From: a virus
Taxonomy: Duplodnaviria; Caudoviricetes
IMG/VR virus record: IMGVR_UViG_2654588123_000001
Span: 1-64,000 of that record
Length of the DNA: 64,000 nt
Reading direction: 5' to 3' (one strand)
A program made the position numbers and the translations under genes. The notes beneath the pieces were generated by a model, which was not told the DNA's origin, searched no databases, and worked only from the letters and a program-made list of their open reading frames with translations. Position 1 is the stretch's first letter. Each line of letters starts with the position of its first letter. This document shows, piece by piece, positions 1 through 64,000 of the stretch.

Positions 1-261
1 TCAATAAATGGAGCAGCCTTTTCTATCTGGGCAAAACCAATCATCCAGGTCGGTTCTCATATAACACTTACCACCGGCTATATTCTTTATTTCACTGCTG
101 TCCAGTTCATAGTCGGCCAGTTCCGCCAGATACGTTTCCGCTTCCTCTTTTGTCAGCTCATAACCGCCGGTCTTTGCCAGCGCAATCAGTTCATCGGCAG
201 TTTTGCACTGCATGGCTTTTTCAATCATTTCTTTTGTGATTTCGTTTTTGTTGATTGGCAT
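1..261 (-). CDS. Nif11-like leader peptide RiPP precursor (86 aa)
   Basis: Leader with the Nif11-type pattern (KAMQCKTADELIALAKTGGYELTKEEAE...ELDSSEIKNIAGG) ending in a double-Gly site; 22-aa core with 3 Cys (KCYMRTDLDDWFCPDRKGCSIY). Confidence 0.8.
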   Translation of the reverse strand: MPINKNEITKEMIEKAMQCKTADELIALAKTGGYELTKEEAETYLAELADYELDSSEIKNIAGGKCYMRTDLDDWFCPDRKGCSIY

Positions 262-371
262 ACTATATCCCCCTTTTTAATAAAAATTCAATGGGTATCC
301 ATTTTATATTATTTATTATAAACGAAACACGAAAAACAAGCAACATTTGTTGAGATAAACAACAATTTGTC

Positions 372-409
372 AGTTATACGATACTCCATTTTCGTCGTAT
401 CGTATAACT
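372..409. repeat. Perfect 13-bp inverted repeat with 12-bp spacer
   Basis: AGTTATACGATAC (372-384) / GTATCGTATAACT (397-409) in the divergent intergenic region. Confidence 0.85.
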
Positions 410-683
410 AATAAAAATCTACATAATTCATTAATCTTAGTCACACAAATCACGATTTGTACGTGTTATACATTTGCGTTTTCAGTCAGTCATAATGCCC
501 TTTACAAAGAGTATAATTAAGTCTGTTGTTTGACAATATGTGTAAAAGTGCGGCTCTATCAAAGCAGAAGAAGTAATACCGGCGATGGCGCATCGGTATC
601 TCGCACTTTTCGGCACCGGCGACAGAGTTTAGTTCAGCCTTCTCTGCCGTCAGTGCTATAAACATCGGGGGAAGGTATTTTCT

Positions 684-1013
684 ATGGAATATAGTTTTAA
701 TAAACCTAGAAATGAGTTTGAAAAACTGTTAAAGCGTGCAATAAAGGGTGAAGCAAAAGCGCAATTCCTGGTTGGGGATTGTTATTATAGAGGTGACGGT
801 GTCGAAAAAGATATTGCTTCAGCGCTTAATTGGTATCGCAAATCCGCTTTACAAGAATATCCCGAGGCGCTATGTATGCTGGGTAAATGTTATGATTATG
901 GATACGGAGTGAGATTTAATCAAAGAGAAATTTTATTTATTTTTGCCAAAACATGCCTTTCTCATAACTTAAATTATGGGTGTTTCTCTCAATTAATTTT
1001 TAAAATGAACTGA
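684..1013 (+). CDS. Sel1/TPR repeat protein, probably truncated
   Basis: Sel1 repeats (AQFLVGDCYYRGDGVEKDIASALNWYRKSA; ALCMLGKCYDYGYGV); the second repeat breaks off into AT-rich non-repeat sequence. Confidence 0.7.
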   Translation: MEYSFNKPRNEFEKLLKRAIKGEAKAQFLVGDCYYRGDGVEKDIASALNWYRKSALQEYPEALCMLGKCYDYGYGVRFNQREILFIFAKTCLSHNLNYGCFSQLIFKMN

Positions 1014-1362
1014 GGTTAACTGCCTCAGTCACCTGCTCCCCGTTTGGAATCAATCGGTTCTCATTTCTGCGTCCCGCTTTCCGCAATATTTTGAGACAAA
1101 TTAAATAACCTGTGATATAATAATAGTAATATATATTTAAAGACATAAGGGGCTATAACAAAATAGCCCCATTAGCCCCTCGAGTTGCCTGTTGCTAGTT
1201 ATAGCATGTTTTTTAAAAAGGGAAGGTACTATTGTAGTAAAATATCCCGGCAAAGCTGGGAGGATTTGCGATTTCTTGCAGCCAGTATGTCAATCTGCTT
1301 GCAAAATCGAGAAAATTTTCTTGAAATAATTTGCGAAAATTTTAGAGAGGCAGGTCAATTTT

Positions 1363-4300
1363 ATGAAACACATATCGAAACGAAGAGAATACTATACCGC
1401 GCTGTCCCGCAAGATTGCGGTGGGGCTGGCCTCCGGCCTGCTCTTTGTGGGGATTGGACAGTACCCGTCCATCGCGCTGGCTCATCCTGATTCCTCCACC
1501 ACCGGCACATACAGCGCTACCGGAGACGTATCTGGCGGGATGTATACCGTAAATCCAGGGCTGCCTGTCACCACCGAGGCCGCCGGCGGCGCCGCTGTCA
1601 ATCCGGACAAAATGGCGGTTTCTGTCACCAACAGTACCCTGACGGTGAACGGTGTACTGAATAACAGCGGCTACGGCGGCTATTCCCACCGCGACGCTCT
1701 TGCTGCTGCGGCGGCCGCGCAGAACAGCCTCGTATTGAACGGCACCATCCAGGTTACCGCCGACGACGATAATCTGTACGGTGCTTTCGGCGGCTTTGCC
1801 TATGCCGGACTGACGAATGCTCCTGTCGGTAGCAACGGCGTGCTTCGTGCAGAAGCGTCAGGCAATACCGTCACGGGTACGGGTGCAGACTCTACATTCC
1901 GTTTCGTCACCGATTTCAGCAAGGTGACCATCCCGGAAGTTACTGAGTACAGCCCGGGAACCATTTCCCCAGAAGCCGGCCTGGAACTTAAATCGGCTCT
2001 TATGGGCGGTTACGCCGCGACTTCGGTGATGAGCACCGAGGGCGCAGCGGGGAAACGGAATGCGCAGTCCGTTCGTGCGTCGGCCATAGCCGATAACAAT
2101 ACGGTAACGTTTTCCACGCTGAACCTGCAGCCGGTAGTTGAGGTCACGGGGCAGGACGGCTCTCAGGGGCAGGCTATTGAGTACCGCAGTATGGTGACGG
2201 CGGGCGGTGGCCAGGCTATGGCCCTGAATAACGCCAGGGGCAGTTATGTGGACCACAGCGATACAAACATTGCCTCCGCCGATGGTAATACATTCACCGT
2301 CGGCACGCTGAATCTGGAAGAAACTGTCCAATCTGTTAGTGCCGAGCTGGAGCAGACCACCACGCTGAGCGGCGGCGACGCGCTGGCCCGATATCAGTCT
2401 CCCTCTTCCATGGAGAAGCTGAAAAGCGAAGATCCCCAGAAGAATGGTAAGGTGAGCATAATCACCGAGAGTTACCAGAATACTACATACAGCAATATCA
2501 TCAATACGGCTACCGCAGACAACAATACGGAAACGCTGGACGCTATCATTCTTGGTGGCAAACTCAATACTGACGACCAAGGCCAGGCAGCTACTGACAT
2601 TGAGGCCGAGGGAGAGTTGGAAGTAAGGGCCGGTCATGCGGAAGCTATTGTCTTCCTGAATGACAAGGACTCGAAGCTGGACGGTCTTGATAATAGCGCC
2701 CAGGCCAATGGCAACACCCTGACCGTCAGGAAGGTGGAACAGAATATCGAGCAGAGTACCAAGCAGGATGAACAAGGAACTGTCGTCCAGGCCTCCACTG
2801 TGACCATGATGCTGCATGGCGGCAATGCCCGGACAGAGATGACGCAAAATGGTACGAGCAACGTAAATTGGAAGAATGTCAGGAGCTCCGCTGCGGCGAA
2901 CAGCAACACGATCACGCTGGAAGACATCAGTTCCAACGTGACGGAAAGCTCCCTGACCGGTGGCGCGGCTACTTCGGATATCTTGCTCATGGAGGGCAAG
3001 GGCGCCATGGAGGCGACTGTCGCTTCCAACACGGCCTCGGCTTCCGGAAACACGGCACAGATGGGCCTCTACGCGCCGGTGAATATGGGATTGGGCTGCG
3101 TCGTCAGCGGTGGTGTGGCTGACGTCTCCGTAGCGGCTCAAAACAATTTCAACAACAATGCCGACACGGACAACGGATTGACGATGACCGTGGAAAACAT
3201 GAATGCCGATGCCAGCCACAATACTATCAAAGTGGTGGGGAATGTCGACAGCAGTGGTAACAACCAGTCTGCTGCTACGACTATCACCGCTAACGGCGGC
3301 TCGGCCACGGCAGGTCTGAGTTTCGTCGGCGCCACGACGAATACATACATAAGCCGGGATACGGCTTCCTGGCAAAACGGCGCGATTACAGCCAATAACA
3401 ACAATGTGGATCTGACCACCGCATATACCTATACAGCGGCTGGATCGGGCGCCCTGCCAAAGGCTGCCCTTCCCACCTTTACAGCGATGGGCGGCAATGC
3501 CAGCGGCAGCCTGGGCAATATGAATACCAACGCCAATGTGACGTTGGGAAATCTGCGCCTGGAGAGTACTGGCAACGCAATCACCATCAATAATAGCATA
3601 AACATTACCGGCGCGCCGAAGGGCCAACTGGATACGAGCTATACACTGACCGGCGGCGCGGCCTCTTTCGGAATCAACAATACAGCGCCGGTGCTGACGG
3701 ATCCGGCGGATTCGAAGAAAACGCTGCCAGTTACTCCCCAACCCTTCAATATCGACAGCGCTGCGCTCACCATCACCGCCAGCAGCAATACCATCAATGT
3801 AACGGAGACCATCACGGGCACGGCGGGTTCGGCATCTGGGGAGACGGCTGGTTCTACAACCGTGGATACCATCGAAGGCGGCAATGCATCCTTCACCTAT
3901 TTGGACGACGTAAGCGCCAAATCCACGGTCAGCCTCATACCCACTATTGAGGTTACCGGTAATACGGCTACGGTCACAAGCACGGATACCAGCAATGGCG
4001 ACGTCGCGTCCATCGAAGGGAGCACCTACTCCGGCGGTACGGCAGCTTCCAGCATCACCAGCGGCAAGGCTCCGGTATCAGGCGAAACGGCAGTCACCTA
4101 TACGACAGACAACACAATAAAGTATGCCCCAACGATGACCGTCAGCGGCAACACACTGACCCTCTCCAGTACCTTTGACGCCTCCGCCAGTACGGCCGGA
4201 GACGGGACTACGGTCGGCGTCATCAGCGGCGGCAAGGCGAACCTCGATATCGTCAATTATGGAAATAACACCACGTTTGATGTCAGCCCACGGGCAGATG

Positions 4301-6369
4301 TGACGGGCAACACGGCCCAGGTCACCCTGAGCAACACGGCAGCGAGCAGCACCTTTACGGGGCTCGCCCGGGCTTATGGCGGCGCGGCTGAGATGACCGT
4401 TACAAACGGCTCTGCTGAATCAAGTTCCAAGGACAGCTCGGGATCCGAGACAAAAACGCCGGCTTCCAAGCCTCAGGGTCTTTCCTTTACCGCTTCGCCG
4501 GTACTGAATGCCAGCGGTAATACACTGACGGTTCAGGATACGGCCAGCGATGGAGCCAGTGTGTCAAAAGCTACTGGTATCACGGGCCTTTACGGTGGAC
4601 GCTCTGCAATTAAGATTTCGGATCTTGGCACTGACACCAGGGCCCTTGCGCTTTCCTCTGCCAAATTGACCGCCGATAATAACACCGTTACCACGAACCG
4701 ATCCACAGTGGATGTCTACGGTGGCCAGGCGGCTATCGAGACGGATGCCCCGCTCACCGCCACAAATCTCACGATGAGCGCCAGCGGCAACGAAGTGAAC
4801 ATCGACGGCGACTGCGCTAAAGACGTTTATGGCGGCAACGTTCTGCTTTCATCCAATATAACGCTTGCGGGTATGATGACCCTCAGCACGGATAACAACA
4901 CCGTGAACTTCAACGCCGGCAACGTGCTTGGCGTGCTCTACGGCGGCCTGATCAATAATGCCGGGGCGCTAAGTGTCGGCAAAGGAAACACGCTGAACGT
5001 GAGAGGTACTGGGCTTACAGCGAAAAATATCGCGGCATTCAACACGGTGAACTTCTATACATCTCCCGGTAATATAAAGGATAAGACTCTTCTGACATTA
5101 AACGGCGGGCAACAGACGGACCTGTCCGGGACCCAGATTAATACCACGATTCATAAAGATTCGGAATTCGCCATTGGGGATGTGGTACATCTTCTCGCTA
5201 ACGATGCGACCATCAAGACCGATGCGGCTACAGTTATTACAAACCCGACACAGGGCGCGGTAATAGAATACAAGGGCGCTGCAAGGTTGAGCGCTGACGG
5301 GAAGAGCATCGATTTTATTGGTACAGACCGCTCCCTCACCGAGCAGTCCAAGTCGCTGACGGAGACTCGGGCTGCCGCCGCAACCTTGCTGAATTCCGGT
5401 GCGGATTTCTTCGCCTCCGCCGGTATCACCAATGCGGTCGATGCAGCGGTACATGAGGCCTTTGGCAATGACGCGGACGCATCGGCAGGCACACACTCAG
5501 GCGGCGCCTCATCTGATGGCAGCAACGCGGAAAGTGGAAACGGCGCTGCCGGTAAGGCGCAAGTGGTACGGGGCGGCATCTTCGCTCCTTTCGCGGCCAT
5601 GGGCGGATCTGACATGCGGGCTAAATCCGGCTCCTACGTTGATACACAGGGATGGAATATCAATGTGGGCTTCGCACGTGCCCTGAAGAACAAGAACGGC
5701 ACTATGACTTTCGGCCCCATCGTGGAATATGGGTGGGGTAACTATACTTCCCATCTGGACGATGGCACCCGGGGCGATGGCGATACAAAATTCTTCGGAG
5801 CCGGTGTATTCCTGCGGCAGAACAATACAAACGGTCTCTGGTACGAAGGGAGCCTCCGGGGGGGCCATATGAAGAGCGATTACCGGGGCAACCTGAACCG
5901 CTTAGATGTGACTTACGATACCAGCAACAACTATTTCGCTGCCCACATGGGTATCGGTAAAGTGAACAAGGTTAGCGAAAAAGGAAGCTTAGACATTTAC
6001 ACGAAACTTTTCTACGCTTATCAGGGCAGCGCCGGAGCGGATTTGTCCACGGGAGAGCATTTTGACTTTGGCTCTGTTAACTCAGTCCGTTGGCGCGTTG
6101 GAGGCAAATACACGCATCAGGTCAGCAAGACGGGGAGTATGTACGCAGGCCTCGCTTACGAATACGAGTTCAAGGGCAGCGCTACGGCCACCTATCTGGG
6201 TATGAACACGCCCAGCCCGAGCATCAAAGGAGGCAGCGGTCTTCTGGAATTGGGATATAGGATGAAACCGGGCGCCAAGAGCCCGATGACCCTGGATTTC
6301 GGTCTGAATCTCTGGACAGGGAAGAGGAGGGGTATCGGCGGCGTCCTCAGCGCAAGCTGGAAGTTCTAA
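1363..6369 (+). CDS. Autotransporter (type Va) adhesin-like protein, 1668 aa
   Basis: N-terminal signal peptide; T/S/G/A/N-rich passenger with recurring SGNT(V/L)T and GGxA motifs; C-terminal beta-barrel strands (GWNINVGFAR...GPIVEYGWGNY...WYEGSLRGG...GLAYEYEF) ending in aromatic WKF; RBS GAGG upstream. Confidence 0.92.
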   Translation: MKHISKRREYYTALSRKIAVGLASGLLFVGIGQYPSIALAHPDSSTTGTYSATGDVSGGMYTVNPGLPVTTEAAGGAAVNPDKMAVSVTNSTLTVNGVLNNSGYGGYSHRDALAAAAAAQNSLVLNGTIQVTADDDNLYGAFGGFAYAGLTNAPVGSNGVLRAEASGNTVTGTGADSTFRFVTDFSKVTIPEVTEYSPGTISPEAGLELKSALMGGYAATSVMSTEGAAGKRNAQSVRASAIADNNTVTFSTLNLQPVVEVTGQDGSQGQAIEYRSMVTAGGGQAMALNNARGSYVDHSDTNIASADGNTFTVGTLNLEETVQSVSAELEQTTTLSGGDALARYQSPSSMEKLKSEDPQKNGKVSIITESYQNTTYSNIINTATADNNTETLDAIILGGKLNTDDQGQAATDIEAEGELEVRAGHAEAIVFLNDKDSKLDGLDNSAQANGNTLTVRKVEQNIEQSTKQDEQGTVVQASTVTMMLHGGNARTEMTQNGTSNVNWKNVRSSAAANSNTITLEDISSNVTESSLTGGAATSDILLMEGKGAMEATVASNTASASGNTAQMGLYAPVNMGLGCVVSGGVADVSVAAQNNFNNNADTDNGLTMTVENMNADASHNTIKVVGNVDSSGNNQSAATTITANGGSATAGLSFVGATTNTYISRDTASWQNGAITANNNNVDLTTAYTYTAAGSGALPKAALPTFTAMGGNASGSLGNMNTNANVTLGNLRLESTGNAITINNSINITGAPKGQLDTSYTLTGGAASFGINNTAPVLTDPADSKKTLPVTPQPFNIDSAALTITASSNTINVTETITGTAGSASGETAGSTTVDTIEGGNASFTYLDDVSAKSTVSLIPTIEVTGNTATVTSTDTSNGDVASIEGSTYSGGTAASSITSGKAPVSGETAVTYTTDNTIKYAPTMTVSGNTLTLSSTFDASASTAGDGTTVGVISGGKANLDIVNYGNNTTFDVSPRADVTGNTAQVTLSNTAASSTFTGLARAYGGAAEMTVTNGSAESSSKDSSGSETKTPASKPQGLSFTASPVLNASGNTLTVQDTASDGASVSKATGITGLYGGRSAIKISDLGTDTRALALSSAKLTADNNTVTTNRSTVDVYGGQAAIETDAPLTATNLTMSASGNEVNIDGDCAKDVYGGNVLLSSNITLAGMMTLSTDNNTVNFNAGNVLGVLYGGLINNAGALSVGKGNTLNVRGTGLTAKNIAAFNTVNFYTSPGNIKDKTLLTLNGGQQTDLSGTQINTTIHKDSEFAIGDVVHLLANDATIKTDAATVITNPTQGAVIEYKGAARLSADGKSIDFIGTDRSLTEQSKSLTETRAAAATLLNSGADFFASAGITNAVDAAVHEAFGNDADASAGTHSGGASSDGSNAESGNGAAGKAQVVRGGIFAPFAAMGGSDMRAKSGSYVDTQGWNINVGFARALKNKNGTMTFGPIVEYGWGNYTSHLDDGTRGDGDTKFFGAGVFLRQNNTNGLWYEGSLRGGHMKSDYRGNLNRLDVTYDTSNNYFAAHMGIGKVNKVSEKGSLDIYTKLFYAYQGSAGADLSTGEHFDFGSVNSVRWRVGGKYTHQVSKTGSMYAGLAYEYEFKGSATATYLGMNTPSPSIKGGSGLLELGYRMKPGAKSPMTLDFGLNLWTGKRRGIGGVLSASWKF

Positions 6370-6444
6370 GGAAAAAACTGCAACCGGCTTGGCGGAATAA
6401 CGATAAACCGTACCATGTCACGAAGACAATACAATACTATTTTG

Positions 6445-6480
6445 AAACGCTGGCAGCTTCAAGTTGCCAGCGTTTATTTC
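6445..6480 (+). terminator. Intrinsic terminator after the autotransporter
   Basis: AAACGCTGGCAGC-TTCAA-GTTGCCAGCGTTT stem-loop followed by ATTTC. Confidence 0.8.
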
Positions 6481-6576
6481 CTGTCTGGTATATCCAGCAT
6501 CTTTTCAGTCATGTCGGCGTTTTGAAAAGCGGAATCCCTCAGTTCCATCAAAAGGACTCTGATGAACTGTTCATGG

Positions 6577-6672
6577 CTAAACATAATCTCTTTGTATCGA
6601 AGGCAAAACATATTTGTTTTTAGAGATATCATTCATTACTTCAGCAATCGTTAACGGGGTTTCATATGCCAT
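6577..6672 (-). pseudogene. 5' remnant of a DUF262 (GmrSD-like) gene
   Basis: Manual translation gives MAYETPLTIAEVMNDISKNKYVLPSIQRDYV*. YVLPSIQRxYVW is the DUF262 N-terminal motif; the reading frame breaks at the expected W. RBS GAGGGA upstream. Confidence 0.6.
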
Positions 6673-6759
6673 TTTAATATCCCTCTCTTTCAGCAAAAAA
6701 ATTCAAATATGCCAAAATTATATATGTAATACTATTATAGCATATTAAAAGGACAAAAT

Positions 6760-6808
6760 AACCCCCTGCCCACCGCTAATCAACTTATTTTAGCGATAGA
6801 CAGGGGTT
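6760..6808 (-). terminator. Stem-loop downstream of the recombinase operon
   Basis: AACCCCCTG..CGCTA / TAGCG..CAGGGGTT imperfect inverted repeat flanked by A/T runs. Confidence 0.5.
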
Positions 6809-6865
6809 TCATTTTTACGCATATAAATACTCGCCCTGGCCTCTGAAAACGTGCCACAGCCCGTT

Positions 6866-8497
6866 TTATGAGGTCGTTTTTTTCCGGGATGCCGTTCTTG
6901 TGCGGGATTTGACCAGATCACCCAGCGGAACCTCGATTTCCATGCCATCCCGGAAGATAACCGTCACCCTCTCCTCATCATTCACGACCATATGGTCCAG
7001 AAGGTTGCACCAGAGACGTTCGTCAAATTCGGTGACGGCATCTCCGAGATGGTCGATGGTAGCTTTGACGGATTCGAAATACAACCTCTTTGTTTGTCGT
7101 TTCTCTAACTCAATCTTGCATTCCTCATATTTCTTTAACGCATCATCATACTCGTCCTCCAAGACTTTCCGCTTGGCTTCATATTCTGCCTTTTGCTCTG
7201 GGGAATATATCAGCGCGCCTTCAAGCCGTACTTCCTGCAAGGCCTTACGCTTATCATCATACTTATTCATCTTGGCTTCCAGTTCCTTAACGGCGAACAG
7301 TTCTTCATTGATGGCCATCAGGTTATCGGCCAACTCGTTTTTCCCACGCAGCCGTTCGTTCAGCGCGGTCAGGAAGAATCTCTGGAGCTCCTCCTTCGTG
7401 AACCATCCGGTCTCGCAGTATGTCTTTTTGTGGTATTTGTTACGGCACCGGAAGATTACTTTTCTGTATTTGTCATTGGAATGCCAGGTTGCCTCTGCAA
7501 ACCAGTCACCGCAGCATCCGCACTTCACCTTGCAGGAATATGCGTCCTTCCCACGCCACATAAGCTTTGATCCTTTACGTTTCTGGCGTTCCGCCTGCAC
7601 TGCGTCGAACATCTCCTTACTGACGATGGCCGGGTGGCTGTTTTCAATATAATACTTGGGCAGTTCGCCTTTGTTCACCTTCTGCTTCTTCGTCAGGAAG
7701 TCCGGCACATACCGTTTCTGCAGAAGCGCGGAGCCCTTGTATTTCTCGTTGGTCAGGATGCTGCGAACCGTTCCGGTATGCCAGCGGGGACCGCCTGCCG
7801 GACTCTTCACCCCCATCCCTTCCAACCTGTGGCATATCTGGGCGAAGGTCAGCCCATCCAGATACCATTGGTAAATCAACCGGACAGTCTCCGCCTGCTC
7901 CTCGTTGATGACCGGCTTGTAGTCAGGCCCGGGGTCATAACCCAGAAAAATCTTGTAAGGCATGTTGAACTTCCCCTCGGCCATGCGTTTCCGCCTGCCC
8001 CACTTGGTGTTCTCGGATATGGACCGGCTCTCTTCCTGGGCCAAGGAGGACATAATGGTGATGAGGAGTTCCCCCGAGGCGTCCAATGTTTTGATGCCCT
8101 CTTTCTCAAACTCCACCTCGACGCCTTTTTCTTTCAGCTTGCGAATCGTTGTCAGGCAGTCCACCGTGTTCCGAGCGAACCGGCTGATGGATTTTGTGAG
8201 GATCAGGTCGATTTTGCCGTCCATGGCATCGGCTATCATCTGCTTGAATCCCTCACGGTGCGCTGTGCTTGTACCACTGATGCCCTCGTCGGAATAAACC
8301 CCCACGAATTCCCAGTCCGGATTCCCTTTGATGTGTTCCGTATAATACTTTACCTGCATCTCATAGCTGGTCTGCTGTTCCTCCAAATCCGTGGAGACAC
8401 GCGCATACGCCGCCACCTTCCTGGCGATTTTCTTTCCGTCCGCTGTCGCCGTGAAAGGATTTATCGTCGCCGGTATCGTTTGCACAACAGGATTCAT
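6866..8497 (-). CDS. Large serine recombinase (resolvase + recombinase + Zn-ribbon + coiled coil)
   Basis: VAAYARVSTD catalytic motif, DEGISGT, ILTKSISRFARN, SLAQEESRSIS, CGCCG Zn ribbon. Confidence 0.95.
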   Translation of the reverse strand: MNPVVQTIPATINPFTATADGKKIARKVAAYARVSTDLEEQQTSYEMQVKYYTEHIKGNPDWEFVGVYSDEGISGTSTAHREGFKQMIADAMDGKIDLILTKSISRFARNTVDCLTTIRKLKEKGVEVEFEKEGIKTLDASGELLITIMSSLAQEESRSISENTKWGRRKRMAEGKFNMPYKIFLGYDPGPDYKPVINEEQAETVRLIYQWYLDGLTFAQICHRLEGMGVKSPAGGPRWHTGTVRSILTNEKYKGSALLQKRYVPDFLTKKQKVNKGELPKYYIENSHPAIVSKEMFDAVQAERQKRKGSKLMWRGKDAYSCKVKCGCCGDWFAEATWHSNDKYRKVIFRCRNKYHKKTYCETGWFTKEELQRFFLTALNERLRGKNELADNLMAINEELFAVKELEAKMNKYDDKRKALQEVRLEGALIYSPEQKAEYEAKRKVLEDEYDDALKKYEECKIELEKRQTKRLYFESVKATIDHLGDAVTEFDERLWCNLLDHMVVNDEERVTVIFRDGMEIEVPLGDLVKSRTRTASRKKTTS

Positions 8498-9792
8498 GCG
8501 CCGAACCTCCTTCCCTTATATTGCCTGCTTCTTTCCGCCCTGCGTTCCGGTGTCCACCAATCCTTTCGGCAGACCGGTTCCCAGGTTTCATCTATTATCG
8601 TCCCATCCTTCATATGGAACACCAGCCGGTGCTGCTCCGGAATGACTATCTTCTCAACCTTAACCGTAAACACCGCCTCATCAAATTCTTCCAGTCCCAG
8701 CACCCTGCAGCAGACCGCCTTCAGCTTCCTTTCCGGCAGGTACTTACTGGGACATTTCCCTCCCTTCCTCCGGGTGCTGCATATCCAGTCGACATAACCG
8801 TCCTTGCTGAACCGGCTGTACCACTTGCCACAGCTGCCGCATTGAATCTTATGGGTGAAGCAGGTCATGCCCTTCCGTAACATGAAGCCCATCTTCGTCC
8901 GGTACGCCAGAACCTCCTGTACTTTATCGTAGGTTTCCCGGTCAACAATCCCGGCATGATGGTGTTTGACATAATACCGATCCCTCTGGCCGATATTATT
9001 GATAACCTTCTTGCTGATGCAATCTCTTACAAACACTTTCTGAAGAAGCAGGTCGCCGGCATAAAGGGGGTTGGAAAGAATCCGGCGGACCGTGACAGTG
9101 CTGAACTGTTTCCCACGCACCGTCAGCCGGCCCTCTTCCCGCAACCGTTTTGCAATGGCATAAACGGATTCCCCACGAAGAAGGCCTGCATACATTTGAC
9201 GTATCACCTCTGCCTCTTCCGGCTCAATGACATACTGTCTGTCAACCCAGCGGTATCCGTATACGAACGTGCCGCCGCTGGTTTCACCGCGCTGATATTT
9301 TCTCCGGATGGCCCACTTGACATTATTCGAAATGGACACGCTCTCCTGCTCGGCAACGGCGGCGGTGACGGTCAGCAGGAACTCACCGCCCATTCCCGAA
9401 GTGTTGATATTTTCCTTTTCGAACCGTACCTCAATGCCGAGCCCTTTCAGTTCCCGGACGCTGTTGAGCAGGTCAACCGTGTTCCGTGCGAACCGGCTGA
9501 TGGATTTCGTAAGGATGATATCGATCTTCTTTGCCCGGCAGTCTTCCATCATCTGCAGGAACTGCTTCCGATGTTTTAAACTCGTCCCGGAAATCCCGTT
9601 GTCGGTGTAGATTCCTGCCAACTCCCATTCCGGGTTGTTCATAATGAGTTTTTCAAAATGAGCTGCCTGGGCCTCATAGCTGGATTCCTGGTCTTTCTTA
9701 TCGGTAGATACCCTGGCATAGGCAGCCACCTTCTTTTTCTGTATTTGTGCCTCCAGCGGCTTGGTGGCTGGGATTATTTCAGCCCCGTTCAT
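8494..9792 (-). CDS. Large serine recombinase (second, tandem)
   Basis: VAAYARVSTD, DNGISGT, TKSISRFARN, CGSCG Zn ribbon. Start moved to ATG 9792 (MNGAEII) behind RBS GGGAGGTG. Confidence 0.93.
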   Translation of the reverse strand: MNGAEIIPATKPLEAQIQKKKVAAYARVSTDKKDQESSYEAQAAHFEKLIMNNPEWELAGIYTDNGISGTSLKHRKQFLQMMEDCRAKKIDIILTKSISRFARNTVDLLNSVRELKGLGIEVRFEKENINTSGMGGEFLLTVTAAVAEQESVSISNNVKWAIRRKYQRGETSGGTFVYGYRWVDRQYVIEPEEAEVIRQMYAGLLRGESVYAIAKRLREEGRLTVRGKQFSTVTVRRILSNPLYAGDLLLQKVFVRDCISKKVINNIGQRDRYYVKHHHAGIVDRETYDKVQEVLAYRTKMGFMLRKGMTCFTHKIQCGSCGKWYSRFSKDGYVDWICSTRRKGGKCPSKYLPERKLKAVCCRVLGLEEFDEAVFTVKVEKIVIPEQHRLVFHMKDGTIIDETWEPVCRKDWWTPERRAERSRQYKGRRFGA

Positions 9793-9836
9793 GATTTCAC
9801 CTCCCATGGTATCTATCACTCTGAAGCCGCATATAG

Positions 9837-9986
9837 TCAAGTCATTACCGGAGTATACTTCTCGCGCATCAGCCTGTCCGCCGCATCGTACTCCTCCTGG
9901 GTGATGACGCCTTCTTTCAGCGATTTCCTGACTATGGCCATGGTGACGCTGTACATCATCTGGCTGTGAAAGGTCTCACGTTCCAT
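9837..9986 (-). CDS. SHOCT-like small protein preceding the recombinases
   Basis: MERETFHSQMMY...LKEGVITQEEYDAADRLMREKY with the SHOCT GxITxEEY motif; RBS AGGAGG. Confidence 0.75.
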   Translation of the reverse strand: MERETFHSQMMYSVTMAIVRKSLKEGVITQEEYDAADRLMREKYTPVMT

Positions 9987-10011
9987 ATGTCCGTCCTCCT
10001 TCAGAAAAATA

Positions 10012-10051
10012 CCCCTCACTTAATAGCCGGGAAACAGGCCAAAAGTTAAGG
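10012..10051 (-). promoter_or_regulatory. Copy A of a repeated putative phage-sigma promoter
   Basis: CCTTAACTTTT-GGCCTGTTTCCC-GGCTATTAAGTGAGGGG; same spacing as copies at 51998-52035 and 56200-56238. Confidence 0.55.
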
Positions 10052-10144
10052 TTATGTCGGAAATAATTCCGTTCTGTATTCCTATGCCCACATACAGCCA
10101 GTTTTTTTAGTGCCAGCCCATATTTTTTTGAGGAGTCCCAAAAT

Positions 10145-10174
10145 AAAAAAATCCCGCAGGCATTCCCGCGGGAT
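10145..10174 (-). terminator. Terminator of the late/lysis operon
   Basis: ATCCCGC...GCGGGAT stem followed by a T-tract on the minus strand. Confidence 0.7.
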
Positions 10175-10189
10175 GTGTAGTACAGAATA

Positions 10190-10621
10190 TTATGTTTTCC
10201 TTACCGCAAAATATACAGCGGCAGCAGCTATCACATATGCAATATTGCGCTGCCACCTACTGTGCCGGAGCCTTGACCGTTCCTCGGCTTCGTACTGCTG
10301 CAATAATCTGTTGGCATTCTGCAATGACTGCTCCTGCCCTTCCAGCGTCAGCTTCAATGCGCCCAGCTGCGCCTTGAGCATCTGTGACTGCTTTCCGGCT
10401 TCCGTCAATTGCGTCAGCGACGCCTCCAGTTGTTTTCTCAATGTCGCGGACTCTGTCCTCTGCCTGTCGTTGATATTCCTCAACTCGGTCAAGTTCCTGT
10501 CTAACCTCTCCAGCTCCGTTTCCGTGATCTGGTACAGTTGCTCTGCCGAACATAAAGCCGGAATAAAAGATAAGCAGGCAACCAATAATGTGCAACACAA
10601 TACCCTTACAATCCTGAACAT
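10190..10621 (-). CDS. Putative spanin-like lysis protein (signal peptide, coiled coil, C-terminal TM)
   Basis: Follows the endolysin; N-terminal hydrophobic signal with possible lipobox LVAC; heptad coiled coil; C-terminal TM (IAYVIAAAAVYFAV) followed by RK. Confidence 0.55.
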   Translation of the reverse strand: MFRIVRVLCCTLLVACLSFIPALCSAEQLYQITETELERLDRNLTELRNINDRQRTESATLRKQLEASLTQLTEAGKQSQMLKAQLGALKLTLEGQEQSLQNANRLLQQYEAEERSRLRHSRWQRNIAYVIAAAAVYFAVRKT

Positions 10622-10625
10622 TCAT
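10257..10625 (-). CDS. Putative i-spanin-like protein (N-terminal TM, coiled coil), overlapping the previous gene in another frame
   Basis: MNVQDCKGIVLHIIGCLLIFYSGFMFG TM followed by an Ala/Glu/Arg-rich helical region. Its ATG is 4 nt upstream of the other ORF's ATG (ATGAATG). Confidence 0.5.
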   Translation of the reverse strand: MNVQDCKGIVLHIIGCLLIFYSGFMFGRATVPDHGNGAGEVRQELDRVEEYQRQAEDRVRDIEKTTGGVADAIDGSRKAVTDAQGAAGRIEADAGRAGAVIAECQQIIAAVRSRGTVKAPAQ

Positions 10626-10639
10626 TTCACCGCCCTCCC

Positions 10640-11230
10640 TCACTCAAGCAACCAATTGCCGTCGAACCACCGGTTTCCGACCTTCAGCCTGTCGGTGAAC
10701 TGCCACATCTTGGCACCGGGCCAGTCACAGGAATGCGCCCATTGCGCGCACCAGATGGGAGCGTACTCCGGCAGCAGGTTCGTGTAGATGCGGTTCTCCA
10801 ACCAGTCCAGACTTGCGTAGAGACCGCTGTTATATCCGTGGCGGTTGCATTCGGTGATGAACTCGTTGCACATGGCGGTGATGGTCTGTGCCGATGGCAT
10901 TCCATTGCGCTCCTTGTATCCGTCACCGTCTTCCATATCAAACCACACGCCCATCTCCAGCCGGCCCGGTGTCAGGCCGCTGGATTCCAGGATATGCATC
11001 ATGTAAGATGCCTCCTCCCAGGCGCCCACCCTGTTCAGCGCATAACTGTAATAGTAGACGCCAATCTTCAGCCCCGCCTCCAGCGCCTCATTGACATTCT
11101 TGTAGAACAGGGTATCCAGATGCCCGCGCCCGTAACCAAGCCGGATGATGGCAAACTCTATCCCGTTCTCCTTCACGGCCTTCCAGTCGATCCAGCCGTT
11201 GTTTTCCGATACATCAATTCCTTTTATCAT
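10640..11230 (-). CDS. Endolysin, glycoside hydrolase family 25 (lysozyme)
   Basis: MIKGIDVSENNGWIDW, FAIIRLGYG, GVYYYSYA, VWFDMED, WCAQW...MWQFT GH25 motifs. Confidence 0.93.
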   Translation of the reverse strand: MIKGIDVSENNGWIDWKAVKENGIEFAIIRLGYGRGHLDTLFYKNVNEALEAGLKIGVYYYSYALNRVGAWEEASYMMHILESSGLTPGRLEMGVWFDMEDGDGYKERNGMPSAQTITAMCNEFITECNRHGYNSGLYASLDWLENRIYTNLLPEYAPIWCAQWAHSCDWPGAKMWQFTDRLKVGNRWFDGNWLLE

Positions 11231-11730
11231 TATTTTCCCCTCCGTTGTAATAACTCATACAGCCGGGCCATGCTCTTCACCCCGGCATCTCCCAGGTTCT
11301 CGATGATGGACAGCGCCTCGTTCATAGCAAGGTAGCCGCAAACAATCTGGACGATCTGGGACGAACCCCCAGCGGCCATGCTCATCAGATCAAAGATGGC
11401 AGCCATCAGGAAGCAGATACAGTAAACGAACAGCTTGCTGACACCGCGTGTGCGCATCTCCGTGCTGTTTATCTTCCGTGCCTTCCGGGCGCTGTTGATG
11501 CCCTTCACGGCATCAAAAAAAGCAGGGGCCTCATTCCCCTGCTCCACCAGGTATGCGTAACTGATCGCTATCCATTTTGTCAGAATGTCCAGGTACAGCA
11601 GTACCCCGAACCCGATCATAAGGATGGAATATTTGTGCGTCACCAGACCCAGCACCGCTCCGGCAATCACCTTGATGTTTAGCATATCCCCCATCTTATC
11701 CAACACAGCGTGGACGATTTCCTTATCCAT
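11230..11730 (-). CDS. Phage holin (toxin secretion/phage lysis holin family)
   Basis: Several TM segments, LDILTKWIA, and the EALSIIENLGDAG signature; directly upstream of the endolysin. Confidence 0.85.
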   Translation of the reverse strand: MDKEIVHAVLDKMGDMLNIKVIAGAVLGLVTHKYSILMIGFGVLLYLDILTKWIAISYAYLVEQGNEAPAFFDAVKGINSARKARKINSTEMRTRGVSKLFVYCICFLMAAIFDLMSMAAGGSSQIVQIVCGYLAMNEALSIIENLGDAGVKSMARLYELLQRRGK

Positions 11731-11731
11731 A

Positions 11732-12856
11732 CTATCCTTCTCCTTTCCGGGCTTCTGCCCTTAAATCCCTGTATTCCGGTATCTCGCACTCCGTCAGTTT
11801 CTTCCGGTTCCGTAAGACGGATCCGTAAATCCGGCGGAGAACTTCACAATGCACATATTCCGTCCCATCTTCCGTAAACAGCCCTATCGGGCAGCGGTTC
11901 CTGCAGATGGATACCACAGGACAGCTGAAGCATTTCCGTGGTATCAGATCTTCCCACACCATTCGGTGCTTCTCCAACATCTCCTCGCAGGAATCATCAA
12001 TAGAGGAAATGACCCTGCTGTCGTTATGGCACCGGACGATGCTCCCGTCGAATTTGAATGACAGTGATATAACCCCGGGCGCACAGGGCGGAAACGGGGA
12101 TGTTGTAAAATGTTCCCGCCTGAACAGGTCATCGCTGATAAACTTTTCCACGAAAAAGTTGTACCGGTTCCCATACGGGTCGTTTCCTGCGATGATGTCG
12201 TCCGCCAGGGCATCAATCGCCCGTTCTATCTGCCCTTCCCGGAAGGTATAGATGTCTTTTGGGATATCGGACAGCACATTGATAAGCCCCATATCCACGA
12301 TGGTCTCCGGAAACAGTTCTTCGAGCATGGCAAACGCCCTGACCGGATCATCGTTCAGGGCGTTGAACACAAAATTCACGGAACGCTTCTTGCATTCCAA
12401 CAAGGCCTCAATGTTTTCTTTTGATGGGACTGCGTTCCGTACCGCCACCGGATTTGGCGCATCGTAGGACATCGTGAACAGTACCCTGTGCCTGTTGCAG
12501 AAATCTGCAATCTCCTTTGTCAGAAGCAGCCCGTTCGAAAAGATTCGGTACTGGCGTGGAAATATACCACGGGACTCAAACATCAATATGTATCGCTTAA
12601 TCGTCTCCCAATACAAGAGCGGCTCCCCGCCCCAGAAGTAAATCCGGGAAAAGAAGCCGTTTTTCACAGACAGCCATTTCTTCAGGAACAGTATCACCTT
12701 CTCCGGCAGTTCGGAATCCGGCTGCTGGCAGAACGTGTTTTTTATGGGCGTCTGGGAACAGTGCCGGCATGTCATATTGCAGGCAGGGCCTAACAACAAA
12801 AAGACCGCAGACAAACCGTGCAGATATTCTGTTTCCCCAGTCCAAGGTTTATTCAC
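11732..12856 (-). CDS. Radical SAM/SPASM domain enzyme
   Basis: CNMTCRHC (CX3CX2C), FWGGEPLL, and the full 7-Cys SPASM motif C-x12-G-x4-C...CFSCPVVSICRNRC...HC. Likely start is GTG 12856, overlapping the upstream stop (GTGAATAA). Confidence 0.93.
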   Translation of the reverse strand: MNKPWTGETEYLHGLSAVFLLLGPACNMTCRHCSQTPIKNTFCQQPDSELPEKVILFLKKWLSVKNGFFSRIYFWGGEPLLYWETIKRYILMFESRGIFPRQYRIFSNGLLLTKEIADFCNRHRVLFTMSYDAPNPVAVRNAVPSKENIEALLECKKRSVNFVFNALNDDPVRAFAMLEELFPETIVDMGLINVLSDIPKDIYTFREGQIERAIDALADDIIAGNDPYGNRYNFFVEKFISDDLFRREHFTTSPFPPCAPGVISLSFKFDGSIVRCHNDSRVISSIDDSCEEMLEKHRMVWEDLIPRKCFSCPVVSICRNRCPIGLFTEDGTEYVHCEVLRRIYGSVLRNRKKLTECEIPEYRDLRAEARKGEG

Positions 12857-14174
12857 CGCCACTGCCTTCACCTCCGGAACCTTCACCGCTTGAGCCTTCA
12901 TACTCATCATAATACCCGACAATCTTGAATGTGGTATTGGCCGTCAATGCGCCTGAAGTCCAAGACTCTTTACTATGGATAGCCGTTTTATATGTGCTTC
13001 CCTGCGTGATTTTCAAATAGTATCTGTAACTGTTCTTGGTATCCGTAATCTTTATTGTGGTGTTGTACTTGATGGTCACGGAAGACGGCTTGGTCGCTGT
13101 TGCAGAAGAACCGGATGTGTTGGTATATGTAATGGTCGCTGTCGGTGTCCACCCGTCAGCCGTCCATGTGAACGTAATCTTCGGTGTGATAGCCGTAGCC
13201 GCCGTTGCGCTGACAGTCGTGGCTGCAGTCACCGTTCCGCTGGAGCCGGACAATGTACCCTTTGTATATCCCGTCGCAGCCGCCAGGCTTGCTGTCCAGG
13301 TCGTGCCGTATCCGACAGTAAAACTCTGTGCCGAAGAGGTAGACGTCTTCGTAACTTCCGAAGCAAACGTGCCGTCGGACTTTTTGTTTTTGTACTTCAG
13401 CGTTATGGTCTGATGGGAAGTGGCATTCAGTTTCAGCGTAAACGTCTTGTATGTGGCAGAACCTGCAGATACCGTTGTAGCCGCTGTCACGGTACCGGAA
13501 GACCCGGGGGTTAACGCGCCTGCCGTCCACCCCGTCGCGCCGGCTATCGTAGCCGTCCATGTGGTCCCATGCCGGACTGTAAAGGACTGTGCGGAAGATG
13601 TGGAAGTCTTTGTGACCTCTGCCTCAAATCCGGTGTTGGCGGCGTTCCGGTTCTTGTATTTCAGCGTGATGGTCTGGTGGGTTGTCGCATTCAGTTTCAG
13701 CGTGTAGGTCTTCAGGCTTGCTGCACCTGCGGTAACTGTCACGTTTGCATTAGTCAGCGTACCACTGCTGCTGGGTGTCAATGAACCGGCGTTATACCCG
13801 GTAGCCCCAGCCACCGTTGCCGTCCAGGTAGTACCGTAAGGAAAATACTTGTTGCCGCTCGTCCAGGACGCCCCACCCGCCGTGACCGTGATTGTCTCGT
13901 TGGAAACAGCAGTAATGCCAAGCCGGATGAGGGATTTTGTCGCCAGCACATATTCCGTTCCGCCTTTTTCTATATGAACCGGGGTCCCGTAATCGTCATA
14001 AAACACTTGGGAATAGGTTGTCGGATATAAAGCAGCATACAGGTTCGTTCCATCTACGGTCACCGGCAGATATGCAGAATTGTATACTTTCGCTTCCGCC
14101 GTGGTCGTATACAAATCACAGGTGTATGTGGTGCTTCCCTTTGTGACTTTCAGGGTGTGTGATGATTTGCTCAT
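12849..14174 (-). CDS. Thr/Ala-rich repeat tail-fibre/receptor-binding-like protein with an acidic Gly/Ser tail
   Basis: About 2.5 copies of an ~87-aa beta-rich repeat (GTTWTAT.AGATG..AG.L..SSGT.T.ATTV.A...T.KT.TLKLNAT.HQTITLKYKN); C-terminus GYYDEYEGSSGEGSGGEGSGGE; lies in the tail-fibre position. Confidence 0.7.
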   Translation of the reverse strand: MSKSSHTLKVTKGSTTYTCDLYTTTAEAKVYNSAYLPVTVDGTNLYAALYPTTYSQVFYDDYGTPVHIEKGGTEYVLATKSLIRLGITAVSNETITVTAGGASWTSGNKYFPYGTTWTATVAGATGYNAGSLTPSSSGTLTNANVTVTAGAASLKTYTLKLNATTHQTITLKYKNRNAANTGFEAEVTKTSTSSAQSFTVRHGTTWTATIAGATGWTAGALTPGSSGTVTAATTVSAGSATYKTFTLKLNATSHQTITLKYKNKKSDGTFASEVTKTSTSSAQSFTVGYGTTWTASLAAATGYTKGTLSGSSGTVTAATTVSATAATAITPKITFTWTADGWTPTATITYTNTSGSSATATKPSSVTIKYNTTIKITDTKNSYRYYLKITQGSTYKTAIHSKESWTSGALTANTTFKIVGYYDEYEGSSGEGSGGEGSGGE

Positions 14175-14185
14175 AATCCATCACC

Positions 14186-15109
14186 TCAGACAATCCATAT
14201 CTTGCTCCCGTCGGGGAACTGAATTTTGCCGTCCGTTGTAAAAACAAAACTTTTACGGTTCGCAATCGTTCCGGCGTTTGTATGAATGTAGACCGTGCTG
14301 TCTGCCGTCAAGTGCAGATTTTCCGTATCGCCATTTAAGGTAATTGCTGACACCAGGCTCTTCGGGGATTCACCGGCGCCTATCACAACCGCACCACTGC
14401 TCTGGATGCCGAATCCGGTCCCATTGTTCGTGGTGGAGCTTGAAGGGAACACAAAAAACGGGTTCGTCGTATGCACCGTTGCGTCTGCATCCGTTGCCTT
14501 TAACTGATACCGGAACGGAAGATTGATGCCGGTTCCCTGTGTACTCGCTGTCCCGCTCACATTTAATGTGAAGTTGGATGCCGTCGTTACCGCACCGCTG
14601 AATGTACCGCCGGCCAGGGGCATATAGGTGCTCCCGGTCACTGCGATGGTAACCTTGTCGTTGGTTGCATCCGGTGTCAGCGTAATCGCATTGCCGGCTG
14701 CAAACGTAAGCGTGTCCTGTTTCGCATCTGCCTGAATGGTCGTACTCCCCACCGTGACATTAGCAAAGGTGTTCTGGTTCACCTCCGCCCCTGTCGCAAT
14801 ACCATTCAGCTTCGTCTTATCCGTGTTGCTCATGAATCCGTTGCTGCTGGTGGTCGCGGCATCATGTACATGCCCGTCGATGGAAAAATATGTGGAGTCA
14901 TGCCCATCCAGCTTATCTGCGTTCAGGTTAACGCACTTTGTCCCATTGGATTTCGGTATGTTGCCGCTGGCATTTCCCGGTGACAGACCGCACAGCTTCA
15001 GGGCATTCACGATTTGGTCCTCGATGACCGCGCGTAGCTGTTCCCGCTGTTTCGCAGGAAACTCCGACAAATACTCGTCATCTGCCGGAAATGTGGAATC
15101 GTATGCCAT
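14186..15109 (-). CDS. Tail fibre protein
   Basis: LNADKLDGHDSTYF...GHVH and ATTSSNGFMSNTDKTKLNGIATGAEVNQN tail-fibre motifs; YMPLAGGTFSG; follows the tail-tip gene. Confidence 0.8.
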   Translation of the reverse strand: MAYDSTFPADDEYLSEFPAKQREQLRAVIEDQIVNALKLCGLSPGNASGNIPKSNGTKCVNLNADKLDGHDSTYFSIDGHVHDAATTSSNGFMSNTDKTKLNGIATGAEVNQNTFANVTVGSTTIQADAKQDTLTFAAGNAITLTPDATNDKVTIAVTGSTYMPLAGGTFSGAVTTASNFTLNVSGTASTQGTGINLPFRYQLKATDADATVHTTNPFFVFPSSSTTNNGTGFGIQSSGAVVIGAGESPKSLVSAITLNGDTENLHLTADSTVYIHTNAGTIANRKSFVFTTDGKIQFPDGSKIWIV

Positions 15110-15125
15110 TGTTATCCCTCCAAAT

Positions 15126-15152
15126 AAAAAAGGGACGCCATAAAACGCCCCT
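15126..15152 (-). terminator. Terminator-like hairpin between the tail-tip and tail-fibre genes
   Basis: GGGGCGTTTTATGGCGTCCC followed by TTTTTT on the minus strand. Confidence 0.5.
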
Positions 15153-18100
15153 TAATACCCCTTTATTTTTATGTCTACCGTTCCCGCCACTGCGGTATTG
15201 CTTGTGTTGAACACCTTGATAACGCACTCGGTCTTCGTCCTGCTTATCACCCTGGCGTGAACCGTTTCACCGATGGCATTGGCCGTCACATTTGGGACGG
15301 CATAGAAAGTATGCCCGTACGGAACGGTAGTGCCAGCCGCCGCTATCGAAGCAGTGATGGCGATATCCGTGTCCGGCACATCGATGCTGATGAGCAGGTG
15401 GTTGACCTCCGGTGTCTTATTGGTATTTTTCGTAGCCAGTTTCACCCGGAACTGAACGTACCTAAAACGCCGCTGCACCGGTTTGAACTCCGTCCAGTCC
15501 ATCCAAATGCTGTTGTCAAGGGATGTACGGAACTCCAAAACCGCAGACACATCCCCCGCATACATAACAGTCGAAACAAAGTACACGGAAATCTTCGCGG
15601 TAATGATGCTTCCGACATTGATCTTTGCCAGCGTGTAGGTGCCGCTTGCCGGATACTTCCCGGTCGAAGTGTTCAGTTTCAGTTTCAGTACCTGTGACCC
15701 GCCCAGGTCGGCAAACTTGGTCGTGGTATAGTCACTGAACCGGCCTCCCACAGTCTGGAAGTTGATACTTGATTCGCCGAACTCCGTGTTGCTGTGCGTA
15801 CCGCTCTGCCGGGCAAGTTCGTCAAAGGTCTGAATGACGTTCTTCGGCGGCAGGTTCTCCACGTTGACCCGCGAGGTCCGTGCGGCAGAACTTTTGAAAC
15901 CGGCCTTGTTGATGGCCACGATATGGTACTGATAAAGCCTTTCAATATCCACCGGGACGGTAAAGAAGTTGTTCGTCACCCCGGTCGCCACCAAGGCGCC
16001 GGTATCAAAACTGGAACCTTCCCGTATCTCGTACCCGGTCACATCGATGTCCGTGCTGACCGTCCAGTACAGTTCAACCATCTCGCCGTCCTGGTACGCC
16101 ACAAAATTCGTGCAGTTCGTGGGTTCCACCGTACACCGCAGGCTGGCCGACGTCTCATCCGAATAGAACCCCGCGCTGTTCAGCGTCCGGATCATGACAT
16201 GGACGCTCTCCGTCTCTGTCAGGGTGTAGGTCGCATACAGTTCGTTGGTCAGCGGGATCTCCTCGGCGCTGTCCCAGTTATCCCCGACCTTCACCTGGTA
16301 ACCCACAAGGTCACCGTCCGGGACGGCGTTCCATTGAATGTTCAGCTGGCTTCTATCCTTCGGGTTCTGCCGCAGCTGGATGACAGATACGGGCGTGGGC
16401 TCAAGGCCGAAGATGGCAGACACCTCCGCCGGGTACTGTGACTCGTTGCCCGCAATCGTCACCGCCTTAATCATCCACGAATACTGATGTTCCTCTTCAA
16501 TCATCACTTCAAAAGTCGTACCGCTGACGCGCGGGGCGACCATACTCGCCGTGTTCCAGCTTGTGCCCTGCTTGATGATATAATAAGCAACATCGGTCTG
16601 GTTCACCGCATCCCAGGACAGCAGTACCGTGGTCTTGTTCACCGTGCTTTGCGCCGCCCGGAAATTGGTAACGTCCATCGGTTCTATCGTGATGGTAATG
16701 CTCGTGTTGGTTACGGCGGATTCAAACCCCGCCACCGTGACAGCCTTGACCATGACATTGTATGTACCGGAGGCCGGCACCTGCCACTCAAAACGATTAT
16801 CCTTGATATCCACTATCTCCGTCCCATTCGCCCAGGTATTGCCATACCGTATCGAATAGTGGTCGATATCCTTGCCGGGGGAACGGGTGAACTTGATGAC
16901 AGCCTTGCTCCGGTCCTTGGTACTCTGGGTTACCGTCAGATCCGTCACGGCATCCGGTATCAGGTTCACTACCTTGGTCAGTCCCGTTGGGGCCTGTGAA
17001 TAGACGTCAGCATTATTGATGGCGGAAATCCAGAATTTATAGGTTCCGCTCGATGCTACCTGGTAGGTGGTCTTCCGGGTCTTGGTCCTTGCGAACTGTG
17101 TGCCTGCCGCCCACGAGTTTCCCGCCCGCAGTTCATACTGGGAAAGGTCACTGTCCGTTACGGCATCCCAGGTGAATTCCAGTACGCTCCGGTCCGTGGT
17201 CTGCTGTGTGACCGCAAAGCCTGTCACGTTCGACGGATACGGATAGATGGGAATCTGGCAGCTTGCCCCAGCTGACTGGTTGCCTGCATTGTCTACGGCA
17301 AACACCGTCACCGTGGGATTTGCTGTATTGGATACAATCGTGATGATATTGCTTGCCGTGGTATAGGTCTTGCCACCGGCAACAGAAACTTTATAGTTGC
17401 GGAAGTCGATGTCCGTATTCTCGTTCCAGGTCACCTCCGCCTTGGTACGGTCTGCCGGGTCAACCTTGTATGACAATCCCGTCACGGCCTTTGGCGGGAC
17501 GTCCTGTCCGCAGGAAATAAGGCCGGTGGTAACACCCGTGCTTTGGGATACCCCAAGAATCGTGACCACCTTGACATAGTAATCTGTCTTTGCCTTTACA
17601 TTGAATTCGGCAAACGTGTTGGATGTCTCCGTAGCGTTGGTCCATTTTTTCTTGTCCGTAGAAATAAGTACCGTGTACCTGCCTCCGCCGCTGGCGCGTT
17701 TCCAGGAAACGCTCATCATGCCGTGCCGGACGCGGTTCTCGTCGGTATACTGGAACTGCTTTGCTGACAGCCCGGTAACATTTTTCGCATTCCCCACAGC
17801 CTTTGTTGCATACTGGATGGGCGGTATCTCGTAGTTCTCCTCGAACAGGGCCTCCGCATACTCGATGCAGGTGATCCTCCGCGTGAAGTCCTGCGCACGG
17901 GTAATCGATTTCACAACGAACGGCTTTGAACCGATGTTGGCAATAGCCAAATCGAAAACATCCCCTGCCTGGGGCGGGTCGCTCTCTGAATAGTCCGATT
18001 CCAGACCGATGGTAGTCCACCCATTTGAACTCGTCTCGATGATGGTACACGGAATCGTGTACAGGTTGTCCTTTACCGTCCTGAACTGGATGCGGTAGCT

Positions 18101-20407
18101 TTTGGTCGTATCACTGATATAAACCGGCAGGACCATGGTCAGGTCATCCACGCTTTCGATGCGTCCGCTGTTCGCCCACTTCGGTACGTCGTGCGACACA
18201 AGGATGACGTCCCCCACCGTACAGGCGATGGCATCGATACCGGCCTCGAACGATACCGTCCGGAGCTGGTAGCGGTTACACATAAGATGATACTTGCCTT
18301 CCCGGTATGCCTGCTTATAGTCTGTTATGCCGTCCATGGTCAACTGGGCAGTCTTGGCATACCCGTCGCTGTCAAACGTGCTTCCGTAGATGGTCAGCAC
18401 ATCCCTTTGGTAATCAGCGTCGGCGTTGGTGAACGTGACCTCCACGCAGTTCGCCCGGTCGGCCACCTTCAGGAACTCCTCACTGAAAGAACCGGCGAGG
18501 ATGTTGCCCATGTTGAACATCTGCACCGGTTGCTGCACATGGTCATAGATACAGCCGTAGCGTGTCCCGAACCGCACCACCATGCCGCGCCCGATCGGCG
18601 CTATCCGCTGGTTGATGACCTCCAGCACCTCACCGCTGGTATTGATTTCAATATTGACCGTCAGATCCTTTTCATTGCACCAGTTCGCCCAGGCAGCAAA
18701 ATCCGAATAGCGGATGCGGTCTGCCGGAGCGCCCCGCACCTCATATTCCCAGTTCCCGGTGTTGATGTTCTTCAGCCGCCTTGCCTGATGCAACAGGTCG
18801 TAAGAGGCCCATGCCGGGTTGTCAGCCCGTTTCTTGACATAACTGCTCCCGTTCCACACATACACATAGGTGCGTTCCTTGAGGAACGACAGTGACGGGC
18901 TCCCGTTCAGCTGGTCGGTCGCCACCGCAGAGATGCCCAGAAGCGCTGTGCAAGGATAGGTAAAATCATCGTAGATAATGGAAGTGATGGCTGTAAGGTA
19001 GCAGGTAGAAGACGCCTGCGTATTCGTTTCCGCATACTGCCGGTAGGAAACCTTTACACGCACTTCATATTCTCCGCTGGGAATATGGTTGACCGTGAAC
19101 TGTTTCCGAAGGGCAGAATTCCGGGCAGCCGTGATAATACCGTTGCCGCTGCCGTTGCTTACGGTCAGAGTCGCCGTCTTATCGTTGCCGTTCTTAACGC
19201 TGCTGACCAGGCTGTCACTCCATTTGTCCGTGTCAACACGGAACGCCCCCACGGTCACTACTTTGGAACCGATATCCTTTTTCCGTATCGTGCCGGAATA
19301 GGAACCTATGCTGATCCTAACGTTATAAAACCAGCTGCGGTACCCGTCCTCATCGTCATCCCACAGGCATTGTATCTTCATAGTATATGAACCGGCGGCC
19401 ACATTCTTCGCCAGCGTCACTCCATAGCTGTTGCTGGCCAGTTCCTTGAACAGGTTAGTCCATGCGCCATAGGTAACATTGTCGTTTGCATCCGTGGTAA
19501 CTTTCCGGTATTCGATGTCCAAGTTCACTGTAGCATTTTCCACTTTACCGCTGTCCGAAATGTGGCATAAGCCGTTCGGGAATTCTATCTCAAACCGCAA
19601 TCCCCTTGTGTCTGTCCCGTTTGCCGTGTCAGTCACCCAGGTATTGTCCAGCTTGTAAGAAACATTCTTGGTAAAATATGTGTTGTTGAAATTGGTGATG
19701 ACGCTCTGGTCATTCGTTCCCTTGCGAAGTTCAAAGTCCGCGTCATCAAAATTCTCGATATCATTATCGTTCAGCTTGATGTCCGTGATGACAAGTTCCC
19801 CTTCCCCACAGGCCACAAGCCAGTTCAGGCATTCATCGTTGTCGTCGATATCGACAAACTTGGCGATGGTCTGTCCGCCGCTTTTCACCTTGCCGTAGGT
19901 CAGGGCAATCGGGTTGTTCTGGCCTTCCATGGTCTGGACGCCAGCCCAGGAATATGTAGCCTTGCTGTTCTCGGATTCATACCCGCCCAGGTCTGTCTTC
20001 TGACCGGAAAGCCTGCCGATAAGGGCAGAACCCAAAAACATGACAGCCGTAGCGGCTGCGTATGCACCCCAGGCACCTGCAGCAAACGCCTTGCCTAATC
20101 CGGCAAGCCAGCCACCGCTGGCGATGCCGAAGGACACCACGGACAGGGCGATGGCTGCCACGATGCCGAGGATGGACTTGCCACCCTTTCCGCCTTTTTC
20201 GATGACCGGATATATCACCACGAAATCTTCATCCTTGATAACTGTGTTTTCATCCACACTGTACCCGTTCACCGTGGCCTGCAGGTCAACGCCCTCTATT
20301 CTGTTTTCTGCCAGCAAATCCGCCAACGTGCCGCCAGCTTCGATATGCCGGATTTCCCTTCCGTCCTGCGGCGAGAAAGGATTTTTAACGAGTACCAGAG
20401 TTACCAT
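15152..20407 (-). CDS. Tail tip/host specificity protein (lambda gpJ-like, with gpI-like N-terminus and FN3 repeats)
   Basis: MVTLVLVKNPF ubiquitin-like N-terminus; PIALTYGK; NPAWASYDLL; FTRRITCIEY; several FN3-like P..VT.F.A.Q repeats. Confidence 0.88.
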   Translation of the reverse strand: MVTLVLVKNPFSPQDGREIRHIEAGGTLADLLAENRIEGVDLQATVNGYSVDENTVIKDEDFVVIYPVIEKGGKGGKSILGIVAAIALSVVSFGIASGGWLAGLGKAFAAGAWGAYAAATAVMFLGSALIGRLSGQKTDLGGYESENSKATYSWAGVQTMEGQNNPIALTYGKVKSGGQTIAKFVDIDDNDECLNWLVACGEGELVITDIKLNDNDIENFDDADFELRKGTNDQSVITNFNNTYFTKNVSYKLDNTWVTDTANGTDTRGLRFEIEFPNGLCHISDSGKVENATVNLDIEYRKVTTDANDNVTYGAWTNLFKELASNSYGVTLAKNVAAGSYTMKIQCLWDDDEDGYRSWFYNVRISIGSYSGTIRKKDIGSKVVTVGAFRVDTDKWSDSLVSSVKNGNDKTATLTVSNGSGNGIITAARNSALRKQFTVNHIPSGEYEVRVKVSYRQYAETNTQASSTCYLTAITSIIYDDFTYPCTALLGISAVATDQLNGSPSLSFLKERTYVYVWNGSSYVKKRADNPAWASYDLLHQARRLKNINTGNWEYEVRGAPADRIRYSDFAAWANWCNEKDLTVNIEINTSGEVLEVINQRIAPIGRGMVVRFGTRYGCIYDHVQQPVQMFNMGNILAGSFSEEFLKVADRANCVEVTFTNADADYQRDVLTIYGSTFDSDGYAKTAQLTMDGITDYKQAYREGKYHLMCNRYQLRTVSFEAGIDAIACTVGDVILVSHDVPKWANSGRIESVDDLTMVLPVYISDTTKSYRIQFRTVKDNLYTIPCTIIETSSNGWTTIGLESDYSESDPPQAGDVFDLAIANIGSKPFVVKSITRAQDFTRRITCIEYAEALFEENYEIPPIQYATKAVGNAKNVTGLSAKQFQYTDENRVRHGMMSVSWKRASGGGRYTVLISTDKKKWTNATETSNTFAEFNVKAKTDYYVKVVTILGVSQSTGVTTGLISCGQDVPPKAVTGLSYKVDPADRTKAEVTWNENTDIDFRNYKVSVAGGKTYTTASNIITIVSNTANPTVTVFAVDNAGNQSAGASCQIPIYPYPSNVTGFAVTQQTTDRSVLEFTWDAVTDSDLSQYELRAGNSWAAGTQFARTKTRKTTYQVASSGTYKFWISAINNADVYSQAPTGLTKVVNLIPDAVTDLTVTQSTKDRSKAVIKFTRSPGKDIDHYSIRYGNTWANGTEIVDIKDNRFEWQVPASGTYNVMVKAVTVAGFESAVTNTSITITIEPMDVTNFRAAQSTVNKTTVLLSWDAVNQTDVAYYIIKQGTSWNTASMVAPRVSGTTFEVMIEEEHQYSWMIKAVTIAGNESQYPAEVSAIFGLEPTPVSVIQLRQNPKDRSQLNIQWNAVPDGDLVGYQVKVGDNWDSAEEIPLTNELYATYTLTETESVHVMIRTLNSAGFYSDETSASLRCTVEPTNCTNFVAYQDGEMVELYWTVSTDIDVTGYEIREGSSFDTGALVATGVTNNFFTVPVDIERLYQYHIVAINKAGFKSSAARTSRVNVENLPPKNVIQTFDELARQSGTHSNTEFGESSINFQTVGGRFSDYTTTKFADLGGSQVLKLKLNTSTGKYPASGTYTLAKINVGSIITAKISVYFVSTVMYAGDVSAVLEFRTSLDNSIWMDWTEFKPVQRRFRYVQFRVKLATKNTNKTPEVNHLLISIDVPDTDIAITASIAAAGTTVPYGHTFYAVPNVTANAIGETVHARVISRTKTECVIKVFNTSNTAVAGTVDIKIKGY

Positions 20408-20810
20408 GTGCATCACCTGTATATTGATAAAACCCGACAATCACCCTGCGCCAGGCCGGGGATGATATCCTGTCTATGCAGACACCTATCCGTTCCCTTG
20501 CGTGGATGAACATCCCCCCGCCGATATAGACAGCCGTATGGTTGACGACCCCGTCCGGGCTGCCGAACCGGATGGCTACCAGGCAGGGCGCTGCCGGTTC
20601 CTTGATTTCTTTCCACGGATAGCCCCGGGTATTTCCTGTTATGAGTTGGTCTATCTTTTCCATATCTTTGTAATCCGCATCGTATTCCGGCACGTCGTAT
20701 CCGTAGCGCCGGTACACTTCCCGGACGACGCCGTAGCAGTCCAGCCCTTGTTTTACATCCCGTCCGTGGTTGGCAAAGGGTGTCCCGATAAGGTCCGTAA
20801 AATCCATCAT
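20385..20810 (-). CDS. NlpC/P60 tail tip assembly protein (gpK-like)
   Basis: LIGTPFANHGRDVKQGLDCYG...HTAVYIGGGMFIHA; ATGA overlap with the upstream gene. Confidence 0.88.
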   Translation of the reverse strand: MMDFTDLIGTPFANHGRDVKQGLDCYGVVREVYRRYGYDVPEYDADYKDMEKIDQLITGNTRGYPWKEIKEPAAPCLVAIRFGSPDGVVNHTAVYIGGGMFIHARERIGVCIDRISSPAWRRVIVGFYQYTGDAHGNSGTR

Positions 20811-21406
20811 GCATATACCCCTTTCTGGTCGATGCCCGGAAAACCTCCGAAGCGTGTACTGTTGCCATGCGACCGGCAATCCGCCAGCGTATGCTTGCAG
20901 GAACTCTTGCTGCCGTTATACCCACACCGGATTCCCTTGTAGGCGAACGGACAGTTGTTCTTCATATACCGGTCCAATGGACGACGGGTGCGTGCGGAAT
21001 AATCGTTGCCCAGCGTGAACTCGATCCACTGCTCGTTGACCTTGCAGGACAGCACCGTATAGTACTCCTCCAAGTCAGCGTTGCCGTTCAGGTTCTTGGA
21101 ATTGACCACGCGGAGTATCACGAGCGTACCGACACCGCCGCCGCTGGCCTCCACATACCACTGCAGCCCCTGGGCCACGTTGTCGATCTTGAGGGTGACG
21201 TTCGGGTCGGATCCGTCACTGTCTTCGGATGTTTCCCCGATGTTGAACGGAAATGCCTGGTACAGCTGACCCTTCCAGGTCACGTCCTCGTTGTTGTAGC
21301 AGATATACACAGTGTTCTGCAGCCGGATCTCCAACAGGATAAGGAAACAACTGTCAGTCGACAGTTTATTTTTTTCTGCCTTTGAAATCGCAGAGATGGA
21401 AAGCAT
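20807..21406 (-). CDS. Minor tail protein (gpL-like/DUF1833)
   Basis: YQAFPF motif and C-terminal 4-Cys cluster CPFAYKGIRCGY...CKHTLADC...RFGGFPGI. Confidence 0.85.
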   Translation of the reverse strand: MLSISAISKAEKNKLSTDSCFLILLEIRLQNTVYICYNNEDVTWKGQLYQAFPFNIGETSEDSDGSDPNVTLKIDNVAQGLQWYVEASGGGVGTLVILRVVNSKNLNGNADLEEYYTVLSCKVNEQWIEFTLGNDYSARTRRPLDRYMKNNCPFAYKGIRCGYNGSKSSCKHTLADCRSHGNSTRFGGFPGIDQKGVYA

Positions 21407-21409
21407 GTC

Positions 21410-21775
21410 TCACACCTCCGTCAGTTCAATCGACCCGGACCAGTAGTGCAGCGCCTCGTTCGTCCACTTGCCCACGTTCGTGATACGCACCTCCACCACT
21501 TCCGCGCCGCCCTGGTCATCCACGGAATCCGTGTTCGTCCAATTAAAAGACCGTGCCGAGAACGACACGGTCTGTGATATAAAATTCATCAGGGTTATAT
21601 ACTGTTCCCTGGGAATATGGTGCCATTTCAGCGTCCACTTCCGCCGGCTCTTCGTGAATTTCCGTCTGGACTGCTGGGAACCGTCCTCGAACTTGCTGAT
21701 GATGGAATTGTTCTCATATTCGCATTCAAACGGCCAGGCCGGTGGGTCTATGGATGCCGGAAAATTAACTGCCAT
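21410..21775 (-). CDS. Distal tail protein (gpM-like)
   Basis: Position after the tape measure gene; ISKFEDGSQQSRRKFT...SFNWT pattern. Confidence 0.7.
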   Translation of the reverse strand: MAVNFPASIDPPAWPFECEYENNSIISKFEDGSQQSRRKFTKSRRKWTLKWHHIPREQYITLMNFISQTVSFSARSFNWTNTDSVDDQGGAEVVEVRITNVGKWTNEALHYWSGSIELTEV

Positions 21776-24687
21776 CAGCTCATCGCCCCTTTCATCGTCG
21801 TCCGGATGCCCATCTTGTTCGTTGCAAAGGCATTCATCACGACGCTTACAATGTAATTCTCTCCGTCAAAATTGGTCTCGGTCTGCTGTGCATCCATCTG
21901 CATCCCGCTCTCGTTGTAAAGATTGACGATGACATTCGGGATACCACCCACAGCAGTCCCTCCGGCAGTTCCCGGGGAAACATATCCCCCCTGGGCAAAG
22001 CGTGATACCGCGCCGGTATTGATTGCGTTCAGCGTGGGAACACCGATTCTCCGTACCGCGTCCGCATTGATGACAAACTCCCCGTTGGAGAGCATTGCCG
22101 GAATGCTATCGCTTGTCGCTGTGCCGGGGCCGGTGATGAAACCGCCCTCTGCTTTTCCGGGTACCCTTGGGAACATCACGTTATGTCCCCCTATCGGGGT
22201 ATTGACCATATTCCCGCCGCCCATCGGGAGTATCCAGCTAAGGAACTGGTTCACCACCTGCGCCGCCATGGTCTCCGCGATGCTCTTCACGATGGAATCC
22301 AGGAGGCCGTTCAACAGGTCCATGAACGCATCACCGAAGGATTTCTGGCCTGTCAGCACGTTCTTAAAGAAACTCTCGAAACTGCTTTGCGTATCCAGCA
22401 CGATATCCGCCATGAGTTCCTTCGTGGTTTTGTGGGTCTGCAGCCAGTTGTCATAATACCGTTTCATGATGCCCTGCCGGGTGTTGTATGCGTTCAGCAC
22501 TGCCGTGTTCTCTTCCGACAATGACTCCTGCAACCTTTCCATGGAATTGGCCTTGAACGCATCATCGATCTCCGCCAGGATGTCCTTGCACTGCGCATGG
22601 TACTGTACGATTTCATCTTCATACTGTTTCTCTGCCGCCGCAATATCCATGGCAGTCTGCTTCGCCAAAGAGAGTCTGCCGTCTGCGGTGATCTCATAGG
22701 CAGCACCGGTCTCCTCCAGGTTCTTGATGAACCGGGCGCGTTCCTCATCGGACATCCCGATGTATTCCGTCTCGAACTGGAACCACCGTTTCCGTATCTC
22801 CTCGACCGCTTTCTCATGTTCTTTCTGCATCCCGTACACAGCCTTTTCCGCAGAAGTCATGTAGGCCGTCTGCAGGGAGTTGCTTTCCCTCACGGCCTCG
22901 TTTATCGTCTTCCGCATGGAGAACTCGTGTTCCAGGCTGTTCTGCAGTTTCTGCCTGCGTTTCAGTTCCTCTTTCTCCGAATCTTCTGCTTTTCCGGACG
23001 ACCCCTTGCTTCCACCACCGCCTCCGCCACCGCCGGTATTGGCAAACATGTCCTTGAATTTGTCGGTATCTGTTTTATTTGATTCCGGTTTCGGGGTCGC
23101 CGGGTGTTTCCGTTCATAGGCGGCCTGCAGCATGGATATCTCGTCATCTTCCAGCACCTGCGTTTCCGTATAGGTATCGAAGGCGTCCTCGGCATCCATG
23201 TTGATGTCCCGCCGGTAAAACTTCCCGTCGTCGGCACGGCGGTACTGCTGGCCGTCGATGGAATAGATGTCACCGCCCGTGAGCCCCTGTTCCTGTGCCT
23301 GCTGCTGCTTGAACGCCACCAGCTTCTCAAAGGCGAACGCGATGGCAGCCGCCACGGCATACCATCCTCCTACCAGGGCCCACACGCTTTTGGTCAGTGA
23401 ACCGACCGCCCCTTTGGCTGCAGCCGATGCCGTCACCATCTGTACCCCGGCAGCCTTTGCCGCCGCCCCGGTCGTGGCGATGGCCTGCACCTGTCCTGCC
23501 GCCGACATCTTTGCCTCGGCGTTCATCTTCCGGTACGCGGCCCGCATCTCCGCCTCGATCCTCGCAGAGGTCTCCGCGTACTTCATCTGGATTCGCATAC
23601 AGGACTCGGTGATGGCTTTTTCCTTCTCCGCTTCCGTGATCTTACGGGCAGCCACTTCCTTGGCCATCAGCTGCTCTTCCTTTTTCTGTGCAGCCTTTAA
23701 CATATTAAGCCGCCGGGTGATGGCAGCCTCCTGTGCCCTGGAGAGTGCCTCTACCTCTGCCGCAGCGGTCGCCGCCAAACCGGTCAGTCCTCCGGCTTTT
23801 GCTATGGCCTGAAGCACCTTGTAGGTCACGGCAAGCTGTGCAAGGCTCGTCCCAAGGGAAACGATTTCTTCCCTGTTCCCGGCGATAAGGCCGGCGGTAT
23901 CCGCCAGCCCCTGTGTGATGGCCGGAAGATACTCCCCAACGATCGGGGCAAGAAGTGCACCGCCTGCCATGGTCAGTTGTTCCAACTGTGCTTCGGTCAG
24001 CTTCAACTGCCGGTTGATGTCCGACATCTGCTCCGGGTCAAGCCCGATACCCTTTATCTTCGCTGCATCCTCCGCCGCCTCGTTGTATTTCATCAGGGTC
24101 TCTGTCAGCGCCATGCCACGGACACCCAGGGTGTTCATGATGAACTCCTGCCCGTACCCGGCTTCCGATGCCGCCTGGTATCCCTGTGCCAGGTTCTTCA
24201 GCTGTTCGTTCAGGGGAAGGAGTTTTCCGTTCTGGTCGGTCAGCGACACCCCGAGGGAATCCAGAATGGCACGGGTCTTCTCTGCCTTCTCCCCGCTCCC
24301 GGTGATGGTGCTGTCCAGACGCATCATGGCGCCGGAAGCCGTGTCCACATCCCCTCCGGCCAGCTTCACCGTCCGGGAGAACATCTCTGCCTCGGCTGTA
24401 GATATCCGCAATTTCTCCGACAGGTCTTTTATACTGTCACCAGCAGAAACCGCACTTGAGATAAGGGCGGTCAGGCCGAAACCACCCCCGGCCAGCACCG
24501 CCGCCGTATTGAATTTTGTGATAAGAGAACTGACCTTGGAGGCCGTACCGGTAAGCGCCTCTTCAAACCCGGATACCGGGTCCCTGGAAAAGGTACGGTC
24601 GATATCCCTTTTCGCGGTTTTCAGTTCCTTGCGGAGACCGGAGCTGTCCGCCCCGATCTTCACCATCAATGCGGTCAATACTGACAT
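21775..24687 (-). CDS. Tape measure protein (970 aa)
   Basis: MVKIGADSSGL N-terminus, Ala-rich helical repeats, C-terminal AEGGFITGPGTATSDSIPAMLSNGEFV motif. Confidence 0.92.
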   Translation of the reverse strand: MSVLTALMVKIGADSSGLRKELKTAKRDIDRTFSRDPVSGFEEALTGTASKVSSLITKFNTAAVLAGGGFGLTALISSAVSAGDSIKDLSEKLRISTAEAEMFSRTVKLAGGDVDTASGAMMRLDSTITGSGEKAEKTRAILDSLGVSLTDQNGKLLPLNEQLKNLAQGYQAASEAGYGQEFIMNTLGVRGMALTETLMKYNEAAEDAAKIKGIGLDPEQMSDINRQLKLTEAQLEQLTMAGGALLAPIVGEYLPAITQGLADTAGLIAGNREEIVSLGTSLAQLAVTYKVLQAIAKAGGLTGLAATAAAEVEALSRAQEAAITRRLNMLKAAQKKEEQLMAKEVAARKITEAEKEKAITESCMRIQMKYAETSARIEAEMRAAYRKMNAEAKMSAAGQVQAIATTGAAAKAAGVQMVTASAAAKGAVGSLTKSVWALVGGWYAVAAAIAFAFEKLVAFKQQQAQEQGLTGGDIYSIDGQQYRRADDGKFYRRDINMDAEDAFDTYTETQVLEDDEISMLQAAYERKHPATPKPESNKTDTDKFKDMFANTGGGGGGGGSKGSSGKAEDSEKEELKRRQKLQNSLEHEFSMRKTINEAVRESNSLQTAYMTSAEKAVYGMQKEHEKAVEEIRKRWFQFETEYIGMSDEERARFIKNLEETGAAYEITADGRLSLAKQTAMDIAAAEKQYEDEIVQYHAQCKDILAEIDDAFKANSMERLQESLSEENTAVLNAYNTRQGIMKRYYDNWLQTHKTTKELMADIVLDTQSSFESFFKNVLTGQKSFGDAFMDLLNGLLDSIVKSIAETMAAQVVNQFLSWILPMGGGNMVNTPIGGHNVMFPRVPGKAEGGFITGPGTATSDSIPAMLSNGEFVINADAVRRIGVPTLNAINTGAVSRFAQGGYVSPGTAGGTAVGGIPNVIVNLYNESGMQMDAQQTETNFDGENYIVSVVMNAFATNKMGIRTTMKGAMS

Positions 24688-24688
24688 G

Positions 24689-25045
24689 TCATTCTCTCCT
24701 TAATGCCCAGGCGAATTCCTGTTCCAACACCGCCCGGTCATGTTCCTTTTCCTGCCGGGCCTTCTCCTCTTTCTTTGCTTTCAGTTCTTCTTCCGTCATC
24801 CACAACGGGTCCACGATATCTTCCAGCGTAAGTTTTGAATCCCTTTTCAGATACGGGGCAATCACAAACGACAAAAAATATGCAGTCCGGTAATCCTCCT
24901 CACGCCGCTGCCGGTTCACGGCTTCCAGCATGAGCAGGAATTCCCCGGGCTGCATCTCCTCGAACTCACGCGGTTTCAGTCCGATGGCGTAAGCCACCGG
25001 CTCTGCCATCCGCGCCCATTCCGCAAAACTCGTCAGGCCTTTTCC
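24689..25045 (-). CDS. Tail assembly chaperone, frameshifted C-terminal part (gpT-like)
   Basis: The -1 frame is open from GGAAAAG (25045-25039) through GLTSFAEWARMAEPVAYAIGLKP to the stop at 24689. Confidence 0.7.
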   Translation of the reverse strand, partial: GKGLTSFAEWARMAEPVAYAIGLKPREFEEMQPGEFLLMLEAVNRQRREEDYRTAYFLSFVIAPYLKRDSKLTLEDIVDPLWMTEEELKAKKEEKARQEKEHDRAVLEQEFAWALRRE

Positions 25046-25398
25046 AGTACCTTCCGGATCTCTTCCCTTTTTGCCGCCGGCCCCTCCGTAAAAAGGTTGG
25101 TCGCATCGATCGCCGCCAGGATATGCGCGTTCAGCGTGTCCAGCGTCCCGCCGCTGTCGCAGTACCTCTCGATGAACCCGTAGGGGTCCTTGTCCTCCGG
25201 CTGCTTATCCTGCAGGCCGTACTTCACGCCAAGCTGTGTAAAGTGGATGGTCATCAGCCGGAGCCCCAGCGCCACGTTCGGTGTGAAAAGAAGGTTCAGC
25301 GAGAACCCCAGTTCCTGTTCCATCTCCTTCAGGCTGCGGATGTTGAACAGGAACTCACACTCACGGGCGCCGTTGTTGAACTTGATTGATTCCTTCAT
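25033..25398 (-). CDS. Tail assembly chaperone (gpG-like)
   Basis: Lies between the major tail and tape measure genes; ends in a slippery GGAAAAG just before its TGA. Confidence 0.78.
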   Translation of the reverse strand: MKESIKFNNGARECEFLFNIRSLKEMEQELGFSLNLLFTPNVALGLRLMTIHFTQLGVKYGLQDKQPEDKDPYGFIERYCDSGGTLDTLNAHILAAIDATNLFTEGPAAKREEIRKVLEKA

Positions 25399-25401
25399 GT
25401 G

Positions 25402-25884
25402 TTAGTTGCCTCCTGCCGCCGTGATCTCGGAAATCTCACCGACGCCCTCCATGGTCGCCTTAATGGTGGCGATGCCGTCATGGGGATTGTCGCGGGTGAA
25501 CTCCGTGATATATGCCCAGCCAATCTGGTACGAGGCATCCGGATACACGAACTTGGCGTGTACCTGCTTTCCTTCACGGAAACAGTGTTCCATAACCTGC
25601 GCCCCTTCGTCACTCATGATCTGCAGGCCGTCAAAGCTGGACTTCCAGCTCTTGAGTCCCGGCTTGTTGGCTGTCCATCCGCCGGAGCCCTTATGGGATG
25701 CGTCCAGGGAATTGGCGCTCATCTCGATGGTAGAGTTCCGCTGGCCGCCCACCAGGGCGAACGCCTCTGTCGTTCCCGAGCCGCTCTTTCCGATATACAA
25801 CAACACATCCTTGCCGGCTTCTGCGATATTGGTATCGGGATTCTCCGGCAGGTTCTGTAACTCTTGTGCCGTTAATCTGCTCAT
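25402..25884 (-). CDS. Major tail tube protein (TP901-1-like)
   Basis: AGKDVLLYI...GGQRNSTIEMSANSLDASHKGSGGW...GLKSWKSSFDGL motif. Confidence 0.88.
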   Translation of the reverse strand: MSRLTAQELQNLPENPDTNIAEAGKDVLLYIGKSGSGTTEAFALVGGQRNSTIEMSANSLDASHKGSGGWTANKPGLKSWKSSFDGLQIMSDEGAQVMEHCFREGKQVHAKFVYPDASYQIGWAYITEFTRDNPHDGIATIKATMEGVGEISEITAAGGN

Positions 25885-26294
25885 TGCTGCACCTTACCTT
25901 TCTGTAATGTAAAAATGACAGTCACCGTCCCGTGGTAGCCCGTCACGGATTCCGGCCAGGTCTCCACGGATTCCAGTTCCGTCCCGATTATGTGGTATCC
26001 CCCGATTTCCAAATCTGCCCCGTAGTAAGAAAACAGGACGCAGATGTCGTTCAGGATATCGTTCATCTCCTGTTTCTGGTTCCCGTCCGCCCAGACTTCA
26101 ATCCCGGCGGTCGCCTGCCAGATGACTGCAGTCTTGTTTCCCACCGGCCGGAAGGTCATCGCGCCAAGGGTGATATACGGAAGTGCCGCCCTTTCCGGCA
26201 CATCCCCATAAACATCACAGGTCTGGCCGTCTTTCAGCAGGGCGAACAGGGCTGTCCGCAGGGCGACCTGCGGTATGTCTTTTATCCGTATCAT
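25881..26294 (-). CDS. Tail completion/terminator protein (DUF3168-like)
   Basis: VYGDVPERAALPYITLG motif; synteny; ATGA overlap. Confidence 0.78.
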   Translation of the reverse strand: MIRIKDIPQVALRTALFALLKDGQTCDVYGDVPERAALPYITLGAMTFRPVGNKTAVIWQATAGIEVWADGNQKQEMNDILNDICVLFSYYGADLEIGGYHIIGTELESVETWPESVTGYHGTVTVIFTLQKGKVQQ

Positions 26295-26743
26295 TTCAAT
26301 GCATCCTCCATGTTCCTTACGATGTTCGGCCATTCATTGTCCGCCGCTTTCTTTAAAAACGGCTTCGGTTTCATCTTCCCTGACTTCAGGACGCCACGGT
26401 AATACCGTACCTTCCCTTTCCAGGTGAACTTCAGCACCTTCCCTTTCCGGGAGTAGGTCAGCCTGTTGTCCGTGCCATATTCCACCAGGGCGGAATGGGG
26501 AGCCGTGGAGGTGACAAGACCTTCCCGGCCATCCCCCACCACCGAACTTTTGATGCCCTTACGCAGTTTCCCCGTAGGACCTTTCGGGGCGGCCTGCACC
26601 GCCCTGTCCCTGACGGCTTTTGTTCCATCGGCGATGACCTTGCGGATCTTCTTCTGCTTTTCGGCATCATATTTATCGATGTCACGGATGGCAGTGGAGA
26701 TGACCGAACCCATGTTGACCTTGATCGTGAACATCCCGCTCAT
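26291..26743 (-). CDS. HK97-gp10-family tail component
   Basis: APKGPTGKLRKGI...HSALVEYGT...MKPKPFLKKA. Confidence 0.88.
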   Translation of the reverse strand: MSGMFTIKVNMGSVISTAIRDIDKYDAEKQKKIRKVIADGTKAVRDRAVQAAPKGPTGKLRKGIKSSVVGDGREGLVTSTAPHSALVEYGTDNRLTYSRKGKVLKFTWKGKVRYYRGVLKSGKMKPKPFLKKAADNEWPNIVRNMEDALK

Positions 26744-27054
26744 GGCCTGACCTCCTGTGTGGTAAGCACATAGACGGAAGGGTTCCCACGATCTACATCG
26801 ATGACCTCATAGGTATGGTCTCCATCCTGAACCCTCCAGCCTTTTTCAACCGCACGGGGACGGATGCGGATGCCCTGGGTGACCAGCACCGCCGCCCCGT
26901 CGTCCGCCACCACCCCGGTGGAGACACGTTGCTGCAGGAACTCCGCCCATACCTTTCCGTCATCCGTGAAGGTAACCGGCGCGCCCAGCCCGATATCCGT
27001 GCCGAGGGTCTTTTTCAGCACCGTGACCCGGTGCCGGAATTTGGAAATGTCCAT
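26740..27054 (-). CDS. Head-tail adaptor/head closure protein (SPP1 gp16-like)
   Basis: ISKFRHRVTV...KVWAE...YEVIDV pattern; synteny. Confidence 0.8.
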   Translation of the reverse strand: MDISKFRHRVTVLKKTLGTDIGLGAPVTFTDDGKVWAEFLQQRVSTGVVADDGAAVLVTQGIRIRPRAVEKGWRVQDGDHTYEVIDVDRGNPSVYVLTTQEVRP

Positions 27055-27057
27055 ATC

Positions 27058-27354
27058 TTAAAACCCCTCCTTCCGCACTCCGAACAACAGGGAGCGGAGG
27101 GTCAGGGTCAGGGCGTGATGGTCCGCTTCCTCCCGGTGTTCGTACAGATAAGCTGTCGCATACAGAACTGCGGTCTTCGCCGTATCCCCAAGAGACGCAA
27201 AATCTTCTGCATCTTCTATCCGGGCCACATCCATGCACAGTTTTTCTGCCGACTGGGACAGGCCTGTAATCAGGCCGTCCTCCTCGTCAGTATCTACCCG
27301 CAGGTAGTTCTTCGCTTCTTCCAGTTCCAGAAGCATGACCATCACCCTTTCCAT
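27058..27354 (-). CDS. Head-tail connector (gp6-like)
   Basis: LEEAKNYLRVDTDEEDGLI...AVLYATAYLYEHRE. Confidence 0.9.
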   Translation of the reverse strand: MERVMVMLLELEEAKNYLRVDTDEEDGLITGLSQSAEKLCMDVARIEDAEDFASLGDTAKTAVLYATAYLYEHREEADHHALTLTLRSLLFGVRKEGF

Positions 27355-28526
27355 CAGGCCTGGACCTTCAATACCTGTACAGCTTCCGGAAGGATCAACA
27401 GGCCGTCCACACGTTCCTTCATCACATAGCCGACCATGCCGTTACCGGCGAACAGTTCCTTCAACACCTGCAGGCTGCGCTGGCCACGGTCACCGATGTT
27501 GTAGTAGCTGAAATCACCGAATGCCAGCGCCACATTACCCGCCGCCAGCTTCGGTGCGTACTGGGAGGTACGGATGGCATACCCAAGGATACGGTCCGGC
27601 TCCCCGCCCTGAAGGGAAGGCTGCCACAGGTAGTTCCCATTCTCGTCCTTCAGCTTGCGAAGCACTGCCAGGGTGCTGTCGTTGGTGATGAAGGATGCTT
27701 TTTTGCGGTACGGGCGTTTCAGCTTGTAAATCAGGTCGATGACATCATCGGCTTCGATTTCCACCGTGTCGATGGTCACGCCGACCTGGGCATCCGCAAA
27801 GAGACCGGTCGGTTTGCCATCGCCATCCCCGTTCAGGAAGGCATCTTCCTCCGCGTTGGCAATTGCCTTGCCAAACTGCGCGATGATATAGTCTTCCAAC
27901 TGGAAAGCATTGTCCGCCAACAGTTCCTCTGTAATCTTGATGGCCACATGCAACTTGTGGGCGTCAAGCAGTTTCTGGTCGAAGGTCGCATCGCCGAAGG
28001 TCAGCGCGCCACCCTCTTCGACCCATAATGCTGCTGGCTTGGTTGCCGCGATGTTAATCTTGCGCTCCCCGCTGGTACGGATGGTTGTCGCCAGCCCGCG
28101 CAGGACATTTTCCTCATCCAGCACATCCACCAAGCGCTTGTCATATTCGTCAGGCACCAGGTAGCCGCCCGCTTCATCGATGCCCTCCTGCAGTACGTTT
28201 GATACTTCGCGGAACTTGGTACGGATTGCCGTAAACATCGCCTTGCGATATTCATCGGAAGCCGTGCCGGTCTTTGCAGGCTGTCCCGGATTTCCTACCA
28301 AGGGTTTGCCGGAAGGCATGGCCAGCTTCTTTTCCATCTCGCCCTGCTTTTCCAGACGGTCGATGGTCTTGCCCATCTCGGCGATGTCGGCCTCCATCTT
28401 TTCATAGGTCTCCGCGTCAGCGGCAGTCATTTTGCCGTCCTTATCGGTGTGGTCTTCCAAAAACTTCTTCGTAGCTTCCCACAGTTTCGCACGTTTTTCC
28501 ATCAGTTCAGTAACATTCATAGCCAT
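27354..28526 (-). CDS. Major capsid protein, HK97 family
   Basis: N-terminal delta-domain coiled coil; GGYLVPDEY; WQPSLQGGEPDRILGY; FGDFSYY. Confidence 0.96.
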   Translation of the reverse strand: MAMNVTELMEKRAKLWEATKKFLEDHTDKDGKMTAADAETYEKMEADIAEMGKTIDRLEKQGEMEKKLAMPSGKPLVGNPGQPAKTGTASDEYRKAMFTAIRTKFREVSNVLQEGIDEAGGYLVPDEYDKRLVDVLDEENVLRGLATTIRTSGERKINIAATKPAALWVEEGGALTFGDATFDQKLLDAHKLHVAIKITEELLADNAFQLEDYIIAQFGKAIANAEEDAFLNGDGDGKPTGLFADAQVGVTIDTVEIEADDVIDLIYKLKRPYRKKASFITNDSTLAVLRKLKDENGNYLWQPSLQGGEPDRILGYAIRTSQYAPKLAAGNVALAFGDFSYYNIGDRGQRSLQVLKELFAGNGMVGYVMKERVDGLLILPEAVQVLKVQA

Positions 28527-28539
28527 TGTTTCTTCCTCC

Positions 28540-29241
28540 TTAATGACTCAATAAAAAAAGCCGCTTCTTCAGCGGTTCCACGGAAACCCGCGTATCGGGT
28601 TCCGATTCAGGTTTGTTAAACTTGCACAGAAATGAATTCATCACCATGATCTTGGAAAACAGCACCGCAGCCGGCGCCTCCTGTTTCCCTTCCCCGTCCG
28701 TGTACAGGATGTCGTCCGCAAATCCTAATTCCACCGCCTTTTTGGCATTGAACCAGGTTTCTGCATCCATCATGTGGGCAATCTTCGTCCGGGGCTGGCC
28801 CGTCTTCAGCTCGTAGGCATTGATGATGCTTTCCTTGATCTCATCCAGCATATCTATGGCCTGCTGCATGACCTTCTTGTCGCCCATGGCAACGGTAATG
28901 GGGTTGTGGATCATCATCATGGCCACCGGGGACATGGAAACCTTGTTCCCTGCCATGGCGATGACCGATGCGGCAGAAGCCGCGATGCCGTCGATACGGA
29001 CATCCACATTGCCGGGATACTCCATCAGCATATTATAAATTTGCGCTGCGGCGAACACATCCCCGCCCGGCGAATTGATCCATACCGTGATGTCCCCTTC
29101 GCAGCTTTGCAACTCCTCACGAAAAAGACCCGGTGTGACTTCATCGCCAAACCAGGTCTCATCGGAAATCTGCCCGTTCAGTACAAGGGTGCGGCTGCCG
29201 GTATCCTCGTTCCTCACCCAGTTCCAGAATTTCTTTTTCAA
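28540..29241 (-). CDS. Head maturation protease, ClpP family
   Basis: INSPGGDVF, DGIAASAASVIAMAG, MMIHNP, ETWFNAKKAVELGFAD. Confidence 0.95.
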   Translation of the reverse strand: MKKKFWNWVRNEDTGSRTLVLNGQISDETWFGDEVTPGLFREELQSCEGDITVWINSPGGDVFAAAQIYNMLMEYPGNVDVRIDGIAASAASVIAMAGNKVSMSPVAMMMIHNPITVAMGDKKVMQQAIDMLDEIKESIINAYELKTGQPRTKIAHMMDAETWFNAKKAVELGFADDILYTDGEGKQEAPAAVLFSKIMVMNSFLCKFNKPESEPDTRVSVEPLKKRLFLLSH

Positions 29242-30506
29242 TCGTTGTTACCTCCGTTCTGTATCGCTTGCTGTTTATTGGCAAACAGCCCCGCGTCTTT
29301 CAGCTTGGTCATGTTGCCATTGATTAGGTACAGGTTTCCGCCTTCCTCCTCGGATATCGGGTTCAAATTTTCCATTTCCCGGATGTCGTTGGCGGAAAGC
29401 CAGCCGTTCTGCCGGCCTATCGCATAACCGTTCATCCGGCTCTGGTAATCACCGCGCAAGAGGCCGTCCACATTAAACTTGATAAAGTAATGCTGCTTTT
29501 CACCGGGGAGCAGTAACGCTTTGTGCATCGCCTGTTCCCAGCGGATGACCCAGGGGTTCAGCGTGTACTTCACAAATTCCAGGGACTGCTGCTCGATGTT
29601 GGAGAAGCTGGATTTGTCCAAATCGCCCACCATGTGAGGAGGCACCCGGAAGATTCGGGCAATCTCATCGATCTGGAATTTCCGTGTCTCCAGGAACTGC
29701 GCGTCGTTGGGCGGAACCGACATGGGTTTGTAGGTCATGCCCTCTTCCAGCACCGCCACGTTGTGGCTGTTCTTTCCGCTAAATTGTGCGTGCCAGCTTT
29801 GCCGTAACTTTTCCGGGTCTTTCACCACACCGGGATGTTCCAACAACCCGCTGGGCGTCGCCCCGTTGGCGAAGAACGTGGACCCGAACTCCTCCGCCGC
29901 CATGGAAACGCCGATGGCGTTCTTTGCCATAGCGATAGGGGAATAGCCTATAAGGCCGTCATATCCCAGGCCGGGAATATGCAGCACCTGGTCTGGCCGG
30001 AGCTTCACTTCCTCATACCGCTGCTTGCCACCGAACTCGTCCAGGTAGCGGGTGTAGGTGTAGACAAGCTGTTCTCCCTCGTCCCGCTGGACGTCCATCC
30101 GGTCGGGCATCAGCGGATACAGCCATTTCACCCTGCCATATCCGTCCCGGATGATCTGGGCATAGGCATTGCCGTATAAAAGCAAATGCCCCATGAGGGT
30201 CTCCCGGAAGATGAAGCTGGTCATCTCTGGGTTCGGCTCGTCATGGAGCAGCGGGTATAATGGATGGTCGGCGACCATCTCTTTTCCTTTGTCTTTGTAG
30301 CGGTACACATGCAGTGGCAGCCCCGCGATGGATTCCGCCAGGATGCGGACACAGGCATACACCGCCGTGACTTGCATGGCGGTTCGCTGGTTCACCGTCT
30401 GCCCTGCCGCGCTCCGTCCAAAGTAGTACTGCAGGGTGCCGGATAATTCGTTTTTAGGTTTATCACGGGAATGGATAAACTTTTCAAAAAAGCGGAGTAT
30501 TTTCAT
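29238..30506 (-). CDS. Portal protein, HK97 family
   Basis: VYACVRILAESIAGLPL, LLLYGNAYA, IARIFRVPPHMVG, WLSANDIREMENL. Confidence 0.96.
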   Translation of the reverse strand: MKILRFFEKFIHSRDKPKNELSGTLQYYFGRSAAGQTVNQRTAMQVTAVYACVRILAESIAGLPLHVYRYKDKGKEMVADHPLYPLLHDEPNPEMTSFIFRETLMGHLLLYGNAYAQIIRDGYGRVKWLYPLMPDRMDVQRDEGEQLVYTYTRYLDEFGGKQRYEEVKLRPDQVLHIPGLGYDGLIGYSPIAMAKNAIGVSMAAEEFGSTFFANGATPSGLLEHPGVVKDPEKLRQSWHAQFSGKNSHNVAVLEEGMTYKPMSVPPNDAQFLETRKFQIDEIARIFRVPPHMVGDLDKSSFSNIEQQSLEFVKYTLNPWVIRWEQAMHKALLLPGEKQHYFIKFNVDGLLRGDYQSRMNGYAIGRQNGWLSANDIREMENLNPISEEEGGNLYLINGNMTKLKDAGLFANKQQAIQNGGNND

Positions 30507-30522
30507 GATTCCTCCTTAACCC

Positions 30523-30990
30523 TTACAAAGCAACCTTAAGATATTTACTTAAGGCGTTCAGATAAAAATCATATGCTGTCCTACTGTGAACCCCAATAGT
30601 CTGTTCAAACCATCCGCTACTTCCAAAATTAGCCGATGACAGCCAAACGGTCTGAGGTTCAATCAATACAATTTTTGCGTGTACATCCGGTTTTAAGTAA
30701 ATTTTCAATGACGGATATATCGCTTTAAGTTGCATCGCTTTCTTTCTAAATTTTTCATGAGCGATAATGGTTACATTTTCGGAACGCTTGTCCAGTATCT
30801 TTTGGATATAATCAATGTCAGGCAAAGTGTATGTGCAAATGATTACTTTGCCGGATATGTTACCAATTTGGCTGAGTCTTGTATTCCAAGTCGATGCAGA
30901 TTCGGAAACATACAACTTTGCATCATTCAGCCTGACAGCTAGTCCACCGCCATCTGTTTTAAAGGGCATTTTCATCCTCCTCTTATCCAA
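30523..30990 (-). CDS. Standalone PLD-fold (HxK) protein, AT-rich moron
   Basis: VHAKIVLIEPQTVWLSSANFG matches the HxK(x4)D/E(x6)xSxN PLD-nuclease motif; visibly lower GC than its neighbours. Confidence 0.7.
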   Translation of the reverse strand: MDKRRMKMPFKTDGGGLAVRLNDAKLYVSESASTWNTRLSQIGNISGKVIICTYTLPDIDYIQKILDKRSENVTIIAHEKFRKKAMQLKAIYPSLKIYLKPDVHAKIVLIEPQTVWLSSANFGSSGWFEQTIGVHSRTAYDFYLNALSKYLKVAL

Positions 30991-31003
30991 TAAACTGTAT
31001 TGT

Positions 31004-32608
31004 TTACAACATCAGTATCCCCCTGCCATCATACACACTCTCGCCGCTTTCATTTCCGCAACGGATCGCCCGGTCCAAAGCCATGACCGTGGCCACCACC
31101 CCGTCAATCTTTTCCGTAGATTTTTCCTTGTCCGGCTTGATGTTCCCGGCCGGGTCCGTCTTGATGAAGATGTTGTCCATCATCCACCGCAGAACTGGTT
31201 GCCCGCCATGGGCGATTCTCTGCTCCAGCGTCAGCTTCATCAGTTCCTTGGTCGGCGGGCTCATATCCTTAAAACCCTGCCCGAAAGGAACCACGGTGAA
31301 GCCCATTCCCTCCAGGTTCTGCACCATCTGCACAGCGCCCCAGCGGTCAAATGCGATTTCCCGTATGTGATACCTCTCACCCAGGCTTTCTATGAATTTT
31401 TCTATATAGCCGTAATGCACCACATTACCTTCCGTGGTCTTCAGGAATCCCTGCCGTTCCCACACATCGTAGGGAACATGGTCACGGCGCACCCGAAGTT
31501 CCAGGTTCTCTTCCGGTATCCAGAAGAAGGAAAGAACCTGGAATTTGTCATCTTCGTCCAATGGCGGAAATACCAGCACGAAGGCCGTGATGTCCGTGGT
31601 ACTGGACAGGTCCAAGCCGCCGTAACAGATGCGCCCCTCCAGCTCATCCGCATCCACCGGGAACGAGCAGGCATCCCACTTGTCCATAGGCATCCAGCGG
31701 ATGCTCTGCTTCACCCATTGGTTCAGCCGGAGCTGGCGGAATGCGTTCTCCTCTCCGGGGTTCTGCCTTGCGGAGTTGAACGCATCCTTCACCTTGTCGA
31801 TGGACACCGTGATGCCCAGAGACGGGTTCGCTTTCTTCCACACCTTCGGGTCTGACCAGTCCTCGCTTTCATCCGCACCATAGATGACAGGATAGAAGGT
31901 CTGGTCTATCTTCCGGCCTTCCAATATGTCCTTCGCTTTTTGGTGCGTCTCGTAACAGATGCTGTGTGTGTCAGTGCCGGCCGTGGTAATCAAAAAGTAC
32001 AAAGGCTGCATCCGGGCATCGCCGGAGCCCTTCGTCATAACGTCAAACAGTTTCCGGTTCGGCTGGGTATGCAGCTCATCGAAGATGACCCCGCTCACGT
32101 TGAACCCATGCTTGGAATAAGCATCTGCCGACAGGACCTGATAAAAACTGTTAGTAGGAAGATAAATCAGCCGCTTCTGCGATGCCAGTATCTTCACCCG
32201 TTTGTTCAATGACGGACACATCCGTACCATATCGGCGGCGACCTCAAACACGATGGAGGCCTGCTGGCGGTCAGCCGCGCAGCCGTAGACCTCTGCCCGT
32301 TCTTCCCCATCACCGCAGCATAACAGCAGTGCGACCGCTGCAGCCAGTTCGCTCTTGCCCTGTTTCTTGGGTATCTCAATATAGGCAGTCGTGAACTGGC
32401 GGTAGCCGTCCTGTTTCAGAATACCAAAGATGTCGCGGATGATGCGTTCCTGCCAGTCGATGAGTTCAAACGGCTTGCCGGCCCATGTGCCCTTGGTGTG
32501 TTTCAGGCACTGTATGAACTGCACCGCATAATCCGCGTGGGCCTTGCTGTACTTCGACCCCTTCGCCATGAACTTTGTCGGTTTGTATCCCCTCAGCTTC
32601 CGCATCAT
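31004..32608 (-). CDS. terL: Terminase large subunit
   Basis: EIPKKQGKSEL Walker A, VIFDELH Walker B, YGGLDLSSTTD nuclease motif, KIDGVVA. Confidence 0.96.
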   Translation of the reverse strand: MMRKLRGYKPTKFMAKGSKYSKAHADYAVQFIQCLKHTKGTWAGKPFELIDWQERIIRDIFGILKQDGYRQFTTAYIEIPKKQGKSELAAAVALLLCCGDGEERAEVYGCAADRQQASIVFEVAADMVRMCPSLNKRVKILASQKRLIYLPTNSFYQVLSADAYSKHGFNVSGVIFDELHTQPNRKLFDVMTKGSGDARMQPLYFLITTAGTDTHSICYETHQKAKDILEGRKIDQTFYPVIYGADESEDWSDPKVWKKANPSLGITVSIDKVKDAFNSARQNPGEENAFRQLRLNQWVKQSIRWMPMDKWDACSFPVDADELEGRICYGGLDLSSTTDITAFVLVFPPLDEDDKFQVLSFFWIPEENLELRVRRDHVPYDVWERQGFLKTTEGNVVHYGYIEKFIESLGERYHIREIAFDRWGAVQMVQNLEGMGFTVVPFGQGFKDMSPPTKELMKLTLEQRIAHGGQPVLRWMMDNIFIKTDPAGNIKPDKEKSTEKIDGVVATVMALDRAIRCGNESGESVYDGRGILML

Positions 32609-32662
32609 CCCCAACTCCCAACTAAAAAAGGACCTCCTTCCGGAAGTCCTCATTTTTATTTT

Positions 32663-33058
32663 TTACAGCAAATCTATCAGAATTTCCAATTCGTGTTCTA
32701 ACCGTTCCAGCTCCTGTTGAATGCATTTCATCCGGAATCCGTTCCGGCACTGACGTCCTTCCCGCTGCAGGCTGGTGATTTCCGCCTTCCGGCGGAGGAT
32801 GATGCTTTCCACATCGTCCTCGCCTTCCATCACGATGGCGTAGTCCTTTTCAAACCGGGTCTTCGCGGCTTCCCGCCTGGACTTCTCATCCCCGTGCAGG
32901 ATGAAGTTCACATATTCGCCCTTGTTCTCTTCGATGAAGATCACCATCTCGTAGAATCCCATCTTCAGCCCGATGCGCTGCACCATACAGGTGTCGAACA
33001 TATTTGTCTTGCCCGTATCCCGGACCTTCAGAATCTGCTCCCGTACCTTATCTGTCAT
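32663..33058 (-). CDS. DUF5049-like protein with C-terminal extension
   Basis: VREQILKVRDTGKTNMFD...VQRIG...EYVNFILHG. Confidence 0.65.
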   Translation of the reverse strand: MTDKVREQILKVRDTGKTNMFDTCMVQRIGLKMGFYEMVIFIEENKGEYVNFILHGDEKSRREAAKTRFEKDYAIVMEGEDDVESIILRRKAEITSLQREGRQCRNGFRMKCIQQELERLEHELEILIDLL

Positions 33059-33437
33059 CGCTGCACACCTCCCAGCCCATCAGAAGTTTCATGTACACGT
33101 TAGTGTACCGCTGTTTCTCGCTGCCGTCGCTCCCTATCATCGCGTCGAAGAAAAAATCCATCGCGGCTTTCCGGCTGTCCCAGATCTTCTCCTCACCGTA
33201 GCAGATGGTCTTGACCGTCTTCAGCTTCTGCACCACATCCTCACCGTACACTACGTTGAGGCCGGAACCGTTGTCCCACCGCATCAGCAGGCTGCCCGTA
33301 TCGTCAACCCCGATGACCGTGCCTTTGGTGCCCGGAGGCGGGGCCTGCCGGTCATCCATGCTGACCAGCTCGACCCGCGTCCCTTTCGGAAATTCGTTTC
33401 TGATCTGCTTTACTGTCTCTCTGCTCGGGAACATCAT
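33048..33437 (-). CDS. DUF4314 domain protein
   Basis: FPKGTRVELVSMDDRQAPPPGTKGTVIGVDDTGSLLMRWDNGSGLNVVYGED. Confidence 0.82.
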   Translation of the reverse strand: MMFPSRETVKQIRNEFPKGTRVELVSMDDRQAPPPGTKGTVIGVDDTGSLLMRWDNGSGLNVVYGEDVVQKLKTVKTICYGEEKIWDSRKAAMDFFFDAMIGSDGSEKQRYTNVYMKLLMGWEVCSDDR

Positions 33438-33438
33438 C

Positions 33439-34143
33439 TTAAGCCTCCTGTTCTGCCGTTTCGGCCTTTTCTTCTTCCGGCGTGCGGAATGCGGAGGAAC
33501 CTTCCAGCCTCTCTAAAAGCCGTTTGCGGGTCTCCTTGTATTCCGCTCCGATGAATCCCAAACGAAGAAGGAAGCACCGGAATGCGTATTTCTCATTCGG
33601 TACTTCCTTCTCTTTTGCCGTTATCCGTTTTGCGTTTTTTGCCATCCGGCAGAGCGCCGTGATGAAGTGCATGACCGCCAAGCTCTCCCCGCTCCCAAGC
33701 ATTCGCTTGAACCAGGGGAACACCACCCTGTCTTCCGTGAGAACCACGATGGGGTCTTCGCAATCCAGCGCCTTCCTGATCAGGCCTGCCTTGCTGGCGA
33801 TAATCTTTTCGAGGTTGTCGACCTGCGTTTCCGTGAAGTCTTCCCTCGGCATCGTCAGCGTCCAGGAATCCGTGGTCATCTCTTCCTCTGCTTCGCTTTC
33901 TTTTTCTTCCGCCGGCTCCGGCATCTCGATTTCGAATCCCTGTTCCCAGAGGGCTGCCGCCAGGGTCTTCATCCCGGCTTCGTCTTCCGTTGTGATGCTG
34001 CCGTCGCGTTCCACCGCGTAATTCCCCACCGTGTAGGTGAAGGCCGGTGCGCCGTTGTACTTCGCAGCCTGCCCGGTAACCCCGGCGATGGCCTTTACCA
34101 AGTTCTTTCTGTCCTTGCCCTGTGCGTTTGTCTTTGCGTTCAT
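33439..34143 (-). CDS. Conserved prophage protein ('virulence-related protein' type)
   Basis: RKNLVKAI...YNGAPAFTYTVG; NEKYAFRCFLLRLGFIGAEYKETRKRLL. Confidence 0.65.
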   Translation of the reverse strand: MNAKTNAQGKDRKNLVKAIAGVTGQAAKYNGAPAFTYTVGNYAVERDGSITTEDEAGMKTLAAALWEQGFEIEMPEPAEEKESEAEEEMTTDSWTLTMPREDFTETQVDNLEKIIASKAGLIRKALDCEDPIVVLTEDRVVFPWFKRMLGSGESLAVMHFITALCRMAKNAKRITAKEKEVPNEKYAFRCFLLRLGFIGAEYKETRKRLLERLEGSSAFRTPEEEKAETAEQEA

Positions 34144-34168
34144 CTCTGTGAACCTCCTTCTTTTTAGG

Positions 34169-34206
34169 TTACTGTATATATCACTCTAAACGCACATAAA
34201 GTCAAG
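34169..34206 (-). promoter_or_regulatory. Sigma-70-type promoter, copy 1 of a duplicated pair
   Basis: CTTGACTTTATGTGCGTTTAGAGTGATATATACAGTAA; near-identical to 34764-34801. Confidence 0.65.
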
Positions 34207-34439
34207 TTATATTTTGTGATTATTAGATATATTTTTAATGTTATTTGAGATAAATAATAGGAGTGATTTGTATCTCAGAATTTTGTAAAAGTCAACTCAT
34301 TTTTTAAGGATCTACGCTGATTTTTGACGGGAATCCGTATCTCTGATTCCAGAAATAGTCAAGTTGTATTTTTAGATTTCTTAAAAAATAATTGCACTAA
34401 AAAAGGAGCCTTTCGGCTCCTCTGTGTTTTCTGTTCTGC

Positions 34440-34733
34440 TTATGCGTTCATCGCCCATGCAATCGCATGTCCGCCATCCTCGAAAACCTCCTGGCTCATG
34501 GCGACCAGGTTCAGACGGCATTCGATTTCGTCCAGCCCGGTCTCTTCCGGAGTATCAACGAACTCGTAAACGCCTGCGATAAATCCTTTCCATCCCCGGT
34601 CGGTGACCAAAACCCTGTCACCCATCTTCAACACCGCACCAACCAGGGCGCTGACCTTCATGCCAAGGTCTTCCAGCGTGGTGGTTTTCGGCAGGCGGTA
34701 GTGGGCCGCCTTGTTTTCTTTGTATTCGTTCAT
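34440..34733 (-). CDS. Hypothetical protein with its own promoter
   Basis: 97-aa ORF with RBS GGAGGT and an upstream duplicated promoter. Confidence 0.6.
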   Translation of the reverse strand: MNEYKENKAAHYRLPKTTTLEDLGMKVSALVGAVLKMGDRVLVTDRGWKGFIAGVYEFVDTPEETGLDEIECRLNLVAMSQEVFEDGGHAIAWAMNA

Positions 34734-34763
34734 GTTCCTTACCTCCCTGTGCGTTTTCTTTGG

Positions 34764-34801
34764 TTAGTGTATATATCACTCTGAAGGCACAGAAAGTCAA
34801 G
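34764..34801 (-). promoter_or_regulatory. Sigma-70-type promoter, copy 2
   Basis: CTTGACTTTCTGTGCCTTCAGAGTGATATATACACTAA. Confidence 0.65.
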
Positions 34802-35068
34802 TCATTTCTTCAAAATATTATTACTATCGTCAATCATCTTCAGTTTTTCATTCCGGCTCATAGTGTGCTTAATATGCCACTCCCGGCTCAAGGCTTCATG
34901 TTTAGTATCAAAGGCTTCCGCATAAACCAATCGGCAGGGCCCCCGGGAACGCGTGTACTTCGCCCCCTCCCCTGCGTTATGGGACGCCAGCCGTTTTTCC
35001 AGATCATCAGTGAAACCCGTATATAAAGATTTATCCGCACACTCTAACATATATACGTAAAAAGCCAT
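34802..35068 (-). CDS. Standalone GIY-YIG nuclease (UPF0213-like)
   Basis: FYVYMLECADKSLYTGFTDDLEKRLASHNAGEGAKYTRSR. Confidence 0.9.
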   Translation of the reverse strand: MAFYVYMLECADKSLYTGFTDDLEKRLASHNAGEGAKYTRSRGPCRLVYAEAFDTKHEALSREWHIKHTMSRNEKLKMIDDSNNILKK

Positions 35069-35123
35069 TGCACAGTTCCCCTGTTCTGTTTTGGTGATAT
35101 TATACCACCCGGCTGGAATAAGT

Positions 35124-35149
35124 AAAAGGGCAGCCTGAACTGCCCTTTT
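35124..35149. terminator. Bidirectional terminator-like hairpin after the C5 methyltransferase
   Basis: AAAAGGGCAG-CCTGAA-CTGCCCTTTT. Confidence 0.75.
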
Positions 35150-35170
35150 ACACAGTTTCCTTATTTCCCG

Positions 35171-36916
35171 TTAAGTCTCTCCGCAATAATACGCAATGCC
35201 CGCCAGCACGAAGAACACGCATGGCAGCGCCACTCCGTTACCCCACATCTTGTATTCCGCCGAATCGGTATGCGGGTTCTTCAACCATTTGATGACCTGG
35301 TTCCGGGTACGTGCCTTCTTGGCAGTTCCCATCACTCGCCTATGCGTCTCGAACACATCCATCCAGAAGCGGATTTCCTCATCGGTCGGCTCCGGTGTTT
35401 CCAAATTAGCACACCACCAGTCCGGAAATCCCTGGAGCCTGGCGCATTCCGTCGGCGTCAGTCTGCGGACTGCATACCTGAAGTTTATCAATGGGGGATC
35501 CTTGTAATCGGTAGCCACCAGCGACCCCACCTTCTCCTTTGCTGCATTTGTGAAGAACGATGCCTTCGTGGAACAGTAAGTCACCTTTTCCGAGGAGCCC
35601 TGGATAGCGACTACTGCTATACCGCCCTGGTTGCTCCCCGGCATGTTCCCGCCTCTGTCAACGGTCCGGCAGGTGTCGCTTTCATAGGCATGGTTCCGCA
35701 TGTTCTGCGTCCCGTCTGATGATTGGCGCACGTCAAAGGTCTTCACGGTCTCCACTACAGCAATTCCACCCTGGTTGCAGGTCGGATTGCCACCGTTGGC
35801 ATCCAGCGTCCGGGAAGTTTCCGCGTCATAAAACCCGGATTTTGGGTTGTCCGATTTCATGGAGTTACTGTCCTTGGAACAGATACCGAAAGTGTCATGC
35901 TCCACCACAAAAGGCTGGTTGTTCCCTCCAGTTCCGTAAGTGGACAGCACGGTAGGCGCTGTTTCCACAGGTCCGGTATATCGGGTATCCTGGCTGTGGT
36001 TCTCGTACACAGCGGCAGGAACCACCCCGGCACGGAGCGTAGGAGCCGTTTCAGCCTCATAGCCGATGTTCCCGGCTTTCGCAGAGTGTTCCGTACAGAA
36101 TCCCGCCGACATCACAACCGGCGGGTGATGTGCTTCAGCGCGGAGTGTGCAGGTGACGTCCTCCGTCACGCTCATGACCACACCGCCCTGGTCGTTCAGG
36201 CAGATAGTTCCGCCTGTCTCTCCAGCGCTGCCTTCAACACGGCAGGTAGTTCTTTGCCACGCGCGGAAGCCCTCTGCAGAATACCCAGACAAGCCTTCCG
36301 ACTCAAATAATATTTTTCCGGCACAGTGGCCAGTAAGATGTCCGACAAGATAGATGCGTTTTCTGCGCTGGGGCACGCCCCAAGCGTCTGCGTCGAGGAC
36401 GCGCCAGGCAACGGAGAACCCATCACCCAGGATGCACCCTGCCGGCTCCCATTTCGCAGATCCAGGTACTGAAACCGAACCGCCGCAGATGCCGCAGATT
36501 TCCTCGAGGACTTTCTGGAAGTCGTCCCCTCCGTGGCTGGAAAAGGCTCCGGGTACATTTTCCCAAACAATGAACCTTGGATATATTCCATTGGTCTTCT
36601 CCCTCATTTCCTTAATGATACGAATGGCCTGATGGAACAGGCCGGACTGACTGCCTTCCAGTCCTGCCCGTTTTCCGGCGATAGAAAGGTCGGTGCAAGG
36701 GCTGCCGAAGGTGATGATGTCCACCGGTTCCAGTTCACCGCCATCCAATGTATTTACATCGCCATAGTGCTTGACGAACGGCAGGCGTTTGGTTGTAACC
36801 CGTATCGGGAAAGGTTCAATTTCACTTTGCCACACGGGCTTGATTCCCGCCAGGATTCCACCCAGCGGAAAGCCTCCGCTCCCGTCAAACAGACTCCCCA
36901 GCGTCAGTGTTCCCAT
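35171..36916 (-). CDS. DNA (cytosine-5) methyltransferase
   Basis: SLFDGSGG (I), FGSPCTD (IV), WENVPG (VI), VPQRRKRIYLV (VIII), RRLTPTECARLQGFPD (IX), GNGV (X); long variable region. Confidence 0.95.
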   Translation of the reverse strand: MGTLTLGSLFDGSGGFPLGGILAGIKPVWQSEIEPFPIRVTTKRLPFVKHYGDVNTLDGGELEPVDIITFGSPCTDLSIAGKRAGLEGSQSGLFHQAIRIIKEMREKTNGIYPRFIVWENVPGAFSSHGGDDFQKVLEEICGICGGSVSVPGSAKWEPAGCILGDGFSVAWRVLDADAWGVPQRRKRIYLVGHLTGHCAGKILFESEGLSGYSAEGFRAWQRTTCRVEGSAGETGGTICLNDQGGVVMSVTEDVTCTLRAEAHHPPVVMSAGFCTEHSAKAGNIGYEAETAPTLRAGVVPAAVYENHSQDTRYTGPVETAPTVLSTYGTGGNNQPFVVEHDTFGICSKDSNSMKSDNPKSGFYDAETSRTLDANGGNPTCNQGGIAVVETVKTFDVRQSSDGTQNMRNHAYESDTCRTVDRGGNMPGSNQGGIAVVAIQGSSEKVTYCSTKASFFTNAAKEKVGSLVATDYKDPPLINFRYAVRRLTPTECARLQGFPDWWCANLETPEPTDEEIRFWMDVFETHRRVMGTAKKARTRNQVIKWLKNPHTDSAEYKMWGNGVALPCVFFVLAGIAYYCGET

Positions 36917-38144
36917 CCTTAACCTCCAATTCGTCATACCGGTAGGTCAAGCCATCCCGGACGACTTCTACATTTTCGGAACTGCCCACCTGCTCGATGT
37001 ACCGTTTCACTATCACATCGCAGAATTTTTCGTCCAGCTCTATGGTGTAGCAAATCCGGTCGGTCTGCTCACAGGCAATGAGCGTAGAACCGCTGCCACC
37101 GAACGGATCCAAGACATTAAAGTTGGACATGCTGGAATTCAGGATCGGATACGCCAACAGCGGCACCGGCTTCATGGTCGGATGATCCGCATTCTTCTTC
37201 GGTTTGTCAAACTCCCAAATTGTTGATTCTTTTCGTCCTGTGTACCATTCATGTTTGCCGGTTTTCTTCCAGCCGAACAGGATGGGTTCGTGCTTCCACT
37301 GATACGGAGACCTGCCCAAAACGAGGCTTTGCTTGACCCAGATGCAGGTTCCGGACAAATAAAAACCCGCATCGCTAAAAGCTTTGCGGAAGTTGAGTCC
37401 CTCTGTATCTGCGTGGAACACATAGATGCTGGCATTGTCCGTCATCACCTGTTCCATATTTGTAAAGGCCGCCAACAGGAACTGATAAAAGTCATCGTTG
37501 TTCATGTTGTCGTTCTTGATTTTTCCGGCGGTGCCTTCGTAGTTGACGTTGTACGGAGGGTCGGTCACCACCAGGTTCGCCCTGTGACCACACATCAATG
37601 CGTCATAAGATTTCTCGTCCGTGCTGTCCCCGCAGTACAGCCGGTGCCGGCCTAATTTCCACAGGTCGCCACGCCGGGTCATGCAGGGTTTCTTCAGTTC
37701 TGCGTCAACATCAAAATCATCATCCTTGACGCCATTTTTTATATCGTCTTTAAACAGATCATCCAATTCCGCTGCCTCAAAGCCGGTAAGCGACACATCA
37801 AAGTCCGCTGCCTGCAAATCGTAAATCAGTGCCTGCAACTTTCCTTTGTCCCAATCGCCGCTGATTTTGTTCAACGCTACGTTGAGCGCCTTTTCCTTTT
37901 CCGGTGGGAAGTCCACTACTACACAGTCCAATTCAGTAATGCCCAAGTCGCGCAGCACTTTCCAGCGTTGGTGGCCTCCAACGATGTTCCCTGTCTGTTT
38001 GTTCCAAATCACCGGCTCCACGTAACCGAATTCCTGAATACTGCGTTTCAGCTTTTCATACTCCGGGTCACCCGGCTGCAAGTCCTTCCTTGGGTTATAG
38101 TCCGCCGGGATAAGCTCGTCCAGCTTTTTTGTGATGATTTCCAT
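36885..38144 (-). CDS. ParB-N-domain N6/N4 DNA methyltransferase
   Basis: ParB-like YNPRKDL...IVGGHQR; DPPY; HPTMKP; LDPFGGSGST. Confidence 0.93.
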   Translation of the reverse strand: MEIITKKLDELIPADYNPRKDLQPGDPEYEKLKRSIQEFGYVEPVIWNKQTGNIVGGHQRWKVLRDLGITELDCVVVDFPPEKEKALNVALNKISGDWDKGKLQALIYDLQAADFDVSLTGFEAAELDDLFKDDIKNGVKDDDFDVDAELKKPCMTRRGDLWKLGRHRLYCGDSTDEKSYDALMCGHRANLVVTDPPYNVNYEGTAGKIKNDNMNNDDFYQFLLAAFTNMEQVMTDNASIYVFHADTEGLNFRKAFSDAGFYLSGTCIWVKQSLVLGRSPYQWKHEPILFGWKKTGKHEWYTGRKESTIWEFDKPKKNADHPTMKPVPLLAYPILNSSMSNFNVLDPFGGSGSTLIACEQTDRICYTIELDEKFCDVIVKRYIEQVGSSENVEVVRDGLTYRYDELEVKDGNTDAGESV

Positions 38145-38180
38145 CCTGCCTCCTTCTCGGCAGGAGTGGTCACCCGCCGA

Positions 38181-38573
38181 CTAATATGTAATAGTTTTAA
38201 TTCGCAATCCGTACTTTTCCGCAAGCCGAACCATCGATGCCGTTCCCCGGCTTTTCCCGTCCCAGAATGCAACGAGCATCCCGTCACGTTCTGTGGCATA
38301 TTCCGCCATCTTCCGGTTGCGGATAGGCCCCGCGGCCTTCCCGTATGCCAACCAGTCAGCCGGAAACCGTTTCACCGGAATCCCATGCTCCGTTGCGTAA
38401 TGTTCGCCCAGGGCATCCGCCCCACGGCAGCATCCCGATACGATTTGCACTTCGGAAAATGTGTATTTTTCCAGAACCGCGTCCAGGGTTTGCGACAGGA
38501 GTGCATAGTCTGTGAAATCCCGTCCTCCCGCCACGATGATCCTGACCTGTTTACCAAATAATGTAGTAGTCAT
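38181..38573 (-). CDS. SLOG-family (YspA/DUF2493-like) protein
   Basis: IIVAGGRDF...VSGCCRGAD...YGKAAGPIRNRKM...AFWDGKSRGT. Confidence 0.85.
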   Translation of the reverse strand: MTTTLFGKQVRIIVAGGRDFTDYALLSQTLDAVLEKYTFSEVQIVSGCCRGADALGEHYATEHGIPVKRFPADWLAYGKAAGPIRNRKMAEYATERDGMLVAFWDGKSRGTASMVRLAEKYGLRIKTITY

Positions 38574-38658
38574 GTGTATGCCCTCCTTTTCCGGGTCAGA
38601 CACATATTCCCGTACTATCCGGTAAATAGCAAGTCAGTTTTCAAGTATACTTTCTGTG

Positions 38659-39552
38659 TCACTGGTTCCGTATGGCTACCACAACAAGCACCGTGTGGCC
38701 TTTCTCGAGCAAAAGCTGCCGCGTCTCCCGGATGGTGATGCCTGTCGTGATGATGTCATCAAACAGGATGACGTTCGGTTCCACGGGGTCGCGGTTCAGG
38801 ATGAACTCCGGCTCGATGCGGCTCCGGTTCTTTGTCAGTACCACATCCTCATAAAACTGGATGCCCAGTTCCTCTTCCGCCAACTTGCATATCTCGGTAG
38901 CGAAGTGGAAACCCGTCTGGTGCCGTCTCCGTGGGGTTGTACATAAACACCAGCGATTTCGGGCAAGGTTGTCACCCAGGCTGCGTTCCAGGTAGTCCGC
39001 AAGGTTGAAGGCGAACGGCCGTACCGCACTCGGGTCAGCCTTGATCTCTTCCAGCGGCCTGCCTTTCTTCCCCGTCGCGAAAAACGTGGTATAAAAAAAG
39101 CCGGCCTTTTCCCGCGTCACTATGTGCTGTTTCATGTCGCACAGCTTTGCGGAAACTTTCCAGCTTTCCCGTTTCGTGTATTCATTTGGATTTTCGAAGC
39201 CGAATTGGCTCATATCAAGACTGATGTCATCCAGTTCTGCCGCCAACAGGTCGTTCAGCCACAGGGAATCTTCCCCGGCTTTGTTGTCTGCCAGCCGATA
39301 CGCCTTCGCCTGTTCCGGCGTCAGGTTCCTTGCGTAGATGACCGGGACTGTCGGAAGCCCCAGCTTCTTTGCCGCCCGATAACGGGTGTGGCCGGCAAGG
39401 ATGATGCCGTGGTCGTCACAGACGATAGGCTGGAGGAAACCGAACTCCCGGATACTCTCCGCCACCTTATCCACCGATTTGGTGTTGTCCCTGGGATTGT
39501 TCCCATACGGATATATCGTCCCTATTGGCACCTGTTGCATCTGCTGTGCCAT
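38659..39552 (-). CDS. ParB/Srx N-terminal domain fused to a phosphoribosyltransferase-like domain
   Basis: N-terminal YGNNPRDN...ILAGHTRYRAA...YRLADNK; C-terminal PRPP-binding-like VILFDDIITTGIT. Confidence 0.8.
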   Translation of the reverse strand: MAQQMQQVPIGTIYPYGNNPRDNTKSVDKVAESIREFGFLQPIVCDDHGIILAGHTRYRAAKKLGLPTVPVIYARNLTPEQAKAYRLADNKAGEDSLWLNDLLAAELDDISLDMSQFGFENPNEYTKRESWKVSAKLCDMKQHIVTREKAGFFYTTFFATGKKGRPLEEIKADPSAVRPFAFNLADYLERSLGDNLARNRWCLCTTPRRRHQTGFHFATEICKLAEEELGIQFYEDVVLTKNRSRIEPEFILNRDPVEPNVILFDDIITTGITIRETRQLLLEKGHTVLVVVAIRNQ

Positions 39553-39713
39553 GTGTGTACCTCTCTTTGTTCTTTTCGAAGCAGCCGCTGCAGCCCTTTT
39601 TCCGCTTCAGCCACATTGCCTTTGACGGCCTGCCCTTTCAAAGTTCTGTACTGTTGTGGCGTCAGATATTTTTTGCACAGCTTCAGCTGATGCATAAACT
39701 CATACACGTTCAT
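39522..39713 (-). CDS. Small conserved phage protein
   Basis: LTPQQYRTLKGQAVKGNVAEAEKGLQRLL; ATGA overlap with the terS stop. Confidence 0.65.
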   Translation of the reverse strand: MNVYEFMHQLKLCKKYLTPQQYRTLKGQAVKGNVAEAEKGLQRLLRKEQREVHTWHSRCNRCQ

Positions 39714-40267
39714 CCCATACGCCCCTTCCTGGCCATCAGCAGTTTTTCCATCAAATCGTCCTGTGGACTTTCCCCGCCATACTCGCTGGCGCAGTTCTCT
39801 TTCACGATTTGGAATATCTCCATCCAAATCCGGTTCGCCTGGGATTTGTAGTCCTCCCCCATGGCCACGAACGGGCTTCTCTGCGCCTTGCCCGTTGTGG
39901 GATGCTTCGCAAGGTGACCAAATTCCGTCACCGCTGCCTCACACTGCATCCACCGGGCATAACTCATGGAATACATTTCTAAAAGCTGCTTTGAAATTAA
40001 AGAGGAGCAACCCCTTTCATGGAGCCACTCCCACGCTTCTTTATATATTTCATCCGCCTGCAGCGGTTTTCCGTCTTTTTGTACCGCCGACAACATTTCG
40101 GAAGGCTTCGGCATCTCCTGCCCTTCCAGCTCGGCTGCGTTATCAAAATTTATGACCGTGATGGTGCGTTTACCAGGGTTGCCTTCCATAATCTTGTCCG
40201 CCAGCGGCTTTTTCTTCGCCCCGGCACCTGGCCTGGCACCTCCACGGTTCGTTCCGTCCTTCGCCAA
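39710..40267 (-). CDS. terS: Terminase small subunit (P27 family)
   Basis: MAKDGTNRGGARPGAGAKKKP...YARWMQCE...HPTTG...DDLMEKLL. Confidence 0.88.
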   Translation of the reverse strand: MAKDGTNRGGARPGAGAKKKPLADKIMEGNPGKRTITVINFDNAAELEGQEMPKPSEMLSAVQKDGKPLQADEIYKEAWEWLHERGCSSLISKQLLEMYSMSYARWMQCEAAVTEFGHLAKHPTTGKAQRSPFVAMGEDYKSQANRIWMEIFQIVKENCASEYGGESPQDDLMEKLLMARKGRMG

Positions 40268-40390
40268 ATTTCATCAACTCCTGTTCCTGGGACCTATTAC
40301 CCTGTTTGATTCTGCGTTTTTGTTTACGCGACCCCCCGCCCGGTCTGATTTCCAGCCTCCCTTGAGGTCAGGAACCCCCCTGGGGTGCGT

Positions 40391-40771
40391 TTAAATGCCC
40401 GAGCATTTGCCCCGGTACTTACGGAACCTGTCTCCCATCTCCACGCTTATCCTGGAGTGGCAGGGTTTGCACAGCGCCATAAGGTTCTCCTCGTCGTTCG
40501 TACCACCGTGACCCAGGGGAAGGATGTGGTGGACCTCCGTCGCCACGGTCAGCCTGCCTTCCTTCCTGCACTGCTCACACAGAGGGTGTGCGGCAAGGAA
40601 CCTGGCACGGATCTTCTGCCATGCGCTGCCGTACCTCCTCTTCGCCACAGGGTCACGGCCATACTTCTCGTAGCGCCTGCTCTCCAGCTTCCTGTGCTCC
40701 TCGCAGTACCGTTCATCCGTCAGTCGCGGGCAGCCTGGGTACCGGCACGGGTGCTTCGGCTTCCTCGGCAT
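40391..40771 (-). CDS. HNH endonuclease (packaging-associated)
   Basis: CRYPGCP...CEEH; LCEQC...EVHHILPLGHGGTNDEENLMALCKPCH. Confidence 0.93.
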   Translation of the reverse strand: MPRKPKHPCRYPGCPRLTDERYCEEHRKLESRRYEKYGRDPVAKRRYGSAWQKIRARFLAAHPLCEQCRKEGRLTVATEVHHILPLGHGGTNDEENLMALCKPCHSRISVEMGDRFRKYRGKCSGI

Positions 40772-40995
40772 CCCCATCACCTCCGGGCATAGAAAAAGCC
40801 CACGGAAGATTCGCTCTCCCGCGGGCCGCTCCATATTCTCATACTTTTGTCATTATAATTATATCACAAACCCTGTGTGCAAATCTCTGCAAAAAGGTGA
40901 AAGGTTTCATTTTTTTCTAAAACTCATCACCATTTTGCACCTTTTTGCACACTGCGAAACATGGTCTGTTTCCCATCACCAACTGTGCCAGGAAC

Positions 40996-41222
40996 TGTCA
41001 GAAGCAAAAGTGCTTCAAACCCAGTAACCACGGGCTTATGTCATACTTTGACAGTGCTATCCTTAACTTTTACTATAGGGATTTTTTATTTTTCCCCTAT
41101 AAAAGTTATATATAAGAGTGTCAGACAGTGACATAAGTAGTGCCAAACCCTAGATGGTTACTGGCTTTGACACAGTTTCATAAATTGATTCGTGCGACAT
41201 ATTATGACAGTCTATGCTGTCA
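40996..41222. repeat. Non-coding region with 8 TGACA/TGTCA pentamers and nested inverted repeats (origin-like)
   Basis: Pentamers at 40996, 41039, 41049, 41119, 41129, 41168, 41205 and 41218; inverted repeats CCAGTAACCA/TGGTTACTGG and TATAGGG/CCCTATA around an AT-rich core. Confidence 0.6.
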
Positions 41223-41265
41223 TACTTAAATATAGTGTTTTAGCCTGCCTGTTTCTTGTAGCAAC

Positions 41266-41296
41266 AAAAAACGCCCGCCTCGTTTCCGGAGCGGGC
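41266..41296 (-). terminator. Terminator closing the AT-rich cassette
   Basis: GCCCGC...GCGGGC stem followed by TTTTTT on the minus strand. Confidence 0.7.
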
Positions 41297-41361
41297 ATCT
41301 TGTCACCTATTATTTTTTCGCTTTCCTCGCGGCTTTCTTTGTGAATTACTCTTGTGTTATA

Positions 41362-41520
41362 TCACCTGAATAAGAAGGTCATATTTAACCGCAAAGGTTT
41401 GAATGTATTTAAGAAAAGACTCCCCACACTAGAAAGGAACATTAAACACCAAACTCTCAGGCAAATCACCAACAAAATCTTACACAACATCCACAAATTA
41501 TGGAAAATCCTGTCCAACAT
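41362..41520 (-). CDS. 52-aa hydrophobic peptide (not in the ORF track)
   Basis: MLDRIFHNLWMLCKILLVICLRVWCLMFLSSVGSLFLNTFKPLRLNMTFLFR*; AAGGAG RBS 7 nt upstream, right after the previous stop. Confidence 0.45.
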   Translation of the reverse strand: MLDRIFHNLWMLCKILLVICLRVWCLMFLSSVGSLFLNTFKPLRLNMTFLFR

Positions 41521-41531
41521 TTTGATTCTCC

Positions 41532-42140
41532 TTACACGCTTTTAAATGTATCAAAAAATTTATTGTTTTCTTCCATCATCTGCCTGTATTCGGTTATCAA
41601 ATTATAGAAGGTAGCCCGTTTCAGTCCTGTTTTTTCCAAGAAATCCTTGGATGCTATCTTTCCATTTTCCCACTGTTCATATAACTCTGCCCAGTTTTCG
41701 GGGAACTCTATGCGGCTTCTCCCCGCGTTTGATTTCCTGTTTTCAGGCATCTTCACAATCCGTTTCCCAGCCTGCGCCAGGATCGATTGCTGTATCGTCT
41801 GCAGGATTGCCTGATTTAACGGTTCTGATACACCCCATATGTATGTCGTCTTAAAATCATATATGAGCAGGATACGGGGCTTCTTTATAAACCAATCCAA
41901 CTGCGTGACAACCTCGGCTTCATTCAGACCTAACGACGCGGGATTGGTTATGATGCACACATCATCTTCCTGCAGCATGTCCTTCAACTTTTCCAACTCT
42001 GCAAAACTCCGCCGTGGCTCACGACTGATATAAATCTCGCGATGCTTATAAAACACGCCTATGCTCTGCAACACATACTGCAGTTCTTCTATCCTGTCTT
42101 CCTGTTTCGCGTAAAGATATATATTTCCTATCCTGTTCAT
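41532..42140 (-). CDS. Degenerate resolvase-like protein with C-terminal HTH
   Basis: Resolvase-like fold pattern (IYLYAK...RRSFAELEKLKDMLQEDDVCIITNPASLG) lacking the YxRVS catalytic Ser; C-terminal AGRSRIEFP...KTGLKRATFYNL HTH. Confidence 0.65.
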   Translation of the reverse strand: MNRIGNIYLYAKQEDRIEELQYVLQSIGVFYKHREIYISREPRRSFAELEKLKDMLQEDDVCIITNPASLGLNEAEVVTQLDWFIKKPRILLIYDFKTTYIWGVSEPLNQAILQTIQQSILAQAGKRIVKMPENRKSNAGRSRIEFPENWAELYEQWENGKIASKDFLEKTGLKRATFYNLITEYRQMMEENNKFFDTFKSV

Positions 42141-42153
42141 CAAATCACCACCT

Positions 42154-45100
42154 TTATGAAAGCAGGTTCTTGATTTTGGCACGCAAGCCCGTATCAAACT
42201 TAAAGCCTAAAAAATACTCCAGTTCCATACGGTCAAACCGTATCTTTGCACAATTCGTATCCGGTATTATGGTCGCACAAAGCTCGTTGGGAAGGGAATT
42301 TGCCCACTTCGTGCACAGTTTTTCACCTATGTTTTTATCCAGACAAATTATAACAAATTTTTCCTCAACCTTAAACATCTTTCTATTAGACCGATAAAGA
42401 TCCTTTATTTCGTCCAATGCCTCTTCATAAGTAGGACGCGAATTATCACCATAATCCTCATCCCATGATAACACCTTCATATATTTTGGAACTTCATACC
42501 CATACTGACGAATAATATCCAAAATAATTTCCGAAGACCGTTTCATCAGTTCCGGAGAATATGTATCAGACAAATCTTTGCTTGTGTCAATCTTATCTAG
42601 TTCGTCAATCACATAAGGAAGCATCATAGACAGATATTTCCGATAAAACGCGTTTCCCATCCTATGAATGATATGACCGCCTAATGTCTCATATTCCCTG
42701 CGAATCTGTTTACTGGGGAACTTAATATTATAAGTCAGGAAAATCATCCGTTTACGGAGTTCTTTTTTAGGAGACGGATTATCATTACTGGCAAAGATAA
42801 CCAACGGCTGGTTTTCGCGCATATGTTCTTCGCAACTTTGCGGGGACTTAATCATTTTACCAAATGAACTGACAAAATATTTATCTACTTCGTCAACAAA
42901 AATAGGAATACATTGATGAGACTCCTGGTAAGCAGCTAAATGGTCTCCTTTTGATACCGTTTTAGTACCCAATTGCTCATATTTATATCCGTTAACTTCT
43001 TTTCCCGTCATCATCTTTAATCCCAGTCTTACCATAAATGTTTTCCCGCCGTCAGCTTTTGAATTTAAAAGCATGTACAGCGGAAGGGCTGATAATCCTT
43101 CAATTTTCTTGACTTTAGCCCTGCAACGGAATATGGCATTAAAAACAGAAGAAAACATGGCGTTCAATAGTTTAAAATGATTGTGCTGTGCCGGCAAGAT
43201 ATTTCTAACCGGAACAAAACTCTTATAGTTTTCAAATGCCCCCAGCAAAAGCGATATATCCGTTTTCACTTCGTCATCAGAAGGGGACAAGTCTAATTCC
43301 TCATTACCAATGAAAACTTTATGAGCGCCGTAATCTATATTCATTCGGGGATAACCTTCAGATATCTGTTCCACTGTAACTTTTTTCAAACGGCACGTTT
43401 CTTCATTTACAAGAATTTTGTTTATCGTTTTAGCCGTAATTACTACATAGCCGTCTTTATTTTCCTTTAGCCTGGTGTTCTTTAAACATTCCTTGTACAG
43501 CGGTTCAAACTCTTCCATATCCTTATTGTAATTTACAATAGTTAACTTTGTTTCTGGATTATCAACTTTTTGAACAACAATCGCAGTATCCACATATTTC
43601 GTTGCCTCTTCAATAATGGGATTCTCTTTAAGAGAAACTGGATCATTTTCATTCATAACCGCAGTATCTTCCTGTACGTTGGCATCTAAAACCACAGAAG
43701 AAGATAAGCTCTGTATTGTCTTAAAATCCTGTAAAACCATCTCATAAAATTCGTTATCGTCACAGAACGGATAATCTTCAATATGATGGTTCACATTCCA
43801 TGCCGAGCCGGACAAATTAGCAGAAGGAAAAATAACGCGGGTGCGACCATCATCTGCTTTCAATAAATAAATCTTCCTGTGGTCACACAGAAATTTAGGA
43901 CATTTAATGTTTACCTCGCCTTCGATAACACGTTTCGCAAATTCCTGATTATTACAAGCCAGTCGTTTCACGTTATGAGCGGACGCCAATATATATGCCA
44001 TTTGTTCTGTAAGGGATTTATTAATCTTTTCACTCAAAAATTCGGCACCGACCACGATATCCACAGTTTTAAATTTACTGCTCAATCTGGCTGCAAAGTT
44101 AAAATCAAACGAAAATGTAATTACCTTCAAATCTGTGTATTCGCCTTCAAATAGATCCAAAGGATCTTGAAACAGCATCTCTTTAAAGTTCATGGAATAA
44201 CATCTTGCCTTAAATCTATCTGTTCCTGCGCACACAAATAAAATTTTCTCACACGTAAACGTGTGCGGAAATTTTTCTTTTATTACTTCAGCAACCTCAG
44301 TCAGATTTTTACAATTTTCAAACTCAACAACTTCCGTAAGATGAATATCCTTATTGTAATCCGTGACCACGAAGTCTGTATCCTGGTTAGAAATATTTGG
44401 TAACGCATTCCAGTTCCAAACCCCAATCGCAGAATCAACATCTGGACCGTTCTTCCAGAACAAGCTTTTACGGTTTTCGAAGTATTTAGGTTTATTAGGG
44501 TCAAACATAAAAATCCTGATTTCCCCATTAACTATATCAGCAATGCGATTAATCCATCTTTTTTCAGCAAAATGGTCTTGTTTCACCTGCCCAATAGATA
44601 TATGCTGAAATTTGTTTTCGACAATATTTTCTTCATCGTCAGCGTAATTCGCCAAATCTCTATAGTGGTCTAACTCGGACTGTATTGCTGTAATGTTTTT
44701 GTCTTTACTTTCTAATTCTGCTTGTAATTGAACAATCTCATCATTAGTTGCATTATATTTTGTTTCTACAGCAGTCAAGGTTTGTTCTTTTTCTCTAATG
44801 ACTTCTTCTAATTCATTTATTCTATTATTTGCCTTAACTAATTCCTCCTTAATTTCACTAATAGCGTTAGTTGTATTCGAAAACTTCACTTTTGGCTGTA
44901 TCAAAAGCACGTCTTTAAAAAGTTTAATATAATCCTTGCTCCTAGTATCATTGGTAAGTTTAAAATACAAATCTACATTCTCGTTAAAAACACTTATCGG
45001 AATTGTTTTTAAAAGGGCTTCGTTTTTTGACAACCCTTCATCTTCAAGTTTTTTACTATATACATTAATCTCTCTTAACCATTTCCGAACCACCTCTGTC

Positions 45101-45306
45101 ATAAAACGATTGATGAAAGGTTTTTCTATGTTATTTATTACTAGTGTAATCGTATCCTTATCCGATAACTTTGCAGCACGGAATCCTGGTCGTATATGAG
45201 CAAACTCTTTAGAGTTTTGTTCAAAACATTTACGTATCTCAGAAAGATCTATTTGCTTGCATAAATATTTGATTTCCTCTTTTGTTAAACTAGTAAGTAC
45301 TATCAT
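42154..45306 (-). CDS. 1050-aa fusion: N-terminal domain, coiled coil, PLD nuclease and P-loop NTPase
   Basis: Coiled coil at about aa 150-220; HRKIYLL...FPSANLS PLD motif; SKADGGKT Walker-A-like; IFVDEVD Walker B. Confidence 0.8.
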   Translation of the reverse strand: MIVLTSLTKEEIKYLCKQIDLSEIRKCFEQNSKEFAHIRPGFRAAKLSDKDTITLVINNIEKPFINRFMTEVVRKWLREINVYSKKLEDEGLSKNEALLKTIPISVFNENVDLYFKLTNDTRSKDYIKLFKDVLLIQPKVKFSNTTNAISEIKEELVKANNRINELEEVIREKEQTLTAVETKYNATNDEIVQLQAELESKDKNITAIQSELDHYRDLANYADDEENIVENKFQHISIGQVKQDHFAEKRWINRIADIVNGEIRIFMFDPNKPKYFENRKSLFWKNGPDVDSAIGVWNWNALPNISNQDTDFVVTDYNKDIHLTEVVEFENCKNLTEVAEVIKEKFPHTFTCEKILFVCAGTDRFKARCYSMNFKEMLFQDPLDLFEGEYTDLKVITFSFDFNFAARLSSKFKTVDIVVGAEFLSEKINKSLTEQMAYILASAHNVKRLACNNQEFAKRVIEGEVNIKCPKFLCDHRKIYLLKADDGRTRVIFPSANLSGSAWNVNHHIEDYPFCDDNEFYEMVLQDFKTIQSLSSSVVLDANVQEDTAVMNENDPVSLKENPIIEEATKYVDTAIVVQKVDNPETKLTIVNYNKDMEEFEPLYKECLKNTRLKENKDGYVVITAKTINKILVNEETCRLKKVTVEQISEGYPRMNIDYGAHKVFIGNEELDLSPSDDEVKTDISLLLGAFENYKSFVPVRNILPAQHNHFKLLNAMFSSVFNAIFRCRAKVKKIEGLSALPLYMLLNSKADGGKTFMVRLGLKMMTGKEVNGYKYEQLGTKTVSKGDHLAAYQESHQCIPIFVDEVDKYFVSSFGKMIKSPQSCEEHMRENQPLVIFASNDNPSPKKELRKRMIFLTYNIKFPSKQIRREYETLGGHIIHRMGNAFYRKYLSMMLPYVIDELDKIDTSKDLSDTYSPELMKRSSEIILDIIRQYGYEVPKYMKVLSWDEDYGDNSRPTYEEALDEIKDLYRSNRKMFKVEEKFVIICLDKNIGEKLCTKWANSLPNELCATIIPDTNCAKIRFDRMELEYFLGFKFDTGLRAKIKNLLS

Positions 45307-45354
45307 TTATTAAACCCCTTTCGATTCATTTTTAGAAAAGAAAAAAAGTAAAAC

Positions 45355-46977
45355 TCATTTTATCAACTTATTTAAATTAGTAATTCTCATGAATTCTGGT
45401 TTTCGCATTTGTTTTAACAATGCAATACTGATTTCTTGATTGTTAATCAAAGCCATAATTTTATGATATGTTTGAAGGTAACCGTTCCTCTTTAACAGTC
45501 TTATGCCGTAATACGCCCACATAGGAATAGGAACCATCTGCCCACAAATACAATTCGTTAACGACTTTGCTAACTCTTTATCTTCAATTTCAATTCTTTG
45601 CCCCTTAACGTGTGCTTTGATATGAAAAGCAATTCCCGATTCAATGATTAAATACATCTCATTTGTGTTAGTTTTGTAAGGAATTGCGGTTAACGCACTT
45701 CTAATCGGTTCATAACGAAACGTCCGGTTTAAACTCCCAATATATAACTCCATTTTGCTGTTCGCAATTACTGAAAAATCGGACTTAAAGATATCCTCTG
45801 TTACTTTATCCCATGGGGTTATTACATGATTTGGCCGTTCAATTTGTATTTCGTATGAAAAGTTTGGCCTAATAATAAACCTATCCTGAAAAACGGCTTC
45901 CCTTCCAACATATTTCCTGTCAACAGAAAGAATTGATGGCGTTTTCCCAACATAAATCTCAGTAGTATAACCACCTGAACGGTTTCTATGCAAGTCAACA
46001 GGTGCTGTCGCAAATTCTTTATACAGATACACATTTGGGCTGCTATTGCCGCTTGAAACAGAACAAACAACAGAAGAATTATTTTTAACAGGAATAAAAA
46101 ATTCTTGAACCACTACCGGTGGCCATAACGGAATTAACTCAGGTTGTTTTTCTAATAACACTACCCCAAAAAACCTGTTAAAATAGTCGCTAACGGCCAA
46201 AAAACGAGCTTTGTTATCTAAATCTACGTTGATTTCAAATACATACACCTTGTAAGCGTTATTTTTTAAGTACAGTTTTCCTATCTCTGTACATTTTATT
46301 TCTTTATGAGGCGGAATGCCAATCTTTGTCACAAGATAGTAGGTGCGTTGTGTCGAAATACAGTCCCCTCTGCGGATTTTTTTCCCGCCGGTTTCTTCAA
46401 AAGAAAATATAGCGCCACCAACGCCAAAACCATCCGCAAAACCTGCCCATTGTTTTGAAAACAATCGCATTGAAGAAGTACCGCTAATTTCAATACTATA
46501 GTTTCTAGTATTTTTAGGAACAAAATTTACAGGTATCAGTGTGAGCCGGTCTTCAAAAAAGTTGCTCGAATCTATTCTTTTGGCGATTTTAGTATTGTTA
46601 TCACCAATAATATTAACTATCAACTTTTGCGTTTCCGCTTGCATGAGAAGATGTCTGCCTATGGCAGGGAACCCTATATTTAATTGCAGGTTACCGCTGA
46701 CAACACCAGTTAAATATAACGACAGTCCAACCCGTTGGTACAGGCTTAATTTAGCATGACCGTCTACCCTTTTGTCACATTCAGGCGTTTGATCTGTTTT
46801 GACTTTATGATAAAAGTGATTAGGTTGGTTACCACCTTTTGATCTAAAATAAACAATCTCGCCGCATTCAGGACAGCGAAAACGTGACAATTTATTAGGA
46901 ATGTACTTTCCATAAAAATCATCAGCACAAACCTCTATTTCTGTCCCAATCGCATACCTGTCAACTGCGTATCTCAC
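45355..46977 (-). CDS. 540-aa hypothetical protein with N-terminal Zn-ribbon
   Basis: FRCPECGEIVYF...NHFYH...CDKR (CoiA-like Zn ribbon); GTG start with GGAGG RBS; AT-rich. Confidence 0.75.
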   Translation of the reverse strand: MRYAVDRYAIGTEIEVCADDFYGKYIPNKLSRFRCPECGEIVYFRSKGGNQPNHFYHKVKTDQTPECDKRVDGHAKLSLYQRVGLSLYLTGVVSGNLQLNIGFPAIGRHLLMQAETQKLIVNIIGDNNTKIAKRIDSSNFFEDRLTLIPVNFVPKNTRNYSIEISGTSSMRLFSKQWAGFADGFGVGGAIFSFEETGGKKIRRGDCISTQRTYYLVTKIGIPPHKEIKCTEIGKLYLKNNAYKVYVFEINVDLDNKARFLAVSDYFNRFFGVVLLEKQPELIPLWPPVVVQEFFIPVKNNSSVVCSVSSGNSSPNVYLYKEFATAPVDLHRNRSGGYTTEIYVGKTPSILSVDRKYVGREAVFQDRFIIRPNFSYEIQIERPNHVITPWDKVTEDIFKSDFSVIANSKMELYIGSLNRTFRYEPIRSALTAIPYKTNTNEMYLIIESGIAFHIKAHVKGQRIEIEDKELAKSLTNCICGQMVPIPMWAYYGIRLLKRNGYLQTYHKIMALINNQEISIALLKQMRKPEFMRITNLNKLIK

Positions 46978-47102
46978 GTTCCGATCCTCCGGTATTGGAT
47001 TATCTTTATGCTTATATTTGAATATAAAGCGTTATAACATTTTATCAAATTGGTTCCGACATTTTTGCTTAAACATGACTTTTTCTATTCGCAAGTATTT
47101 AT

Positions 47103-47369
47103 CTAATCTTTAACAGCTGTATCTCTCTTCTTCCGTCGGCTCCAACGCCGGTATTCCAACATTACGCAGAAATACAAAAACGCAATGATGGACACCATCG
47201 CCACCAGGAATGCCAGCTCATCCAGTTCCTTGAACACGACGGCGGCCTGCATCAGTACATTGCTCCTGTCCGAGAATTCGTAGATATACACTTGTCCCGC
47301 CATACCTGTTATCATGCCTATCAGGCCGGCAACCAATCCTGTCTTGCAATAACGCAATTTACGAAACAT
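47103..47369 (-). CDS. Small two-TM membrane protein
   Basis: Two hydrophobic segments and a basic tail; own TATAAT promoter upstream (~47395-47400). Confidence 0.6.
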   Translation of the reverse strand: MFRKLRYCKTGLVAGLIGMITGMAGQVYIYEFSDRSNVLMQAAVVFKELDELAFLVAMVSIIAFLYFCVMLEYRRWSRRKKRDTAVKD

Positions 47370-47425
47370 GATGAATCTCCTGTCCTTATATTGCTATTAT
47401 ACCAAAAAACGCTATCACAAAAAAG

Positions 47426-47454
47426 AAAAATGCCCGGGGCAATAACCCGGGCAT
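47426..47454 (-). terminator. Terminator of the replication operon
   Basis: TGCCCGGG...CCCGGGCA stem followed by a T-tract on the minus strand. Confidence 0.75.
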
Positions 47455-47466
47455 GACTCAATACTT

Positions 47467-47877
47467 TTATTCCTTTTCCCCGTCCAAATACTCTATCGCC
47501 TTGTCATGGATGTAATGCACGTTCCGGAGCCTGTACCCCATGGTGACAGCGATTTCTTCCCATTTGCGGAAATTCAGGTACCGTAGTTCAAGTACTGTGC
47601 GGTAATCAACATTAGGAATGGATTCTATCGTTTTCCTCAATTCCCGCTTCAGATCGACCAAGCTGTCGATGTCTGCATTGATCTCGTTTTGCAGGTCCAC
47701 TATTTTGCAGATGGTTTCTTCCCTTTTATGGACATCACGGGTACCGCTGACAGGCTCGTTCCCGAACGTCGTGGTAGCCTTTGTGGCCAATGCGTTCAGG
47801 GCTTCCATCTGTTCCAGTTTGTTATCAATGCGCACATCTATGTAATAGGCCTGCTTCAATAATTCTACTGCTCCCAT
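47467..47877 (-). CDS. DUF1492/ArpU-like late transcriptional activator
   Basis: LKQAYYIDVRIDNKLEQ...RTVLELRYLNFRKWEEIAVTMGY...IHDKAI. Confidence 0.85.
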   Translation of the reverse strand: MGAVELLKQAYYIDVRIDNKLEQMEALNALATKATTTFGNEPVSGTRDVHKREETICKIVDLQNEINADIDSLVDLKRELRKTIESIPNVDYRTVLELRYLNFRKWEEIAVTMGYRLRNVHYIHDKAIEYLDGEKE

Positions 47878-48077
47878 ATTCTCTCATCCTCCTTCTGCAA
47901 TGCCGCTGCCAACACCTCCGGCTTCAAGTCTGTGATGGCGGAAAAGTCACCGGACAGTATCCAGGCTATGATCTTTGCCTTTTCCGGGTTTGTTTTAGCC
48001 GTCCCCGTTTCCTTCCGGTAATCCTGCACAGCTTGTATGATGATGGCATTCGCCAGTCTTTCATAGGGGTCTAACAT
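47865..48077 (-). CDS. Conserved small phage protein
   Basis: PYERLANAIIIQAVQDYRK pattern; coupled to its neighbours. Confidence 0.7.
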   Translation of the reverse strand: MLDPYERLANAIIIQAVQDYRKETGTAKTNPEKAKIIAWILSGDFSAITDLKPEVLAAALQKEDERIWEQ

Positions 48078-48078
48078 A

Positions 48079-49431
48079 TCATACCTCCAGCACCGCTTTC
48101 ACGGCGTCAATCAGTGCGGCCTGCGTCTCATCCTTCCGGTTCAATGCAGCCATCACTTGTTCATCCATGGTATCTTCCGTCAGGATATGGTGGATGACCA
48201 CCGGTTCCTTCTGCCCCTGCCGCCACAGGCGTGCGTTGGTCTGCTGGTAGAGTTCCAGGCTCCAGGTCAGCCCAAACCAGATAAGCGTGCAGCCACCATA
48301 CTGAAGGTTCAACCCATGCCCGGCAGATGCAGGATGGATGACTGCCACGGGAATCTTCCCTCCGTTCCAGTCAGTAATATCCCGCGCGGTCTTCAGTTCA
48401 CGGACATCGAACCGCTTACGGATCCGAGCCAGGTCATGCCGGAACCAGTAACACACCAGGATGGGTTTTCCGTTTGCGGCTTCTATCAGATCTTCCAACG
48501 CATCCAGTTTCCGGTCATGTATGTGATGCTCATTATGCTCTGCGTCATAGATTGCACCGTTTGCCATCTGCAGCAGCTTGTTGGTCAGCGCTGCTGCGTT
48601 CATGGCATCAATCTCTTCATCGCCCAGGGAAAGCACCATCTGTTTGCGGAACTCTTCATACATCCCCCGTTCCCTGTCGGACAGTTTCACCTTCACCTCG
48701 TTATGGATGCAGGCAGGGAGGTCCAGGTAATCCTCCGCTTTCATGGAGATGGTGATGTCCGAGATGGCGTTATAGATCTGTTCCTCTGCGCCCGGGCGGA
48801 GTTTGTAAGTGAACACCACCTGGGCATTCCGCTTATCCGGCAAAAAATACCGGTCACGGTAACGGCTGATATATCTTCCCAGCCGGGCTCCGTAGTCCAG
48901 TATCTTAAATTCTGCAAACAAATCCATGAGGCCGTTGCTAGACGGGGTACCGGTAAGGCCGACAATCCTTGACACCAGGCTCCTTACCGACATAAGGCTG
49001 CGGAAGCGTTTTGCCTGATGGTTCTTGAACGATGACAGTTCATCGATTACAACCATGTCAAAGTCAAAGGGTATCCCGCTTTCCTCCACCAGCCACTGCA
49101 CGTTCTCCCGGTTGATGATGTAAATATCAGCCTTTGCCCGTAATGCGGCCAGCCTCTCATCCTTAGAACCAATAGCCACAGCATACGTCAGCCCTTCCAG
49201 ATGATCCCACTTCTCTATCTCCGCAGGCCAGGTGTCCCTGCCGACACGCAACGGGGCTATGACAAGAACCCTGCCCACTTCAAAACGTTCATATATAAGT
49301 TCCTTAATGGCTGTCAGGGTGATAACAGTCTTGCCTCAACCCAAGCCCATATCCAGAAATACCGCCGCAATAGCGCGGTTCACAATATAATCAATCGCAT
49401 ACTGCTGGTAACCATGTGGTACGAACTTCAT
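48079..49431 (-). CDS. SNF2-like helicase interrupted by an in-frame TGA in Walker A (pseudogene or recoded)
   Basis: ATG 49431 gives MKFVPHGYQQYAIDY...FLDMGLG-TGA(49338-49336)-GKTVITLTA, in frame with VVIDELS, GLTGTP, GHGLNLQ and QTNARLWRQG. Confidence 0.88.
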
Positions 49432-49715
49432 CAGGCATCACCTCCAATCTTCTGTAACACTTCTTCTATCTGATCTGTTCCGTCCACCACAAACACCTGG
49501 AAACCCAGCCGCCGGAGCTGGCTGATACGCCTTATCTGCAGCGGCCTTGGCTTCCTTCCGGGCGCCTTTACTTCCACAAACGCAGCCTTGCCCCCAGGCA
49601 TCAGTACCAGGCGGTCGGGTACACCGGCACAGCCGGGAGAGATGAACTTCAGCGCCACCCCTCCCAATCGTGACGTCATTCTGACTAACTTCTGTTCAAT
49701 CCGCTTCTCTTCCAT
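49431..49715 (-). CDS. VRR-NUC domain nuclease
   Basis: SPGCAGVPDRLVL...FVEVKAPGRKPRPLQ. Confidence 0.9.
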   Translation of the reverse strand: MEEKRIEQKLVRMTSRLGGVALKFISPGCAGVPDRLVLMPGGKAAFVEVKAPGRKPRPLQIRRISQLRRLGFQVFVVDGTDQIEEVLQKIGGDA

Positions 49716-51936
49716 CAAGGAACTCCTCCACACGCAGGCGTAGTCCCAGGATGAACCGCCCTTTCATGTTCCGGTACTTCTCGAACCCGGCGTTCTGCAG
49801 CGCCGCATAGAAATCGGAAGTGCTTCGGGCGTATTCACCCATGCGCATACAGTAATTCCGGTACTGCGTATACAGGTTACCGGACCGTTCCTGGTACCTC
49901 TTGTCCACATCACAGCAGTCTTCAATGAAATGTCCCAGCCAGTTGTTGCTGTCGCGGTACTCGTGGATAGCATCCTCAACAATCCGGGGTCGGGCTATGT
50001 GGAACTTGTCCTTTATGATGGCCTGCGCGCCTTCGATGATCCATGCAAGGATGGCGGGACCGGCCTTTTCAACCAGGTAGTCCCCGTAGTTCTTGATGTC
50101 ATCCCTGCCCTCTATCTTTGCCAGGAACGGTATCACTATAAGCCGCCGCCATGTGCCGGGGTCGTTCGCACCCACCCTGGGAAGGTAGTTACTGTACAGC
50201 ACCAGCGTATGGGTCGGTGTGAAGTAAAACGGATCCTTGTATTTCTTCTCTGCGTAGATGTCATCGGTACTGCAAAGCTGTTTGATGTTGCTGGTATTGA
50301 GCCTCTGCCCTTCTTCCAGCTCGGCTGCAATCAGCAACCGCTTCCCCTTTGCCTCCGCAAGCTCCGGTTTCACGTTCCGCTTGCAGCCGACCGTCAGCGT
50401 ATCCGCCGACATCTTCCCGGCATAGGTGCCAAGGACATAGGCGATGGTGTTCCAAAAGGTTGACTTCCCGTTCCTCCCGTCGCCGTAGGCGATGATGAAG
50501 GCCTCCACATACACCTTTCCGATAGCCGCAAGTCCTGCGATGCGCTGGACGTAATCTACCAGTTCCCGGTCCCCACGGAAGAAGATGTCCAAGGCTTCCA
50601 TCCAGGTATCCATCCCATCATAACCGGGTGATACATTGGTAATCTTGGTGATATAGTCCCCCGCCTGGTGTTCCCGGATGCCGTCCAGCCCGTCCGGCAG
50701 ATAATAGGTGCCTTCCGGTGTATTCAGAAGGAAGCCGTCCCTGTCCAGTTCTCTCTCACTGATAGTGAGCATCGGCGTCGCGGCGACCAGGCAGGACTTG
50801 AGATACTTCGTGTCCCTGCGGGTGATGACGAACTGATGATACTGGACGGCATTCCTGTATGCGTCATAGGCCTTGCGCTGGTTATCGTCCATCAGCTGCA
50901 TGGCCTTCGTCTTGCTGTTGGTCAGGAGGATGGTGGCGGCACCCTGGTCGGCGATGACCGTCCACGCCTTTGCCATCATGTCCTCCGCTTCCTTCATCTG
51001 CCTGTCCGTCAGTTCCTGGCAGGCGCCCAATGCAAGTTCCCTGGATTCGTCCCAGTTCTTACCGTTATAGCGGATGAAACCGGTCGCCGGGGAATATCGC
51101 AGTTCATCCCGGAACTCCCTTGCCAGCACACGCGCCTGCCCCACATCGGAGTAATCAGCGGGTTTCAGCGTGAACTCCGCGTTGAACACTTCCGGCGGGA
51201 TGTACCCCGGCTGGCTTGTCACCTTCCTGCCGAACTTCACGGCGCTCTTCCATATCTTGTTCAGTTCCTCATCGTCCAACGGAGGGTTGCATTTTGATGC
51301 CTGCTCCATAAAGGCCTGATACGCCTCCGGTGTGTCACCCAGCCGTTTGATGATGCGTCCGGCAAAATGTGACATGGTGGCATTACGCCTGCCTTCCGGG
51401 ATGCCTGACTCCACAGGTTGCATCAGCTGGTCGATGGTCTTTTCCCCATCGACCCAGACCACTTCCGTCTGGTCTGAACCATAGATGAACCGTGCGGCAT
51501 CCATGGCATTATCGTCAAAGAAGGGGTACTGGAACAGTATCTCCTGCTTGATGCGTACATACTCTTCCGGATCGGTGCATTCCGTTATCGGGAAATACAC
51601 ATGGAACCTGGGCCGGGCTGATTTGCCTTCCTTCGGTTTCCCATGGTTCCTGGAAAAGAAGAACGCCATCTGCACATCCGGGAATGCCTTCTTCACTTTG
51701 GCAGGCGTCACCCATTCCGTGGGTTCCTCGGTATGGTCGTTATCGCAGTCCATGACGAGGCAGTCCGCAACCAGGAAATTGTCGTTGCTGCGGTAGCTGT
51801 TCTTAAAGGCGGCGCAGACATGGTCTTTCTGCACGGCCTGCCGGAAACCGTCAGCATCCGTGATTTCGTGCCTGTGCGGGTACAGGCAGTTCTTCTCCCT
51901 GCCTGTGCAGTCCGCTGAATAAATCGTTAACTTCAT
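49696..51936 (-). CDS. Phage/plasmid primase-helicase, P4 family (PriCT + D5)
   Basis: MDCDNDH primase motif; EGRRNATM PriCT; YGDGRNGKST Walker A; AEKKYKDPF. Confidence 0.93.
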   Translation of the reverse strand: MKLTIYSADCTGREKNCLYPHRHEITDADGFRQAVQKDHVCAAFKNSYRSNDNFLVADCLVMDCDNDHTEEPTEWVTPAKVKKAFPDVQMAFFFSRNHGKPKEGKSARPRFHVYFPITECTDPEEYVRIKQEILFQYPFFDDNAMDAARFIYGSDQTEVVWVDGEKTIDQLMQPVESGIPEGRRNATMSHFAGRIIKRLGDTPEAYQAFMEQASKCNPPLDDEELNKIWKSAVKFGRKVTSQPGYIPPEVFNAEFTLKPADYSDVGQARVLAREFRDELRYSPATGFIRYNGKNWDESRELALGACQELTDRQMKEAEDMMAKAWTVIADQGAATILLTNSKTKAMQLMDDNQRKAYDAYRNAVQYHQFVITRRDTKYLKSCLVAATPMLTISERELDRDGFLLNTPEGTYYLPDGLDGIREHQAGDYITKITNVSPGYDGMDTWMEALDIFFRGDRELVDYVQRIAGLAAIGKVYVEAFIIAYGDGRNGKSTFWNTIAYVLGTYAGKMSADTLTVGCKRNVKPELAEAKGKRLLIAAELEEGQRLNTSNIKQLCSTDDIYAEKKYKDPFYFTPTHTLVLYSNYLPRVGANDPGTWRRLIVIPFLAKIEGRDDIKNYGDYLVEKAGPAILAWIIEGAQAIIKDKFHIARPRIVEDAIHEYRDSNNWLGHFIEDCCDVDKRYQERSGNLYTQYRNYCMRMGEYARSTSDFYAALQNAGFEKYRNMKGRFILGLRLRVEEFLDGREAD

Positions 51937-51997
51937 AACTTCCTCCGTTTCATATAACCGGTAACCGTTTCGTGGCTGTGATGGGAATGAAATCATC

Positions 51998-52035
51998 CCC
52001 TACTTAACAACCACGAAAGGGCTTAATAATTAAGG
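51998..52035 (-). promoter_or_regulatory. Copy C of the repeated putative phage-sigma promoter
   Basis: CCTTAATTATT-AAGCCCTTTCGT-GGTTGTTAAGTAGGGG upstream of the primase gene. Confidence 0.55.
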
Positions 52036-52039
52036 GTGT

Positions 52040-53980
52040 CTAATCTTTTTTATAGAAGTTGCATTCGTAACCGTCAGCATTCAGAATCAGGCCTTCCGCC
52101 CATACCGGCGTCTCTGCCATAATGGCGCAGACCTCTGCCACGGAAGAAACTTCGTCCGGCACTTCCAGCACCACCTCGTCGTGAATATGCATAACAATCT
52201 TGTACCCTTTATGGGACAGCCGCCGCATCGCTTCCACCAGCAGATCGCGTGCCGTGGCCTGCACGATGTTCTCCACGAACTTCGGGCCATATGATTCCAG
52301 GCGCATCCATTTCCTTTGTTCACCGATGCCTTCATAGGTGATGGAATCCCCACCGAATTTGTTTACACCGATACGGGGTTTCACGTATGCCAGCCTGCGG
52401 CCGGACGGCAGCCGGATAAAGAGTATCCCTTTCTCATAGGTAATCTTCACCCTGCCGCACTGTTGTGGTTCACGGGTGATGACACACTGTTTCACCGCCC
52501 GGTCTACTTCCCACCAGAACCGGTAGATGTGGGGACTGGCCTTCCGCCATTTTTCTACGATGACGGGCAGTTCTTCTTCGGTCAGTCCCATGTTCAGCGC
52601 CCCCATATTGGTCAGGGCTCCGACCGACCCACCATAGCCAAGCGCCAGTTCGGCAATCTTTCCCTTCTGCCGGAGATGGCTGTTGACCCCGTGCTTTTCC
52701 ACGGGTACATGGAACATGGCAGACGCGCTGGCGCAGTAAATGTCGCCATTATTGGCAAACACTTTCTGCCGCCAGGTTTCCCCTGCCAGCCAGGCGATGA
52801 CCCTTGCCTCGATAGCGGAAAAGTCAGCAACAATGAAACGGCATCCCGGTTTAGGTACAAATGCGGTACGGATCAACTGTTTCAACACATCCGACGGTGA
52901 ATCGTACAAAACTTCCAGGGCCTCAAAATTACCAGTACGTACCAGTCCCCTTGCCTCCGCCAAATCTGACAGATGGTTCTGGGGCAGGTTCTGCACCTGT
53001 ATCAGCCGGCCTGCAAACCGCCCTGTCCGGTTGGCCCCATAAAACTGGATCAACCCCCTTGCCCTGTTATCCTTGCCGACAACTTTTTCCATAGCTTCAT
53101 ATTTCTTCACGCTTGACCGCGCCAGTTCCAACCGCAGGCACAAAGCTTCACGAACACCCCCGGCCGTTTCCTTTATCTTTACCGCTACCTCTTCCTTGGC
53201 CAGCGACTCCATCTCTACGCCCTGCGAAGCCAGCCATTCCTTCATCTGTATCGGCGAGTTTGGGTTTTCCAGGCCGGTGATGGCCTGTGCCCGCTGCAGG
53301 GCATATTTTTTGAACTGTTCGTTGCACAGGATAGCGTTCTTAACCAGCACCATATCCAGTTCGATGCCGGTATCGTTAATCCGCTGATCCAGCCAGTAGT
53401 TCCGCCATTCATCTGCAGAAACCAGGAAAGCAGACATCCGCTTCTTGATTGCGAGTTCCACCTCCACATCGCGCAGATTATATGACTTAAACCTCTCCCA
53501 CTTATCAGGTGCATTAATGGGGAGATTACGGGTACGGAGACCGTTCGCCTGTGTCGGAGCGCACGGCCTGCAGAAATATTTAATCAGTTCCTTGCCTTCC
53601 TGCAGTTTCTGCTTCTCCAGCCCCAGTACGGCACCAACACCTTCCAAAGACAGCGGCAGCCCTAGGGTCGCCGCCCACACCATGGAGCAGCACCAGCCTA
53701 CCGGTGACAGGTAGATACCCAGGTACCGGGACAGGCAGACACGCTCAAAGGCAGCATTGAACGCCCATTTGATGACATCTGGGTCTGACAGGGCGGTAAT
53801 GACTTCCTTTGGGATTGTTTCACCGGTGGCCAGATCAACCACTTGCGGCTCTTCCCCATCCACGGAATAGCCGAAGAGCAGGATGGTGAAATCCGGGTCC
53901 TCCGTGTAGCGGTAAACGCCACAGTCGGCAAGGTCCGTGCCGCTGTACGTTTCAATATCAATACTGATTGATTTCATCAT
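52040..53980 (-). CDS. Phage DNA polymerase, family A
   Basis: SIDIETYS exonuclease motif; DFSAIEARV (A); RQKGKIAELALGYGG (B); HIHDEVV (C). Confidence 0.95.
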   Translation of the reverse strand: MMKSISIDIETYSGTDLADCGVYRYTEDPDFTILLFGYSVDGEEPQVVDLATGETIPKEVITALSDPDVIKWAFNAAFERVCLSRYLGIYLSPVGWCCSMVWAATLGLPLSLEGVGAVLGLEKQKLQEGKELIKYFCRPCAPTQANGLRTRNLPINAPDKWERFKSYNLRDVEVELAIKKRMSAFLVSADEWRNYWLDQRINDTGIELDMVLVKNAILCNEQFKKYALQRAQAITGLENPNSPIQMKEWLASQGVEMESLAKEEVAVKIKETAGGVREALCLRLELARSSVKKYEAMEKVVGKDNRARGLIQFYGANRTGRFAGRLIQVQNLPQNHLSDLAEARGLVRTGNFEALEVLYDSPSDVLKQLIRTAFVPKPGCRFIVADFSAIEARVIAWLAGETWRQKVFANNGDIYCASASAMFHVPVEKHGVNSHLRQKGKIAELALGYGGSVGALTNMGALNMGLTEEELPVIVEKWRKASPHIYRFWWEVDRAVKQCVITREPQQCGRVKITYEKGILFIRLPSGRRLAYVKPRIGVNKFGGDSITYEGIGEQRKWMRLESYGPKFVENIVQATARDLLVEAMRRLSHKGYKIVMHIHDEVVLEVPDEVSSVAEVCAIMAETPVWAEGLILNADGYECNFYKKD

Positions 53981-54030
53981 TCCTCCGAATACAAAAGGGC
54001 GACGGCCATTGCCGCCGCCCCGTTTATGTG

Positions 54031-54570
54031 TTAATTCAGGAAGTCATCATCGTCCAGGGAACTGAAGTCGTCTTTCGCATTGGAACGGCCGCCCAGCGGC
54101 TCACCATCTGCAATCTTCTGGATATTGCCCAACCCACAGGCGATGCCCTTGTTGCCGTTCGTGTTGTATGCGTAGAAATTGATGCTGACGCGGGCATAGC
54201 AACCGGAATAAACTTCTTCCCGGTCCAGGATGGGGTTCACTGCACGGTCAACGATTTGCGGTGCGGTTGTGCTGTTGGCGTTGACGAAGTAAGCGTTTTT
54301 GTACACTTCGTCATCTCGTTCGGTATCGCCGTCACGCAAGGGCAGTTTCAGAGCGGCCTTGTTGGGCTTCTTCCCGCCGAACTTGGCGATGCCTTCCTCG
54401 ATGGCTGCGTCCACAGCTGCATTGATTTTCTTAACAGTTTCCTTATCACTCTTCGGGATAATCAGGGAGACAGAGTATTTCGGTTTCGAATCATTGATGG
54501 AAACAGAATCCCACACATGTGCGTAGCTTAAACGAACTTTACCGGTTACAACTTTGGTAGTATTTGCCAT
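54031..54570 (-). CDS. DUF2815 family ssDNA-binding protein
   Basis: VRLSYAHVW...KYSVSLIIPK...YSGCYARVSINFYAY...GLGNIQK; acidic tail DDDDFLN. Confidence 0.92.
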   Translation of the reverse strand: MANTTKVVTGKVRLSYAHVWDSVSINDSKPKYSVSLIIPKSDKETVKKINAAVDAAIEEGIAKFGGKKPNKAALKLPLRDGDTERDDEVYKNAYFVNANSTTAPQIVDRAVNPILDREEVYSGCYARVSINFYAYNTNGNKGIACGLGNIQKIADGEPLGGRSNAKDDFSSLDDDDFLN

Positions 54571-55701
54571 TTATTTTTCCTCCTTAAAATCAGCTTTAAC
54601 GTTATTTACAGTAATCGCCGGACGCTTGTCCCCGACCGGTACCAGCGTCGGTTTGCCGGGCGGTTTTACAATGTATGCGCCCAGAATCTCACTAAATTTC
54701 TTTTTGCCCATCAGGCGTTCCATTTCGCCCAGATTGATCAGGGCCTTGCGATAGATGTCGCGGTAGCCGTTTTCTTCAGCGGCCTTTGCCACTGCTTCTT
54801 CGTCCGCATACCTTCGGATAGACCTGCCTTCTACCAGCTTAAAACCGTCCCAATGTTTCCCGTGGTTGACCGCCGCGTCCAGAGCATAGGCCTGAAGGTC
54901 GTTCGCCCACTTAACCAAGTCCGACAGCCGTGGCAGCAGGGTTTCAATCTCCTCGTCCGTCAACAGCGGAGGCAGGCCGAACTCTTCACGTGCCAGCTTA
55001 AGGTTCTCTTCCGCCCTGGCACGGCAACGGTCTGCGGCTTTGCAGAACAAGCACCAGGAACCGGGATGGTACTTGCCTTCCCCGGCAAAGGCCAATTCCG
55101 CTTTGGGCCGGAGTTCCGTCTCCGCCCAGGCCATAAGCTCCTCCACCGTCATGGTCGCCGTGGAAACGTTGTCCCGCCTGGGCTGAAAGATTGTCATATG
55201 GACGGTTTTTACATCATACAGACAGCCGAACTGCTGGATTGCACCCAATGCGTAGAGGCGCATCTGGCTATTTCCTTCGGCTTCCACCAGCACCCCTGCC
55301 CCATATTTCAGATCCATGATATGCAAGGTGTCGCCGCCGATGATGATGCAGTCACCGGTGCCGAAGCCATCAGGCACCCAGTTGGAAAAGTCCAGCCTGG
55401 TCTCCACCATCACCGTCGGCTCTGCCCCGGCTTTCCTCATCTCCGACATCTGCTCCAGGATGAATGCGGCGTAGTCATCGGTCGCCTGATTCATGACCTC
55501 ATCTTCAAACTCGGACACAGGGCGTTTGCAGAAGTACCGGAGCGCCCGTTTGATCTTGTATTCAGCCAACGCATGCGCCGCCGTTCCCTCTGCCGCTGCC
55601 GTAGTCTCCTTATCGGCAAAGGTCGCTTCCAGCCGTGCGGACGGCGGACATGACAGCCAGCGTTTGGATCCGGATGCCGTCAATAAAGCGTGTCTGCTCA
55701 T
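54571..55701 (-). CDS. DUF2800 family PD-(D/E)XK (Cas4-like) nuclease
   Basis: HALLTASGSKRWLSCP; FGTGDCII; DLKYG; QMRLYALG; WCLFCKA...CRAR. Confidence 0.9.
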   Translation of the reverse strand: MSRHALLTASGSKRWLSCPPSARLEATFADKETTAAAEGTAAHALAEYKIKRALRYFCKRPVSEFEDEVMNQATDDYAAFILEQMSEMRKAGAEPTVMVETRLDFSNWVPDGFGTGDCIIIGGDTLHIMDLKYGAGVLVEAEGNSQMRLYALGAIQQFGCLYDVKTVHMTIFQPRRDNVSTATMTVEELMAWAETELRPKAELAFAGEGKYHPGSWCLFCKAADRCRARAEENLKLAREEFGLPPLLTDEEIETLLPRLSDLVKWANDLQAYALDAAVNHGKHWDGFKLVEGRSIRRYADEEAVAKAAEENGYRDIYRKALINLGEMERLMGKKKFSEILGAYIVKPPGKPTLVPVGDKRPAITVNNVKADFKEEK

Positions 55702-55976
55702 TTCAGCACCTCGGCTTCCGCCAGCAGGGCCGCATATTCCGTCGGGTCAACTTCTGACAGCTTTGCCGCACCATGTTTCTGCAACAGCGCTTTCACCTCT
55801 GCCGTGTGCCCCAGACGAGATTTGTCTGCCAGTACCGCCCGAACCTTTTCCAACGGAACCGCTTCAGCCGGTACCGTCGTTTCCGGTTTTCCGCCGGATA
55901 CCGCTTTGGATAAGGCGAGCAGTGCGTTTCCGCACCTGGCCAGTTCTGCCGCCAGTTCTTTCATATCAGCCTCCAT
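55698..55976 (-). CDS. Conserved small phage replication-region protein
   Basis: LEKVRAVLADKSRLGHTAEVKALLQKHGAAKLSEVDP pattern. Confidence 0.75.
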   Translation of the reverse strand: MEADMKELAAELARCGNALLALSKAVSGGKPETTVPAEAVPLEKVRAVLADKSRLGHTAEVKALLQKHGAAKLSEVDPTEYAALLAEAEVLK

Positions 55977-56160
55977 CCTGCGTTCCCCCTTTCACAATCT
56001 CAACCTGTTCAACCTCGTCCGCTGGGGCCAGAACCAGGATCTTCTGCTCTACCCCGAACAGCCACCGGAGTACCTTCTCCCGCAGGCAGACCGGCTTCAT
56101 GTTGATGATGCTGTCTGCCGGCGGGGTCTTGGCGATGGTAATCTTCAAATTTCCATTCAT
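55966..56160 (-). CDS. Conserved small phage protein
   Basis: LREKVLRWLFG motif; first gene after promoter copy B. Confidence 0.65.
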   Translation of the reverse strand: MNGNLKITIAKTPPADSIINMKPVCLREKVLRWLFGVEQKILVLAPADEVEQVEIVKGGTQDGG

Positions 56161-56199
56161 CGTGGCTACCTCACTTTCCGGAAACCATTATGTTTCAGT

Positions 56200-56238
56200 C
56201 TCCTACTAGGTAGCCTTTAGAAGGGTCAAAAGTTTAGG
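56200..56238 (-). promoter_or_regulatory. Copy B of the repeated putative phage-sigma promoter
   Basis: CCTAAACTTTT-GACCCTTCTAAA-GGCTACCTAGTAGGAG. Confidence 0.55.
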
Positions 56239-56241
56239 TTC

Positions 56242-56727
56242 TCAGAAAATATTTTTTATTTTTTTCTTTGCCGTTTCCAACCGCTGGCTGATTGCGCTCT
56301 TGGTAACGCCCTGGGCAGCTGCGTATTCGGTTACGCTGACACCGTCCAGGTAGACGGCAATCACCGCATCCGCCTGTAACGGGGGAAGCATTGTCCTTAC
56401 CTTCTCCCTGACTTCTTCCTCTTCCCAGCGCTTTTCTTCCTCGGCGAAATGGTCATAGCCGTCGTTGATGCCCAGTCCGTTGTTGTAATCCTTCTCCCCC
56501 GGATCGTCCCTGGTTTCCGGATTGCCCCAATGGCGATGGTGCTTGTGCCAGCTGTTGTAGTCCGGTCTGTTGAACTGTACGTCGAAGGCTTCCTGCACCT
56601 TCTTTTCCTTTTCTTCCTGCATCGCGCCGATTACACTAATACCGAGACTTACCGTCAGCTGCGCCATTTCTTCTTCGTTGATTTCCAGATACTGCGCCTT
56701 GTTTTCGTACACAACTTTTAATCTCAT
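56242..56727 (-). CDS. Sigma-70 region-4-like transcription factor
   Basis: C-terminal LPPLQADAVIAVYLDGVSVTEYAAAQGVTKSAISQRLETAKKKI HTH; QYNRPDY/HHRHW-type N-terminal part. Confidence 0.82.
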   Translation of the reverse strand: MRLKVVYENKAQYLEINEEEMAQLTVSLGISVIGAMQEEKEKKVQEAFDVQFNRPDYNSWHKHHRHWGNPETRDDPGEKDYNNGLGINDGYDHFAEEEKRWEEEEVREKVRTMLPPLQADAVIAVYLDGVSVTEYAAAQGVTKSAISQRLETAKKKIKNIF

Positions 56728-57141
56728 TAAAACGTCCTCCGTTCGTTTGGAACGGAGGACTCTCGTCTGTACAGCGATAAATGGCATTAGTAACCTAACC
56801 GCAGTCCTGTCGGGGAACCCCCCGTTCCAGAAATGCAGCGTTTCTGCTCAACGAATCGCTGTTACGATATGTTTTTGTGACCGCTACCAGGTGTGAGCCA
56901 TCGTTGATCAGGTGATGCACCTTGTAGCGGGTTCCCTGCGTAGGGATGTGTTTTGCTGTTCAGCTTAAATCATTGGGTCTTTAGTAATATCTGCCGTCCT
57001 GCTTAACCCGGGAACTTTCACAGGGCGGTATGCTTTATCCGAAGGATTAACCTTCTTCACTCATAGAATACGACATAAATTAGTATTGCCATCCTACTCT
57101 TGGAGTCGGGTCAAAAACGGCTGAAAACAGGCAAAAAAATA

Positions 57142-57178
57142 ACCGTACCGAGGTTTTTAGCCTCGATACGGTAAAAAA
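57142..57178. terminator. Terminator hairpin downstream of the regulator gene
   Basis: ACCGTA-CCGAGG...CCTCG-ATACGGT flanked by A-tracts. Confidence 0.65.
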
Positions 57179-57207
57179 TCCGACTCGCTGGGTAGGATTG
57201 GTCAATA

Positions 57208-59091
57208 TTAAATTATAAAAACATTATGGTTATTGAGAAATTTTTTAATGGAAGCCATTGATTGTCCTGACATAGTCTGCAATGCCACGTCTATCCAGAT
57301 ATGGTCTTTATTTCTATACAACAGCTCACAGGGTGAATATTGAAAGATATGGCTACTCAATTTATATGGTAGTTTCATTCCCAAACAGATAAGCGCCAGG
57401 GATTCAACCGCAGGGTCGTTTTTGCCGTTGATAATGCGGCTGACTACGTCAGGGTGCATTCCAATATTTATTGCCAGCTCTTTATAACTCAACCCGCTGT
57501 CCTTATATGCTTTCTGAAGGCAATCTACATAATCAGTTGAAAAAGATTTATACAGATTGGCATACCGATACACCTGCTCTTCCAGGATTTTCTTCTGACG
57601 TTCCGGTGGTGAAAACTGCAGTCCATCCGTATACGCAATGTTAAGGATGACTCTCGCATCTTTGTCTTTGTTCAGGTAACAGACGGTGTAATATTCATTA
57701 TCGTCACAGCCTTCAACGGTCATATCAAACGCAAGACAGCATTCGTCCATATGGTTCCGGGCATAATCCGTAAGGACGGTCATGCCCGTTTCATCGATGC
57801 AAACATATTTACCAAATGCCAGTACAAGATGGGAATCAACATAAAGATACGTGCCGTCCGATACTATTTCCTTTAGTTTCGGATTGCTTACTAACTGCCG
57901 CGCCAGGTCTTCTGCTCCGATGGTGAATGTCTGGTTTGGTTTCAGGGAACCTTTTTTAAAGCGATGCGTTGCCACATAATGGTCATCAACCCAGTTAAAG
58001 GCACCTATCGCTTCTTCACAACCTGCATCCACCATACGGATTTTAGCAGCAAGCCTGGATACATGAAAATCAATGGCAAGGGCGTCAATGACAGGCTGAA
58101 TAATATCAATGAGGTCTGTCTTGCCGGTTCTTTCCCGGTACTCCCGAATCCATTTTATGGCCCTTGTCTTAAACGCGCCCATCGGCATCTGAATTCTTGG
58201 GGTCAGGGAATTTGCCTGCCGTTCCATTATGTCGACCGCATGGCTGTCACGTCCTTTAACACCACCGACAACCCTGCAGCCAATCATACTGACATCATTA
58301 TTACAGAGCCGGTCCAGTTCAAATGCTTTCCTGTGAAAATCCCAATGAACGCACTCATGAATAATAGTGTTGTTGACCTTACCAAGATTATAGAGGAAAT
58401 ATGTCTGCGGATCCACAAGAATTGTCCGTGCCGGAACATGAATCGTTTCCATTTCACCGGTATCATCATTATACAATTCGGCATCGCAGTCCCGGAAATA
58501 AACCTGCCCGAATATGCTGCAGTCTTCGGTAATGGATCTTTGGACAACGGTCAGTCCCATGCTTTTGGCGACTTCTATAGGATCAATATATCCGGGCTGG
58601 GCAAGTCCTTTCGGATAATGCCGTTTCAGAAAATCCATTGCTGCCTGTTCACATTCGTCCCTGTAAATTACCGGAACTAGACTATCATACAGTTTCCTCT
58701 TGTATTTATCCTTTGAATTATAAATGTCGATACCATTAACAGAGAAATCGGCCAAGTCCTTATCCAAATCACCCGTACAGCGAAGTACAAACCATTGCTG
58801 CGGAAATTCAACATTATCGTAATGGTGGTCACCTTCGCAGACTTTGACATGCGCTTCAACACGGATATCAAAGCCAACCTTGCTGCCCGGAAGGTCATAG
58901 GCATCAACACGCAATACCTTCGTATCATAAAGTTCAACATCGCCTACTCTTCGTATTCTGCGTAACCGCAGGCGAAGGCGGTCAAAATCGTTATTTCTTG
59001 CATTTTCAACATGGGCTGCCAAAGAGTTGAAAATTGCATTGTCAAACCGTTTGGAAACGTATTCTTGAAATGAAAGATTACTTTTTGTCAT
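57208..59091 (-). CDS. ImmA/IrrE-like HExxH metallopeptidase fused to a C-terminal XRE HTH
   Basis: NNTIIHECVHW...MERQANSLTPRIQMP; C-terminal LSYKELAINIGMHPDVVSRII...LALICLGMKL. Confidence 0.85.
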   Translation of the reverse strand: MTKSNLSFQEYVSKRFDNAIFNSLAAHVENARNNDFDRLRLRLRRIRRVGDVELYDTKVLRVDAYDLPGSKVGFDIRVEAHVKVCEGDHHYDNVEFPQQWFVLRCTGDLDKDLADFSVNGIDIYNSKDKYKRKLYDSLVPVIYRDECEQAAMDFLKRHYPKGLAQPGYIDPIEVAKSMGLTVVQRSITEDCSIFGQVYFRDCDAELYNDDTGEMETIHVPARTILVDPQTYFLYNLGKVNNTIIHECVHWDFHRKAFELDRLCNNDVSMIGCRVVGGVKGRDSHAVDIMERQANSLTPRIQMPMGAFKTRAIKWIREYRERTGKTDLIDIIQPVIDALAIDFHVSRLAAKIRMVDAGCEEAIGAFNWVDDHYVATHRFKKGSLKPNQTFTIGAEDLARQLVSNPKLKEIVSDGTYLYVDSHLVLAFGKYVCIDETGMTVLTDYARNHMDECCLAFDMTVEGCDDNEYYTVCYLNKDKDARVILNIAYTDGLQFSPPERQKKILEEQVYRYANLYKSFSTDYVDCLQKAYKDSGLSYKELAINIGMHPDVVSRIINGKNDPAVESLALICLGMKLPYKLSSHIFQYSPCELLYRNKDHIWIDVALQTMSGQSMASIKKFLNNHNVFII

Positions 59092-59275
59092 CCATACCTC
59101 CCATCAAAAAAGAAAATTGTAATAGAACAAACATTCTACTATAATTATATCATATTGGCTATTCAGATGAAAGTTATCCACAGAAAACAGAAGAATGTAA
59201 ATGTAATAAGAACTTGTAGTTTTGATAGGCCATTTTTTGTTATAATGTAAAAAAGTGCGACAGGAGAACACCACT

Positions 59276-59923
59276 ATGGCAGAAGTGCAAATCCTTAATT
59301 CCCAGCACCCCGCCATCCAGTATCTCTGCAAAAAGGACAAGAGGCTGGCAAAGCTGATAGATATGGTTGGCGAAATTGAATACAGAACCCAGCCTGACTG
59401 CTTCGCCCGGTTGGTACGCTCCATCATCAATCAAATGCTGTCCAACAAAGCCGCCCATGTCATCGGCGGCAGGGTTGCCGCTCTTTGTGGTGGATCCATA
59501 ACGCCGGAGAATCTTTTGAAACTTGACAGGGAACAATTACGGGGTGCCGGTCTTTCATATGCGAAAGCCGATAATGTTTTGGGCATAGCAAAAGCCGCTA
59601 CAGACGGCAGCCTCGACTTCTCCAACTTCCCTACAATGTCGGATGATGAAGTGATGAAGGAACTGACGCACCTGCGCGGCATCGGTACCTGGTCAGCAAA
59701 GATGTTTTTAATTTTTACACTGAATCGGATGGATGTCCTTCCCTACGAGGATGTGGCCTTTCTGCAGACATACGCATGGTTATACAAAACGAAAGATTTG
59801 CAGCCGGCGTCCATTATAAAACGATGCAAAAAATGGAAACCATACAGCTCCATCGCTGCCCGGTATTTCTACTACGCTTTGGATATGGGATTTACCAAGA
59901 AAGCGTTTCATTTTATGAAGTAA
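59276..59923 (+). CDS. alkA: DNA-3-methyladenine glycosylase (HhH-GPD/AlkA family)
   Basis: LVRSIINQMLS; LTHLRGIGTWSAKMFLIF; DVLPYED; WKPYSSIA; TATAAT at 59241 and AGGAG RBS. Confidence 0.9.
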   Translation: MAEVQILNSQHPAIQYLCKKDKRLAKLIDMVGEIEYRTQPDCFARLVRSIINQMLSNKAAHVIGGRVAALCGGSITPENLLKLDREQLRGAGLSYAKADNVLGIAKAATDGSLDFSNFPTMSDDEVMKELTHLRGIGTWSAKMFLIFTLNRMDVLPYEDVAFLQTYAWLYKTKDLQPASIIKRCKKWKPYSSIAARYFYYALDMGFTKKAFHFMK

Positions 59924-59954
59924 GTTGCTCCCCCCAGAATCAGTTGTGTCATAG

Positions 59955-61400
59955 TTACAAATCAAGGCCTTCAGGATTCAGTTTCATTTCAGCTAAATAT
60001 AATCGGAATGCCATCTGAGCAGGAATCAGTCTGACCTGAATTCTTTGTAGGTCTAAATTGTCTAACATTTGTAAAGACACTGCACCCTTATTAATCACCC
60101 TATCTCCATCGGTAGGCATTAGAAAGCAGTTCCTAACGTACGCAAACTGATGATCCTTTATGAACTTTTGATAGGCAAGTTGATATAAATACTGTTTTGT
60201 GACTGATTCAATACCAGGGTGTGCCCTTGGTTGAACGCCTGGCTCAAGCAAAGCATTATAATACTTTGCGTCAAATATAACGAAAATCTTCTTGTCGTCC
60301 TTTTCCACAATAGTTATCAAGTCTGGTATAAGTGTATCTACAGAAGTCTTTCCCGTTATAGTCCATAAAGGCCTCTCTATTAAATCTATTAGTTTCGAGC
60401 TTGGATAATATTCTGGTCTTAAGGGAACCGGTAACCGCAAAGATGATAAGGGAGCATCTAGTTTGTTGTCCAATATATCCGCACATACCCTCTCCCAAAC
60501 AAGGCTAAAACTATTAGTGCCAAACATAGACAAACAATCTGTATCATACAAACTCCCACTATGAGCAATGTAAGCATAAATAGTTTTAAGCAGGATTTGT
60601 TTTCGTGTATTGAACTGAATGTTCAGCTCTTTTTCGATTCTGCTTAAAATATAGTCTCTATCGCCAAAATCATCTAAGAGCTCATCCGAAAGATTAACTT
60701 CTGTAATTTCAAATATTTCCAACAAATCAGCTTGACGAAGTTCTTTTGATGCAGTAGTCAAAATGCATTCATGCAGTCGCTTAAAGTAATCGTAATTATC
60801 TTCAATACGCTTTTTTGTCTGCAGATCAATATAATATGGTCGATTATCACTCAAAAACATAAACGTCTCGTTTATGGTTTTATCCCAAAGTATTTCTCCT
60901 GATCCATTGTGTTGTACAATATCTTCAGTATTTGTATAGGAACCATTTTCATAGTAATCGGTCAGAAAAAACAAAAGCACCGCCAAAAGATTAAATGCAT
61001 GATCCACGCTTGAGTTATTAAACACTCTAACGATTTGTTCTTTTTTATTAAACTTTTGAAGAACCTTTATAATCTGGTGAAGCTCTTTCTTCGGTTCGGA
61101 ATTATGAAGCAAATACTTGGGATAACACTTTAAAACACGACCAGCCACTGTAATAACCCCAACAAAGGTTAATACATACAAGTATTCGTCTTCACCGGTT
61201 TCAACATCAGCAACCTCAATATCTTCTTCAAGAAGTTCCGACATACTTCTTTGCGTGTCGGTAGCTCTTACAGCTTTAAAAACACCAAATTCTTTTAGCT
61301 TTCGGATTATAGGGACAACCTTTTCTTCAGAACATTCAAATATTGCACAAAGTTCCCTTTGCGAATATCTTTTTTGCTCACGTAGAAACTTAGAAATCAT
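59955..61400 (-). CDS. LlaJI-family (McrC-like) restriction endonuclease subunit
   Basis: GEILWDKTINET; LIPDLITI...IFDAKYY...KQYLYQ PD-(D/E)XK motif; overlaps the McrB-like gene. Confidence 0.88.
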   Translation of the reverse strand: MISKFLREQKRYSQRELCAIFECSEEKVVPIIRKLKEFGVFKAVRATDTQRSMSELLEEDIEVADVETGEDEYLYVLTFVGVITVAGRVLKCYPKYLLHNSEPKKELHQIIKVLQKFNKKEQIVRVFNNSSVDHAFNLLAVLLFFLTDYYENGSYTNTEDIVQHNGSGEILWDKTINETFMFLSDNRPYYIDLQTKKRIEDNYDYFKRLHECILTTASKELRQADLLEIFEITEVNLSDELLDDFGDRDYILSRIEKELNIQFNTRKQILLKTIYAYIAHSGSLYDTDCLSMFGTNSFSLVWERVCADILDNKLDAPLSSLRLPVPLRPEYYPSSKLIDLIERPLWTITGKTSVDTLIPDLITIVEKDDKKIFVIFDAKYYNALLEPGVQPRAHPGIESVTKQYLYQLAYQKFIKDHQFAYVRNCFLMPTDGDRVINKGAVSLQMLDNLDLQRIQVRLIPAQMAFRLYLAEMKLNPEGLDL

Positions 61401-63625
61401 TGTTTCTCCCTTTCATCAGGTATAGTCGCATTGACAGCAGAACTAATTTCTGTGCAGAAAGCAAATATACCCTTTGTTTCAAATGCCCTGCAAACTTCTG
61501 AGTATTTAGTCGAATCCACATCTTCAGCAAACAAGGAGGAACGCTTTTGCTTTCCTGCATCATCAAACAAATACATTAGAACTTTGTTTTTGAAAGCATT
61601 GATAAAAATCTCTGGTATTATTTCAGAATCCTGTGGAACAACTTTACGCGAGAGGAAGTACGGCCCGAGTAGTTTGTCTTCATTGATTCTAAAACTACTT
61701 AGGCATTCATTAATTGCCCTTCTAAAACTATTCCATTCAACAATACGAGCATTGTCGTTTTTCCCTAGGGTTACTGTCTTACCGGCAATCCCGCCCTCTC
61801 CATCATTGATTCCTATATAAGTAAAATCCCATCTCCGCTTGAATGCTGTATCCATAGGGAATACACCCTGATCCGCACTATTCATCGTTGCCCACAAAAA
61901 CATATTGTTTGGAATGCGTATTTTACTGAAATCTTCTTTATCACCCCCGAGTTCTTTCGCGAGGTATTTTTTCATATCTTCTGTCGCCTGAATCGGATAC
62001 TCACTGACATTATCGTCATCTCTATCGAGTAACTGAAAAATATCACCAAAAACCGCTGCAACATTCGCACGATTGATTTCTTCAATAATGAGCAGAAATG
62101 GACGAACGTTAGCCGTTCTGCCATTTCTCAGGGCGTTTACATAAACACGCATGAAGGGACCGGGTACATACTCATAAGTAATCACATCACCAGCAGGTAC
62201 CGGTTTATATGTGCCAACAAAATTTGCATATGCATAATCCGGATGGAACGTTACACGCTCATAATCAGCCTCATTATTTTCACCTAACAATTTTATTCGC
62301 TCAGAATTTAGCAAATAACTCTTTCCAGTGCCAGGAGCGCCAAACAAAATCCTGTTAAGCTCGAAGTCCGTTTTTAGATTTGTCTTATAAACTACAGTAC
62401 TTTGATCCGTCATACTGTTTTGGATTCCTTCTGTTGATAAAGCATCAAAATATTTTTTATATAAAAACAGACGATTTGCCCCTTTTGTCAATTCATAGCA
62501 GGTAGTCAACTGACCCTCCGACTCTGGCAGTTTTTCTCCATCAGTAAACTTCATTTTCCAAGAGCCCCGCCTACAATGCGCCATGTGTTCAGAATCATCA
62601 TAGAAATATGGACTTATAGCGTCTACCATAGCTATAAGTTTTTCACCATCCATAACGACAAATATATCGGTATTAGCTGCTTCATAGAATCTTTTCATTT
62701 CACCCGCTTTTCGAGAAGCGGTTTTTTTATCCATGCTTGGGTATAGAGAAGCAAGCTTCGTGGCTAATTCTTTTTTGTCAATAGAACCATTCTTAAGGTA
62801 CTCAACTAAATCATCCGTTTCGTTCCATCCAATAGCCACAAGTCCTTTGCTACGCCATTCATCAGCATAATTTCCTGAATCATCCGAGGAGCCTAACCTA
62901 TAGAAATGTCTAACATTGCCAAACATTTTATAACACACCTCACCAAAATGAGGAGCTGGCAATTCTGTATGTTTACGAATGAGATTTAGCTGACCGTTCT
63001 TGACGTATTGTTTGTCTTCAGGCTTTATACCAAAGGCAAGGAGGTAATGATCAATCCAGGAGGAAACATACCAACTGACAAATTTGTCTGGGAAAATCAT
63101 ATGAAAATATTTTTGAACCCACGCAAAACCAGAAATTTTTCCCATTATTTCGTTCAGAGATTTGTCCAAGGCAGCATATTCCTCAATAGATACAAGATTA
63201 CTTTTACCAATTAAATCGCATCCAGCAATCACTGAATCTCTAATCTGCTTGCCTAGCCTCAGAGCATCCTCCTCCGAAAGCACTTCTGGACTAGAGGGAG
63301 CACCAGTTACCCACTGATTGTCTTCCTGTCGCTGAAATAGTCCATATTTAAAAGAGGACCCTCCTGATATACTGCCAAAATAACTTTTAATCTTAGAATC
63401 GAATTCAAGATAATAGCAGAGGCTTGTATTATCTCCTTCTACAGACAGAAACATACTTCTCAAAAGCTCTGCATCAGGCAATGCTTTCAATTGCTCAGGA
63501 CCAAATCTTTCTTGAAATGACTTGTACGCCTGTTGTATATCTTCTATTGATGCCGAAAAGGAAAAGTGAGTTAATTTTATATAATTTCTTACTGTTTCTG
63601 CTGCTTTTACATACAAGTCTTCCAT
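61397..63625 (-). CDS. McrB-like AAA+ GTPase with N-terminal DNA-recognition domains
   Basis: FGAPGTGKS; VTFHPDYAYANFVG; IEEINRANVAAVFGDIFQLLDR; TMNSADQ; MDTAFKRRW. Start moved to ATG 63625 (RBS GAGGGG). Confidence 0.92.
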   Translation of the reverse strand: MEDLYVKAAETVRNYIKLTHFSFSASIEDIQQAYKSFQERFGPEQLKALPDAELLRSMFLSVEGDNTSLCYYLEFDSKIKSYFGSISGGSSFKYGLFQRQEDNQWVTGAPSSPEVLSEEDALRLGKQIRDSVIAGCDLIGKSNLVSIEEYAALDKSLNEIMGKISGFAWVQKYFHMIFPDKFVSWYVSSWIDHYLLAFGIKPEDKQYVKNGQLNLIRKHTELPAPHFGEVCYKMFGNVRHFYRLGSSDDSGNYADEWRSKGLVAIGWNETDDLVEYLKNGSIDKKELATKLASLYPSMDKKTASRKAGEMKRFYEAANTDIFVVMDGEKLIAMVDAISPYFYDDSEHMAHCRRGSWKMKFTDGEKLPESEGQLTTCYELTKGANRLFLYKKYFDALSTEGIQNSMTDQSTVVYKTNLKTDFELNRILFGAPGTGKSYLLNSERIKLLGENNEADYERVTFHPDYAYANFVGTYKPVPAGDVITYEYVPGPFMRVYVNALRNGRTANVRPFLLIIEEINRANVAAVFGDIFQLLDRDDDNVSEYPIQATEDMKKYLAKELGGDKEDFSKIRIPNNMFLWATMNSADQGVFPMDTAFKRRWDFTYIGINDGEGGIAGKTVTLGKNDNARIVEWNSFRRAINECLSSFRINEDKLLGPYFLSRKVVPQDSEIIPEIFINAFKNKVLMYLFDDAGKQKRSSLFAEDVDSTKYSEVCRAFETKGIFAFCTEISSAVNATIPDEREKQ

Positions 63626-63641
63626 AAATAATTCCCCTCTC

Positions 63642-64000
63642 TTATAATTTGATAATCCAGTCTGTGTTATGATCAAAGTCCCCATAGAAATCAAACCAAT
63701 CCTTTTTAAAGCTATCCTTTTTAAAGAACCAGAATGTCTGCGAATTACACATCTGTTTGCATATATCACCAATTAGACTGGCACTTCTAATAGAAACGCT
63801 TGATAGAGTAATAACATTGCCATTAGTATTAAGTTTAAATAAAGGAGTTTGATTCATTATTTTAAGCCAATCAGACATATTCCTTCTCGCCCGGGTAAGC
63901 GCAGGAAGATCTTCTCCTGCATGACGACTTTGTAGTATACATGCACAGCAAGCTTTTAAATCCGTATGCTTCAAGCAGCGCACGACGTACCTCTGCATTT
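63642..64000 (-). CDS. C-terminal part of an ORF entering from the right edge, function unknown
   Basis: Open frame from the window edge to a stop 17 nt before the mcrB-like start. Confidence 0.45.
   Translation of the reverse strand, partial: MQRYVVRCLKHTDLKACCACILQSRHAGEDLPALTRARRNMSDWLKIMNQTPLFKLNTNGNVITLSSVSIRSASLIGDICKQMCNSQTFWFFKKDSFKKDWFDFYGDFDHNTDWIIKL

Follow-up and report, generated by a model that had tools for sequence, protein, structure and literature searches.

A prophage of a gut-type anaerobic host encodes what is likely to be a two-part module, made up of a short peptide tag at the C-terminus of a 441-residue tail-region protein and a dedicated radical SAM/SPASM maturase specified by the gene directly downstream. 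The tag is very probably the substrate of this enzyme, a reading that we base on comparative genomics, because tag and enzyme co-occur, the protein that carries the tag varies between loci, the peptide is under selection and the relatives of the 441-residue protein fit. On the same comparisons, it is most likely that the phage chemically modifies its own tail protein. Both genes lie in the stretch of 64000 nucleotides analysed as a whole in the present study (the window), and the coordinates of their features are collected in Table 1.

Genomic context and features of the enzyme

The genes for the enzyme and the 441-residue protein stand between the tail genes and the holin and endolysin genes, all on the minus strand, with the gene for the 441-residue protein being the last of the tail block. 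This agrees with the original prediction, which had placed the enzyme in the late operon ahead of a holin: the PF05105 holin is found downstream, with the GpJ-like and phrog_7389 genes upstream. No protease or exporter gene was found beside the pair, and no sulfatase gene near the enzyme. The GC content is approximately 0.52–0.57 across most of the prophage in the window, which also contains a 1668-residue ORF that we read as an autotransporter-like protein.

Table 1 Positions of the genes and motifs discussed, numbered along the window
Feature	Position	Strand	Basis or remark
GH25 endolysin gene	10640..11230	minus	PF01183, E 6.4e-31
Holin gene, directly downstream of the enzyme gene	11230..11730	minus	PF05105, E 9.9e-13
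Radical SAM/SPASM enzyme gene	11732..12856	minus	374 residues from GTG 12856; alternative start GTG 12862
SPASM region, seven invariant Cys	11846..12085	minus	alignment A1; alignments to CteB and anSME
CX3CX2C motif, CNMTCRHC (C28, C32, C35)	12758..12781	minus	invariant in alignment A1
Conserved tag core SSGEGSGGEGSGGE	12852-12893	minus	three [S]-x(1-2)-E motifs
C-terminal tail GYYDEYEGSSGEGSGGEGSGGE	coding region 12852..12917	minus	sequence; low pLDDT at 426-441
Gene for the 441-residue tag-bearing tail-region protein	12849..14174	minus	ORF; AlphaFold2 all-beta
Gene for a tail-fibre-like protein, 307 residues, directly upstream of the 441-residue protein gene	14186..15109	minus	phrog_7389 'tail fiber protein', E 2.6e-14
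Gene for a GpJ-like tail tip/host-specificity protein, 1762 residues	15152..20440	minus	PF13550 Phage-tail_3 and PF24801 FNIII-A_GpJ

The minus-strand ORF at 11732–12922 matched PF04055 (Radical_SAM) with an E-value of 5.9e-11 (43.2 bits against a cut-off of 29.5), and the enzyme matched phrog_1802 among the PHROG families (E 9e-27). It carries an FWGGEPLL motif alongside the CX3CX2C motif, which is the ligand set for the radical SAM [4Fe-4S] cluster, so that the complete radical SAM domain claimed for this gene is present. In an alignment of 26 homologues of the enzyme (alignment A1, with Cys numbering counted from GTG 12862), C260, G273, C278, C311, C314, C320, C324 and C339 are invariant in 26/26 sequences, and the canonical seven-Cys SPASM domain that had been proposed therefore holds throughout the alignment. 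The spacing in the enzyme is C260-X12-G-X4-C278, followed by C311-X2-C314-X5-C320-X3-C324 and then C339, in line with the CX9-15GX4C ... CX2CX5CX3C motif that defines the SPASM subfamily (TIGR04085/PF13186). The SPASM model TIGR04085 scored just under its cut-off (26.2 bits against 27), and this part of the enzyme can be aligned to the SPASM domain of each of CteB, TigE and anSME. [quoted passage not shown] Its Cys pattern and spacing match C344/C362/C413 and C400/C403/C409/C432 of CteB, and by this alignment C260, C278 and C324 correspond to the ligands of auxiliary cluster 1, and C311, C314, C320 and C339 to those of cluster 2.

The RRE of CteB/PapB/TigE/SuiB-type maturases is N-terminal and comprises approximately 90–100 residues. 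Because only approximately 25 residues stand ahead of the first cluster Cys, the enzyme is without an RRE, as had been argued from lack of room, and the profile alignments enter CteB at residue 90 and TigE at residue 104, past their RRE. The AlphaFold2 model of the enzyme has a mean pLDDT of 90.2. The predicted GTG start overlapping the upstream stop was also found, since initiation at GTG 12856 gives an 8-nt overlap, GTGAATAA, with the TAA of the upstream gene at 12851–12849; homologous enzymes begin at the equivalent position, via ATGA or TAATG overlaps.

The tag-bearing protein

In the 441-residue protein a conserved N-terminal domain (approximately residues 1–78) is followed by Ig-like repeats rich in Thr, then by a C-terminal beta domain and last by a disordered Ser/Gly/Glu tag, which ends in ...GSSGEGSGGEGSGGE. 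AlphaFold2 returned an all-beta body with a mean pLDDT of 87.7 and values below 50 for residues 426–441, in keeping with the claim that the low-complexity appendage is distinct from the beta-repeats; on this prediction of disorder, the tag would be accessible. The donor position in this tag is occupied by Ser, and Cys, Val and Ile are all absent from it, and the C-terminal tryptic peptide of the protein is IVGYYDEYEGSSGEGSGGEGSGGE. When a lenient test for such tails was applied to the genome of the window, 3 of 17238 stop-to-stop ORFs passed, the sole real gene among them being that for the 441-residue protein. The source genome is 2.54 Mb in size.

Comparison of folds matched the protein to gut-phage proteins and baseplate Ig repeats and, with low TM-scores, to tail-collar fibres and pilin-type adhesins. 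Searches of PHROG and Pfam gave no match. Homologues numbered 321. Its gene position and Ig-like fold suggest that it may be a tail fibre or other virion protein.

Co-occurrence of tag and enzyme

The gene-neighbourhood survey of enzyme homologues, which the original prediction had called for, bore out the pairing: a C-terminal [S/C]-x-x-E tag, mostly GEGSGGEG, stands beside the enzyme in 46/47 loci of the enzyme clade, covering three phage morphotypes, and in 0 of approximately 124 loci with more distant enzyme homologues, although the related loci share ancestry and these counts therefore overstate the independent observations (the tags amount to approximately 28 different sequences, on at least five kinds of tagged protein). 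The enzymes of the clade are 36–95% identical with that of the window, plus that of L160 at 30%. L284, a clade locus, had no tagged gene within the 1.9 kb available upstream, and no stray tag matches occurred among approximately 13000 ORFs. In a phylogenetic tree the enzymes that accompany a tag group together in a single clade (SH-aLRT 96), which suggests a single origin, and this divides into a Ser-tag clade (SH-aLRT 97) and a Cys-tag clade (82). Cys at the donor position is confined to the latter, sister clade (L017, L024, L159 and L160).

Co-occurrence alone is insufficient as proof of an enzyme–substrate relationship. Tagged proteins range from 62 to 672 residues across sipho-, P2-like and T7-like phages, and include proteins of 441–622 residues with the N-domain and Ig repeats, proteins of 171–204 residues in P2-like and T7-like contexts, peptides of 62–66 residues and a 672-residue protein. 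In L158 it is a 234-residue N-terminal fragment of a phrog_376 tail protein, the remainder of which is encoded after the enzyme. The tagged protein thus appears to be interchangeable among loci.

Within the GEGSGGEG core, the Gly and Glu codons vary and both serine families, TCN and AGY, are used. As synonymous codons differ, even between the two serine families, while the peptide is kept, selection on the tag acts at the level of the peptide and not of the DNA. In most loci the ATG of the enzyme abuts or overlaps the upstream stop codon, which leaves the tag region outside the enzyme reading frame. We also considered an overlapping-frame artefact, in which the enzyme would have an N-terminal extension and the tag would be that extension read in the other frame; this was ruled out by the ATGA/TAATG junctions of most loci and by the conservation of the tag in places that have no overlap. 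The enzyme frame is open upstream across the tag region in the window and in some database gene calls.

Conservation of the peptide bears on the improbable alternative that the tag is not a substrate and that the enzyme is an accessory gene product acting elsewhere, for example on a nucleotide, on a molecule of the host or on a different virion protein. The tag would then be a linker remnant, the insertion scar of a mobile cassette or a signal for translational coupling, rich in purines. Its codons (GGN GAR) are indeed purine-rich and Shine–Dalgarno-like, and GGAGG lies 8 nt ahead of the alternative start GTG 12862, but a DNA or RNA signal should keep its nucleotides, whereas here third-codon positions and the serine codon family change and the peptide stays constant; nor does a ribosome-binding site need 8–30 conserved residues that end exactly at the stop codon. 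Moreover, the tagged gene is two genes upstream of the enzyme in L004, L005, L283 and L285 and the tag is still conserved there, so it is not the translation signal of the enzyme. The position of the cassette within a Gly-rich domain of a tail gene in L158 and L006-type loci also speaks for this alternative, as do relatives of the 441-residue protein that sometimes end in a short G/D stretch without a neighbouring enzyme; however, the tag is missing from every locus with a non-clade homologue.

Relatives of the 441-residue protein provide a natural experiment on the substrate reading, and they behave as that reading would expect. In P0183 the tag is absent and there is no enzyme downstream, and P0145 (L362) has a plain G/D end with no enzyme nearby. 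P0156, by contrast, ends in ...DCSDGCGDGCGDD, a Cys/Asp tail, and is overlapped by a radical SAM gene of another lineage that is 30% identical. Where the tagged protein is of one kind, the type of tail changes together with the lineage of the enzyme, which again argues against a tag that is not a substrate. Taken together, the contrast between clade and distant loci, the pairing across unrelated tagged proteins and three morphotypes, the peptide-level conservation and the tagless relatives without an enzyme strongly support the claim that the enzyme acts on the C-terminal tail of the upstream protein.

The residues proposed as the target, Tyr, Glu and Ser, fared differently: the conserved [S/C]-x-x-E motif retains Ser and Glu, whereas Tyr was ruled out as a modification target since it is not conserved, being absent from tails beside enzymes 94–95% identical with that of the window (L281 and L282). 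In addition, aromatic residues are lacking around the tag in the tails of L281, L282, L156, L082, L004 and L005. A reverse test, in which IMG/VR DNA was searched for GEG[STRC]GGEG, is weak and is not counted as evidence, in that the matches listed were mostly frames that do not code or acidic linkers inside large proteins; among these listed matches the genuine C-terminal coding ones (L175, L180 and L228) were all enzyme loci. Searching the cultured phages of INPHARED by tblastn gave only homologues of the enzyme at 31% identity or less (Ralstonia and Achromobacter phages; faecal contigs) and no match to the 441-residue protein.

Proposed mechanism and chemistry

We propose that, late in expression in the anaerobic host, the 441-residue protein and the enzyme would be made from overlapping, translationally coupled genes, and that the enzyme, lacking an RRE, would bind directly to the disordered Ser/Gly/Glu tag (...SSGEGSGGEGSGGE). 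It would then cleave SAM to give a 5′-deoxyadenosyl radical, and abstraction of hydrogen within the repeated [S/C]-x-x-E motif would lead to a covalent modification on the finished protein. As no protease or exporter gene adjoins the pair, the product would be a modified protein and not a released peptide. Its likely purpose would be to give the tail or adhesin protein a constrained, protease-resistant acidic tip.

Among profile matches, TigE is the best among solved structures (8VPO, E 1.6e-34), ahead of CteB (4e-25) and anSME (7e-16). Among structural matches to the enzyme model, which span Z-scores of 19.5–23.6, CteB is the best at 23.6, followed by ChlB (22.4) and anSME (21.6). The fold comparison does not separate the chemistries, with CteB, ChlB, anSME and TigE falling within approximately 4 Z units.

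The chemistry that we favour, tentatively and by analogy, is the formation of small intramolecular rings in which the Ser oxygen would be joined to the Glu carbon that adjoins the carboxylate; in the Cys-tag relatives the link would run from the Cys sulfur. This preference is modelled on PapB and QhpD. The donor atom would occupy the open iron of auxiliary cluster 1, and one report describes CteB, PapB and Tte1186 as having 3-Cys/4-Cys auxiliary clusters with the substrate donor atom on auxiliary cluster 1 (PMC10177961). PapB, according to another, joins Cys to an Asp or Glu that is 1–7 residues C-terminal of it (PMC12373016), and the C-x-x-E of the Cys-type tags fits this spacing. The Ser donor in the tag of the window counts against such rings: in excerpts of both reports the donors mentioned for PapB-type enzymes are Cys and selenocysteine, and Ser is not among them (PMC12373016, PMC10177961). 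C–O crosslinks made by radical SAM enzymes of other families are mentioned in the abstract of a third (PMC11499958). A new reaction may be involved, because the donor position is Ser and not Cys. To our knowledge, the radical SAM enzymes known to form ethers all belong to families other than the PapB type, TqqB being another such enzyme.

Although Ser/Cys-to-Glu (thio)ether rings are favoured, we rank second an anSME-like reaction in which the Ser (Cys in relatives) of [S/C]-x-x-E would become formylglycine, placing a reactive aldehyde on the tail protein, which we consider quite unlikely. anSMEs accept both Ser and Cys, and the two residues share the same motif position across loci, but Ser-type and Cys-type tags belong to separate enzyme clades, giving no sign that one enzyme takes both. 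The size and RRE-less architecture of the enzyme equal those of anSMEcpe, and the matches to anSME are full-length; however, the anSME model TIGR03942 gives 32.7 bits against a cut-off of 349.45, and anSMEcpe has extra Cys residues by its first SPASM Cys (SSCGMNGTCTC) where the enzyme family of the window has one, like CteB. The C/S-x-P/A-x-R motif is, moreover, absent from the tag.

Another modification of the tag, such as L-to-D epimerization of Ser or Glu, a change at the backbone or Gly C-alpha, or a crosslink to a second protein, is also unlikely, if rather less so. Radical SAM/SPASM chemistry is diverse and is not decided by resemblance in fold or sequence, the range of Z-scores found here covering four chemistries, and the EpeE/YydG epimerases match the enzyme, more weakly; the invariant Ser/Cys and Glu at fixed spacing, on the other hand, point to a donor–acceptor pair rather than to a single epimerized residue. 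In phages with a tail gene divided by the cassette, a possible crosslink partner is the half encoded downstream; in L158 the cassette lies between two halves of the phrog_376 tail protein. In the window, by contrast, there is no split gene downstream and the next gene is the holin.

The (thio)ether-ring reading may be extended, speculatively and at doubtful odds, to a picture in which phages of gut anaerobes place an undescribed radical SAM crosslink, mostly a Ser-to-Glu ether ring, on the distal end of a tail protein that binds receptors or resembles an adhesin. Tag and RRE-less enzyme would then be a portable pair for almost any tail protein, able even to split one, and the phages would depend on the modification to adsorb or for their particles to survive in the protease-rich gut. 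RiPP-type enzymatic chemistry is known to act on peptides that are secreted and on a small number of cellular enzymes. Our literature searches found no report of it on viral structural proteins and, for phage radical SAM enzymes, tail fibres and RiPPs, no description of this tag–enzyme pairing, in agreement with the earlier statement that no such system had been described. If the tag is modified, the tail proteins of strict-anaerobe phages carry chemistry that is not genetically encoded, with possible effects on host recognition, particle stability and the engineering of phages for gut bacteria. A minimal RRE-less radical SAM/SPASM enzyme with a portable tag of 8–14 residues would also be an attractive tool for protein labelling or stapling.

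Comparison with known systems

ChlB and other RRE-less three-residue cyclophane synthases resemble the phage enzyme in length and in lacking an RRE, and ChlB binds its substrate directly. Cyclophane formation of the ChlB, YhhB and XyeB type requires a conserved aromatic residue in an aromatic-x-x substrate motif, however, and the Tyr residues of the tail in the window are not conserved; similarity in sequence to ChlB lies mainly in the N-terminal part, and the model for the cyclophane synthase YhhB (NF041707) gives 35 bits against a cut-off of 445. The cyclopropylglycine synthases TigE and TvgB act differently again. The TigE substrate contains a repeated short motif (TIGSVS), as does the phage tag, but its product is cyclopropylglycine and not a thioether, which counts against the thioether analogy for the phage enzyme. 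TigE also has an RRE and a Val/Ile target, whereas the phage enzyme has no RRE and its tag no Val or Ile to cyclopropanate. In TigE, the Tyr of a Gly-Tyr-Trp motif ligates auxiliary cluster 1 (PMC10878394); the aligned stretch of the phage enzyme family (alignment A1) contains no invariant or near-invariant residue.

The anSMEs (AtsB and anSMEcpe) share with the phage enzyme the lack of an RRE, a length of approximately 370 residues and the SPASM domain, and modify Ser or Cys of a folded protein; they differ by the extra Cys of anSMEcpe and the sulfatase motif of the substrate, both absent on the phage side.

PapB/PapA (freyrasin) and CteB/CteA are like the phage pair in several respects. Their enzymes are radical SAM/SPASM proteins in which auxiliary cluster 1 has three Cys ligands and cluster 2 has four; the substrate gene is directly upstream of the enzyme gene; and the substrate has a repeated short C-terminal motif in which a donor is followed by an acidic acceptor 1–7 residues on. 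In contrast, they have an RRE and a leader–core peptide substrate where the phage enzyme has no RRE and a full-size tail-region protein, their donor is Cys where that of the phage tag is Ser in the window and most relatives, and no protease or exporter accompanies the phage pair. The PapB model NF047865 gives the phage enzyme 45.1 bits against a cut-off of 340, with only the N-terminal 120 residues matching.

QhpD, the radical SAM/SPASM enzyme of quinohemoprotein amine dehydrogenase maturation, makes Cys to Asp/Glu crosslinks within a protein subunit, QhpC, that is kept in the final assembly and not secreted. The QhpD case is that of a cellular metabolic enzyme, with Cys donors and no phage context, and TIGR03906 gives the phage enzyme 36.5 bits against a cut-off of 453, but it is like the system proposed in the present study in that the target is a protein that stays in the assembly.

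The enzyme and its genomic setting

The gene pair stands in a siphovirus-type prophage context. As originally predicted, its second gene encodes a complete radical SAM/SPASM enzyme, in which C28/C32/C35, the FWGGEPLL motif and the seven SPASM cysteines were invariant in 26 aligned homologues. The NCBIfam SPASM domain model scored 26.2 against a cut-off of 27, and none of the NCBIfam equivalogs came close to its own cut-off (PapB 45/340, anSME 33/349 and QhpD 36/453). Comparison of the family profile with solved structures returned TigE (8VPO; 1.6e-34), CteB (4e-25), ChlB (2e-19, mainly N-terminal) and anSMEcpe (7e-16), and the TigE and CteB matches begin past the RRE of those enzymes, in agreement with the predicted lack of this element. 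The AlphaFold2 model was confident (mean pLDDT 90.2) and superposed about equally well on CteB, ChlB, anSMEcpe and TigE (Z 23.6, 22.4, 21.6 and 19.5 respectively), so that the chemistry is not readable from the fold. Sequence and model together indicate a complete enzyme that lacks an RRE and is of a type that modifies peptides or proteins.

The reading frame is open from 12922 and holds two candidate starts, GTG 12856, whose 8-nt overlap with the upstream TAA bears out the proposed overlap, and GTG 12862, with GGAGG 8 nt before it. Homologues start at the equivalent position via ATGA or TAATG overlaps, indicating that translational coupling is a family trait.

The gene pair and its late-region neighbours, in order from the tail tip to the recombinases
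Feature	Coordinates	Strand	Match
GpJ-like tail tip protein	15152-20440	minus	PF13550, PF24801
Fibre-like protein, 307 aa	14186-15109	minus	phrog_7389
441-aa protein (tag-bearing), ORF	12849-14174	minus	
Radical SAM enzyme	11732-12856	minus	PF04055 (Pfam), phage family phrog_1802 (E 9e-27)
Holin	11230-11730	minus	PF05105
Endolysin	10640-11230	minus	GH25
Spanin-like ORFs	after endolysin, before recombinases	minus	
Two large serine recombinases, prophage end	6866-9840	minus	Resolvase + Recombinase + Zn-ribbon

Just past the endolysin gene, ORFs of 143 and 128 aa (10190-10643, minus) overlap almost fully in different frames; one has a weak Rz-like spanin match (phrog_89, E 0.006), and they are possibly an embedded spanin pair. 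The recombinase genes (543 and 448 aa) adjoin with a 4-nt overlap beside the lysis genes. Just beyond the prophage, a 1668-aa ORF (1363-6369, plus) resembles an autotransporter adhesin from a diderm host: its N-terminus is signal-peptide-like, its repeats are long and rich in Thr/Ser/Ala/Gly, and its C-terminal end is β-barrel-like; a Pfam search at E 1e-4 gave no match. An AT-rich island at 41000-47000 (GC 0.33-0.42 against ~0.53 around it), containing ORFs of 1050 and 540 aa, looks like a foreign cassette within the prophage.

The 441-aa protein was modelled by AlphaFold2 as a string of β-sandwich domains (mean pLDDT 87.7), with pLDDT below 50 for its last 16 residues. Its structural neighbours were uncharacterised gut-phage proteins, tail-collar fibres, Ig-repeat baseplate proteins and Gram-positive pilins or adhesins, all with the low TM-scores expected with a multi-domain model. 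It had no family match in Pfam or PHROG and none in the cultured phages searched. We class it as a tail-region Ig-repeat protein and infer that it is present in the virion.

Co-occurrence of tag and enzyme

Loci around enzyme homologues were gathered from IMG/VR, GTDB genomes, metagenomes and targeted look-ups. Among the 47 with a clade enzyme and sufficient upstream sequence, 46 encode beside the enzyme a protein ending in a tag of the same kind, as against none of ~124 loci of more distant homologues, which also held no stray match elsewhere. What the tags share is [S/C]-x-x-E (mostly as [S/C]GGEG), present one to three times in the final ~20 residues; in the window's own genome such a tail ends only one real gene, that of the 441-aa protein. 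The tagged gene lies two genes upstream of the enzyme in four loci (L004, L005, L283 and L285). The expectation that the enzyme always neighbours a tagged protein thus held in these clade loci, save for one, L284.

Tags found beside enzymes of decreasing identity to that of the window
Tag	Enzyme identity	Remark
...SSGEGSGGEGAGGGE	79%	
...GGEGSGGEGAD...	60%	
...SSGEGSDGEGSGE	59%	
...SQGEGSFSEGEGGGF	55%	
...SSSGEGSGGEGG	49%	P2-like myovirus
...MGEGSGGEGA	46%	T7-like
...AGEGSGGEGN	45%	on 62-aa peptide
...SSCGSEGGCGGGEA and ...SGCGGEGG	36-39%	
...CGAEGCGGESSS	30%	

Enzymes found with a tag group into a single clade (SH-aLRT 96), which divides into Ser-tag (97) and Cys-tag (82) subclades. As kin loci share labels by descent, what the tree shows is that the association arose once and switched once between Ser and Cys; it is not evidence of many independent events. 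The carriers comprise at least five unrelated protein kinds. An RNA signal or overlapping frame was rejected as the origin of the tag, since the Gly and Glu codons of its core vary, both serine codon families are used, and the enzyme start mostly abuts the upstream stop, leaving the tag region outside the enzyme's frame. In L158 (4300-8212) the cassette appears to have split a T7-like tail protein within a Gly-rich domain: the tagged 234-aa N-terminal part matches phrog_376 positions 4-177, and the remaining 692 aa, encoded past the enzyme, match positions 167-711. A cassette within a tail-protein gene was also seen in L006-type loci (e.g. L006:5775-7062).

Among the best 120 homologues of the 441-aa protein, ~20 carry the Ser/Gly/Glu tag; many are tailless, and a few others terminate in Cys/Asp repeats. 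The 4 kb around the tailless P0183 contain no radical SAM gene, nor is there one at P0145, which ends ...QGGSGDG; P0156 ends ...DCSDGCGDGCGDD, and the overlapping radical SAM gene after it belongs to another lineage, with 30% identity to the enzyme of the window and 29% to the Cys-tag clade. A change of tail type is thus matched by a change of enzyme lineage within one protein kind, which seems to host several tag-enzyme systems. A relative at L361:4001-6350 (47% identical to the 441-aa protein) ends ...YYDDSDCSDGCGDGCGDD, with an overlapping radical SAM gene after it (only 30% identity to the window's enzyme), and P0152, P0157, P0207, P0224 and P0228 have CxCxC-type acidic tails. Distant enzyme homologues also occur in tandem radical SAM arrays of four (L160:5001-9297) to seven genes (L161:1-10458), the former preceded by a 672-aa protein ending ...SGCGAEGCGGESSS.

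Given this co-occurrence and the controls, the tag is the most probable substrate of the enzyme, and it is improbable that the enzyme acts on something else. The original observation is confirmed, and the proposal that the enzyme modifies the upstream protein's low-complexity tail is supported in substance. The pair would then be a radical SAM/SPASM maturase that has no RRE, together with a portable tag on the proteins of phage tails.

Biological meaning

All tag-enzyme contexts appear to be phage tail modules, and the phages come from anaerobes of the gut or rumen. Segatella, Phascolarctobacterium, Bacteroides sp. CAG:545 and a Tenericutes MAG are the names given in the genome records, and anaerobic hosts fit an oxygen-sensitive enzyme. 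In its neighbourhoods the pair had neither a protease nor an exporter nor a third conserved partner, which suggests that the product is the intact modified protein. Its simplest purpose, we speculate, would be to give a tail or adhesin protein an acidic tip that is constrained and resists proteases. In literature on phage radical SAM/tail-protein pairing we found no description of this enzyme-tag pair. The present analysis adds the division of the clade by Ser or Cys, the evidence from codons, the argument from the auxiliary clusters, the comparison within the 441-aa family and the siphovirus-type prophage context; the system is open to direct testing.

Comparison with known maturases

Conversion of the tag into formylglycine is very unlikely, as the enzyme family has a single Cys where anSMEcpe has SSCGMNGTCTC. 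TigE-type cyclopropanation was rejected because the defining GYW test failed and Val and Ile are both absent from the tag. A cyclophane is also unlikely, since the loci show no conserved aromatic residue near the tag. Some other chemistry, or an intermolecular link, has a small chance of being correct. By analogy with known enzymes, (thio)ether rings are tentatively favoured among the chemistries considered. The donor position is Ser in the window's tag and most relatives, so the product analogous to a thioether would be an ether ring. TqqB is a radical SAM enzyme that forms a C-O crosslink; we know of no such crosslink on a Ser-Glu pair. Formation of C-O crosslinks by radical SAM enzymes is mentioned in PMC11499958.

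The enzyme family shares the C...G....C-H arrangement with CteB, and its seven SPASM cysteines correspond to the CteB ligands of auxiliary cluster 1 (three) and auxiliary cluster 2 (four). According to PMC10177961, the Cys or selenocysteine donor of the substrate binds to the open iron of auxiliary cluster 1 in CteB, PapB and Tte1186. The Cys-type tags CGSE, CGGE, CGAE and CGGGE fit exactly the spacing of PapB, which joins Cys to an Asp or Glu found 1-7 residues further towards the C-terminus (PMC12373016).
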